From Takakia lepidozioides (lineage: Eukaryota > Plantae > Bryophyta), in contig CM060734.1 of assembly GCA_030704615.1 (NCBI GenBank), positions 56,110,001 through 56,174,000 of the forward strand: a DNA stretch of 64,000 nucleotides, in the 5' to 3' direction. Within the stretch, counting starts at the first letter, position 1. The number at the start of each line of letters is the position of its first letter. Below the pieces are notes generated by a model. The model did not search any database. It saw nothing but the letters and a program-made list of their open reading frames with translations, and was not told where the DNA came from. The position numbers and the translations under genes were made by a program. Below are positions 1-64,000 of the stretch, in pieces.

Positions 1-56
1 CCTATGAGCTTGGCCTCCCATGTCTTGTTAGCTGCCTCCAGTCGTGTCCACTGCCA

Positions 57-1117
57 CTATCCCAAGCAGTGTGGACTAACCAATCTCCGTCAGGAACCTT
101 CTCAAGACGTGGTGTCAAGCATCCCATATGCCAACTCTTTGAGCATCGATCACACACCAGCATGGTGGCTGCCCCTTTGGCAGACCCACAGAGCATGCAC
201 CTCAAACCTGCAGGTACCACTGCCAAGTTTGGGTCAACTCTGCCATCGACATTGGGAAGGTGACATGCACAATTACGCACATGGTCCTTCCAAGTCATGC
301 CATCCCGACCCTCCAAGATCAGGACCCCTGAGGGCAACACCTCTCGAACCCTCAGAATAACACGCCCTGCAGTAACATCCAGAGTCGTAGGAGCAGTCTG
401 CTGCAAATAAACATAGTCACCAGGGCTAAACCTCCGAACCCCATGACGATATCCTCCACCACGTATAGTGGCATACCTTAACGTATCACGGTGTTGTGCA
501 ATGGCAAGGTTCTCAAAAGCCATGGGCATGACTTTCTTGAACAATTCTGCATGCTTCACATGCACGTACCCACACGTCCGGATCATCAAGGTTAAGGACT
601 TGAGCAGTGTCCCTACGAATGGCTGCAGGCAAATCCGGCTCTCGGCCAAAGAGAAGGAAATATGGTGAGAAGGAGGCAAGTGATGCTTGTTTGCTGAACC
701 TGTAGCCCATGGCTAACCAAGGAACCTGAAGATCCCAATCTCCTAGGTGTCCCTTCTGCAAGCCATACTTGCGCAAACCCCTCTTCACCGTCTGAACAAC
801 TCTCTCTGCCAAGCCATCGGCCTCAGGATGATCCCAAGAAGTGGTGCGGTGGTCTATCAAGGCTTTATCACACAAAGCCTGAAACTCCCCCAAGAACTCT
901 CTCCCTTGGTCCGTAAGTACCTCAGCTGGAGCACCAAATCGGCTAAGCACACGATCCAAGAATGCATACGTAGCCCCCTCACTAGCCTTGTCAGGCAATG
1001 GAACCAACTCAATCCACTTGGAGAAGTGCTCCACCATCACCAACACATATCTGTGGTGGCGCATAGTCAGTGGCAACGGTCCTGCGAAGTCAAGACTCCA
1101 CATGTAGCCCAATCCCA
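57..1117 (-). pseudogene. Integrase core plus C-terminal PHD finger, copy A (frameshifted)
   Basis: WSLDFAGPL...LTDQGREF...DGLAERVVQT (D,D,E), then FSPGDYVYL module, then CMLC...CDRC...HMGC...DWL/PHC (ORFs 513..1118 and 2..679). Confidence 0.9.
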
Positions 1118-1714
1118 ACCTGCCACTACTAGATCAATGGAACCAACCCGCTCCAAATCCTGCGCCCCCAGCAACGAAATGTCTGCTAGCAAGGCCTAAT
1201 GATATCCACGAATTGCAGACACCGACAACAACTCAGCGTACCGCTGCACCAATTGAGCAACATGGCGAAGTGAAACGCGTCGTGCAGTCTCATCCCTCTC
1301 CACATACAGGTAACGCCGAACTCGTACACCTGCCTGTAACACAACAACCAATCCGGTGTTGATCCCGCCAAACAAGTCTAGAAGACAAATGCCTTCATCC
1401 GGATACTGCCACACAATAGGTGTGGTGTCCAATGGAGACAACTGAGGTGGTCCTGGTGCAATCCCCGCACTCTCCTCCTCTCCTGACGGTACAAAAGCCT
1501 CCACCCAAGCTTGTTGCACCCGTCTATCAGCATCCCGCTACAAATCCTTGCTCGTGCTCCACAATGGAGTCTGAGCAACCATGGTAGGCAACTCCGCCAT
1601 ACCATACATGTCATCCTACTCTCCCGGAGGTGGCACATCCTCTGAATGAGCGTTGCCCTCAAGTAACTCTCTAGGCCAACTCACTGCCGTTGTGAATGCT
1701 GCTAGTGTCGGCAT
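1118..1714 (-). pseudogene. N-terminal half of C5 DNA methyltransferase (motif I up to just before motif IV PC), copy A
   Basis: ICLLDLFGGINTG (motif I), YVERD (motif II), then IDLVVAGW joined directly to integrase GLGYMWSLDF. Confidence 0.85.
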
Positions 1715-1789
1715 CTTGCCTCGCTGGGCAACCGCAACTCCTCCTATGAACGTCACAGGGAGCTGCACACGCCGGCCCTCCCCTGACTG

Positions 1790-2200
1790 TCATGCAGGCC
1801 TATAGGAAGCTGACTCCTCCCAAAAATCCAAGGTGAAGCCCATGGGGTACAACACTGCCCCACCAACCGGGACATCGTATGAGACCGCGTCTGTCACAAT
1901 GGCCTTGGCTCGCATCATTGAGCCATCTGTAGGATGATCCGGCCGTAGTCTGATAGCTAACTCACGCCGGGTCATGCCCCGAGCCTGCTCCGATCCTCCA
2001 AGAGACGTCTGTATCTGGAAACGACAAAGCTCCATATCCGCCTCCGTGAGGCCCAAGCCTGCAATAGCAGCTCTTCCCAGCATCAATGGCTGAGCTCCCG
2101 AGTCCAACAAGACCCGTAGTGGCCGGTACCTCTTGCCTGCCGGTCCACTCAAACAGAAAATGCCATCCTGGTTGTCTAACATGACAACTCTAGGTGTCAC
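1790..2200 (-). pseudogene. Retroviral-type aspartic protease, copy A
   Basis: RVLLDSGAQPLMLG active-site motif and YDVPVGG-type C-terminal motif in ORF 1790..2623. Confidence 0.85.
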
Positions 2201-2807
2201 CATGGCGCGCTCAATGGCTGGCCTAGCTGGCAGCTCCATCAACCTGGCAGCTGCAGCTTGCCATGGCGCCGCCGTGGCAGTCTTGACCCTCAAATCCGAG
2301 GATCCCTTCGGCACTACACCTCCCACTATCTCCGTAGAAGATGAAGTAACCTCCCCACTCTCACAGAGTGTAGCTGCCAGCCTGAACACCTCAGCTAGTC
2401 TTACCCCTGGCGTCGCAATCATGGTAGCCGAGAACAATGGAGCTTGGCAAACAGATGTGGCCGCTCCTAGCAGCACACTAGCTGCCGTAGCCTTGGCAAC
2501 ACTAGTTTGTGCTACCCGTGTAGCTCTCAGTCGGGCGAGAACTAGGTGCCATGGATGGCGTCGACACTGTCTCCGCCAATGTGAATGACTGAGGAAGCCT
2601 AGCCTGACGGCTTGCCTCCCCACGCTGTGGATCTAACTCCACCTCTGCACCTCGTGGCTCAGGAACTCGTGCTGCTCCTCGAGTCACGGCTGCAGCAGAC
2701 TCCACCTGCACTAGTGGTAGTGCTGCTCCGCACATGAATCCCATGTCTCCCATATCTCCTCCCTCAGGAGCAGGAGGTGGACCATCCGGCCTTGGAGCCG
2801 GTACCAC

Positions 2808-4185
2808 CTAAACTGTAGCCATGGGAGCGAGCCTCTGCTCTAGCTGCTGAAGCCGGTTGGCCATGCCTTGGTCAACACCCTGACCTCCGCGTCCCTGACC
2901 ACCATTGTTCCCTTGGAACTGGCCTGGGCGCAACTCAGGATGCAAACCATAACACTGGGCCTCTCCATGCCCGTGCTTGCCACAATGCCCACACTGCAAC
3001 TGTGCAGACTTTGCATGTGCCGGCCCTTTGCCTCCCTCTGGGCAATCCTTCTTGACATGGGGTCCTCCACATGTCCAGCACATCCACATCAGCAAATGAA
3101 GGGAGAGACCCCTGCTTCTGAGGTCCTCTCTGCCCTTCCCTGAGCTTCACCTGAGCCCCCTTGTTGCCTTGAGCACGTTGATGTAGTGGTTGGCTAGGAG
3201 CACCACTACCCCGTGGTGTCTCCTTAGCAAATCCCACCATGACCACTCGTTCCTCCACCATGTTGAGCTCTATCCGCTCTGCCAGCAAAAACACATTTGC
3301 TAAGGTGGGTTGGGCCGCTTGTAGGAGAGTTGCATCCCGCACCCTTCTCCTCAGCTCCTTGTCCAATATCCCATACCAGAATTGGACTGCCTGAGCTTCC
3401 GTAATCCCTTGGGTTACATTTATCAAGCGCCTCATGCGAGTGAAAGCCTCCCTCAAGCTCTCGGTCGGCTTCCGTTGGAACTCTTGCAAGCTCTGCAACT
3501 TCTCTGTCCTCACCCCTTGGTAGTTCCTTCTCAACTCTTCGAAGAACTCCACAACAGGGTTGAAGGCAGGCATGGGTACTAGTGCTGGTGCAGTAGTGGC
3601 TTGGGTGGATGTCGTAGCTATTGTACCACCAGTCCCACTAGTCTCACTGCTGCTTGCTGAAGCTGCCGGTGTAGCCACTGCCCTTGTGGCTCTAGTGCCC
3701 CTAGTGATGGAGACATAGTCGGGTGACCAGTACATCCTCCACTCCTCGATCTCAAACTCATGCCCCCGCCTGAACTCATGGTAATCATCCATAGGCGGCC
3801 CCTCAAGGTGCTGAAACAGCCCCTTCCATGCCATGAAAGGCGTAAATAGTTGTGGATTGCGCATTTGCTGCAAATCACACCAACTATCAAACTCTTGGAT
3901 AAAATCATCCAACTCGATGATGCCCACCACCCCAGAGTACCTTCGTGGCCCCTTGGTAGCTCCATACATCTCCTCCATTATGTCCCACAACAATGGCAAG
4001 GAAACAACTTGCACCGCCGGTATGAGTCCTCCTGATTCACAATCCGAATCAGAACCTTCCGTAGAAGACACAGGAGGTGAAGGTGGCCTAAACCGCACAC
4101 CTCGTCTCGTGTACCCACTAATATCGCTAGTGCTCGAACCGGCACTGTCCCCAGCAACTAGTGGCACCTCCGTGTTGACACTCAA
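2808..4185 (-). pseudogene. Gag with two zinc knuckles, copy A (frameshift near 3095)
   Basis: 416-aa ORF with retrotransposon gag-like LQEFQRKPTESLREAFTRM; then CWTCGGPHVKKDC and CGHCGKHGHGEAQC in ORF 2808..3095. Confidence 0.8.
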
Positions 4186-4839
4186 CCGATAGAGAACCTG
4201 TTGCGGCTTATGGTTTGGAATACTAAGTTCATAACATAGCCTACACCTGTACCTGCATCCACCGCAAGCACTCCTATGGTTGGCTGGTCATCACCTCCAA
4301 CCTCACCACAGGAGAAACAATGATGGTCTGGCTGGTCATCACCCCAGCCTCACCATCGACAGCATGCTCTAGGACTGGCCGGTGATTAAATCCGGACCAA
4401 TCACCTATAAAAACAAGCGCCCACACAAAACTAGCATGGCGCACAGTCAAGCATGCAGGTATGGAGGGGATCCAAACACAAGAAATCAGAACGACAACTC
4501 CCCCACACCAAAAACAACTCCACGGTGTTGCTCCTAGAAGGACACCCCAGCCCAAACCCGGACTGACTCTTGCCTCCACCTACGGAAAGGTCTTGGCCTA
4601 ATGAGAGGGTGGAAACTACGAGGAAGAGAAGCTAAAGCAATGCCTAACCCCAGCATGCCCTCATCCCAACACTCTTCATCTCATCTCTTCCCTCACTTGC
4701 ATGACCATGGAATATCATGAAGATACTCCTCAAACCGCCCTCCACGAGCTTCAAAATTCGGCCTTCAAGACCACATACCAGTCCTTAGGCAGTCCACCAG
4801 TGCCTCCACGAGTCAGCATAGGCCGTCCACAGGTCAACA

Positions 4840-5722
4840 CAGGCCACCACAGACCAGCACAGGCCCACACAGCTCACAGGCCACAGCCTGTCACAGCCCT
4901 ACACAGGTCACAGGGTCACAGCCCCACAGGCCGCAGCCTGTCACAGCCCCAAAGGCCAGATGTCACAGCTTGTCATAGCCCATCACAACCCCAAAGGCCA
5001 CAAGCACAGCCTGTCACAGCCCTACAAAGGTCACAGGGTCCCAGCCCCAAAGGCCACAGCCTATCACAGCCCCTCATAGCCCCATAGGCCATAGGGCACA
5101 GCTTGTCACAGCCCGACACAGGTCACAGGGATCACAGCCCCAAAGGCCACAGCCCCTCACAGCCCGTCACAGCTCGCCACAACCCCACAGGCCACAGGGC
5201 ACAGCCTGTCACAACTCGCCACAGCCCGTCACAGCCTGTCGCATCCCGTCACAGCCCCACAGGCCACAGGGCACAGCCTGTCATAGCCCCTCACAGCCCC
5301 TCACAGCCCCACAGGCCACAGGGCACAGCCTGTCAAGCCCCTCACAGCCCGTCACAGCCCCACAGGCCACAAGGCACAGCCTGTCACAGCCCCTTATAGC
5401 CCGTCACAGCCCCACAGGCCACGGGGCACAGCCTGTCACAGCCCCTTATAGCCCGTCACAGCCCCACAGGCCACGGGGCATAGCCTGTCACAGCCCCTCA
5501 CAGCCCCAAAGGCCTCAGGCACGGCCTGACACAGCCCCTCACAGCCTGTCATAGCCCAAAGGCCTCAGGCACGGCCTGTCACAGCCCCTCACAGCCCATC
5601 ACAGCCCCAAAGGCCACGGGCACAGCCTCTCACAGCCTCTCACAGCCCGTCACAGCCCCGAAGGCCACTGGCGCAGCCCGTCACAACCCCCAAGGCCACA
5701 GGGACAACCCGTCACAGCCCCA
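4840..5722. repeat. C/A-rich minisatellite (GTCACAGCCC / CACAGGCCACAGGG units) in the 5' leader of copy A
   Basis: Dozens of cacagcc-based units in higher-order repeats of about 45-55 bp. Confidence 0.9.
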
Positions 5723-6209
5723 TCCATGGCCGCTCTGGCAGTTTAGCCATTTCTCCAAGGGGTTTAGCCACGCCAAGCTAGGGTTTGTGTCTCTTGGACT
5801 CTAGGCTTCTTTCCACCGAGCTATGGCGGCTGTGAGGAAATCAGCAAGGTATTCTTACTCTTTCGGCTCCCACACACCACCATAGTAGCCCTAAGCCATG
5901 AGGTGGTTGCCACAAACCAAGCCTTCTTTCTCACTTAGCCTCCCCAAACACGCCATTAAACTCAATGGCAAACAACCAAGCCCTGCTGGTTCCCAGCCCT
6001 TGTGAGCACTCATTCAAGCACTGGCCATAACATCTGTCTTAGAGCCTATTGCAGCCCCCTACACCTGCTGCTTCAAGAGTTGCGTTCCCTTCAAGCTTGA
6101 AGTTGAAACCCCAACTCACATAGGCCCTACAAGTGCTTTTCTTTCACTCCAAGTGGAAACCAGCCCTAGACCTTCCGTTCTAGCTCTCTAAAGCTTGAAA
6201 ACAAGAGCC

Positions 6210-6545
6210 TCAATGGGCTGAAGGCATGCTCCACACATGCCCCACTCTCACCATAAGAGAATCAGCTCCTTTGCTTCATTTCTTGCACCCACAAACCTGA
6301 AAATACAAGCTTCAGCAGGCTGAAAGCATGCTCCACATGCCCTACAGGGAAACCAGCCCCTTCCTTCCTTTCTTGCACTCCCACACCTGAAAGTGCAAGC
6401 CTTCACCAGGCTGATAGCATGCTCCACACATGCATTGCCCTCACATAAGGGAAGTCAGCCCTTCCCTCTTCCTTGCTTGCCCTCCAAGCTTGAAGATGGA
6501 AGCTTCAATGAGCTGAATACATGCTCCACACATGCAACCTCTTCA
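6210..6545. repeat. Degenerate ~100-bp tandem repeat (GCTGA..CATGCTCCACACATGC core) in the element leader
   Basis: Core recurs near 6217, 6319, 6409 and 6512; reverse-complement copies in copy B at 9320-9540. Confidence 0.7.
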
Positions 6546-7268
6546 CACAAGAGATATTAGCCCCTTATCTTGGCTCCTTGGCTCCTTGATGCTCTCTATG
6601 ACAAGACTAAGCACTCCACAGCCCTTGCCAAGCTCTTGAAACCCTAAGGCTTACATTTCTAGCCACAAGACACTCCTCTTGTGGTGCAAGAACTTTTCTT
6701 CCAAGCTCTGAAACCCTAGGTGCACATTCCATGGCCTTGCCGCACCTCTTAGCTCCTGTTCCAGCCCCGCTCTTGCCATGGCAAGAGCCCTCATACCGCT
6801 GGAGTTTCAGATTGAAACCCCCAACTCAACATAGCCACAAATGCATTGGCTTGCATACAAGAGAAATCAGCCATCTCTCTTCACTCATACCTCCTTATGA
6901 GCTTGAAGTTGGAGCTCCCGATAACTGTGACTTACATCTAACACCCTCGCAGCTCCACATTGCTGCAACTCCTTAACTTGGCCTGCAGCTGAAGAAGACG
7001 ACCACCAGTTCACCCACTCGAGACCAGCATCTCCCCCGCTTCACACTAGAAGCCCAAACTTGGTTGCCATAGCGTTGAGCTATGCAACGCCGCTCTTCAA
7101 CATGGGCTACCTGCCTCTCTATCCATTGCAAATCTGCAACTTGTTCGCCTTTGCACTCTATCCACTTTGGATAGGCTCATGCACGGATCCCTGCACTCTA
7201 GGCTGAACCGCTTCTCATGAAAACACAAGTGCTACAAAACAACTCGAACCTGGCACTCACAAACTCGA

Positions 7269-7490
7269 GCTCATCTTTCTCGAGTGATAAAGAAGAAGAA
7301 TACAAGCACGAGCTCATAAATCTGAAGCATAAACTCATGCATATATAACATCATCACTCAAATACAAGTCAAGCCAAGTGCACCCCATGCCATGGGGAAT
7401 CCACACTACGGCGCCATAGCTAGGCGCGGTGAGGCTCAACTCGAGAAAGATGAGCCTCCCGCGCTTGCCGTGAAGATAACCACTCCAGGG
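7269..7490 (-). repeat. Putative LTR segment of the DNMT retroelement (5' side of copy A)
   Basis: Reverse complement matches 13437-13552 downstream of the PHD stop in copy B (gagtggttatcttcacggcaagcgcggg...gacttgtatttgagtgatga...ttctttatca); contains TATATA. Confidence 0.65.
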
Positions 7491-8333
7491 CCTAAATCTG
7501 CCTTGACCCCTGGATTGACACTTGGGCCAATCCCAAATGTCAATATGTAAAAGCTAGCTATTTCCTAGCTAGTTTCACACTAGTGGTAAAATAACTTGAC
7601 ATTCCCTTCATACAAACCTCAATCAATAGATTCACATGAAAATGCTGAAGAGACGTTACCTATGGGTAATTTTCAAGTAGTGCCGCAAACCAATTGACAT
7701 ATGAACCTCTCTTGCCCTTTGAACTCTGTCCTTGTCGTGATTGTTGCGGTGGTGGATTTGATGTTGTGGCACCTGAAAGAAGTGCCATTTGAGGATCTGT
7801 TTTTCGAGGTCTGCCAAGTGGGTTTTTGGGTTTGATGGGAATGTTTGTCTTTTTGTTTGCAACCTCCTCAGACAACTGCAATGCCATTTTATGTAACCAT
7901 AGATCTCTCTCTTATTTGGTAATGGGCTTTACAAATTCTGTCAAAACTAACTGTTTGGAGGCCATGATATCTAAAACAAGACTCTAATCGCTTACTGCAT
8001 CTGTGAACTCCAACACTAGTCCTCATCATAACTCGTTTTTTCCAATGTCGGTCTTGTTTTCTTCAAACAACAAAAAAATGCTGGCAAATTCTCTTACGTT
8101 GACATTTACACTTCAGAGCCCTATTTCGAATTGCATCTATGAGAGATAATGCTCTGTAAGTTATCAGCTTACAAGAACAATGGGTGGTTGGAATGTACTC
8201 ATCAGGGTTGTTCTTCACAAAACAAAGTATGCATGGACATAGACTCCTCACCTCCATCACACGTTGAATAAAATTTTGCAGAAACAAGAGTACTGGTATG
8301 TTAAGGAGCTCCATCGATGAAGACCTCCCTAAA

Positions 8334-8483
8334 CTGTGGCGGGAAAATTCTATGGCTACGAAAGAACGAGAGTAACTCGGAGCTTGACGGATGGTGCTTC
8401 TGAACTGCTTAATCTTTGCAGAGGCTGTGCGGGAAATTCTATGGCCATGAAAGGACGAGAGTAACTCGGAGCTTGACGGTGCT
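8334..8483. repeat. Short tandem duplication (~90-bp period)
   Basis: gggaaa(a)ttctatggc..gaaag.acgagagtaactcggagcttgacgg occurs twice. Confidence 0.7.
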
Positions 8484-9797
8484 CGTGAACTGTTTGACTG
8501 TTGCAGATGGTGCGTGCAGCCTCTAAAGATGTGGAGCTTATCGCAAGCTTGTATTGTAGGTGGCAAAAAAATTTCAATCATAAACTGCCGAAACAATATA
8601 AAATATGAGGTGTCGAGTGGACTAAACCTCCAAAAAATAATTATTTCGGCACTGTGCTGTCGAATTTGACGGCAACGTACGGTACATGACGACATGTGTA
8701 ACTCCACTCGGGGTTACATCACAAAATGGTCTCGAAATTTGACTAAGTCCAAATGTGGCTAAGTATAAAATTGACTAATTAGAGTTGCATAAGAGACCAA
8801 GGTATAGGGCTACACAGATTGGAATACAAATACCCGGGTTACACTACACGAGCCTCCCATCAAGAATCAAGCCCAGAACCACATCGCCTACAATGTTACC
8901 ACCTTACCATCACTCTACCCACCACAACATGAAATCCACTTGGATTCTTAAGTACTAGGGCTTCGCGTTGCTCCGCACTACTAGCGACGAATTCTGAGAA
9001 CTACGTTCAATGCAAATCAGTGCACGTTGTGGAGTATGTTGAGAGTGGGTTTCAATCTCGAGCTTCAGCATTGAGAGGGCTCTTGTCATGGCAAGAGCAG
9101 GGCTGGAACAGAAGCTAAGAGGTGCGGCAAGGCCATGGAATGTGCACCTAGGGTTTCAGAGCTTGGAAGAAGAGCTCTTGCACCACAAGAGGAGTGTCTT
9201 GTGGCTGGAAATGTAAGCCTTAGGATTTCAGGAGCTTGGCAAAGGCTGTGGAGTGCTTAGTCTTGTCTTAGAGAGCATCAAGGAGCCAAAGAGCCAAGAT
9301 AGGGGGCTGATACCTCTTGGTTGCATGTGTGGAGCATGTATTCAGCTCATTGAAGCTTCCATCTTCAAGCTTGGAGGGCAAGCAAGGAAGAGGGAAGGGT
9401 TGACTTCCCTTATGTGAGGGCAATGCATGTGTGGAGCATGCTTTCGGCCTGTTGAAGGCTTGTACTTTCAAGTTTGGGAGTGCAAGAATAGAAGGAAGGG
9501 GCTGGTTTCCCTGTAGGGCATGTGTGGAGAATGCTTCCAGCCCGCTGAAGCTTGTCTATCAGACTACGGCCGGATCACCCTACAGATGGCTCAGTGATGC
9601 GAGCCAAGGCCATTGTGACAGACGTGGTCTCATACGATGTCCTGGTTGGTGGGGCAGTGTTGTACCCCATGGGCTTCACCCTGGATTTTTGGGAGGAGTC
9701 AGCTTCCTATAGGCCTACATGGCAGTCAGGGGAGGGCCGGCGTTTGCAGCTCCTTGTGACGTTCATATGAGGAGTTGCGGTTGCCCAGTGAGGCAAG

Positions 9798-11060
9798 ATG
9801 CCGACACTAGCAGCATTCACAGCGGCAGTGAGTTGGCCTGGAGAGTTGCTTAAGGGCAACACTCATTCAGAGGATGTGCCACCTTCGGGAGAGCAGGATG
9901 ACACGTATGGTATGGCGAAGTTGCCTACCATGGTTGCTCAGACTCCATTGTGGGGCACGAGCAAGGATTTGCAGCGGGATGCTGATCGACGGATGCAACA
10001 AGCTTGGGTGGAGGCTTTTGTACCGTCAAGAGAGGAGGAGAGTGCGGGGATTGCACCAGGACCACCTCAGTTGTCTCCATTGGACACCACACCTATTGTG
10101 TGGCAGTATCCGGATGAAGACATTTGTCTTCTGGACTTGTTTGGCGGGATCAGCACTGGATTGGCTACTGTGTTACAGACAGGTGTACGAGTTCGGCGTT
10201 ACCTATATGTGGAGAGGGATGAGACTACACGATGCGTTTCACTTCGCCATGTTGCTCAGTTGGTGCAGTGGTACCCTGAGTTGTTGCCGGTGTCTGCAGT
10301 TCGTGGATATCAGCAAGCCTTACCAGCAGACATTTCGTTGCTGGGGGCGCAGGATTTGGAGCGGGTTGGCTCCATTGATCTGGTAGTGGCAGATTGGCCT
10401 TGCCAAGGGCATTCATCAGCCGGGCATGGCAATGGATTGCAAGACTCGAGGTCGGGTCTGTTTTGGGAGATGGTGCGGGTTTTGCGCCACTTGCAGCTTC
10501 ATCAAGCTGTATCTCTAGCATACATCTTGGAGAATATGCCACTGATGGGCGATTCTCGGGCCAGGGTGATGGCCAGTGTGCATCAAGTGCGGTCGTGGCT
10601 TGGGTTAGCAGTGTTGCTAGATGCAGCTACAGTGGGGTCACGGGCTCATCGTCCACGGCTATGGTGGACTAACTTGATGTCACCCGCACTGCTCAAGCGT
10701 GCATTTGATGGGGTGCAACGGCCAGCACATCTCACAGTGGATAGCATTTTGGACACAGGGAGGCAGTCTCAGCGTGTGAGACACGATGACCGTTCGCCTT
10801 TGGGAGTGGTCAACAAGGTGGGTCAACCACGAGCAACACTACCTACACTGCTCAGCTTCCCAGGATCGCATGCTTTCCGGGATAATGGACCTGGCCTCCT
10901 ATGGGATGCTCAGCAATTAGTGGAGCCTAATGCTGACGAGTGAGAGCGGGCTATGGGTTTTTCCACTGGGACCACGGCGGTGCCTTCTCTTTCTTAGGCA
11001 TCACGTCGTCAGGTGTTGGGGCAAGCAATGGATCTCAATTGCTTGACCTGGATTATCAGC
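9798..11060 (+). pseudogene. DNMT3-like C5 cytosine methyltransferase domain within the retroelement polyprotein
   Basis: Motifs in linear order: I LDLFGGIS (10131), II YVERD, IV DWPCQ (10398-10406), VI LENM (10530), VIII AHRPRLWWTNL (10644), IX E*ERAMGF (10938), X RRQVLGQAMD (11004). In-frame stops at 10941 and 10995. Confidence 0.92.
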
Positions 11061-11498
11061 TTGGCTATGGCTGAGCAACGAAGAGTGCGGAGTGCACTTC
11101 CCTTGACGGTCTCTCTGCCTACCGAGACGGTACAGGCAGTGAGTGGGGGCGAGCCGGTGAGGACCATAGGGTGTAGACATCCATGGCACACGTGGGAGGT
11201 GCTTGAGGTTCAGAGGGAGTTGGCAGCCAAGGCGGCTGTGATGGATGAGGTTGGGGAATCTTCTCGGGTTGAGGAGGTCCTCAAGGATGAGATGATGGGG
11301 CAGGATGAGGCCTTGTCATTGACTGAGCAGGCAGGGAGTACTGCTCAAGAGGTTGCGGCATAGTAACCACGGGACGCGTCCTCTACCTCTAAGTTTGCTG
11401 GACTTAAGGTTGCAGTTACGAAGGGCAATTGGGAGCCTGACATTGGACCATTGTCACTAGAGGAGAGAGACGACGTATACGGCGGTTCCTGAGGTTTT

Positions 11499-11610
11499 AA
11501 GAATTGCTTTGCCTCTCGTGCTACGGTGGAGGAGCATGAGAGACATGTTCAGGTTGTGCATCGACCGGGTTTGGTCAATAGGGATGCGGATGGATTGAGT
11601 CGCAATCCAT
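11499..11610 (+). pseudogene. Fused remnants of RT and RNase H
   Basis: KNCFA|SRATVEEHERH|VQVVHRPGLVNRDADGLSRNP: pre-RT segment, the post-YxDD 'S.T.EEH..H' helix, and the RNase H C-terminal 'HRPG..N..AD.LSR' motif. No YxDD or RNase H core present. Confidence 0.75.
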
Positions 11611-11939
11611 GCACGAGCCAGCAGGATGACACTGGAGCTCGGTGGCATGGTGAGACGGACGAGGAGATGGTGTCGGGATGACATGCATCTGCCTTTTTGT
11701 GTATCTTGGCATCGAGAGGTCGGGTTGGACCTACAACAGGGATGACTGTAGACGGAGTGTCTGAGGACCCTGAGGCTAGTGATGAGCCAGGTGGTGCCAG
11801 AGATATACATGAGGATTTGGTTGTGTTGGACTACCTCCGCACTGGAGATACGGCAGCTAATGTGACTGCCAAGGAGATGGATCGGATCCTGCAACGAGCC
11901 AAGAGGTTCAAGTGGGAGGGGATACACCTACTTTGAGTG

Positions 11940-13251
11940 TGGGAGGATGGTCGGGTGAGGATTGTGCCTCACCCCACACAGCGTGCACGGTTAGTGCGGC
12001 ATGCCCATCAGGAGTTGGGGCATTTTGGAGTGTGACGCACTCACAGTTTACTGTAGGGGCAGTATTGGTGGCGTGGTATCATACAGAGGTGCAACAGTTC
12101 GTGGCTAGGTGCATGGTGTGTGATAGGGTGCGTGCTTCATTCAACGCCCCTACACCACAGTTGCATCCTTTACCAATCATGGGATTGGGCTACAGGTGGA
12201 GTCTTGACTTCGCAGGACCGTTGCCACTGACTATGCGCCACCACAGATATGTGTTGGTGATGGTGGAGCACTTCTCCAAGTGGATTGAGTTGGTTCCATT
12301 GCCTGACAAGGCTAGTGAGGGGGCTGCGTATGCATTCTTGGATCGTGTGCTTAGCCGATTTGGTGCTCCAGCTGAGGTACTTACGGACCAAGGGAGATAA
12401 TTCTTGGGGGAGTTTCAGGCTTTGTGTGATAAAGCCTTGATAGACCACCGCACCACTTCTCGGGATCATCCTGAGGCCGATGGCTTGGCAGAGAGAGTTG
12501 TTCAGACGGTGAAGAGGGGTTTGCGCAAGTACGGCTTGCAGAAGGGACACCTAGGAGATTGGGATCTTCAGGTTCCTTGGTTAGCCATGGGCTACACGTT
12601 CAGCAAACAAGCATCACTTGCCTCCTTCTCACCATATTTCCTTCTTTTTGGCCGAGAGCCGGATTTGCCTGCAGCCATTCGTAGGGACACTGCTCAAGTC
12701 CTTAACCTTGACGATCCGGACGTGTGGGTACGTGCATGTGAAGCATGCAGAGTTGTTCAAGAAAGTCATGCCCATGGCTTTTGAGAACCTTGCCATTGCA
12801 CAGCACCGTGATACATGATACGTTGAGGTATGCCACTATACGTGGTGGAGGATATCGTCCTGGGGTTCTGAGGTTTAGCCCTGGTGACTATGTTTATTTG
12901 CAGCAGACTGCTCCTACGACTCTGGATGTTACTGCAGGGCGTGTTATTCTGAGGGTTCGAGAGGTGTTGCCCTCAGGGGTCCTGATCTTGGAGGGTCGGG
13001 ATGGCATGACTTGGAAGGACCATGTGCGTAATTGGGCGCGATGTCACCTTCCCAATGTCGATGGCAGAGTTGACCCAAACTTGGCAGTGGTACCTGCAGG
13101 TTTGAGATGCATGCTCTCTGGGTCTGCCAAATGGGCAGCCGCCATGCTGGTGTGTGATCGATGCTCAAGGGATTGGCATATGGGATGCTTGACACCACCT
13201 CTTGAGAAGGTTCCTGACGGAGATTGGTTGTGTCCACACTACTTGGGATAG
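11940..13251 (+). pseudogene. Integrase (HHCC, DDE core, GPY/F-like module) with C-terminal PHD finger, copy B
   Basis: HAHQELGHFG...CMVC; WSLDFAGPL; LTDQGR; LAER; FSPGDYVYL; CML(S)...CDRC...HMGC...WLCPH(Y). Several stops and frameshifts. Confidence 0.9.
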
Positions 13252-13731
13252 TGGCAGTGGACATGACTGGAGGCAGCTAACAAGACATGGGAGGCCAAGC
13301 TCATAGGAGTCAATACATAAGATCCCAAGCTCAAGTTCACAGGTTGCAAGACGGCAACTAACGATGGGGCAACTCTTGCACCCGGCCTCTTGATCTATCG
13401 AGTTTGAGTGTAGTAGGGATAGTGGTGGAGGACTTAGAGTGGTTATCTTCACGGCAAGCGCGGGGGACTTGTATTTGAGTGATGAGGTTATATATGCATG
13501 AGTTTATGCTTCAGATTTGTGAGCTCGTGCTTGTATTCTTCTTCTTTATCATTGTGTGGACTAGTGACTGCCATAGTGGGCAGCATAGTGGTAGCCTAGT
13601 GACTGACTAGTTGTAGCCTAGTGGTTGGACTAGTGGCTAGACTAGTGGTGGACTAGTGATATACTAGTGTGTGGTGTGCACATGTGTTGTGTGGTTTTGG
13701 ACAGCGATGTAGTTGTGTTCCGATACATGAT

Positions 13732-13991
13732 GCAATTTTGGATTGTGAATGTTCAAGTCTTATTAAAAGGTATATTAATGCCATACTGAAGCCATTGGAG
13801 GATGGGGGTGCATGTGAAAACATTAAGGCTACAAGATAGCATGTTTTACATGAAGGTGCAGTGCAATTTTGGATTGTGAATGTTCAAGTCTTATTAAAAG
13901 GTATATTAATGCCACACTAAAGCCATTGGAGGATGGCGGTGCATGTGAAAACATTAAGGCCGCAAGATAGCATGTTTTACATGAAGGTGCA
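13732..13991. repeat. Two-copy ~131-bp tandem duplication
   Basis: gcaattttggattgtgaatgttcaagtcttatt...catgaaggtgca is repeated almost perfectly. Confidence 0.9.
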
Positions 13992-14730
13992 ATGCATAGC
14001 CCACATTCTTGTGCATTTGTTGGTAAGATCTGTTTTGACTCACACTGAGTATGTGATTCAGTGATGCACATACCTTGGAACCCTAGCCCTGGCCAAAAGG
14101 TAGTAGCTTCCCATCAGCTTCGAAGAAGCACATATTCTCCACTACTGCAATGCACAGAACCTGGGCACAAAAAACATCACCTATATGCGGGATGGATTCT
14201 TACTTATGCAAAGGTTTCTGTCCCTTTGTGTAATTAACACATTCTATCTCTTCCTACGCTATCATTTGGCCGTCATTTCTGTTATATCCATGGGGCTAAT
14301 AGCCAAGCCGCTACAGCAAGAAAAATCTATTCAGTTTGCAACATGGCTGAGCACCTTAAGGATGATTTGAAGGGCCTAGATACAGTCAGCACTAGACTGA
14401 AATCTAAACTGAGGGCAGGAGTCTACCTTAGAACAATAAACAGATGTAGACATGAAAAGAACATTGTCAATGCCGGCAGTGTGGTTGGCAATATTCATTT
14501 TCTGACCCTGCTGCCATGACCCATTTGGGAGCTAGAGGCTAACGTCAGTAAATATGTTGCGGTGGCATTCAACAACAGAAATCCTTCCACAGGGAATCAT
14601 AGGTAATCTGGAGCTTGAAATCCGGCCCTCTTGGATGAATCTGGACCTACACTCTATCCCTGCTCCTTCAGCTATCCATGCCTCTGCACAAATCATGCAT
14701 ACATCCTTGCCTTGCTGCTAGCAGCTGACA

Positions 14731-15441
14731 ATGACAGCCTATAATTGGTTAGCATCCCATACAACAATTGCTCGGCCACATTTGGCATACATGTCCACGA
14801 GGGTATTGTTCAGAATCACATCTGGTACAATTCCAGCTTTGGCGATGCAACCATGCACCTCTTTGCCCTTCTCCAGGGCTGCCAGGCTTGCACACGCACT
14901 GCAGACGCACACAAACGTGATGTGGTCGGGCTTCACCCCTTCCCCCATCATTTGCTCATAGGTCTCCAAAGCCTCTATCCCGCGCCCCTGTTGTGCCTGC
15001 AAGCATCGCGTTCCACGACACCACGTTCAACCATAGTGTTGAAAACTCCCTTCGCATCCTTAATGCACCCACATGTGGTCGGGCTTCAGTACCCCTTCCC
15101 CCATCATTTGATCATAGGTCTCCAAGGCCTCCATATCACGCCCCCTGCTGTGCATACGTTGCAAGCAGTGTGTTCCACGTGATCAAAGATGGTTGAGCCA
15201 TTTTGTTGAACACTTGGTGAGCATCCATGATGTTCCTGCACTTAACATACATGTTGACAAGGGTGTTGAGTAGAAAAACATTTGGCGGGAATCCACTTTG
15301 GATAATGTGAGTGTGCATCTGCTTTCCAGCTTCCAGACCTTCCATCTTGATGCACTTAAGCATGAGATAGACATAAGTATCTGAAATGCCTCCTTGGTTT
15401 AAAGTCTGTACAGAGCCTTTGTCAGACAGCCTGCTACACAA
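14731..15441 (-). pseudogene. PLS-class PPR gene fragments
   Basis: GFPPNVFLLNTLVNMYVKC, ITWNTLLATYAQQG, GVKPDHITFVCVCSAC, LVDMYAKCG in several broken frames. Confidence 0.85.
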
Positions 15442-15946
15442 AGCATCTTCACATGGCCAGAAGTGCCAGAAGAGGCATTGTGGACTCCCTCTCTTGATCC
15501 TCTTTCAAAAGCTGCGGTCGTGGTTGAGGTGCCTGATTTTAGCAAAGGCGCCGCTGCAGCTGCTGCCTTTAGGTGACCATTTACCCATACAGGTTTCTTG
15601 TAGCTATTGATCCAAAGGGAATCATATGTAATCTGGAGCTTGAAGTTCTAGGAACACTTTTTGCCTCGATTGTCCCACCATTAACTGGGGTCAGAAAATT
15701 ATTCATTCCATAGCTTCTCATCGTCTCTGTTATTTGTTTCTGGATACTTTCCTGTTGTCACATTGGCAGTATCATGTCAGTCACTCCAAATTATCAAAGG
15801 TTCACTCACCCAGCTAACTTGCAGAATTCAACACGAAAAACTTAGGGCCGATTCTGATAAGAGGAAAAAACAGGGTGAAATGTGTTGAAGAAGGTGCCTT
15901 CATTAGCAGTGTTTGACTTTATCAATTGTGCCGCTGCCGCTGCCGG

Positions 15947-16884
15947 GTCAACTTCTTGCTGATACGGAAGTGTGTTCCAAGGGCCGTGCTGATGAGCCCA
16001 AAAGCAATGGCCAGCTTCTCACTGTGAAGGCAAAGAGAAAATTCCTTTCAAATGTTCCTCCTCCATATCCTGCAGTACAAAGCGTGTATACCCAGAGTCC
16101 TTCATCTGTGCAGACAACCTCTTCAGCTCTCTATTGCACCCCAAATTTGTCATTTACAACGAATGTATGCACCTGCTTGGCCACCGCAATAGAGTTGTGG
16201 CCTGGCTCCTTTATGACCCCTCTTTTCTGCATCATTTTTCTCACTCTGGCTGTGCCCTCCCACCTGCCAGCCGCAACATCGATGTTTGATAACAGAACAT
16301 AAGTTCCGGCATGAGGCACCAAGCAAAGCCCCCCACACTGCAACATCTGGTTCAATTGGCATTCTTTTAATTAAGTCTTGTGCCTCATTCAGGTGGCCCG
16401 CACGGCCAAGGAGGTCTACCACGCAGCCAAAATCCACTTTGAGAGTGAGCCCATGATCCCGACTCATTGAATCAAAGTAATGGCATCTTTTATCCACCAG
16501 GTCCACATGACTACGTGCAGAGAGAACATATGTAAAGGTGATACTGCTCGGCTTCATGCCTTCTTGTTGCATTTCTTCAAATAGTTGCAGAGCCTCTCCG
16601 CCACACCCATGCTGAGCATATCCTGCAATTATTGCACTCCATGAGACCACATCCCGTTCAACCATGTTGTCGAATACTTCACGGGCATCCTTAGTTCTCC
16701 TGCATTCGGCATACATGTCAATGAGGGTTGTCTCCAGAATGATATCTCGTGCAATTCCAGCTTTGATAATGTCAGCATGAACCTCCTCGCCCTTTTCCAA
16801 GGCCGCACATGCAGTGAGAAGGCAAACAAATGTGATCTTGATGGGTGTCACACCTTTTTGAATAAAATAGATGAGCATTGACAA
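15947..16884 (-). pseudogene. PLS-PPR with E/E+ and truncated DYW deaminase domain
   Basis: DVVSWSAIIAGYAQHG, CVVDLLGRAGHL, VWGALLGA, YVLLSN, KRGVIKEPG, then MKDSGY...HSEKLAIAFGLIST...RISKKL, ending before CxxC. Frameshifted. Confidence 0.88.
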
Positions 16885-19800
16885 CTTCTCCTCGTCTCTA
16901 TTACCTGTTTTTGGATACTTTCCTGTTGTTACATTGGCAGTATCATGTCAAGGTCACTCCAAACTAGATTCACTCAACCAGCTAACTTGCAGAATTCAAG
17001 TTTAAGAGGGAAACACAGGGTGAAATGTGTTGAAGAAGGTACCTTCATTAGCAGTGCCTGAATCTGGACCCACACTCTATCCCCTGCTCCTTCAGCTATC
17101 CATGCACAAATCATGCATACATCCTTGCCTTGCTGCTAGCAGCTGACAATGACAGCCTAGATTTTTTCGAGGAAACACCCAACTCAACTTATCACACTAG
17201 TTCCTATGCTCAATTGCATGGAAATTTAGGGCCGATTCTGATAAGAGGGGAAACAGGGTGAAATGTGTTGAAGAATGCCTTGATTAGCAGTGCTTGATTT
17301 TATCAATTGTGTCGCTGCTGCTGCGGCTTCCAGTTGACCATCTACCCATGCAGGTTTCTTGTAGCTATCATTCCACATGGAATCATAGGTATTCATTCCA
17401 GTGCTTCTCCTCGTCTCTGTTATCTGTTTTTTGATTCTTTCCTTGTTGCCACATTGGCAGTAACATGTCAAAATCACTCCAAAACCACCATAGATCCACC
17501 AACAAGCTAACTTACAGAATTCAACATGAATAGGGACGACTCTGATAACAGGCATCTCAGGGCCGAGTCTGATGAGAGGCAAAACAGGCTGAAATAGGTC
17601 GAAGAAGAAGGTGCCCTCACCACATTGCGTGAAACCCCTCCGCGCAAGGATGCCTGGTATCGTCATCCCTTCTCGCGCTGCACTGACATTTTTGGGCAGT
17701 CCGGGCAGGTCCGACGAAAATTGACGACGACGAAACGTGGCGATGATGACGTGGTGACGATGACGAGGCACTATGGCACCCTATTCCTGCTCTACGCTAA
17801 ACTAGTTTCCGACCTTCCGTCATCGCTAGAATTTAGAATAGTGAAACCAAGGTAAGGGGGGGTGGAGAGGATTTGACAGGGCCCGTCGGAGGAGCCTAGG
17901 CTGCCGGAATCCGACGAAAGTACCATCAGATCGCACGCGTCCATTAAGTTCTTACATTATTCCTATTGTCTTCCAAATAAAAGATGATATAGTTTGCAAA
18001 ACAATAAACTTTATGATAAACAAAACATCTCATATTTGGTAATTCTATTGGTCAGCGTTAGAATCTCCTAGGTTGAAACAAAAGCCTACTCATTTTTAAA
18101 AAAAAATGTAATCTCATCTGTTTGTTGGTTTTTATTTAAAAGATATGAAATACCCATTAGCGAGACTTGAAGAGTTTTATCCATTCATACCTCTTGAATA
18201 ATGTTGTCTAATATAGTGCTTATGTACCTCCTATTTGTTTCTCAACTCTGGCATTCATCATCTTTGTAATGTGGTGAATTCAGAAATTAAATGGACGCAC
18301 ATGTTTGCAATGCAGAATACGTATTTTATCACAATTTTTTCTAGATGTTTATCACTTTATGAAATTCATTATACTCAACAATGAATAATAGTGTGTTTCT
18401 TCTTTTCTCAGTTAGTCGGCGGCTATGTTTGGCATTCAATATATTTTTATTCTCTTACGTCTTTGTGATGACATGAGCAATAACTTAATAGGAAAAAATC
18501 CAACACATTTGAAGACTTTTCTCATAGGCAAGTAAACAACATCATTCAAAATAAGGATCATTATTTGATTTATCTTCATTTGGATTATTGGGAGTTAGTT
18601 GACAATCAAATAATCATAACCATCTTGTGGTGTGTTTGATGATGTAAATATTATTGCTACAATACTATTGCATATATGTTGTTGGTACTCACCACATGAT
18701 ATCTTTCTTAATATAATTCTCATGCTGTTGCCATAGATAATATATATATATATATATTTTAATTCGATAGATGTATAGTTTCGAAACAATGTGGCTTTAA
18801 TGTTACAAGGTGATAGAGTCAATTTTTGGAACGCATATAAATTCTAATAGATATAAATGTCAAATATCAAAACATACCAACATTGTTATGTAGAACCAAT
18901 CATTCACCTTTACTTTTCTCAAGCAAACAAAACAAAATAAATATGTAGTTCTGCTGTATAGATTTCATTGCTTGATATATAAGATGAAATAAAATCTTGA
19001 AGAAGATGAAATATATAGTATATATTGAATAATGAGTTGAACAAAATGTCTATACAATGGTCTTAGGGCATTAGATTCAGCTTGCAATCGTGATGATGTC
19101 ATTCTGTATTCTTCGTATTCTTGTGCGATTTTTAATTTTGATCTGTGCATGTATTGTGTTTGCTATGTGGGTATGCTTATTGAGTCAATATCAATTTCAT
19201 ATTGCATATCAGGGAGTGTTTTTGCATACTTTTGAATTTTGTTGATGTCGTTAGGGTTGGACTATGATGCTACTACACTTAATCTTAGCGCACTTATTAC
19301 ATTGGTTTTTTCTTTGTTGCGGCAGGGGCGGTCCATGGAGCAATTGATATAGTAGAAGCTGAGTTGTGTGATGTAAACAATACTATCAACTCTCAAAACA
19401 AAATTGAAGGGAAAAGCATGGAGACTGAGTCCTTCAAGAAAACAGTAGGTCTCCCTATTTTTGAAAGCTCCCGAAAATCCCTTGGATATATATTAATTCT
19501 GTAGTTGATCATGAGTTTTTGGCAAGAAGAAAATGAATACATGATGACGAGGCTGAAGAAAATAATAAAAAGCTAAATACAAAATCCAGACAAGAACTCC
19601 AGTGAATAAAACTATTTAGGATGAAAGGAAGATGAAGATAAAATATAAATATAAACGTTGTTTCTTTGTACCAAACTTTTTTTTTTCTTTTTTTTTCTTC
19701 TTTTTTTTATTAAATTTTCCATGCATTTAATTTATTATACTGATTCTATGTTATCTCTTTGGGATTAGAACTTCAATTTATATTTAGTTTTGTAGTTATG

Positions 19801-19915
19801 TAAGATAACACCTACAAAACTATTTTTTTTGATGTAAAACATTGCAGCTTTATGTTTATCCACTAATCTAGACGCATCAAGTATTGAAGAGGGTTGTACA
19901 TTGAGACTCCATCCA

Positions 19916-20764
19916 ATGGCAGAGAATAATGGTTCACCGGAAGACCCAACCTCTACCCCAACAAATGCATCTTTCCTCACGACCGCACCAATGTCTTCAA
20001 GCAAGAAACAAACACCCGCATCAGATGACACTCCCAAGAGACTTTCAGGCACCCACACACCATCGTTGGGGATTCCAAAACTTGGGTATGGAACAGACCC
20101 CCCTTCTCCAACAATGAACGGACATGGCTACAACTATCTTCGCTTTAGGTCCCCGCATTATTCTCGAGATGGTTCCAATATCAGTTGGTGGTATGTTCTC
20201 TTTTTAGGTCTTGCAACGTGTATGATTCTTCTTCTCGGGGTGATTGCCTTTTTGGTGTACATCATCTTGCGACCTCAGGCACCTCGTATCAATATCCTAT
20301 CCGTGCACATCAATCGGTTTACAACCACTGGGGGTTCATTAGCTGGAGGAGAGCATGAAGCTTTGACAGCAGATATGGCTTTCACATTCCAAGCGCAAAA
20401 TCCCAATATAAAATTGGGCATTCATTATGTGGAGATTGATATGTTGGCCTCTTACAAGGGCACACAGTTGCCACTTGCACCGGTGCCTTCGTTCTACCAG
20501 CTACCACATAATTCCACCATTTTAGTCTCCAAGTTGAAGGTCGACAATGCTCCATTGTTGGTGGTTGATTCTCGAACCAGTTTGAGAAACAAAAATAATG
20601 AAATCCCTTTGTATGTGATGGTTGACATGAAGGTGGCCGTTCGGATTGGAAATTGGGAAACTCCCACCTTTTCAGTCCATGTTGGATGTTACATAAGAAT
20701 AATTCGTCTCGGCCCTTCGATGGAGGCCAAATTCTTGTCCAGTGTGTGTGATAGAAAAAAGTAA
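19916..20764 (+). CDS. NDR1/HIN1-like (LEA_2 domain) membrane protein, intronless
   Basis: Disordered N-terminus, one hydrophobic helix followed by LRPQAP, then QNPNIKLGIHY, VPSFYQLPHN and terminal Cys residues typical of NHL proteins. Confidence 0.88.
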   Translation: MAENNGSPEDPTSTPTNASFLTTAPMSSSKKQTPASDDTPKRLSGTHTPSLGIPKLGYGTDPPSPTMNGHGYNYLRFRSPHYSRDGSNISWWYVLFLGLATCMILLLGVIAFLVYIILRPQAPRINILSVHINRFTTTGGSLAGGEHEALTADMAFTFQAQNPNIKLGIHYVEIDMLASYKGTQLPLAPVPSFYQLPHNSTILVSKLKVDNAPLLVVDSRTSLRNKNNEIPLYVMVDMKVAVRIGNWETPTFSVHVGCYIRIIRLGPSMEAKFLSSVCDRKK

Positions 20765-21355
20765 TTTTTATTGGAATGTAACTATGTAGAGAATGTCATG
20801 GAACTGGCATTTTATTTAATGCAAAATGTTAACAAAAAAACTATTCGAAACTCTATGAAGATTATGGAATTGTCAAATTTATCTTTACAATTGTATCATA
20901 CAAGTTTACAAATGAACTGAAAAGATGACGTTGAACCAACATTAGTCAAAACAGAGAAACATATGTCACAATCTAAGCCAAGCCTTCAAATTTGAAACCC
21001 GGCACAACGATGTCGCCAATTAGGTATTCACTGTCTGACGATTATCCGTATGCTCCATTAAACTAAACTTTTTGCTTGGAGTGAACCAACATTGGCACGG
21101 TATGGATGGTCCACCCGGGTATCAACAAGGTTATGATCATCTGGGGGGTTGAAGGAACCCATAGATAATGTGCACCATCAAAACAAGGCTGATTGAAATA
21201 ATCAAACACATATTATGGACCTACAGCCCGGGCGTTGCAAATGGCTCACCCGCCTCCCTACATCCTATCTGATCCACAAAGTTCCTCTACGTCTCCTTAA
21301 ATTTATCATCTCGTTGTCCTGGGAGAAGAAGACACCATGATGTACACTTTCGGGA

Positions 21356-21790
21356 GCCTCTCATTTTACAATAATTGGGACGTTATGGCGCACGCGCGAG
21401 CTGACCGGTGGGCCCCGCACACGGACGCCCGGCTCCCCCACCCGGCTCCCCCCGCCCGCCGCTGCGTGCGGTCGCCCAACGGCCCCAGCAGCCCCGCCCG
21501 CGCTCCGCCGCACCCCCAGTCCGCCCGCCAGTCCGTTGCCCGTGAGTCCAGTTCCCCTTAGTCCGCCACACCGCCAGTCTGCCGGCCAGTCCGCTGTGCA
21601 CGATCTGTTGTGCCAGTCCCCGCCAGTCCACCCAACAGTCCGTTGTGCCCGTTTGCTGCCCCGCAGTCTGCGAGTCCGCGCCGGTGGTGGTAGTGCCGTC
21701 ATCCAAACACGTGGTGGTCGAAACGCGGTTGTGCCCTGAACTTGTACTGCCACCTGTCTGAAGGATCTGGATCGTCCATTCTGAGAAACC
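21356..21790 (+). repeat. Left long terminal inverted repeat (Mutator-like)
   Basis: gcctctcattttacaataattgggacgttatgg.gcacgcgcgagctgaccggtgggcccc... is the reverse complement of 49790-50125. Confidence 0.85.
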
Positions 21791-23759
21791 CATCCGCGCC
21801 ATCCACGCCAGTCCGTTGTGCCAGTCCTCGCGTCCACCCAACAGTCTGCCCGCCAGTCCGCCGCCCATGAGTCCGCTTTCCTCCGGTCCGCTGATGATGC
21901 TGCATCTGGACCATCCGTTCGTAAATCCCATCTGAGCCCTCCATTTTTAGGGCATGAATTCAAACCTTATCCCTGCTGTCTGCCACTTGCCAGCAGCCGC
22001 GAACGTGCGCACTGATGCTCCTTGCACATTGTCCATCGTGTCCAGTGTACTACGGTGCATTTCTTGCAGGTTTTGAAGCGTGTCCTCTATATTGTACAGG
22101 GCATGGATGTGGAAGCAGAAGGCGACAATATACTGAAAACGGGAAGCTGGATTATACGGCCTCTTTGACAATGTTTGCAAACACCCAAACCAAGACCTTT
22201 CAACACGAAGGACCTCCATTGGAAGAGAGACACACAATATGGTTATATGGGTGCGCGAGTGAATGTTCAGAAGACCTGCATACCGTGGGATAGAGTTGAT
22301 GAATTTCTCCTTGGAGAGGAGAGTTTGGTGGACTACCCCACTCAGTTTTGGGTGAATGTCCATACTAAAGTGCAACCCGACATGCTAAAAGAGCCGAGAG
22401 CCAACAGTTTTCTGAACAGTATCATGTGTGTACCATCCTCATCGTCCTTTGGTAGTCTGATTGCATGTCTGTTGCCATTTTTCGTACCCACGTACTATGA
22501 TTCATGCTTCCAAAAGTCGATGGATATCGATTGTGATTTTTATGTCCAGGTATCAATGCTGCTACGGTCCAGATGACAAACGCACCAACAATGCGATAGT
22601 AGAGGATCCTAAACTGAAACGTGGAGGACCTCTTGTGGGTGTTGGAACATCTCACCCTCGTAAAGGCCCAAAGAGAAAGAAGTCGGAATATGGAGAGTCT
22701 TACAAGCATGGTTGCCAATATTGTTTCAAGGTCCAACAATGCTATCTCACCCCTGACATTTGTGTCCTCACGTACTATAACAACATGGAGCATACAGACG
22801 CGAAAGGGAACGTCTGTCATGGGAAGTCCGCTGAGTTCAGGAACACTCGTCACGCCTATGCACCACACATTAGCGACGAATTGAAAGCATGGGTCATGGA
22901 GTGTCTGTGCCGAGGCCTGTCAGTCGCCCAAATCATGATGGAACATAAATAACACGTCATGAACAACACCGGGTTGGGGGGGTGCATGGACACGGGACAA
23001 TTTTTTGTTGGAGCAGGATGTGCGTAACTTGGCCGAGAAATGAGTGTAGCGAACGTTCAAAAAACATGCCAACGATGCGGAGAGTGTCCGCATGTGGAAA
23101 GACCAGAACCCGAAATCAGTCTTCTTCTATCAAGAGGAGAAATTGGCGCCAACATTCAAGCACTACGATGACGACTTAACATTCACAATCGGCATACAGA
23201 CTGAGTGGCAGAAGAAGCGAATGCTTCAATTAGGCCATGCCCGTATCGTTGCATGCGATGCAACCTTCGGGACAAATCACCACAAGGTACTCTTCATCCC
23301 TTTCACAATTTATCCGCTTGCAGAACTAGTGGATGTGCGCACACCGGCAGCATCTGACATTCTGCATTTGAATAGTTCCCATTGTACACGTTGATGGTCT
23401 TCGACGAGTGGCTTAACGGTATACCAGTTGCGTACATCATATGCGCGCGTGAGCAAACAACAGACCTGGTGCCATGGATGGCAACCTTCCGGGACTCACT
23501 CCTCGCAGAAATGCCGGATTGGTGACCCAATGCCTTCATTGTGGACGATACCAACGCCGAAATAAATGCCATTACGTAAGTTTCACGTACCCTCCTGTAC
23601 ACTCATATGCAAGTCTGCTGCATGCGTCCATTGTCAGACTCTTTGGCAAGTCCCCTGCCATACAATGCAGTCCTGGCTGCAAGTCCTCCTTTCTACAAGT
23701 CTGCTGGCAAACCAGTCCGAATGTCCTCTGGCGAAGTCCGCTGGAAGACTCACTTGCGT

Positions 23760-25777
23760 GGGGCGTGCTAGATTGTGAGCAGCTCACGTGAGCAGAAAAA
23801 ATTGTGAGCAGGATTCTGCTCACAGTTTTCGCCCTATTGCCACGGACCTGTACCTACTGGAAGCCTTATTACCATAGGCTTCAAGCATCGAAAATAAAGC
23901 ATTTTTTTTAAAGAGTGAGCCTGCAGGTTAGTAGCAACATTGTGGAGTGGTTGATTGATGTTTGAGTGTGTTTTGAAAAGGAGTTGGATGATAGGAGTGG
24001 ATGAACGATGGATGAATGTGCGATGAGAAAAGATGGATGAGAAAGAGAGTGGATGAATGAAAACGATGAATTCAGACCGGGGACCGCTAAAGGAAGTCCG
24101 AAAACACATCTTCAAATATGCAAGGCAGGGAAATTGGTGCTTCATAAATGTCTGTCTTAAAACAAATGATTCATTCCGAAAAGGCACTTCCACTGCTATC
24201 TGATTTTGAGCCCAAAACTGATGCAGAACTGTCTATAAAGATACTAGCCCGGCTCTGCACAAAACCACCTCTGTCGCGGACCACAAGAGGGGGAGATGAG
24301 AGGAGATGAATGTGCCAGATTAAGGTGACGTTGACGCCACCTTAATCTGGCTGGTCTTCTGGGCTGGAATTAAGCTCCAACAGGGGCTGGGAATTAAGGT
24401 GGTGTTGACACCATCTTAATGCCAAGCCTGTTTCCCTCTACGGACATGGCTGCTCGCCAAGGCTTTTATTTAGTTTTTATTGTTTTTGGGGTGAATTGTC
24501 ATGTTCCAACATGGGCTGGGAATTAAGGTGTCGTTGACAACACCTTAATCTGGCACATTTGGGGAAAAAAATAAAAATAAAAATGTCCCTGTTGGAACAT
24601 GACAATTTGACTCTGGAACAAAGGTTTTTCAAACCCCAAACCCTTTTGGAACATGACTCTTTCCCTTCCGAATGTGCCAGATTAAGGTGTCGTCAACGAC
24701 ACCTTAATTCTCAGCCCCTGTTGGAACATGATAATTCACCTGCCACCTTATCTGGTTGGTCTTCTGGGCTGGAATTAAGCTCTAATAGGGGCTGGGAATT
24801 AAGGTGTCGTTGACGACACCTTAATCTGGCACATTCGGGGAAAAAAAGAAAAAGAAAAAACAGTTTTTTATTTGTTTTTTTCCTTCCGAATGTGCCAGAT
24901 TAAGGTGTCGTCAACGACACTTTAATTCCCAGCCCTTGTTGGAACATGACAATTCATTTGCCACCTTAATCTAGTTGGTCTTCTGGGCTGGAATTAAGCT
25001 CTAGCAGGGACTGGGAATTAAGGTGGCGTCCACCTTAATGCCGAGCCTGTTTCCCTTTACGAATATGGCTCATGAGTCCTTGCCAAGGCTTTTACTTCAT
25101 TTTTATTTTTGGTTTTTGGTTTTTGGGGTGAATTGTCATGTTCCTTGTGAGGTCTGCGAATGACGCCACCTTAATGCCCAGCCTGTTTCAATGGTAGAAC
25201 ATGGCTGTTCGCTTAGGTTTTGTTTTAATTTTAAATGTTTTAATTGGTTTTTGGGTTGGATTCCCATGTGCCGTTTGAATTAGGGTTACCGTTTTGGGTT
25301 TCTGGCTTCCATTTCTGCTTTGGGGTTTGAGGTTTGGGGTTTGGAGTTTATTATTGCGGGCATGGGTTTTCGGTTTATGGTTTTCCATTGGGGTTTGAAA
25401 TTTGGGTTACGGGATCTGTGTTTGTAGTTACGGTTTTCCCGTGTTTCCCCGTGTATAGAATTTGTCGTCAATGCCGTGTTTGCCGTACAATCAGTTTTAT
25501 TTCAGTCCATGCATCCTCCACTCTTCAGGACTCACGTTCATCCCACATTCATCCATCATCCATCCATCACCTTCTTTCATTCATCCATGCCTCTTTCATC
25601 CGTCTGTTTTTTATGACATATTCATTCAGAACAGTTTACGTCCATAGCAATAGGCCCTGTATTACCTCGGCTGTAGGCTCTGCTTTCCTAATCTGCTCAC
25701 GCTTAAGGATTCCGCTCACGATTAGTGTGCAAAGCGTTAGCGTGCTCACGTGAGCTGCTCACACGGTAGCTACCCTC
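23760..25777. mobile_element. Non-autonomous MULE-type element inside a transposase intron
   Basis: Perfect 21-bp inverted repeat tgtgagcagctcacgtgagca (23774-23794 / 25743-25763) near the ends. 9-bp TSD cacttgcgt (23751-23759) / cacttgcgc (25778-25786). Confidence 0.85.
24310..25190. repeat. Array of palindromic units ATTAAGGTGTCGTTGACGACACCTTAAT in both orientations
   Basis: About 8 copies, flanked by tgtgccag/ctggcaca and ggctgggaa/ttcccagcc. Confidence 0.85.
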
Positions 25778-27057
25778 CACTTGCGCAAGTATGCTGCAAG
25801 GTCAGTCTGCTCGGGTGTGCTGCCAGCAAAGTCTGGGTAAGTCTGCTGCCGGCCTCCTAAGGGCAAGTCCACTAGAAGACTCACTTGCGTGAGTCTGGTG
25901 CGAGGTCAGTCTGGTCGGGTCTGCTCCTAACAAAGTTTGGGTAAGTCTGCTGCCAGTCTCCTAAGGGCAAGTCCGCTGGCAGGTGAGTCCGCCGGAGGGG
26001 ACTGTTCGGAAGTCTGCTGGCAACCCAGTCCACTCAGAATGCCCTCTGGCCAAGTCCGTTGCAAGACTTACTTACGCAAGTCTGTTGCGAGGTCAGCGTG
26101 GTCAGGTCTACTGGCGGTCTCGTGAGGGCAACACTCATGGCAGGTCAGAGTGGGCGAGTTTGTTGGCTGAATCCGTTAGGCAAATCCACTGGAACAGACG
26201 GGCAGACCAGTCCACCAGAGAGTCTACTGGGTTAGTGCCCAAGTCCACCGGCGGAGTCCTCTTTGAAGTCTCTCATGTGGGCATGTGTACTTTGCAGGGC
26301 TGTTTTCCGAAGAGTGCTCATTTTCTTGTGCCTTTGGTATGTCCGGCGGGCTTGGGTGAATCAATCATGCGCGAAAACCAAAAATCCTATCACTGCCGCA
26401 AACTTGCTGAAGGATATGTGAGACCTCATGTATTGTAGAGGTGGACCAAACGATCCCAAATAAGGCCTTGCGTGGGTAACAACAATGCTCCGAGGCATGG
26501 GAAAGAAATATCCGAATGGGCATGAATTTCTAGACTACATCGATAAGGAATGGCGTCCTAAAATAGCAATGTGGTGTACAACAGCTCGCCATGTTCCGCA
26601 TGCCAGTCAAGACACAAACGCTAGCATTGAGGCATACCATGGAAACTTGAAGGCAAGATTGAGGATGAGGAAATGCAAAATGACTGGGCGTAGAGTGTAT
26701 TGGCTCATATGGGAACTCACAGGCCATGTGCTAACACACTACTGATATGCAATTCACCTGAAGACGCACGGATTCATAAGGAATGACAAACATGAGAAGT
26801 GCATGTCCAGTTCTGTGCTTGCGGCACGCAACATCCCAGCTTGCAATGTCACTCTTCCGTTCCATCCGGGGCAACCAGCCTATGTTCTAAGCACCAATCA
26901 CCCAAGCACCAATCACCCAAACACAATTTACATTGTTTACAACCCCGGATGCGAATGAACTTCTTGCACTTGCCCATGGGCAATAGAGGGCAATTTGTGC
27001 AAGCATCAAGTCTGAGTCCTGAAGTTGCTTCATCCACACTTGTAGGATGGACTCATA

Positions 27058-28242
27058 CGCTACAGAAAAAGGGGGGGGGGGGAGGTTTCCGACGCCGCAG
27101 CCACGCCGCGGCGTTGTAAAACAGCCCTTTTCGGGCGGGGAAAAAAACCAAATTTGCGACGTCCGGGCGTCGCAAGTTTATGACCAATGGGGGTCGCAAA
27201 TATACGAAACCGCGATTTGCGACGCCCGGGTCAGGAAAAAAAAAAAAAAAAAAAAAAACTATTCCGCGATGCTGAATTAGCACCGTCCGGGGATCACAAA
27301 GTGCGACGCCCGGACGTCACAATTTAAGGGGGGTACATTTGAATTTAGGCAGGAAAATTTGAATTTGAAATTTGAATTTCAAAAACTTGTTGACTATTGA
27401 TTCCAGCGTTAACCATTGACTCCGGTTCTGTCTAATGGCGATATGTTCATTGTTCTACATATATCATGCAATGCATACTTGAACCTAAGACCTCCACGTT
27501 ATAACATTTCTAAGACACTACAAACTAACCAACACACCTACGCTACATCTATGTATCACAAAAATAATCTAAATATATATATATATATATATACATATAA
27601 AGAGTTCCTTCAAGTTCCTTCAAGTTCTTTTTAAGGGGGTCTCTCTTGTGACGCCGGGGAGTTGCAACCTCCACAACCTTAGTGCCCAGCCCCAGCCCCA
27701 GCCCCAACTCCAGCGTCATCGCCGTTGTTCTACCCCCCCACCGCCAGGCGCCCCAAACGACGTTCTTGAGTGGACCTAAGCTGCCCACAACACCATTGCG
27801 ACCCCCTGACGTCACAACGTTGGGCGTCCCAGCGCGGGGCGCCCCCAGCGACGCTTTTGTGAAGTTGAGGACCGCAAAGCCCAAAAGAAAAAAAAAAAAA
27901 AAACTCCCACTATGATGATGCTGTTGCGATGCCCTGGCGTTGCAGAGGCGCTGGGGCGCCCTTAGTGACGCTTTTGCGGCGCCGAGGCATCGCAATGTCT
28001 AAATTTTTTATTTTTTTTTTTTTTTTGGATTTCTGACGTCGGGGCGTCGCAAGAAAAAAAATGCGTCGCAGCGAGGGCCTTCTTTTCCCCTTCATGTCAC
28101 CTTACGACGGTTGGGCGTCGTAATGGTATCGCAGCGGGGGATTGCGACATCGGGACGTCGCAAAAAAATGTCGCGGGCTCAGTGCTGCGCGGGGCGTGGG
28201 GGCGCGGCTGGCATCGCAACCCCCCCCCAATTTGCTGTAGTG
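27058..28242. mobile_element. Non-autonomous CACTA element
   Basis: Ends cgctacag (one change from CACTA) ... ctgtagtg with poly-G/poly-C TIR extension; ATA TSD at 27055-57 and 28243-45; subterminal tgcgacgcc/ggcgtcgca repeats. Confidence 0.88.
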
Positions 28243-28574
28243 ATAGTGCGCGCTTGTGGCACGGCGCTGGGAACCATTCATGGAGGATTGCATAATGTGT
28301 TTAGGGTTCATGCAAGTGGCGGCGACGAAGAGGGTTTGGGAAATACAACAGAGGGCCCTTCCACAGATGACTTCCCTTATGATGCGGAGCCTGTCAAGGA
28401 CAAGAACATGACTGAACACAAACAAAAGATCAGACTAGACCGCGGCCGTATACACGATGAGTAAATAAGAATGAAGACAATCTTTATAACAATGAACAAG
28501 AGTACAAGATATTGGAACACGACTTGAATACTGGAATGTTAGAAAACTAGACTGAAGTACTAGATACTAGAGAC

Positions 28575-29787
28575 CCTAGTTGCAAATTTGGACGTGACGT
28601 GGCGTTGAAGCGTCAGCGTCACGTCTGACGTCAGCGACGTACGTGCATCATGTCACGTCCTAAACGGACATTACTGTACATAAATATGTTTATTTTTTTA
28701 CTTTACTATTGACTATTTACTATGAGAATCGACGTGGCAACCGATGTGGCCTCATTACGTGGACTTCATTATTTATTTGTAAAATTCATATATTATGATT
28801 TATATTGTCAATCATGCGACCGTCAGCAACGGTTGGTCGGACAATTTTTTTTTAAAAAAAAAATGTGCGACCACTAGAACGGGGTGGTCGCCCATTTATT
28901 TTTATTTTTAAAATGGATGCGACTACCAGTAGGTGGTGGTCGCAGCATTTTCAATTTTTTTTAATAGATGCGACCACAAGCAGAGGGTGGTCGCACATTT
29001 TTTCTTTTTTTTAAATTGGGTGCGAGAAAGTCGCATGTTATTTTTTTTTAAAAACTGCTGCGACCACCCTCATGCTGGTGGTCGCAGATATTAAAAAACA
29101 AAAAATTGCTATGACCACCCCCCTGCTGGTGGTCGCACCTATTAAAAAAAAGAAAAATGGTGCGACCACCCCCATGCTCGTGGTCACAGAGATTATTTTA
29201 AGGGAAAATAAAAATAAAAATAAAAATTGTTGCGACCACCCCTTGCTGGTGGTCGCACCTATTAAAAAAAACAGAAAAATGCTGCGACCACCCCATGCTG
29301 GTGGTCGCAGATATTAAAAAATAAAAAAATGTTGACCACCCCCTGATGGTGGTCGCACCTATTACAAATAAAATAAAAATTGTGCGACCACCAGTAGCAG
29401 TGGTCGCAACTGTTTAAGAAAAGAAAAAAATGCAACCACTCCTGCTGGTGGTCGCATCTATTTTTTAAAAACAAAAATGTTGCGACAACCCCTCTGCTGG
29501 TGGTCGCAACTATTAAAAAATAAGATAAATTTTGCGACCACCACCATTTGGAGGTCGAACCAATTTAACAATAATGATTTAAAAATGACCTCAAATACTG
29601 GCGGATGGAGTAATTTATAAAACAATTCATTCACTTGCCAAGGTGTCGCTTGGAATACAACATGTCCACCTACGTGACATATTTTTTTTACCTAACTCAT
29701 GTTTTACTAAATTTTCGGCAAAACTGACGTGACGTTGGTCGTGTCAGCGTCAGGTCCGACGTGACGTCACTGACGTGTGCAACCCTG
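28575..29787. mobile_element. Non-autonomous hAT-like element inside the LTR
   Basis: Right end tgcaaccctg (CAGGGTTGCA-type TIR); degenerate left end cctagttgca; 8-bp TSD ctagagac / ctagaaac. The empty site is present in the other LTR. Confidence 0.8.
28865..29560. repeat. Array of TGCGACCAC...GTGGTCGCA hairpin units with A/T-rich spacers
   Basis: About 13 palindromic units at a period of roughly 50-60 bp. Confidence 0.88.
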
Positions 29788-30799
29788 CTAGAAACTGGGC
29801 TAGAGTATTGGGAACTGGAAACAAGAGTAACTTGAACTGGTGTTGGCGAGACTGAAGAGTGTCCAGTCTCGCCTCCTATATATACTGACTACTAAGAAAC
29901 TTCCCTAAGAAGCTTCCCCTATGGAGGTTGCTTGCTGGAGAAGTTTCCAAGATTAAACAAATGTTTCTTGATGGAGAAGCTTCCTTAAACAAAGGAGGTA
30001 TCTTGATGGAGAAGTTTCCTCCAAAAGAAGCTTTCTGAGCAGTTTCCCAAGTTATTCTTGGTAATTTGGTAAACTCCTGGTAACTTGGTAAGTAATGGTA
30101 AATCATGGTAAATCACGGTAAGTCATGATAACTTCCGGTAACATGATAACTTGGTAACTTCTGGTATTTACTCCTGGTAAGTTCCTATGGGCTATGTCCG
30201 TGACATCACCCCCTCCTCTAGCGCTGCGTTCCTTGAGGAGCGGTAAAATCTTGGACTTGCTTAGAGTTGGAGAAAATCCAAAATCCGGCGAATGGTACTT
30301 GCCAAGTATTCGGGTCTTCGTTCTTGACTCAAATGATTTATAGATCCTTGCAACCATCGATAGTGTCCAATACCTTGAACTTGGGACCACGAAGTGATTT
30401 GAGCATTCTGATGTTTGAAGCTACCTTCGTTGCCCTCTGGGTCCAAAGCCTCAACCTCCAACAGAATTATCAGACTTCGAATAAGCTTCACTTGGCGTCG
30501 TACGGGGTCCAGACGAGGAAGTACGCGTCGCATTGGTGGCCCATCGTCTCGAGAGCGTCGGCGTGATGTTGAAGGTCATGAGAGTCGGAACAACTGATCT
30601 GGTAGCTGGGTAAGTGACAACTCCAATGTATCTGGCATACTGCCAATACAAAATGCAAGAGTGTTGGAAGTGTAGCTATATATACTGATGTATGGTGCTC
30701 CTCCCTCCTTAGCGTGTATAAGGTACATTGAATGTGGAGTCTTCACCTTGAAGCTAACTTGGCTGACATCATCGTTGTGACGTCTTATTGACGTGTAGC

Positions 30800-33700
30800 T
30801 CGGGGCTTAGCTGGATATCGTTGATGAAACTCTTGGACTTTGTCAGATACATTGGCGAGGTTGGATGAAGGTTCCTACATTCGTTCGCTGATGTCGTAGC
30901 TTTTCCAATGTACGAAATACTCAAGACGTTTATACTTGATGCGAGAGTCTAGGACTTCGTCGATCTCATACTCAATTTCCTGATTGACTTCGATTGGTGG
31001 AGGTGGTACGGAGACTCTCCCTGGAATATTCGATGGATGATACAACTCTAATAATGAAATATGAAAGACTGGATGGATGCGCATACTTCGTGGGAGTTCA
31101 AATTAAAAACTGACCGGATTTATTTGTCGAATAATTTTGAATGGTCCCAGGCGTTGATAATCCAACTTCCTTTATGGTCGCGAGGTTTGTATGTCCCGTC
31201 GAAGAAGCCACACACGATCTCTGACCTTGAACTGGGGTTGGAGTTGGCGACGTTGATCTGCATACTCCTTGTATTGTTTTTGAGCTTCTGCGAGGTGGAA
31301 TGTAAGCTCCTTGTAAATCATAGCAAGATGAGTAGCAAGGTTTTCTACAGCATGGCTTCCAACAGTCTTCATGTGGAAAGGGTTTGCTCGAGGATGATGA
31401 CCATAATTGGAGAAAAATGGAGTTTGCTTGGTCAAAGAATGTATAGTGTAGTTGTAGGCAAACTCAGCCAATGACAGAAGGTCGTCCAATAATCTTGGTA
31501 ATAATTTATTATAAAGCGAAGATACTGCTCCAAAATCTGGTTTACACATTCGGTTTGACCATCAGTCTGTGGATGATTAGCTGTAGAGAGGTTGATCTTA
31601 GTACCCAATATATGAAATAATCCCCTCCGAAAATTTGATATGAACTGTGGTCCTCGATCAGATACGATGTCCTTTAGGAACCCATGAATGCGGTAGATAT
31701 TATTGAGGAAGAGTCTTGCAGTTTCCTCGCCGGTAACCGTCTTATTACATGGAATGAAATGTGTCATCTTCGTAAAACGATCTACAATAACAAGGATTGA
31801 ATTGGTGGTCTTGGAAATTGGAAGGTCCCTAATAAAGTCCATAGACACGGACGACCATGGGCCCTTGGGAATGGGTAATGGTTGAAGAAGGCCGTAAGGT
31901 CAATGTCGTGGTCCTTTTGCTCTAGCACACGTGTCGCAAGATTTTATAAATTCTTTCACGAGTTTCCACATCTGCGGCCACCAATAGTCCCTGGATATCA
32001 ATTCCATTGTTTTGTTGAAGTCGAAATGTCCTGCAGCCGGAAGATCATGACATGTTTGAAGAATTCGAAGTCGTGTAGGTCCTGGAGGTACATAGAGAAG
32101 TCCCTTGAAATAAAGTAAGCCATCTTTGAATTCGAAGTCGTTTGTAACATGTCGGTTGTCTCAAGGTCGATTTAGTTGACTTCGTAGTGTCGTGGCAAAT
32201 TGGTCGCTCTTCAGTGCTTCCTGAATCCCCTTTATGATCTCTATATCGTCATAGGTGGATATACATAGCATATTCAATTGGAGATTTGCTGGTTTCAAGA
32301 TGATGGATTTCTGTTGGTCAAAAGCTGCATCCCCTTCTTTTGATGCAAGATACGATCGTCGAGAAATAGCATCTGGTTTTCCTTGAAGATGTCCGGGACG
32401 GTAGGTAATAACAAAATCAAACCTTGCTAGTGACATACTCCATCTCGCTTGACGTCGATTCAAAACACGAGCACTCATAAAATATTCAAGGTTTTTGTGG
32501 TCGGTATAAATAGTGACCTGATGTTTAGCTCCCTCCAATAGATGACGTCACTCCTCAAAAACATCGATAATCGCTAAAAGTTCTTTGTCATGGATTTCAT
32601 AATTGATCTCCGCAACGAAAATTTGCGAGAACAAAAACCAACAGGGTGAAGTCGGCCATTTGCACCATGTTGAGAGAGTATCGCGCCAAGTGCAAAGTCC
32701 GATGCATCTGCTTCCAAAAAGAATGGTTTAGATGGGTCTACATGTACCAGTATTGCAGTCGTTATAAATGCCTGCTTCAGCCTTTCAAATGTTTGGTTAG
32801 CTTTCTCGTCCCATACAAATTTGTCCTTCCATGTGAGTCGTGTCAATGGTGCAGCAATTTTGGAGTAGTCCTTGATGAAGATTCTATAGAAATTTACAGA
32901 TACTAGAATACATTGTACATCTCGGACCGAAGTTGGTTTAATCCACTTGATGATGATTTGTATTTTCTTCTGATCCATAAAGACTCATTTGTTGGAAATA
33001 ATCTAGCCCAAAAATTCGACTTCAGATTGGTGGAAAAGACATTTTTTCAATTTGGCATATAGTCCTTTTTTCCTCAATTTATCAATGACAAGGCATACAT
33101 TGCGACCATGTTCTTCTTCATTATGTGAAAATATCAAAATGTCGTCCAAATAGATGACTACAAAGTCATCTAAAAATTCTCGAAAGATGTCATTCATCAT
33201 GTGTTGAAAAATTGCTGGAGCATTTGTAAGACCGAAAGGCATAACACTGTATTCGAAATGTCCGTACCTTGTGCGAAAAACAGTCTTCCATTCGTCTCCT
33301 TCTCTTATTCGTACAAGGTTGTAAGCTCCTCTCAAGTCGATCTTTGTGAAAAAATTTGCTCGTCCAAGTTGTTCGAGGAGTCTGGAAATCAACGGTAGTG
33401 GGTAACGATTTTTTATAGTGACTTTGTTGAGCCCACGATAGTCCACACACATGCATAACGATCCGTCATTCTTCTTCACAAATAAAATAGGTGCTCCCGC
33501 GGGTGATTTTGAATGTCGAATGAAATTCTTTGACAAATTTTCATCAATGTATTCGCGTAAAGTAGCCAGCTCTGTATGAGATAAATTGTAGATCGGGCCG
33601 AATGGTGATTGAGCTCATTCTTGCAACTCAATTGCACAATCATAAGGTCGATGTTCTGGCAACATGTCTGCATTTTTCTTCTCGAAGACATAATTGAAAT

Positions 33701-35326
33701 CTTGATATTGAGTGGGTAATGTCGAAGTACCTTGGTCTGTTGTGGTTTTGATTGGAGTCGCATAAAGTGCAAATGTCGCGTCTTTCTTCGTAGCTCTCAT
33801 GAAGGCTTTAGCTCCAAGAAACAGGGGTTGAATGTTTTGGGTACTTTTGCATTTTTGTCTTGCAGAAATTTTTCGTGATCGCCAGTCGATGTCAGGATTA
33901 TGAAGTACAAACCATGGAAGTCCAAGGATCACAGGATTCGTTGGAGACTGGATGACATTGAAAATAATTTGTGATGTTTGATTTTTAAGCTTCACTTCAA
34001 GGGATCGAGTTTCATGGTCAATATTTCCTGATGCTAACGGTCGTCCATAGATGACTTCAACAGGGGCCGAGAATTTCTTTCTTATGAACGTTAAATTGTG
34101 TTGTTTCGCAAAGTCTTTGTCAATAAAACACGCTGAAGCGCCCGAGTCCAAAAGTGCTTCTACGGAGATATCTCGATTTTGCATCCTGATTTTTACTGGA
34201 ACTGTGAAACAATGTATAGGGTCTGGAGATAGAAAAAAACCATTTTTTGGTGAGGAATTTAGGGTGTCCAGCCGCATGGTCCCTACTGTGACTGGACATC
34301 TTCGTTTTCCGACCTCCTCGTATTGAACACTTGAGTTGTGCCCCGAGTTTTGAATCTCTTCTTGTTGGGGCAGTTTAATGCTATGCGTCTTCTCCGCAAT
34401 AAAGACATAACCCATTCGAGCGCCGTCTTTGTTTTTCTTGTGGCGTCAATGGCTTAAATTGGACAACATCAATCTGCATAGGATCATTACCGGATGTCTG
34501 ATGGATCGTTGTGTTGGGTGGCGTAGTAGCAGCGGCATGGTATGTTGTCGACCATCCAGATCGCTTCTCTTGACATCTTTCGAGCAAACGATTATCATAT
34601 GCAATGACTTGGGGGTGATGAATTTGCTCGGTGTACTCACGTTTGACATTGTCAGCAATAAATCTTCTACATCTTCTTTTAGGCCACATCAAAACGACTA
34701 ATGAGGCTCTTCTTATTCCAGTCGAGGTCGCACGCAAGTTGTCGAAATTCGGCAGCTTAAACGGAAGCTGGACGTGCTCTTTGTCAAAAATTTCGCATCT
34801 TTGTCTCTACAACTCTCTCTCTATTATTCTCTCCAAACGTTGCAGTGAACTCGGACATGAACGCTTCAAATTGTATAGTAAATGCGAATTTTTCTCTAAT
34901 AGCGGGTGCAAACCAAGATAGGGCAGTGCCTGATAGAAGGGTGCCCATGAATCCCACTTGAATACCTTCATCAGGATAGCGTTGTGGATGTAGTCGTAGG
35001 AACAATCGTACTTGTTGAACAAAACCGCAAAATCTTGATCTCGTCCCATCAAATTTTTTGGGCATGCTGACCTTTGGTTCCCTTGTAATTTGTTGAAGAT
35101 TTGGAGGAACCGTTGCAGTAGGATTTGTTGTAGTAGGGACTCGTAAGATTGAAGATCCATTGTTCGACTCTTTCAACTCTGAAATTTGTTGTTGCAAATT
35201 GTTGAGAGCGTTGCCAAGATCTTGAGACTGATCAACTTGTAGTTGGGCAGTAGAGGCATGAAGTTCTTGCATCTGGAACTGAAGACCCTGCAATGTGGCG
35301 ACCATTTCCGCAAATGTGCCTTCCAT
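30800..35326 (-). pseudogene. Chromovirus gag-pol (gag, PR, RT, RNase H, INT, chromodomain), multiply frameshifted
   Basis: [83 protein letters not shown]...YFVHWKSY. Confidence 0.95.
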
Positions 35327-35351
35327 CTTAACTAACTAAGAAACAAACTTG

Positions 35352-35362
35352 AGTCTCGCCAA
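35352..35362 (-). promoter_or_regulatory. Putative self-priming primer-binding site
   Basis: Sense TTGGCGAGACT just inside the 5' LTR is complementary to sense AGTCTCGCCAA (35634-35624), which lies ~25 bp downstream of the TATA. Confidence 0.75.
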
Positions 35363-35364
35363 AC

Positions 35365-35996
35365 TATCAAGGACAAGAATATGACTGAACACAAACAAGA
35401 GATCAGACTAGAGGTACAAGACTAGACAAGAAGTCAAGGTCGGCGCGGCCGTATGCATGATGAGTAAATAAGAATCAAGACGATCTTTATAACAATGAAC
35501 AAGAGTACAAGATATTGGAACATGACTTGAATACTGGAATGCTGGAAACTGGACTGGAGTACCAGATACTGGAAACTGGGCTAGAGTACTGGGAACTGGA
35601 AACAAGAGTAACTTGAACTGGTGTTGGCGAGACTGAAGAGTGTCCAGTCTCGCCTCCTATATATACTGGCTACTAAGAAGCTTCCCTAAGAAGCTTCCTC
35701 TATGGAGGTTGTTTGCTGGAGAAGTTTCCAAGATTAAACAAAGGTTTCTTGATGGAGAAGCTTCCTTAAACAAAGGAGGTATCTTGATGGAGAAGTTTCT
35801 TCCAAAAGAAGCTTCCTGAGCAGTTTCCCAAGTTATTCTTGGTAATTTGATAAACTCCTGGTAACTTGGTAAGTAATGATAAATCATGGTAGATCATGGT
35901 AGATCACGGTAAGTCATGGTAACTTTCGGTAATTTGATAACTTGGTAACTTCTGGTATTTACTCCTGGTAAGTTCATCTGGGCTATGTCCGTGACA
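35365..35996 (-). repeat. 5' LTR of the chromovirus (~632 bp)
   Basis: Direct repeat of the 3' LTR; TATATATA at 35658-35665. Confidence 0.92.
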
Positions 35997-37242
35997 GAGC
36001 CTGTCCTCATACCATCCTCCATGGACGAAGAATTTGCAGACATACTTCGCATTGTTGGTGACGACAAATACCTGGAGAAACATGTGTTGTCTTCTCTTCG
36101 AATCTGTAGGGGGCAGCTTGTTGATATTCTCGCCAAGAGTGTTGCAGGAATGTTGCACCTTGCGGCAGCAAAGAGCTTGCGTCCTGTAAATGACAACAAC
36201 AATATATCGCTGAAAAGGAAACGAGATTTCGTTGAGGCATGGCAAACGCGACCCAGAGTCTTACGCAAAACAGGGAAGAGGGTTGGTGCCCCCAACACTT
36301 GCAGTACACATATACTCCACAATCCGGAGGGTTGCAGACCGTATACTAGTTGTAAAGTAGAGTAAAATATGTAGGAAATGCTACACTATCATTCTCCCGA
36401 TGAAATAAAAATTCGGTAGTACGATTGCATGTGCACAAGACTTCCAACCTGTCTGCCAACCAGTCTGCTGAACGAGTCTTGTGGCGTCTGGACCAGTCTG
36501 CTCAACTAGTCTTCTGGCGTCTGAACCAGTTTGTTGTACCAGGCTTTTGCTCATCGGACGTCTTGTGGTCATAGGTTTATAATCACTCTGACTTGTCCAT
36601 CAGCAGGAAAACAAAGTATGCAGGGTGCGGAGTACACAGTCTCCTGAGCAGACCAGTCTCCTGGTTCTGAACTGGCCTGCACCCAGCTGACCAGTGACCC
36701 TCATGCGGTCTGCCCATCAGACTCGCCATTCTGAGTACGGTGGACCCTCACTTACTCTGCTTACCAGACTTGGTAGACTACTGGCCAATGCCATCCGCCT
36801 GTACTCTAACACTCCGGCAACTCTCGGCAGTCTGCTCACCAGTGCAGACTCATGGTTCCCAATCGCATCTGTCAGTCTGCTGGACTGGTCCCATTTCCTT
36901 AATCTGTCGGACTCTCGTCAGTCTGGCGACATTTCACCAGCCTAGGCATACCCTCTTCACGTACTCTGGCAGTCTGCTGACTCTAGGCTGTTTGCTGACC
37001 AGTGGACTCCCTTGGTATGTTAAACAAAATAATTGTGTTTGCTCGCACTATGCAGGGGTAAGTCCGCTTAACAACATGCAGTGAATTGGTTACAAGTCTA
37101 TAGCAAGTACTCCACATTGCACTCATCATCGACCAATAGGATGTGCAAAGTCATCTTTTATTTCGTTGCAAATGCTCAAAAGCATGCGTACATGACAAAT
37201 GCGTCCTATGGTGCATCTCTAATCTCGGGCCCAAACGGATAT

Positions 37243-38470
37243 CTATGAGGATACTGCTTTCTCAGCAGCGGCCAAACCATTCAAGATGTACTTAAGACAC
37301 TGCATCCGTTGGCCAAGTGCAAACTTGAACGTAAACCAGTTTTTTGTGAAAGGTACTCCTCTCTCTGCCCTTTTAGAAGAGGTTTGACTATGCCCAATTT
37401 GTAGCCATTCATAATATCCTTGGATGAATGACATGACATAAAACCCACATTCCCAACTGAATGGCTGTTGGGGCATTTCATGCTGGTTGAACTGAAATGT
37501 CCTAACCTCCTCCCAACCCGGTGAATCAACACTGTAGCCTAAACATTCTGCATGCAGCTTCCCTATCCATGACAAAACATATGGCAACCATGCAAAGACT
37601 CGATGAAGTTCATGTGAGTGTAGCAGCCTTTCCGCACGTCGATGACAACAACACTCCATTGCCCCCTGCAAGATGATTCTCATGAGTCTCATGGCAGCAC
37701 ACTCTCAGCCCATAGTCCTCTCAGCAGACCACTCCAGTTGACTCTCCAGCAGACTCCACAAACTCGCAGACTGAGTTTTGGTCCTAGTACACTCATCAAA
37801 CTCAGGACTCAGCAGACTCAGCACATTGAGCAGACTCGGAAGATTGAGCAGACTCAGCAGACTCAGGAGAGTGGGCAGACTGAGCATACTGTCCGAACTC
37901 AGAGAGGCCGATAAGAATGGTCTGACCTCATTCAAAAGACTGGGTAGACTTGCTGAGCAGACTGGGAGGACTACTCACAAAAGGCCGGTAAGAACGGACT
38001 TACCTCATTCAAAAGACTGGGCAGATTTGCCAGACTGAGCAGACTGAACGGACTCAACCACCAAGAGGCCGGTGTGAACGGACTGACGTCATTCAATTTA
38101 AGACTGGCCCGATAGAACAGATTGGGTATGCGAGATCTTACTCCTCCACAATCGGAATGATTATATGATGGCAGTCTTTTATGTCTTTGTTGAGCCGAGG
38201 GATGCTCTAGCAAGAATGCAGATTGTCCACTAGCCTTTCCCGTGGCCCGTCCCAATATATCATCATAAGAGACCATTTGAGGCTGGCAGAAGAGCAATAG
38301 TACTTGAGTACTTCTCCTCAACCGTCTTATCATAGAAACGACACCACAGCTCCAGCATTCTATCTGTGCACTCCGACTCCTCCGTCTCAAGTGGCTTCAA
38401 GTCCGGAGGCCCGATGGAGCACTCATACTGGGGGTCGCCTTCATAAAACTTAACCATGGCATGGCCGGCC
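37243..38470 (-). pseudogene. ULP1-like (peptidase C48) protease relic
   Basis: PDLKPLE...TDRMLELW; GQWSVVVID...FIESL (HW/DSL positions); MPQQPFSWECGFYVMSFI (Q..C catalytic motif). Frameshifted and intron-like. Confidence 0.7.
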
Positions 38471-41045
38471 GCCACATTTCGTCGCAGGGCCGCGGCAAAA
38501 TGAGAACCCAACCTGCACACAGACCACGATCTTGTGTGAAAACCCATGTACGCAACGGTCTGAGTGGACTGACTCCATTCACCAGACTGTCTAGACTGAG
38601 TGGACTGAGCAGACTCATAGACTCACCAGACCAAGGGGACTGAGCAGACTCACACTTCTGAGCAGACTGGAGTGACCAGACTCAGCAGACTGGGAGGATT
38701 ACTCACTAGTGCATTTGTCGCTGAAGAACCACTTCCTTGTCCGTATCCAATGCCATTTTGCTGTCCTTGTTCATGAAGACAACGGACTTGCCTTTCTTTG
38801 CAGGTTTCTTCGCAACAGGACCCTCACGACTTCCTGAGACTGCTCTACGACAGTCCGCTTCTTCGTTCTACTTGTGCCCTGGGATTCAGCGACTACTGTG
38901 GCCGGGTTCGATTTAGCAGACTGACGAAGTGATACAGTCCTGCTTCGCAGCACGATTGTGTTTGCATGTTTGTTCATACTTGGAGGACCTGTCTTGGCAG
39001 CCTCACGGGTCGCATGCGTTGAACTAATCCGTGCATCTGTTGGCGTTGTAAATAAGCCACCTTTCTGGTTGTGGAGCAAACATGAGCAGCATGGGCGGGT
39101 TGTAGAATTGCCTGGGAGCGAAACGGTGTCCCAAGGTCCATGGGGCAAACATCCTGTAGGTACAGCAGATCCTGTCAATACACGGAAATTGAACATAAAT
39201 ATGAAATCATAGAGGTGAAAGACGGCAGGGCACAACCTGTACGGCGTCATTGGAAGGAAGCGCATGGACAGACTGCTCCCCTGCTTGACCGCCCAAGTCC
39301 GGACCGCCTATAGCCAGGGGCACTGACAGACTCTGTGTGCATGGCATGTTGGCCCTCAGTCTGTCCAATGTCAGCGTCAGTCTGCTGCTCAGTCCGCTCG
39401 CCGCTTTGGTCAGTCTGCTGCTCAGTCCGCTCGCCGCTTTGGTCAGTCTGCTATCCAGTCTGGTGGACACTCTCGTGGGCGGGGGGAACGGCATGTTGGC
39501 CCTTAGTTTGTCCATGCTCAGTGTCCTTAGTGTCTACTTTTGCTACGCACCAGTTCATTGATTGGGGGGGGGGGGGGGGGGGATGTCGAAACAGTGATAT
39601 GAGAAGTGCGTCTGAACATCGTTCAGTTCAGGGAGACCAAGCACTATCAGAAGGAAGAGTGGAGGTAAGGAAAAGAATGGAAACCATGACTAGGCTTTAA
39701 ATTCTGAGCCTAGAATTGGAGATGTGTTTTGAAATTGGGGTCCCGAGCACGTCTGTGTCGCCAGTTGCAGTCCCTTTCATCACCCTTGTTGAACCGTCGG
39801 TCAGCTGGAAGTCCGTCTCTTCGGATATGAGTCCGTTAAGCTACTACCTTTTAATTATCCGCATTGTCGTGAGTCTGCTGAGCCGTTGGACTGCTGGTCT
39901 GTCGGTCTCTTCTGATATCAGTCAGCTAGACTATCACGAAGTCAATTTGCTGTAGCGCAAGTTTGTTTGCGCTTGGTCTGTTGAGCCGTCATTATGATCA
40001 CGTTTAAGTCTGCTAGACCTATTAATGCAATGACAGGCGGGAAGGGGCGCTAGTGATCTCGCGCCACGTCCGAACTCGGACAAAAAATGCGGTTTCCGGT
40101 TTAGCCTCTACTCTCGTATCATCCGGCCGCCTAGGGGATACTTTGTCTTTTGGATATTAGTCTGTTAGAAATCAGTCTGTTGTTGCGCAAATTACTCTGC
40201 GTCAGTCTCTTCGTCAGTCTATTAACCTTCCGTCTGTTGGACTGTCCGTGCAGTGGCATATGAGTCTGTTGTTGCGCAAGTTTGTTTGTAGTAGGTCTGT
40301 TCGGCCGTTTTGTTTAGGTGTAAGTCTGTTGGATGCAATAAATGCAGTGATGGCGGTAAGGAGACCCAGTCATGTTGTGCCACATCATCAATCTCCGCAC
40401 CAGACTCCGCAGTCTCTCCATCAGTTCGCTTAACCTTAGTCGTCAGTCTGTCCTTGCGGTGGCATATGAGTCTGTTGTTGAGGGTACTGGGTCTGCTCGG
40501 CTATCTTTGTCATCAAGAGTAAGTCTGCTAGACTTAATGAATGTGGCGACGGCAGACAGACGAGAGTCCCACTCATCCCATTTGCCTCAGTCTCTTCTTC
40601 AGTCTGTTGAACCTTCCGTCTGCTGGACTGTCCGTGCATACCGATAGCACGTGTGAGGGGTTTGCAACTATTTAATGCGATGGCGGCCAAAAAAGGGCGC
40701 CAGTGAAATGTTGCTACGTCACTCCGCGGCATGCGTCGGCATGCAGGGTTATACCTGTTCTCCACTTACCGCTGGACTTCATTCGCACTGTTTCGTTTTA
40801 AGCCCGTCCACCTTCCATTTGTGCGAGTCCGCGTTCCTTTGTGCATGTTAGCTTTTCGAGGCGCGGAGAGTCGCGTGAGCACCGAATCGTTGCCTCCGCA
40901 ACACGCCCGGTGAGCTTTCTTCTTTGTGCTTTGGTTTCTTTCCATTCTCTTTTCCGGTCTTCTCTACTTTCTTATTCTTAGTCGCTCCATATCGTAGTTT
41001 GTTTGTCGCGCAATGTCGCTGCATCTCTTGTCCGATTCTGCAGCC

Positions 41046-41687
41046 ATGGAGGATGCTTGTGAAAAGGGTGGAGCGGACTAGTTGCATTTCGTGCACAAGT
41101 CCAGGCTAAAGGAGCGAAGGTACTGGTACTCACCTGAGGAGTATGATGCGAAAATAGCCGAAGCATTCTTAGACCTCCGCACAATCAAGCTTGCAGACTC
41201 CAACTAGCAGAAGGATAAGCTCCACTGTCCCTTCTGTAATGAAATTATCAAGGACAAAGTGCAACTAAACCACCATTGTGTTGACACGGGTTGCAAAAAC
41301 AAGCGCCACATCCCACCTGGCTTCAAGCCGTGGCCAGTTCAAAGTTCAATGAGGGTGGTGAATGCGGCCACCGCTAGACTCCGCGGCGCAAACCCAAAGG
41401 CCCGCACTTTGGCGGAAGTGCGCGCACGGTATGGGGTGGGTTCTACTGTTTCAATGCAAGATGTGCATGACCTGACATCGCCATCGCCTGTGGCTCCCAG
41501 AAAAAAGAAACTTAGTGATGGGGCCCAGAAGAAGAGAAAAGGCTGCAAGGTCTGCTCGGGAGGCCAGGGCAAAATCTCAACAGCAGACTCGCCCCCAAGA
41601 CAGTCGGGAAGTGTCACGGGCTATGCCAGGGAGACGGTCTACGCAGTAGACGCAGACCATCAGTACACTACAACACACCCTATGTAA
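41046..41687 (+). pseudogene. Degenerate ORF with a C2H2/C2HC-like zinc finger
   Basis: Single frame with two stops: ...LHCPFCNEIIKDKVQLNHHCVDTGCKNKRH..., followed by basic NLS-like stretches. Confidence 0.4.
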
Positions 41688-42014
41688 TTTTGACGATTTA
41701 GTTTGACGCTGGCATTGACTGTTGTCACTTTCGACTGTTCCAACCATTTTGCAGTCAAAATTTATATTAAAATATTCGAGGTGCTAGACAACCGCGAAAA
41801 TTTTGACTGTAGTGAGAGACTTTGACTACCTAAAATGAGCTGACTGAGACAACCAGTTAAGCAATGGCACGTGTAATAACAATATATAAATTATATAGCA
41901 ATATATATGTGGATAATAAGAAGTAAAAATATTTAACTATTTTTTCACTGACCCAACACATTAATAATAAACTAATCGTGTGCTGGTTAAGGGTAGTGAA
42001 ACATAACAACTGAA

Positions 42015-42245
42015 ATATCTGAACGAATGATAAACAAATGCCTTGCTGTCAACTATTGGATGAACGTATGAAAGGTTAGTGAAACAAAACAAATGTTTAT
42101 CTGAACGAATGATAAACAAACACCTTGCTGGCAACTATTGGATGAACGTATCAAACATAATTTTTGTGCACTGGATGAACGTATGAATGAATGATAAAGC
42201 AAACGCCTTGCTGGCAACTACTGGATGAACGTATGAACGAATGAT
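42015..42245. repeat. Three-copy ~80-bp tandem repeat
   Basis: tgaa.gaatgataaa...ccttgctg.caacta.tggatgaacgtat occurs three times. Confidence 0.8.
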
Positions 42246-42606
42246 AATGCACTTGGCTCGAATTTAGGGTTGCTAAGTCGCAATGTGCAGGCTGGGACTT
42301 AGTGTTTTTGGGGTCTGCATCCAAAGCATCGTGATAGCATCATGAAAGCTAGTGAGCTGTAGTTTGGAAGTTGTGGGGCTTCTGGAGAGGAGCGGAGGAA
42401 TGAATACAATCGCAAGGCGGGCTTTGTGTTTAGGGTTTAGAGCTGGCATGAGCGGAAGTATAGTGGATGCACAACGAGTGTTTTTCGAAATGCCTGAACG
42501 CAATGTAGTCTCGTGGAATGCAATGATGGCAGGATTTTCTTAGCAAGGGCATGGGCCGACAGGTGCTGATTGCTCTGTGTGTCGGAGCACAAACCGCTGC
42601 CTTGGA

Positions 42607-43280
42607 GCACGGAGCAGAGCTGGCATGAGTTGTTTACAGATCCTTCCAGATAGTGGGACAACCGCAATCGCAAGGTGTGGCTTTTTCTTAATGTATGATG
42701 TGAAGAAGTTTGTCAATCCTGCAAATGTGGGCTCTTGGCTCCTGTTAGTACCACCATTTGGTATTCTTCCTCATGTTTACATGGTTCTTGGGAGAGTCAG
42801 CTTGGTCTTAGCAGGCCTTGTTTCAATCTCTGCCCGCTCAGCTGCACCGTGGTGGTTCTCACGGACCAATCCGACATTACCTAGCAGCACACACAAGAGA
42901 TCCTCTTGGGTTCATGGTCAGACATGTTTTGCCCTCTCCTCAGACTCGGCCTTGAATTTGCAGCACGGAGCAGAGCTGGCATGAGTTTTTTTGAAGATTC
43001 TTCACGATGGTGCGACAACCGCAATCGCAAGGTGTGGCTTTTTCTTAATGTACGATGTGAAGGAGTTTCTCCATCCTACAAATGTGGGCTCTTGGCTCCT
43101 GTTAGTACCACGATTTGGATTTCTTCCTGATGTTTACAAGGTTCTTGGGAGAGTCAGCTTGGTCTTAGCATGTCGTCTTTTAATCTCTGCCGGCTCAGCT
43201 GCACCGTGGTGGTTCTCACAGACCAATCTGACAGTACCTGACTACAGACACAAGCAGCACACACAAGAGGTTCTTTGGGT
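42607..43280. repeat. ~356-bp tandem duplication
   Basis: gcacggagcagagctggcatgagtt at 42607 and 42963, with collinear downstream sequence. Confidence 0.85.
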
Positions 43281-44399
43281 TGATGGTTGGTCAAATCCTC
43301 CATGGGTCATGACACAAGGTCAAGGTGGACAATGTGGTGAGGGCACCTTCTTCTTGAACCTATTTCTGCCTGTTTTACGCCCTCATCAGACTTGGCCCTG
43401 AGATGCATATTGAATTCTGTAAGTTAGCTTGTTGGGTGGATCTGTGGTGGTTAGAAGTGACTTTGACAAGTTACTACCGATGTGGCGGCAGGAAAGTATC
43501 CAAAAACAAATAACATAGATGAGGAGAAGCTCGTTGGTGGATCTATGGTGGTTTTTGGAGTGATTTTGACATGTTACTGTAGTTAGGGTTAGGGCTTCAG
43601 TGTCAGCTGCTTCAGCTGCTAGCTGCACAAGGCTGAGGATGTATTCACGATTTGTACAAAGCCATGGATAGGTGAAAGAGTGCAGGGATAGATTGTGGGT
43701 CCAGATTCATCCAAGAGTCCCGGATTTCAAGCTCCAGATTACCGATGATTCCCTGTGAAGTATAGCTACAAGAAACAGATGGTCAACTGGAAGCCGCAGC
43801 AGCGGCGGCACAATGGATAAAATCAGGCACTGCTAATCAAGGCACCTTCTTCAACACATTTCCACCTGTTTTTCCTCCTTATCAGAATCTGCCCTAAATT
43901 TCCATGTTGAATTCTGCAAGTTAGCTGGTTGAGTGAATCTAGTTTGGAGTGACTTTGACATGATACTGCCAATTTCAGAACGGGAAAGTATCGAAAAACA
44001 GGTAACAGAGATGAGGAGAAGCTGTGGAATGAATACTTTTCGAACACCAGTCAATGATGGTATAACTGAGGCTAAAAGGTGAATGCCTGTTAGATTACAG
44101 AGAGTAGCAGACACAAGTCAGCATAGGAACTAGTGTGATAAGCTGAGTTGTGTTTTTCTTAGAACAATCTAGGCTATCATTGTCAGCTGCTAGCAGCAGG
44201 CAATGATGAATGCATGATTTGTGCATAGGCTAGGATAGCTGAAGGAGCAGGCGTAGAGTGTGGGTATAGATGCATCTAAGAAGGCCAGATTTCAAGCACA
44301 AGATTACCTATGATTCCCTGTGGATCAATAGCTACAAGAAACCTGCATGGGTATATGGTCAACTAAAGGCAGCAGCTGCAGCGGCACAGTTGATAAAAT

Positions 44400-45526
44400 C
44401 AGGCACCTCAACCATGACCACAACTTCTGGAACTAGAGGATCAAGAGAGGGAGTCCACAATGCGTCTTCTGGCACTTCTGGGCCTGTGAAGATGCTTTGT
44501 GAGGCAGGTAGACTGAAAGAGGCTCTAGGCCTGGAAGCTGGAAGCAGGTGCACACTCACATTATCCAAAGTGGATTCACACCAAATGTTTTTCTCCTCAA
44601 CACCCTTGTCAACATGTATGTTAAGTGCAGAAGCATCATGGATGTTCACTTGGAAGTGTTCAACAGAATGCCTCAACGATATTTGATCACGTGGAATATA
44701 TTGTTGGTAGATTTACCAAGGATGGGTGTGGTAGGAATGCATTGGAGACCTATTCATGAGCAACTGCTGCGCGAAGGGTGAAGCCCAACCACATCACGTT
44801 TGTTTGTGTTTGCAATGCGTGTGCAAGGCTGGGAGCTCTGGAAAAGGTGAAAGAGTCCATGGTGACATCGTCTAAGCTGGATTTGTACCAGATGTCATTT
44901 TGAACACTGCCCTGGTGGACATATATGCCAAATGTGGGAGCATCGAAGGTGCAAAGGGAGTGTTCAAAAACATGGCTAAACGAAATGTGGTGTTGTGGAG
45001 TGCGATGCTTGCAGGGTATGCACAACAAAGGACGTGGGATGGAGGCTTTGGAGACATATGAGCAAATGATGTGCGAAGGAGTGAAGCCCGACCACATCAC
45101 GTTTGTGTGCATTTGCAGTGCGTGTGCAAGCCTTGCAACCCTGGAAAAGGGCAAAGAGGTGCATGGCGACATCGTCAAAGCTGGAATTGTACCACATGTG
45201 ATCCTCAACACTGCGAGAACACTGCCCTGGTGGACATGTATGCAAAATGTGGGAGTATCAAGGATGCAAAGGGAGTGTTCGATAGTATGTCTGAACAAGA
45301 TGTGGTGTCGTGGAACGCGATGATTGCAGGGTATGCACAACAGGGGCGCGGGCTGGAGGCTTTGGAGACGTATGAGCAAATGATGTGCGAAGGGGTGAAG
45401 CCCGACCACATCACGTTTGTGTGCGTTTACAATGCGTGTGCAAGCCTGGCAGCCCTGGAAAAGGGCAAAGAGGTGCATGGTGACATGTTGAATTCTGCAA
45501 ATACTAGGCAAAGAGATGCACGTTGA
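44400..45526 (+). pseudogene. PLS-class PPR gene fragments (inverted paralog of 14.7-15.6 kb)
   Basis: GFTPNVFLLNTLVNMYVKC, ALVDMYAKCGS, DVVSWNAMIAGYAQQG, GVKPDHITFVCV; frameshifts. Confidence 0.88.
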
Positions 45527-48299
45527 ATTCTTTTGAGACAAATTATGTTCATTTATTCTTCTATTGGATTGTTGGTTGCAGTCTTTGTTGCCATCTGTCA
45601 AGATCTTCATAATTGGGATTCTGTTCTTCTCTGTACATCAACATTTAACATTGAGACTGGAACAGAAAGCTCATTGTTCTGCTACTATGCGCTCATACCG
45701 GTTTGGCATGGCCACTCCTTTGTAGAGCTCTAAAGAAAGCTGGACTTTTTATTTGTAAGCATGTTATTCAGACTAGTACGCTAATAAAGAAATCTTGGAA
45801 GACAATTAGTTAGGAGTAGATTCCGTAGGTCACACGATGTGCCATGGGCATATGTCTGAGTTTCTGAGGCCGTGGGTCATCCATGAGGATTAATTGGACA
45901 AGCAGTGGCGGGGCATTTTGGACCTTCGTGGTTGCCAGGGCAACAGAATGTGCGCTTTCGAGAACTTCATTCGCTTCTGCCATAGTAAATTCCATGGAAT
46001 AATGAAAAGGAACAAATGGCCACCGGCCGTCCGTGACAATGCGATGGAGCTCATTATACCAAACCACATTGGCATTGACTTCCCCAACCCTCAGTCGGTC
46101 AAGTGTCAAGTCTACAGCTTCGGGATCAATGAGCGGCAATGGCGAGCGCCAAACTCCAAAAAGTCCCGTGGTGGTCGTGACAATGGGAGATTGCTGGCTT
46201 GGAGTCCGTTGGACAACACTGTGGTGGATGGGCGTCTTCTGGGTGGCAGTCTGCTGGCTGGGAGTCTCCTGAATAGCAGTATAGTGCCTCGGAGTCTCCG
46301 GAATAGCAGTCTGCTGGCTAGGAGTCCGCAAAACAGGTGGATGGGAGTATGTTGGACGAGAGTTTGCTAGATGGGAGTGTGCTGGACAAGACTGTTCTGA
46401 CAGTGAGTCTGCTGGCCAAGACTGTGCTGGATGGGAGTCTGCTGGGAAAGAGTCTGGTGGGCAAGAGTCTGCTGGATGCCAGATTGGGTGGACCCTGTGT
46501 CCATCGAGTCTGCAGTCAGTATGGTGTTGACCGGAGAATTGGCGCGTGCTTTGTCTGTAGAGCCCAGTGCTGCTATGGCGTCTGCTGAGCCAGGATACTT
46601 GAACAATATGTACTCCCGTACCCGTTCCACTTCCCGGCGCACCGCATTCACTGCTAAAGGAGGGTCGGAGCTCACCGTCCGCCAAACATACATGGCCTCC
46701 CGAATACTGGCTCGTTTATTCTGGTATAGGACAGAAAACCCAAAAACTCAGCATCAGACTCACGACAACAGACTCACCAACATTGTGGCACAGAACAAAT
46801 GAACCAGCGGACTCCAGCAGACTCAACGGCAAGAGACACATGCGCACGTACAGTAGACTGAACCAGCAGACTCTATGACAACAAACACCTGCGCACCTAC
46901 AGTGGACTGCAAGAGGGGACTGTAACACTGGACTCAGGAAGCAAGACGAGCAAACTCATGGGACTGACCAGCAAGTCCACAAGCAGATTGATGCAGCAGA
47001 CCGAGTAGGTAGACTACCAACTGTGGGGACAGACTGGGCATTACCTCTTCCTCCTCGTCGACACAGACGTCCTCCTCATCTTCAAGGGAGCTCAACCAAT
47101 TTTCCTCCGCTGCTCGGATGGTTCTGCTGAGCTGTCCGGACTGGGCGAAACTGTAGAAAGAACGGAAGAACTCTGGATCGTCCACTGGTGGGCACACCGA
47201 TGGGAGAAGCCCAAAAGGTATCAGGCGCAATGTGCCAGGACAGACTCCACTGCTAGTCTCTTTCGACTGGACTTCGTCCACATGGACCCTCGACTGGTCA
47301 GGCAAGACAATGTCAACGGGAGATGAAACCCCTCCTAGACCTGCGAATTCATCATTCCGGATGATGTCTACAGACGGCTCAACAGACTGACTCTCATTTG
47401 AACTACCACTACAATACAAGCTGGGTTTTTCGACTCTGGATTTGACTCATTTTCGAGTTGTTTGCGACATTTTTACTCCAAGCCTCCATAGTCGAACATG
47501 TGTGACAAAGGTCAAGTCGTTTCAGTCAAGCAGTCAAATCCAGATGCCAGGTTCTGATAGTGAAATGTGATAGTAAAACCTAGGGGGTGACGTGTAGGCA
47601 TCACAGTACGACGTGGATGCATGATGTGTAGTAAAGTGGTTTAACTGAAGTGGAACATATTGACTATATTCCTATATTCCATGATGTTTAGTATGCGGTT
47701 TGACTGTAAATCAGTGATAGTGAGTTTGCTTAACTTTGTATAGTGTATATTCTACTGTGAATCAGAAAAAAAAGGACACATTTTAGTAAATATGTTTCAC
47801 GGGATGTATATATATACACATAAATATAAAAATACATACATACATATATATAGAGAGAGAGAAATTGGGGAGGCCTTTTGTTTGATATCTGTTTTTTTAG
47901 TTTTTATTTATTACTGTTTTTTAGTTTTTTCTAATTTACTTTTTGTTTATTTATTTTATTTTATGTGAATTATGTATTTAAATTTTTTGATTCGTTGCAC
48001 TGCATTGAAAATACATTACAAATACTACAAAACATAGAATACAAATACATGGCAGGAACCAAAAACATTTGGATGGCTCAAAACTGGTTTATATCAAGAG
48101 TGTTTTATAAAACAAGTTTGGTCAGATTCTACAGATGACCAACATGAGGGCCATGTTGCCATATCCATAGATCACTGCCCAAGTGAAGTCATTGAGTAAA
48201 GAAAATCTGCTGTGCAGCTAGGTCCAACACTATTGTGGACATGTCAAGAGAAAATCAGAAATCATTTCGAGAATGAATTCAGGAACTTGTAGTTCCAGA

Positions 48300-48850
48300 G
48301 AATGGTGGTGCCAGCTACCATGTCACCCAAAGTGACATCCACTTCCAGGGCTGCCTTGACATACATATCCACCAAGGCAGTGTTTAGAGTGACATCTAGT
48401 GATACAACTCCAGCTTTGACGATGTCACCATGGACCTTTGTGCCCTTTTTAGGGATGCCAGGCTCACATTTGACGTAGATGTACACCAAGGGAATGTTCA
48501 GAATGACATCTGGTACAATTCCAGCTTTGATAATGTCACCATGAACCTCTTTGCCCCTCCCCAGGGCTGCTAGGTTCGCATATGCATATTACAAACACAA
48601 ATGAACATGACCTAGTCTGGCTTCATCCCTTCCCACATCATTTGCTCTTAGGTTTCCAAAGCCTTAATCCCATACCCATCATAATGCACATACCTTGCAA
48701 TCATGGCACTCCAAAATACCACATCTCGTTCAGCCATATTGTCGAACTCTCCCTTCGCATCAGGCTTGCTGCACCCACATTTGGCATACATGTCCACTAG
48801 GGCAGAGTTCAAAATGACAACTGGTACAATTTCCACTTTAACGATTGGCA
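48300..48850 (-). pseudogene. PLS-class PPR fragments
   Basis: ALVDMYAKCG, ERDVVFWSAMIA, VHGDIVKAG. Confidence 0.8.
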
Positions 48851-49789
48851 TAAGCAAGGGAAGGACGTGCAGCAGAGCTGCTGCTCTCTTCCATTGCCAA
48901 AAAAAAAACAAAAGAAAAAAAAAAGGAGGGGCTGAGAGAGCCGCCATGGCTGTGAAGTACCAGTAGTTAACCTTGGACAAAGACATAGAGATTGATTGTT
49001 TTATGTGGTTAGGCACATTCACTCCAAATGACTCTCCTACAACTCGTGGAGCTGGAAGAACCTCTTCTGCCACTGCTATTCTCTGCAAAGTAGGAAACCA
49101 GAGGAACTTGTTTAGACCAGTCCCAAACTGACCTTTGGGGTGCGGGGAAAGCACTTGTTTGGAATTATTGAAGAGTACTTTGATCGCATTGCTAATTCCT
49201 TCCTTCACCATCGATGGATGCAGTTTGGCAATTTCCGTTCATACAGTAAATTGGTAAATGAGCTGCAAAATTTGAGGAAGTATTTGTTTCATTCAGATTC
49301 AGATGCGGGTAAGAAGAGTGTTGTGGATGAGGCGTTGCAATGGTTTGCTGCGCTAATGGAGCGAGCAGTGTTCAACATTGTCTTGAACAGACCGGATGTG
49401 TTCAAAGTCCTCTGGTGCGGCTCCCCATTTGAATACCGCATGCCAGCGATTCGCCATCTCGATGGAGCATGCTTGGAACGCAAATCAAAGATATTGGTCT
49501 CATTGGCAACCTCCTAGAAGGTAATGTCGGCTTCTTCTGGACCGTTGTGAAGTTCATGGTCTTTTCTTCCACCATGCTGTCAGACTCACTTTGTCCAACT
49601 CATCTGTTTCAGGAATGTCCGATTTAGACGAGCACTTGCAGTCTGCTTTCGATTCCCTTGCCAGAGGTGCACGAGATGTTGTGCTAGCGTTACAGGGACT
49701 CCATGAGACCGTTCAGCAGACTGCTGAAGACGCCATTGCTAAGCAAATTGACCCACTGCAACAAAAAGAGCATGAACAAACTGTCCACA

Positions 49790-50125
49790 CTCAGAATGGA
49801 CGATCCATCCTTCGGCCAGCGCGGAGGATCGGCCGGCGTGGACTGGCAGACTGACAGACTGGGGCAACAGACGGGCAGAATGGACTATTGGGTGGACTTG
49901 CACAGCGGACTGGCCGGCAGACTGGCCGTGTGGCGGACTGAGGAGAACTGTACTCACGGGCAACGGACTGGTGGGCGGACAGGGGGTGCGGCGGAGTTGC
50001 CATGGGCGCAGCTGGTGGGCCGCGGCAGGGCGACCGCGCGCAGTTGAGCCGGGCGTCCGTGCGCGGGGCCCACCGGTCAGCTCGCGCGTGCACCATAACG
50101 TCCCAATTATTGTGAAATGAGAGGC
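49790..50125 (-). repeat. Right long terminal inverted repeat (Mutator-like)
   Basis: Reverse complement of 21356-21790, from the terminal gcctctcattt to ggatcgtccattctgag. Confidence 0.85.
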
Positions 50126-51563
50126 CTTTTCAGAGGCGTCATCATTTTTAAAAAAAAATTATCTTGTTTTACAAAGCAAATATTCTATCTACGCTAAGGT
50201 GCTCCAAAAGTTTGACCGAACAAGGTGGTCTGCATAAATTATTTCCAAGAGTGTTTTTTGCCGTAGGAAGTCGATAAATTAGTTAGTGGTTATGGTGGCC
50301 CTTAGGTGCTTCAATTCCAATATATGTTGTTGACTAAACCCACAAGCTTGTTTTTTGTTGGTTCTAGTGCAAATACATCCAAGATTTGGTAAGAAATGGA
50401 TGAGACCATGACCATGTACGAGGATGAAAACTCATAAGGTGACATAAATGCATATAATGTTACGAGTTTTTAAATTTATTATGGATGAAAGAAGATCACC
50501 ATTTAGTTCACGGACTAGCAGGCCGCTTTCCCCTCGTCCAAAGTAAGAAATAGCTCTTGGCATATTTTACATCCCCCCTTTTTTATAAAGCTTCTGAGGT
50601 CTCTGTCCCTCTTTTACAACAAAAAGAAAAAGAAGAAGAAGCAATACAATGTTTTCTTTTCCCACTTAATAAAATAATCGGGCTTCATTCCCTTTATCAA
50701 AAGAAAAAAGTTCAAACTGTGAAGGTGGCATATATAGGTAACAGTGGGGCCAGTGAAGGGTGCGGAGTTGCATGGCGACGACGTGCTGGCGGGGCTGCCT
50801 TTATGGATCCACAACCCTCCTCTTTATGGCCGTTCTTTATGCTCTCCGCGTCAAGCATCCAGCTGCTGGATCGTAGCTGCACTTCTTGGAGGTGGAATGT
50901 TGTGAAGGGAAGGAATTTGATCGTAAGAAATGAGTTGACTGATCTTTCGATTCTTGCCACCCACACAGTCCGCACTGCTGGATTCTTTCAGATGCTTACA
51001 CTGCACGATAGCTGCACTGTTTTGAGAGTGGGTTCTTGAGATGGTGTTACTAGTCTCTCGCTAGCTGTCATTAAGCCTCTCGACGGTTAGCTGTAGCTGT
51101 ACTTGCAATTTTCTATTGTGTAGCTGGGTCGGTCTCTCTGTACGTCTCTGTCTCTCAGTTTACAAGATAGCTTCTGTGCTACTCACGATTCTTGCGTGCG
51201 GAGCTGAAGATCCTTGTTCCCACTGTAGAAACAGAGCCTCCTGCGTCGCGTCTGTCTTTTCTCTTGTTATGTAGCTTTGTTGGTTGTCTCTTGTAGTTCA
51301 GCTACACATGTGGACGCAATCTTGAAATTCTTCTTGCATTCCGTCTCGCTCTAGCTGGGTTGGAATCTTGCCAAGCTCCGTACTCTCAGCGGGAATTACC
51401 AGATCAGCTTCCACGTTAAAGCTCTTGAAAGCACCGGCACTCTGATATTTCATTGGGTTTTCTTTAGCGCTGTAGATTTTCGTTCTCCAGGTTGTCTACT
51501 CGATCAAGAAGTCATCGACGTTTTTTTCCCTTTACAAAGTTAAACTGCCAAAGAGCTCCAGCC

Positions 51564-53328
51564 ATGAGATTGGCGGGGTTTAACGCAAAGAAGAGGTGTC
51601 ATCGTCCAGGATATGGTACGGGAGGGAAGACAAGTGTCTTTTTGCTGTTAGCATCCTTGGCTATGCTTTCAGGGGTGATTATGGCACACAAGGAGCACAA
51701 AGCTGAAGGGAGTGTTGCACGAAACTTCAGTCATCATTTCTACACTACCTCTGACGCCAGCCATTACAGGGTGTCAGATGATGGCGGGCTCGCTCAACTT
51801 GTTCTCGACCAAGAATCAGGTTGGTCTCCTTTCCTGTTTCCTTCCCTTTCCGTATATGTCTAAGGAATCAGCTATAACTATGAAGGAAATTCGAAAGTAT
51901 GTTGCACCGTAAGCGTTTATGTGCAAAGGCTTGAATAAACTCTTCCGGCCTCAAGTGTTTACTCTCCCTTTGGACGTAAGTCAAACGTTTACCATCCAAT
52001 GGCTACTATCCTTGTTTGTCCATTCCCAGTTGTCATTCGACTGAAACATTTGAGGTGTATCATGCTTTATTGGCTGTTCAGCTTCGGGATTTGCCTCCAA
52101 GACAAGATATTTGTTTGGCCGCATTAGCATTCAAATGAAGTTGCACCCTGGTGATTCGGCAGGCACAGTGACAACATTCTATGTAAGGCTCTCGTACATG
52201 AGCAGTTCCGGTCGATTATCCCTTCTGTTAATCCTCGAGTTAATGCTTACATGGTGCACAACGTACTTTTAGTAGGAAGAGAAATGAAGTCCGCCTAGTC
52301 AAATTGCCCAGGAGTACTTATTGCACAGAGTCCATTTGAATGGATCAATCTTTGCTGACTTTCTTTTTGTTGCAATTGCTGCCATTTGGGGCAGATGTCC
52401 TCCCTTAGTGGAAAGCATGACGAGTTGGACTTCGAGTTTCTGGGGAATGAGACGGGCAAGCCCTACGTCTTGCAGACAAACGTCTACGCAGGAGGAGTCG
52501 GTGATCGGGAGCAGCGCATAAACTTGTGGTTCGACCCAACAACTGAGTTCCATACATACAGTCTCCACTGGAACAAACATCTTATAATGTAAGGCCATGA
52601 ACCTCTGCTCCCCGTTTTGGGAGCACACTCACGTATGTCTCGTAGCAGTTTGCTAAATGAACCAGAAGACCTCATTCTTTGGTAGCCGTCCAGAACTGTG
52701 ATATTTGTTGACTTCTTTCAAGTAAACATGCTGTGAATTGTAAGATGTGCTTGATGAAGTTCTTTGAGGCAGGGCTGAAAGACAAGGTTGATTATAAACT
52801 AGCCTTTACAATTATATGAGGCGGTGATCTGAAGCCAGTGCTTGACACGTTTGGTAGTGGCAATGCAGATTCCTGATAGACAACACTCCAATCCGATTGT
52901 ACAGAAACAATGAAGATTTGGGTGTGCCATATCCCAACAGGCAACCAATGACTGTCTTCGCCAGCTTGTGGAACGGTGATCAATGGGCCACTCAGTTTGG
53001 AGCAGTGAAGCTCAATTGGTCTAACGTGCCATTTGTTGCATCATATCAGGGATATGCTGCCCATGGATGTGAGGTGACCTGGTACAGTGGGGATATTGCG
53101 TCATGCATATCTCGACATTCCGAGAAATTGCTGAAAAGGGCCACATTGCAATCTCTGGATTCTGAACAACTGGCTGGATTGCAATGGGTAGCTGAGAACA
53201 TGCTGATATACGACTACTGTGCTGATAGAAACCGTTACCCGAAGCCACACCCAGAATGTAGCCAGAATGCAGCACAACTTCGTTCAGGTCCAACTCATGG
53301 GCCACAGAGAGTCTCCTCTTCAAGATAA
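51564..53328 (+). CDS. XTH: Xyloglucan endotransglucosylase/hydrolase (GH16), 4 exons: 51564-51819, 52082-52182, 52395-52588, 52869-53328
   Basis: [21 protein letters not shown], catalytic [40 protein letters not shown]; GT-AG introns at canonical XTH positions. Confidence 0.95.
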
Positions 53329-54764
53329 GGGCAGATTTGACCTCTTGGAGTTTCCTTCAAGGGAAAGGTAGTAGGTTTGGTGAACCAAGGCTCTTTGGTC
53401 CAGTATCCTGAAAATTGGAAACAGTGGGGAATTCGTAGTCCCCCCCAATGTGTGTACAGATGGAGGAAGGGAGGAAATTTCAGTACTCAATCCTGTTATG
53501 GTTGAGCTCTTGGCCAGCATCACTTTAGAGAGTGACGCATGTGTTCTATAAACTATTTATAACTCAAAAGGTTCGTCAGGGGTGACTGTTGGTGGCAATC
53601 GCAATATTGATGCTGTTTCTTGATCCATAAGTATGACTGGAAAGGAGTGTGGTTACGTCGATTAGGTGTGTTTCATCACACAACTTACATTCATGTAATG
53701 CGTTGAACTCTGGTTCCAGAATAGAATAGCAAGAGTTGGTTTTGGTATGAGCTGTGAGATTCTGAATAACCAGCCAATCCCTTGATATTCTACCTCTGCA
53801 TTCCCTTACTTCAATATGTGCACTCGCTCATGACCATCATTAGCTGTCTGTAGATAGGAGAAGGTCTGTCATGATGGTGATTGTGTATGCTAGCATGTGC
53901 TTCTGTTCTGTTCTGTCTTTGCAGGACATTAGGTACAAAGTTCATTTGTGTCTTCTCCCCTTCTTTTTTCTTCACTCCTATCACCCATCTTCGCGAAGCC
54001 CTTTTCTATCCAAAAGTAACAACGCCCCAGGCTGCTTCGAGTCGGCAATTTGGCGCACGCTACTGCCTAGTTAACCTTTCCCACGCAACCACCTGAAAAT
54101 TCCATGACACCCATGTCATGACACTTAGAAGGACTCGACGATTGCATACAAGCAAACGGCAAACCGAGCTGGTCCGATAAGAAATACCCACTATTCTTTC
54201 TGAGGACAGTCCGAAGCCAACCATTGCATCAGCCGCCCGGCAACATGCAGATGGAAGAGTGCGGCCACCAGGGCATGCGGCCAACCCCACACCTTCAAAA
54301 GATTGCCGCCCAATTTCAGTGACTTGTATCGTGAATCCCACTGATAGAAATCCCGGTAGGATCTTTTCAGAATCTTGATTGTCAAAGCCCTGGACTTGGA
54401 ATCTGTTTTCCTGTGAAAGACTTAAACGCCCCAACCCCTAAAAATCACTTCAGAGATTCGGGAGCTCTGCTGCCTGCTACCTTTAATCTTCACCAGATCT
54501 GCAATCGGGCTGTTGGACGAGGCCCTCGAGAAGTTCTACCGGGAAATTCACGTCGGTTGGGTTGGAGACGGAGTGGATAGCATGCGGGGATCCAGACATG
54601 AAGGGAGGGTGTGTCGTAGCTTCAGCTCAGATTCTTTGCTGCACATTATCAGATTCGTCTTCTAGAAATTCTGCATCGGAAAGCCATCTTCTGAGACTCT
54701 TGAACGCAGACAATTTGCATTTTGTTTAGTCATTCATCGATAAGAAGAGTACCGATCAAGTGAG

Positions 54765-57700
54765 ATGGCCAGCAGGGGGGCTGGCCTTGCGATTGTTGTG
54801 CTTTTGCTCTTTCTGATATGGCCTTGTGCTCACGTGTCTGCACATGATCATCACCATCATCACGATCATGACCACCACCACCACCACCATGATCATAACC
54901 ACGATGAGGGCACTATTGAAATGGGTAAGGATGCGCAAGATGAACTCTTGAAGCTCGTGATGGGTGGTGTGTATGACACTGAGCAGTCCGACAAGGAAAC
55001 TAAAGAAACTGGCAGTGCGACCTCGGCTTATCAAGAACTGGAGGAATCCCTTAGGCGTTTGAGTGAGAGCACCGGTAATGAGCTAGACATTGATGATCAT
55101 AGTCGTATGATTCAAGCAGAGGGGGCAAGCGCGGATGATGTGATAAGTCTCTTGCACAGATATGCATATGACCTTCATGACAAGGTACAGGCACAAGGAG
55201 ATGCAAGTCATGATGAACATGATGATCATTATGGCCATGTGCATAATCATCACAGTCAAGAGCATAGAGATGGCGTAGACAAGGGTCGATTTAAGCTTCC
55301 AGAGGAGATTGAGGAGGAGATAGACTTACAAAAATATGGATTTGAGGGGCAGGGGTTCACAAAGATGGATTACAGCGGCCATTCCAAATTGCCTACATTT
55401 GGTCGGTTCTCAAACCCTTCACCTTATGTCAGATCGTGACTTACAATTGCTGATTGTAATCTGGCCTTCAATGTTGTTCATCCATGAGAGAACTCCCACT
55501 ACCTTGACTTTGCCAATGACTGATTCACACACGACCAAAATGGCCAAAATGACGTCATCGGGAACTCCTATCAGATTTAGTCTCTCCAGTATGCTGGCTT
55601 GAGGGACAGAGTCAAAAAATTCAGAAGCCTGTGCACCAACTTATTTTCATGTGGAGCCTGGCCACTGGAGAGTAACTTTATAATGTCCACAGAGGCCCGA
55701 AGAGCTCATGGGAGCGAGAGAGAATGTACTTCAACCCTGCAAACTTTGGCTTGGCCATGGGGTATGTGAAAGGAGTTACCTTTCAGGATACCTCCCCCTC
55801 CCTAACCGGTTGTGGGTTGTAGTCCATGAGTGTTAAACCCAGAATATCTCCTCATGCCATAGTTCATTGTCTGCCTGTCCAGATCTGAAAAATCTGCAAA
55901 CTGTCTCTGGAAGTCCCCTAAAGCCCAAGTAAGAGATGTGGAGAATGTCGTGGACAAATATTAACCCATCACAAAGGGTTTATAATTATGTAAATGATAG
56001 CATCTATGGTTAACTGTAGTTTTGGGATGACTGATGCCCCCATGTCTATTGCAAATGGATCTTCCAAAGATCCTGTGTGATTTGCCTGTCCTGTATCGTT
56101 ATAACTACTGGGCACTGATCGATTTGTGGCAAAGAATCTGTTGAAAAGTCCACGTCGAAGGGCACAAACTGTGAACCGACAAGTTGTTGCACTTCCATTT
56201 GCTAGGCTCTGGTTTGCTTGTGGCCAATGGTCTTTTAGCGATCTAAGCCTGTCCAGGAAGATGATGATCCAGAATACGGTCTCAAGATTTCAAAGCATTG
56301 TCAAAAAGTGCTTCAGATACTGACTATGTTCATTAGAATGAAGTCAGGTTTTCTTTGCAAATTGTGAGCAGGACTGTGTGGGTTTTATAGGGTTGTGGAT
56401 GCGAGCGATGGGGAGTTCACTGCTGGTGAGCATGGCCTCTCTTATCTGCCTCATGTTTCTCCCTTTCATTGTTTGTAAGTCTCTCTCTCTCCCCCATTTT
56501 TTGTCCCTTTCAAAATGAAATCTCAGGAAATCCCTCTCTTGCCTCCTCATGTATAGTTCTATCCTTCTCTCTCTCCTGTAGTTTTTGAAATACTTATAAC
56601 TAAATTTGCACTTCCGGTCGGGTGTGCTCTCAAGGATTTACCAAAGAATGAAGAGAAGACTAGTTTATTATGAGAATGTCCTCATAAGACATTGTTTGCT
56701 GTAGCCTTGTGGCCATAGACCCTGCGCCCAGTTTGGGAGCAAAAGGGAACAGACACTACCTTTGTGAGGGGCTCACTCTGGTAGTGGGACTTACCTTGGT
56801 ATAAACAAGGAGAATGTACTCACCGTTCCCTGCAAAGAGAATGTACTCATAAGAAGTTTGCCGTAGCCCTGTGGCCATAGACTTACCTTGGTGCTTTCCA
56901 GATTTCCTCTAGAAATCCCTTCACACAGGCATCAATCTGCCTTGTGTGCCGAGTTCAAATTTCAGTCTAGTGCCGAGGGTAGGCAGGCCCTTCAGATCAT
57001 CAGAGAGAGAAAATGTACTCATGCCTTTATCTGCGATTTGGCTTGCCATACCCTTATGGCCATTGACTCCTCGGGAAACCAACTCTCCCGGAGCCTTTTG
57101 TTGGGTTCGCACCCACCAGGGTTTCATGAGAGAGAGAGAGAGAGAGAAATGAAATGAAATGAAATGGTGCTTTATAATGTCCGCGGAAAGCTCATAGAGC
57201 TTATGGGACAAAATGGAAGAAAACTTGAGAGAGGAAACAAAACCAAGAATGAGGACTATTTCTTGAGTGATTGTCTAGCCTCGTGCAGGTAAGCTGCCAA
57301 GCATTTCTGATCCCCAGAGTGGAAAACTTCAGTGAGAGATTGGGTTCCACGGAATAAACAGTGGAGTCTCCCACGGATCTCGTAGTATAGAGGACAATAG
57401 AAGAAGTGTTCTTCAGCGAGAGAGAGAAAGTACGGATAAGACGTTGTTTGCTGTAGCCTTGTGGCCATTGTCCCTGCGCCCAGTTGAGCGGAGCACAAAG
57501 GGACAGAAACTACCTTTGTCGGGGCTGATGCCGGTAGTATGACTTACCTTGGAGGAGAGAGAGAGAACATGAGAACATGTGAACATGTACTCATTACACT
57601 TGCTAGCCATAGCCTTGTAGCCACCAGAGAGAGAGAGAGAAACAGAAAGAAGTTTATAATGTCCACAGGAGGCCTGGAGGGTGTTTGGGACACAATAGAA

Positions 57701-60700
57701 CTACATGAGAACCAAAGAAAACATTAACAAACCCAGAATATTACTCGGAAACATTGCCTCAGTCCAAATGGCACCATACTATTTCCTGGCAGCAGAATTT
57801 TTCCAATACATTACATACGGATCAGGAAAATCTCAATCTCTTAGGATTCTCTTTGATGATGGTTGCGGTTTGGGTGCAGCAAGTGGCAAGCCTTCACGAA
57901 AAATAGTTGATGGGCTCGCTGCATTTGGGGTAAGCAGTCTCTCTGTATTTACATTTAAATAACAGGTTGTTCATCACTGAGCTCCAACGAGTGTCCACTT
58001 GTTAAGACTGGACGTCCAGGCACTTGAGACATTCTCATTGTATGCCGTTTCTTGTGAGCACGGAAAGAGGGACCTTTTACATAAACTCTTACTACGTCAC
58101 AGCAGAGATAAGCAGTACATATGATTGAGGACTGGGCAATCTAATAGGGTGGAATGGACAGGCGGGAGCCATGTTGGGTGATGCCTTCCTTCACCAATTG
58201 CCCCATGCTTTTGGTGAGTCTATTTTCTTTCCAGGGGTCTATCATTCTACTAATACCTGTGAATGTCTCTCTTCTTTTCCACCATTTCTTGCACACAACT
58301 CAATCACGTGTGGTTGATTTGTACAGGCTTATGGATATTAGGTTTCTTGCAGGGACCTGCTCACAAGACTGACAATCAGTGGGTTATCGAATAAGATTGT
58401 CAAGGTTTTGGCTATGCAAGTGTCAATCACAGCTTCAATGACAAAGTTAATCTGGCGGTGGTGGGTTGATGCATTCAGGTGGCTCTCAAGACCATTCTCA
58501 TTCACATAACATGGACCACCATGACCATGCACATACGCACACACATTCACATGACCACACAGAGAGTGGAGGCCATGGTCATGCCCACTCCTTACAAGAT
58601 CTATCTATTGGTCTTGCTGTACTTGGTAACGTTCTCTTCACTCTGACCATATCCAAGAGAGCCCAGTAAATTGGACTTGGGATCTAGATGCTAAGTTTAT
58701 TGTTAAGGCTCTCTATCTCTCTCTCCATGGACGTTATAAGTACGATTTCATTTCTCTCTCTCTTTCTGTGTTTAAGTCTGGATATGGATGCTAAGAGTAT
58801 GTCTTGGTCTTCCCGTGTTTGACACAGAACTCAGTAGTCTGCAACCTCTGTTGGGAATGATGTAGTCATTGGGGACTATAACTGGTTACTATTGTACAGC
58901 ATGGAGTTAATTTGTCTCTTAGGGCGTCTTTACACTTTCCCCCAAGCAATATCTGCCCAATACAAATTCGGTGGACCTTTCCAAAATTCGGTTGCAATTT
59001 CTGCAGGTGGTATCCTCCTCTTCTTCATCGTGGAGAAGATTGTGAGACGAGTCGAAGAACTGTCCATGCATGGGAGCATGCAGGCAGTGGGCCATTCTCA
59101 TCACCACCACCACAAAAGAGAGACCTCAGAAGTGCATGATGGTGGTAATCTGATAGCTGATGGTGTTGTGGGTGAGGTTGACAAGGATAAACTTTTGGCA
59201 TCCAATCCTGGCCTTCGTGAGGTAAATCCAAAGGATTGTGGATATCAAAGTGGCTGGTCCCTAGAGACAGAGAGTGTCTTGGTGATTCAGTAGGTTTCCC
59301 TAACCAACCCCTCTCCCTCTCTTCCCCTCTTAAGCCTTTCATTCTCGCCCTTTCAAGGGAGATTGTTTATGCCCGATGTGCCCCCTCACAACTCTTATTC
59401 CGCCGAAATGGGTGTTCGGTCTATGGCCACAAGGCTAAGGCAAACAATGTGTTATGAGTACGTTGTCTTGCCCTTTCAGATCACCTGTACCTTGTCCCTA
59501 AGGTGACCATTGTCTTGCAGGATTTTACTGGTTGGCAAATCTCTTTACGAGTCAGCTTGTCAGGTTTATTCCCTTTTTGCATTAGGGCCCTGTGCAGATG
59601 CCCGATGGTTTTTATTCTGCCATGTATTCCTTGTGGCTTGATTGACAGAGGAGCAAAGGAGCGACAGGAGAGGAAGCAGACAATGTTTATAGTGAGGCGG
59701 CTGCAGATGTGGACCAGGTCAGGCAGCCTCAGGAAGCAAGTGGAGCACGTGTCCTGGGCTACCTCAATCTTTTCTCTGATGCTTTGGTATGCACTTGCGA
59801 TTCTGCTCGCACAATTGCAAACTTAAGAGGGAGAAGGACAGGGGAGGGAAGAACACAATATGCTTGCAAGTTTCTCCATAAGAAATCCAGATTTGTGGTG
59901 CTATAATATGCTGTTTTGGTACAGGAGGGGGTATTTTTAATTTGGAAGGGAGGATGAGAAGGGAAGGAAGAGTGGTGAGATGGGTAAGAGAAGAAGAAAA
60001 GAAGAAACTTATCACAACCATTAGAGGCTCAAATTAAAGAGAGCGATACTCCACTACGGCCCCCGCGGCAGGCCCAACCACGGTCACCCCCGCAGTTCTA
60101 CTGCCACCATGAGTTCAAAGTGAGTTAGAGTTTTAGGGCATCATTGATCTTGATTGTGGAGCATTGAACAATGAGCTGGGCTGTTGTGCAGCACAATTTT
60201 ACAGATGGAATGGCACTGGGAACAGCATTCCTGTTACATGGACCAGTGGGTGGCTGGTCTCGCACTTTGTTCCTCCTTGCCCATGAGCTTCCTCAGGAGG
60301 TTAGGTCCCTCCTAGTCTTTGAATTTGCCTGCAGGTCCAAAGTCTAATGTCCTTGCTAAATTTTGCTGGGGCTAGAAAGATAGAGAGATGTATGCACGGA
60401 AGACAGGAGCTTTCGGAGCTAGTTCAACACTACAGTATGACAAGTTGCTGGCTTGACACATTGAATTGAAACGAGAGTTTCTCACTTTTGGGTCTCTTCA
60501 GCTGTTAAGTAGAGTCCACAACGTTTGTATGCTCAATGTCCACTAAGCCAAAACAGCAACCTGACAAAACAGGTGGGCGATTTTGGAATTTTGGTGAGGT
60601 CGGGCTTTGGGGTGGTGAAAGCACTTGCATTCAACTTTCTGTCTGCATTGGTGGCGATGGCCGGTACTGCTGTGGTATGTGTCTGACTCCCTGTCCCTTT

Positions 60701-62195
60701 CTCATGTCTGCTATACGGCCAGATTGACAAATGTGTCTCATTCTGTGATACCTACATTGACAGTTGTTTTGCTGGTTTTTGAAGGGTACAGCCTAAGCTT
60801 CAGTATTAAACAGGCGGGTACAAGATAGTCCAGAATCACACCCAACCAATTGCACAGCAAAATGAGAGAACTCTAAGGTTAGACAATTACACTCGAGTTA
60901 CAGAGTAATCACAGGTTCAGATACGGCACACGTTTTTCCATGGGTGTGAGCATCAAGAACAACCTCCGTGCCAGCAAAACTGCCGTGGAGGGGATTCTTT
61001 GGTGTGCCTGCCTCAGTCTCTCCTCTTGCCACGTCCAGCGGCACTCAGACCTTTTGCCCTGTGTCATATCTGGATCCTAGATGCTGTTGTAGGAACCAAG
61101 TATCACTGGCCTCATACATTTCAGCAAACTGCTCAAGGTCTTAACTATCTAGGTCTTCGACTGTCTAACTGAGTCCTTAAGAACCTTCCTCAGCTACTTG
61201 AAATCTTAGAACGTTGGAGATGATGACAATGAAATAGGATGTTATTTCTGCATGGATATTTTTCTTATGATGAAGAAGATGTTTGTTTGTGAATGACAGG
61301 CACTGGTGGTGGGTGGAAATCCAGGCCATTCATCTTTGATTGAGGTATTTTGTAATTCAGACATGTCCTCTTACAACTTGAAGCCACAAATGCATGTTTG
61401 GAAGAAAAAAGATGACTTGGATGGAAAAGGAGATAGTAGTGTAATATGGACCTCTCATCTTCAACAACAGGGATTCTGATGAACAACACTGCTGAGATGT
61501 TACTGATTGAGACAGTTACAGATTCAACCATTTTCCACTGCTTGAGTGTTTGCTTCCTATTCTTATATATCTCTATCAGATTTTTGAAACAAAGTTTGTG
61601 AACCCAACAATCCACTTTACAATATGACTGATCTCCTTGGGCTCACTGCAATGGTAGGAGAGTCTGACACCTTGCACCTTACCGACTTGTACACATGCAT
61701 TGAGTATGCAGAGGATTTCCACTCTTGCCAGCTCATGGCATTTGTTCTTGCTGGAGGCAGGTGTCCAATGTACAGTACATAGTGTTCATACACACCTCAG
61801 AGCACAAAATCAGAGCATTGTTGTACCCCTTACGCCATGATATGGATCTCAATGTAGCAACAAATTGTGAGGTTCAATGCCTACAAGGTTCCTTTGGAAA
61901 CCCTCCATTTGATACAAACTATAATGGTTTGGAAGCACATGCTTTAATGTGTGTTCCAAATCGCAATTCCCTCTTCTTGTTCTTACCATTACACGGAAGG
62001 CCTACTGATGTGTTTTGTCATTTTGCAAACTCTGATCTCCAGGGCTTTACAGCAGGAGGATTCATTTACATCTCGGTCGCAGGCGTTCTGCCAGACATGC
62101 ACACTCAGGGCACCTCGCTCTCCACCACTGTTTCTCAACTGAGTGCGATGATTTTGGGCATTGGGGTAGCTGTTATTATTTCTTTGGCTGAATGA
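54765..62195 (+). CDS. IAR1: ZIP7/IAR1-like His-rich zinc transporter, 11 exons: 54765-55401, 56391-56474, 57880-57929, 58162-58213, 58479-58625, 59007-59221, 59649-59786, 60192-60299, 60573-60674, 61300-61344, 62043-62195
   Basis: Signal peptide, His tracts, AGAMLGDAFLHQLPH, GYLNLFSD, HNFTDG, HELPQEVGDFGIL, GFTAGGFIY; all introns GT-AG with consistent phases. Confidence 0.93.
57160..57420 (-). mobile_element. LINE 3'-end relic within an IAR1 intron
   Basis: EEHFFYCPLYYEIR resembles a LINE ORF2 C-terminal zinc-knuckle end. It is followed by ggacattataaag and a (TTTCA)n/(TC)n tail. Confidence 0.55.
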
Positions 62196-64000
62196 TTCCC
62201 TAATTTTCGATGTTTCACCATTATTGCTCTCTCCCGCTGTGTCATTGCATCCTAAGCTTCAGACTTAGTTTGCATTTGCGTTTATGTTCTAGTCTGATCC
62301 AAACCTGCAGAGTATTCTGTGTCATATCTATTATGACTCGGGGTTCTTGCATGGCTATGACATCAAGTAGTATCTGACAGGGAACAAGAGTTTGTCTCAA
62401 ACATGATAGGTTGGTATACTCCCCTGGGACCCTTGAGATGGGCGAAGTCCGATTTCATGCACACAGGATCCATATGTGCTAGGGGTGGTCAGGTTAGTCG
62501 CTAACAGCAAGTGGGTGAAAGTCGTGTCCTTTTCAGTATAATTTTTGGAAATCTATTCAGAAGCCCCCTCATGAAGTTGGATGTAGAAGAGTGGGGTTGC
62601 AGAGAGACATTGATTGTAATAGAATAGAACATTTGTGATACAAGGAGGAGACCTAATCGAAAACTTACTGCTGGGTGTCAAAGTTGTTCAGATTCTCATT
62701 GTTGTGTGCGATTTGAATAAGGTTTAATAACAAAGCTGAGCAAGAAAGAAAACTTGTGGGTGGGGGGAACTCATGTGAAACCAGCTTGACTGCATTTCAT
62801 TCTAACTTGCTTGGGTTGGTCTAGCAAAAATTGGTTGCTGACACAGACTATTTTGGAGCTTGAATATTCCGGATCACGTTAGCCCACATCCCATTAAACG
62901 TAGGAGATGGGTGGGCATTGCATCCTGCTTGAAATTCCTGGTAGATTGGCTTTTGCATGTTTTCATATATCAAACAAACATGATTTTATTAACACTCAAT
63001 GTACAAAGTGCTTTGACACATCATAGCTACAATCAACGATGCACAAGATTGACAAGCTTGATCCAAATAATTTAGTAGTGTTGTCCTAAGGATCAGAGAC
63101 AGACGAGGGATTACAGTGATTTAGAGTTTGTGAAGTTGGACAGCATATGATTTCATGGGAATCTGATGAATGTGAAAACATGTAGGGATTGCTGATGTTG
63201 TCAGAACCAGGAAAACTTGTAATTATCAACCAAATATCATTGAGCAACCTTGAGAACCCATGAAGTATGTGATAATGCACAAGAGCCAGGGAGAAATCTA
63301 GAAATGTGTGAGAGAGAAACTGGAATCCTGCATGTAAGAAGGCTTTGCCATATCTCTACCCAAGTTCCCACATTAAATCACGATCACAGACCACATCAAG
63401 ACAATGCAATGGAGAAGGGAAGGATGAGGGTTGAAGGTTTACATTACTTCATGAAAAGGATACCTGCTTTTACCATGGTGTTGGGCCTTGGAGCTGAGAA
63501 GTTCACACAAGATACATCACACTGCTTCTCTAGGCCTGGAGCTGAACTTCCTCCCATCTACAAATGGCCTCCTTCAAATGGCTGGGTGATGCATCATTAT
63601 TATGAGCACAATCCATGGGGAGGGCACTCCCACAGGTGGATAATCACGCCAATTCAACCCTGCGGTTCACTCTGGTTTGATAGTGGTGTGGGATCTTTCC
63701 TCGTCAAATTGAGACTCAGATTCATAGCCAAAGCAGAAAATAGTTAGACGTACGAGTGCATGAAACCAGGTGGCAGCCGGCCAGGAATAACTCTATACGG
63801 CATACAAAGCATTAAATTGTCCCCCGTGATACAGGAAAAGGCAAATTGGAACAGCAAGAAACAACCCCTGTAATAACCCAACCTCCTCCACTGCAGTACA
63901 GATCCCCAGGTACCTGCGCAACATTTCAGCATCCTTTCCTGCATATCCTCGGACACTGGAATCACAATGATGTATACAATTTAGACTCTTGTTGCTGCCA

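Follow-up and report, generated by a model that had tools for sequence, protein, structure and literature searches.

Two deleted copies of one Ty3/gypsy family, copy A on the minus strand and copy B on the plus strand, were found in the analyzed stretch of 64,000 nucleotides of Takakia lepidozioides DNA (hereafter, the window), and this family encodes a DNMT3-like cytosine methyltransferase (DNMT). The methyltransferase is genuine and belongs to the element; it is not an independent insertion. We explain the region as a degenerate member of an old Ty3/gypsy lineage of green plants, in which the order is Gag, protease (PR), DNMT3, stop codon, reverse transcriptase (RT), RNase H (RH), integrase (IN) and PHD finger. 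Taken as a whole, with readthrough of the stop codon and methylation of the element's cDNA included, this explanation is favored with some reservation.

The methyltransferase and the family that carries it

Features of both copies are listed in Table 1. The DNMT domain of copy B matches PF00145 (E=1e-9, 38 bits, cut-off 22), with motifs I (FGG), IV (PCQ), VI (ENM), VIII (HRPR), IX and X at about positions 10140, 10398, 10530, 10647, 10944 and 11007-11033, respectively. The complete, linearly ordered set of C5-MTase motifs that an earlier note had read from the sequence is thus present, and the rve and PHD families that the note had named were matched as well. The proposed likeness to DNMT3 was borne out: the best PDB sequence matches are DNMT3A, 3B and 3C, above HhaI and DRM, and a Foldseek search with a model from the metagenome locus L082 (pLDDT 80.9) gave DNMT3 entries in all 35 matches listed (TM about 0.6-0.75). 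A DRM origin was rejected because the motif order is linear, unlike that of DRM.

Table 1. Features of the two copies; positions are those of the window
Copy	Feature	Position	Strand	Basis
A	Left terminal repeat A1	7285..7520	-	Starts with TG and ends in CA
A	16-nt segment within A1, exact complement of primer site, predicted self-primer	7440..7455	-	Long helix in RNA fold, z=-4.67
A	Predicted primer-binding site, adjoining and complementary to A1	7269..7284	-	Complementarity; RNA fold
A	gag reading frame, frameshifted toward zinc-knuckle part	2935..4287	-	Retrotrans_gag weak, E=9e-4 (below cut-off); strong match to relatives' Gag
A	Aspartic protease with catalytic motif	1745..2146	-	Weak Pfam match; comparison with relatives
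A	DNMT 5' third, cut before motif IV by deletion running into integrase core	1115..1417	-	Comparison with copy B and relatives
A	Integrase core (1118-561) and PHD finger (214-80)	80..1118	-	97% identical to copy B 12180-13307
B	5' untranslated region remnant fused directly to protease, gag deleted	9010..9555	+	90% match with 6856-6305 of copy A, followed by a jump to 1956 of copy A
B	Aspartic protease, C-terminal half (without catalytic half)	9556..9767	+	tblastn with protease domains of L001/L082; translation
B	DNMT3-like methyltransferase (C5 cytosine) with linearly ordered motifs; copy-specific stops at 10941 and 10995	10095..11078	+	PF00145; DNMT3A best PDB match
B	Conserved in-frame TAG closing Gag-PR-DNMT frame, predicted readthrough site with a degraded form of the family's CAR-YYA context	11361..11369	+	Runs X1, X5, X6; homologous stop in other families
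B	pol scraps: RT start, 30-nt RT island (11518-11547), RNase H end; about 1.25 kb deleted	11370..11600	+	Loose ends 11494, 11518, 11548; X12 record 12; comparison with L001/L082
B	DDE integrase (core plus zinc finger) with a frameshift near 12079	11946..12733	+	rve E=3e-13; H2C2 weak; indel row
B	PHD finger, integrase C-terminus	13093..13251	+	PF00628 E=2e-8
B	Repeat A2 remnant, internally deleted; B1 and B1/A2 junction lost	13429..13551	+	Aligned with copy A at 7493-7458 and at 7370-7285
B	Probable repeat B2 with the element's right end (boundary inferred by eye)	13552..13727	+	After A end as in L027/L038; ends in CA

The two stop codons within the DNMT of copy B are sense codons in sister copies at >99% of depth (runs X1 and X5). 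Two alignments served to compare the catalytic residues. In one, with 11 rows, WPCQG and EN do not vary; in the other, with 9 rows at 34-50% identity, the catalytic Cys, the EN of motif VI and the R-x-R of motif VIII are invariant. Between families, where dS was measurable, the DNMT has a dN/dS of 0.085-0.25, and between close copies one of 0.33-0.78; the domain is under purifying selection. The CpG observed/expected ratio of the copies (0.51-0.55) falls inside the range of the window (0.52-0.84) and does not distinguish the element from the DNA around it.

The reading frame from protease to integrase had been described as broken only by point stops. This does not hold for copy B: a deletion at 9555/9556 removed gag and the catalytic half of the protease, a further loss in RT/RNase H lies between 11494 and 11548 (one contig, X12 record 12, carries about 1,300 nt there), and indels are found at 11447, 11499-11500, 12079 and 12741. 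The protease shares a frame with the integrase zinc finger because these indels offset each other. Copy A had been taken as evidence of family architecture. It has the protease fused to the 5' third of the methyltransferase; however, it is 94-97% identical to copy B and is not independent of it, and therefore the family architecture rests on other species.

The plan Gag-PR-DNMT-RT-RH-IN-PHD was taken from relatives in Marchantia, Calypogeia, Sphagnum and metagenome loci; these have the Ty3/gypsy domain order Gag-PR-RT-RH-IN, of which the window copies keep complementary parts. Among 28 matched relatives, 16 are from Marchantia, 2 from Calypogeia and 2 from Sphagnum; Closterium and Scenedesmus have related elements as well. 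RT directly follows DNMT in 49 of 80 metagenome loci, and an independent insertion of the DNMT, absent from the rest of the family, was rejected on this ground. Trees of DNMT, RT and IN all recover one core group, consisting of the window copies or their nearest loci, L001, a moss-type family and L082. The metagenome relatives were found by an alignment-based scan; single-sequence scans of metagenome and viral contigs gave no match, and the viral contigs yielded only distant phage-type C5-MTases. In run X1, 49,394 of 3,038,600 contigs align to a 5-kb stretch, a figure that reflects abundance and not copy number. L082 carries the label "cyanobacterium", which we take as eukaryotic contamination of a metagenome bin, the match being the single one in that genome. 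In searches on the host side, a LEA_2 protein had no relative at E<=1e-10, and the Atlas placed a PPR frame no more closely than Streptophyta and the DNMT in generic C5-MTase clusters.

The conserved stop codon and the split repeats

The DNMT had been placed inside the polyprotein. It is a fixed part of the Ty3/gypsy family; however, it is not continuous with the integrase, as it ends the Gag-PR frame at a conserved stop. At 11361-11363, no alternative letter reaches 3% or more in runs X1, X5 and X6, and the window species retains TAG. In the moss-type family, 31 of 33 distinct copies have a stop at this codon (23 TAG and 8 TAA; the remaining two have TAC), followed by CAACCC in 32 of 33; among 17 colinear copies, there are 16 stops in this column and at most two in any other column of the linker. 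An in-frame stop marks the DNMT-RT boundary in three divergent loci as well. L082 has open frames of 1162 and 1047 codons with only TAG-CAA-TCA between them, and L001 has TAG-CAA-CCA followed by 766 open codons. Marchantia and Calypogeia gene models (P0003, P0004, P0005 and P0017) stop 96-100 aa past motif X. Decay as the origin of the 11361 stop was rejected because the homologous stop is conserved across the family. That this stop is conserved in the family had been overlooked in the earlier note.

UAG-CAR-YYA is the readthrough motif of TMV, as described in the accessible part of PMC3159437. The moss-type context, CAA-CCC, has five of its six letters, which counts against readthrough, and the context of L046 deviates (TAG-TAG-CCA). 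Judging by the codon contexts and frames, readthrough that yields Gag-PR-DNMT-Pol is likely; at a low rate, it would cause the methyltransferase to be made and packaged at Gag-like levels. Such levels are not needed by all elements of this kind, because in a second lineage (L065, L069-L080) no stop interrupts the passage from DNMT to RT, both of which lie in the same ORF, and chlorophyte-type elements have the DNMT between RNase H and integrase in a single protein.

The name Ty3/gypsy fits the domain set and the DDE integrase, which is present in all full-length relatives; it does not extend to ordinary LTRs. The ends are split direct repeats, A-internal-B-A-B or A-internal-B, and two full direct LTRs are lacking; B-A-B stands at the right end in six distinct loci. 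The termini are TG..CA, with an internal CA-GC-TG junction. The five elements with both ends have 4-bp target duplications (four exact and one near); each window copy lacks one end. A search with a 14-nt junction pattern returned 78 viral matches, which were treated as chance.

In four divergent families, the primer site is complementary to the element's own 5' repeat, and the sequences differ. This complementarity exceeded all 100 control windows in 14 of 22 left ends and did not in the other 8. Such pairing argues for Tf1-style priming, and we consider it quite probable that the 5' end of the element's RNA serves as the primer for copying that RNA into cDNA. B1 is immediately preceded by a G-tract, and A1 is immediately followed by the primer site, so that B+A is the unit duplicated by standard reverse transcription. 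We propose, as an evenly balanced possibility, that B+A, from G-tract to primer site, may be the working LTR, that the integrase may cut the internal CA-GC-TG junction, and that the inserted form may be a joined two-LTR molecule opened there. This arrangement suggests that the integrase would open the junction instead of trimming linear ends. A retroviral integrase is able to cleave palindromic LTR-LTR junctions, according to the available text of PMC1180852.

Alternative readings and the role of the enzyme

The same element, stop included, could produce Pol through splicing, reinitiation or an internal promoter. In gene models P0008, P0010, P0015 and P0026, DNMT and RT are joined by shortened linkers, which is what a predicted intron would leave. 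However, in L001, L082 and the 17 colinear moss-type copies, RT continues in precisely the frame of the stop, the CAR-YY context is retained across families despite linkers that differ in length and sequence, and X12 record 12, a contig guessed to be RNA (it may be DNA), is unspliced across the junction. We regard these routes as improbable compared with readthrough. A stronger alternative, still rather unlikely, concerns the ends: DIRS/PAT-like template switching could produce a linear A-internal-B-A-B cDNA whose ends the integrase trims in the ordinary way. All 19 distinct left ends begin with A and none with B-A, although some A-B-A-internal-B inserts would be expected if a two-LTR circle were opened at random, and the repeat plan is the one called DIRS-like in the accessible part of PMC5890265. 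Against this stand the position of G-tract and primer site noted above, the six elements that end at B1, and the variable A2/B2 joints, of which one, in L023 (a rearranged copy), still includes some of the primer site, as in end-joined molecules.

The earlier note had suggested methylation of new cDNA or of insertion sites. If readthrough is accepted, a packaged methyltransferase would likely methylate new cDNA before or at integration; that the DNMT can methylate DNA, and that its target is cDNA of the element itself, is a proposition that we hold at even weight. The DNMT could instead be kept for a non-catalytic or non-DNA role (RNA or cDNA binding, shielding, RNA methylation). KnitGypsy-Dnmt3 of Klebsormidium did not methylate yeast DNA, a result called inconclusive in the available text of PMC5890265; Gag-level amounts would be in keeping with a structural function, motif IV of the second lineage reads E-C in place of P-C, and the copies show no CpG signal relative to the window. 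The invariant catalytic Cys, Glu and Arg-x-Arg of the two alignments speak against such a role, as do related DIRS-borne Dnmt3 domains that methylated CG in yeast (PMC5890265, same text), and we consider it unlikely. Least probable by far is that an ordinary Gypsy element captured a host DNMT3 or DRM on a single occasion or carries a pseudogene of one. Bryophytes do have host DNMT3 genes, as stated in the part of PMC5890265 at hand, and our trees do not include host DNMT3; however, the one-off version is already refuted by the equal position of the DNMT in liverwort, moss, Closterium and Klebsormidium elements, and purifying selection, the 499 DNMT clusters (50% identity clustering) matched at E<=1e-30, the lack of introns and the motif order all speak against this origin. 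The nearest structures to the PHD finger include CHD4, UHRF1, KDM5 PHD1, PHF21A and AIRE, whose PHDs prefer unmodified H3 tails. By analogy, the PHD finger may guide integration to chromatin with unmethylated H3K4, a suggestion that we make tentatively and hold slightly less firmly than methylation of cDNA.

The widest reading joins these proposals: a Viridiplantae-wide Gypsy lineage with an active DNMT3 would predate land plants, and its land-plant branch would load the enzyme at Gag levels by readthrough, prime itself and use a DDE integrase that opens an att junction in mid-LTR, with copies pre-methylated and steered by the PHD finger. In this full form it is doubtful. If true, the element would be a mobile mimic of the host DNMT3-ADD system and could write part of bryophyte methylomes. 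Marchantia can be transformed, methylation mutants exist, and long Gag-PR-DNMT models are annotated in it (e.g., Mp4g09160), so that the role of a transposon-borne DNMT is directly testable there. Inventories of bryophyte methyltransferases and TE libraries may have gaps, because LTR finders and gene callers would likely fail on split repeats and an internal stop. The repeat plan is also a natural test of whether DDE integrases normally use junction cleavage.

Comparison with known systems

DIRS/PAT-type split-direct-repeat elements have the terminal plan A-coding-B-A-B. For DIRS, this plan is shown in the Fig. 1 legend of PMC5890265. These elements have a tyrosine recombinase; here, there is a DDE integrase with target duplications instead, and DIRS membership was rejected because no recombinase family was found among Pfam matches of 24 long proteins or of the 28 relatives. 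SymbioDIRS-Dnmt3 elements share a retrotransposon-borne Dnmt3 and split repeats, and their Dnmt3 methylates CG in yeast (PMC5890265, accessible part); they are tyrosine recombinase elements, in contrast to the DDE integrase, TG..CA ends and 4-bp duplications found here.

Tf1/Sushi and the plant Tcn1 chromoviruses, compared by their described features, share self-priming in place of a tRNA primer, presence in mosses and a chromatin reader on the integrase (accessible text of PMC6317226, the main text of which lacks the words "PHD" and "methyltransferase"). They carry a chromodomain, whereas a PHD finger, a DNMT and split repeats are found here. TMV (UAG-CAR-YYA) and MuLV gag-pol share an in-frame UAG before the polymerase with a TMV-type 3' context (PMC3159437, part available); in our element, the stop follows protease and methyltransferase, not Gag, and readthrough is predicted.

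The element is of the KnitGypsy-Dnmt3 kind known from Klebsormidium nitens (de Mendoza et al. 2018, PMC5890265) and probably represents its land-plant branch. Shared features, as given in the accessible part of that paper, are the Gypsy domain set, a non-permuted Dnmt3-like domain under purifying selection and DIRS-like A..B-A-B repeats; K. nitens GAQ93235.1 has the order Gag-CCHC-PR-DNMT, as in the land-plant elements. The hosts here are land plants and DNMT identity is only about 36%; in the DNMT tree, which does not include host DNMT3, land-plant and Klebsormidium elements form separate clades at a base without clear order. Klebsormidium-type proteins mostly end 27 aa past motif X, as read at the protein level. 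According to the accessible paper and review file, the DNMT of KnitGypsy-Dnmt3 is in the same ORF as RT, in contrast to the conserved stop between them in the window lineage. The 2018 paper, in its accessible text, treated the Klebsormidium capture as a lineage event; the bryophyte and lycophyte entries in the available part of its species table include Physcomitrella and Selaginella, and Marchantia and Sphagnum were not found there. The same text has no mention of self-priming, readthrough, PHD, target duplication or a junction motif for KnitGypsy-Dnmt3, and we did not find a description of a DNMT before a conserved stop for land plants. Added here to the KnitGypsy-Dnmt3 description are the conserved stop with its predicted readthrough, the self-complementary primer site, and the TG..CA split-repeat ends with 4-bp duplications and the CA-GC-TG junction.

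Methyltransferase-bearing copies in the window

Copies A and B belong to one Ty3/gypsy family and are 94-97% identical. The earlier note had claimed a linear, DNMT3-like set of C5-methyltransferase motifs in frame from 9552, and translation of copy B bears this out: the frame encodes the C-terminal half of the protease (PR), a spacer and a complete C5-methyltransferase (DNMT), its motifs I, IV, VI, VIII, IX and X arranged linearly. The Pfam PF00145 match scores 38 bits against a cut-off of 22; of the solved structures it matches DNMT3A, 3B and 3C best, with HhaI and DRM ranking lower; and the integrase (IN) core and PHD finger are confirmed by the Pfam domain scan. The description of the frame as broken only by point stops does not hold, however: a deletion at 9555/9556 removes gag and half of the protease, about 1.25 kb of reverse transcriptase/RNase H (RT/RH) is missing at 11494-11548, and there are several other indels. 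Two stops within the DNMT are private to copy B, compared with sister copies. The PR-DNMT fusion claimed for copy A stands as far as that copy goes, with a protease joined to the 5' third of the DNMT; the rest of the DNMT is deleted. The window is land-plant DNA, judging by its PPR, LEA_2, XTH and ZIP genes, and the named relatives closest to the element suggest a bryophyte. The second, unrelated Ty3/gypsy element, with no DNA-methylase match in its scanned frames, served as outgroup.

Features of the window
Feature	Position	Strand	Content
Copy A	1-7520	minus	left end, gag, protease, first third of DNMT, then deletion into integrase core; extends beyond window edge
Copy A, long 5' untranslated region	4827-5722, 6155-6570	minus	tandem repeat arrays; part common to copy B 9322-9555
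Copy B	~9010-13727	plus	half protease, DNMT, integrase core, PHD
Second Ty3/gypsy element, unrelated	29788-35996 (coding 31432-35335)	minus	DUF4939, protease, RT, integrase matches; flanking direct repeats 29788-30205 and 35569-35996, 93% identical
Degraded PPR repeat clusters, two	14586-17627, 43330-48845		largely inverted copies of each other, 75-89% identity
Host gene pieces	19838-20764, 52858-53328, 61704-62195		LEA_2, xyloglucan endotransglycosylase (XTH), ZIP transporter

Relatives, domain order and the enzyme

Of 7,998 candidates scored in a longer-protein search, 28 matched: 16 from Marchantia, 2 from Calypogeia, 2 from Sphagnum and 8 without a name. They are up to 72% identical, and several also contain RT, RNase H, integrase or PHD domains. 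Of 186 candidates from a metagenome scan, 141 were confirmed; the best 80 of these were analyzed, and one genome-bin contig (L082) was added. The order Gag-PR-DNMT-RT-RH-IN-PHD recurs among the metagenome loci, 49 of the 80 having RT directly 3' of the DNMT, in agreement with the claim that the fusion is family architecture. A profile search (E<=1e-30) recovered 499 clusters built at 50% identity, with named members from K. nitens (Gag-CCHC-PR-DNMT), Closterium (DNMT ahead of RT) and Scenedesmus (DNMT between RNase H and integrase). The last represents a large chlorophyte-type radiation (e.g., P0151, P0156, P0166) with RT-RH-DNMT-IN-PHD in single polyproteins of up to ~3,400 aa or more; the full order was found in 42 of 227 domains, and no description of this radiation was found in the literature searched.

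A DNMT tree was built by a quick method from 70 of 245 sequences (155 after a redundancy filter). Of its 79 chlorophyte-type rows, the named ones and a random 20 were used, along with selected rows of other groups and no host DNMT3 sequences. It places the window with Marchantia, Calypogeia, moss-type loci and the metagenome locus L001 at 100 support, a core group recovered in RT and integrase trees as well; within this sampling, the Klebsormidium-type, the chlorophyte-type and a second lineage (L065, L069-L080) each make up a clade of their own on an open base. The second lineage, from the same metagenomes, has E-C instead of P-C at motif IV. L082 is a near-intact plant-type retroelement within a genome bin labelled cyanobacterium, and its close relative P0034 is annotated in a different bacterial bin; both are probably eukaryotic contaminants that pass for bacterial methyltransferases.

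The AlphaFold model of the intact L082 DNMT (pLDDT 80.9) retrieved DNMT3 entries in all 35 Foldseek rows listed, and the catalytic residues are invariant in both alignments made. The dN/dS of the DNMT was 0.085-0.25 between families, for pairs with measurable dS (many pairs are saturated), and 0.33-0.78 among close copies, values to be expected of decaying copies. The CpG o/e of the element is uninformative on methylation by the DNMT. The nearest fingers to the L082 PHD, among the best 60 of 81, are those of CHD4, PHF12, UHRF1, KDM5 PHD1, PHF21A and AIRE; many of these PHD fingers read unmodified H3 tails, as does the DNMT3 ADD domain.

The stop codon between DNMT and RT

The stop at 11361-11363 of copy B is a family feature; other letters are all below 3% there in three sequencing runs containing the family, and sister copies in those runs have the CAR-YYA context after it; a fourth run yielded no sequence matching the stretch. 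In L082, only TAG-CAA-TCA stands between an open frame of 1162 codons and the next one of 1047; L001 has TAG-CAA-CCA, then 766 open codons up to the contig end, and locus L046 has TAG-TAG-CCA. Among 33 distinct moss-type copies, obtained from 40 loci after shorter or interrupted, unreadable loci were left out, this column holds 23 TAG, 8 TAA and 2 TAC, followed by CAACCC in 32. Of 17 colinear moss-type copies, 16 have stops in this column, compared to at most 2 in any other linker column. Annotated Marchantia and Calypogeia models terminate 96-100 residues past motif X; four other annotated models continue into RT with shortened linkers.

The TMV readthrough motif is UAG-CAR-YYA, and Gag-Pol of MuLV is produced by readthrough (PMC3159437). 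These contexts suggest that Gag-PR-DNMT would be the major product and Pol a minor one made by readthrough. Two points speak against this being general: the DNMT-RT junction of the second lineage is open, with no stop, and the moss-type context matches the TMV motif in just 5 of 6 letters. Eight Klebsormidium-type proteins (P0029, P0041, P0043, P0052, P0057, P0073, P0086, P0152) stop 27 residues past motif X, hinting, from the proteins alone, that their DNMT may likewise close an ORF.

Ends, predicted self-priming and known systems

Relatives of the window copies have the layout A-internal-B-A-B, in which A and B are repeat segments, with the right end B-A-B in 6 distinct loci, while 6 distinct ones end after the first B; B is absent before all 19 distinct left ends. 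The five elements with both ends have TG..CA termini with 4-bp duplications (four exact, one near). Eight distinct B-A junctions, from both lineages, read CA-GC-TG in five cases, with GT (two) or AT (one) as the middle letters in the others. Because B+A lies between a G-tract just upstream of the first B and the primer site, this unit is what ordinary reverse transcription would be expected to duplicate, with the att-like junction at its centre; an insert would then equal a joined two-LTR molecule opened at that junction. Foamy virus integrase cuts such LTR-LTR junctions (PMC1180852). We give junction opening about an even chance, because the lack of B before the 19 left ends argues against random opening.

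The stretch immediately downstream of the first A is the complement of a part of A that typically lies ~30 nt past a TATA (missing from copy A). The match spans 16 nt in copy A and as many as 16 in moss-type copies, against 13 for the second lineage and 11 for L082, with different letters in each of these four groups. The complementarity beat all 100 control windows at 14 of 22 left ends and did not at 8, and the predicted fold of the window RNA forms the primer-site/A helix (z=-4.67). The second lineage shares the split repeats, junction and self-priming layout. The likeness is to Tf1/Tcn1-type self-priming (PMC6317226), here by sequence complementarity and predicted fold.

The literature search found neither the family in land plants nor the readthrough stop, but most subscription journals and Repbase lay outside it and an earlier description is possible. 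Citing the 2018 paper PMC5890265, PMC12344493 mentions that retrotransposons in streptophytes and dinoflagellates contain some DNMT3s; the passages searched in PMC12344493, PMC11982613, PMC9477723 and bioRxiv 2021.02.12.428880 hold nothing further on the family. The closest known element is KnitGypsy-Dnmt3 of Klebsormidium nitens, a name found in PMC5890265 alone within the literature searched. According to that paper, the K. nitens lineage acquired the DNMT, which its authors put in the RT frame (their figures and main supplement may give further structural detail), and the Klebsormidium Dnmt3 enzyme was inactive in yeast, whereas DIRS-borne Dnmt3 enzymes were active. The domain set and split repeats are common to KnitGypsy-Dnmt3 and the present family, which we regard as a real, new land-plant form of a known element type, with specific, testable mechanistic features.
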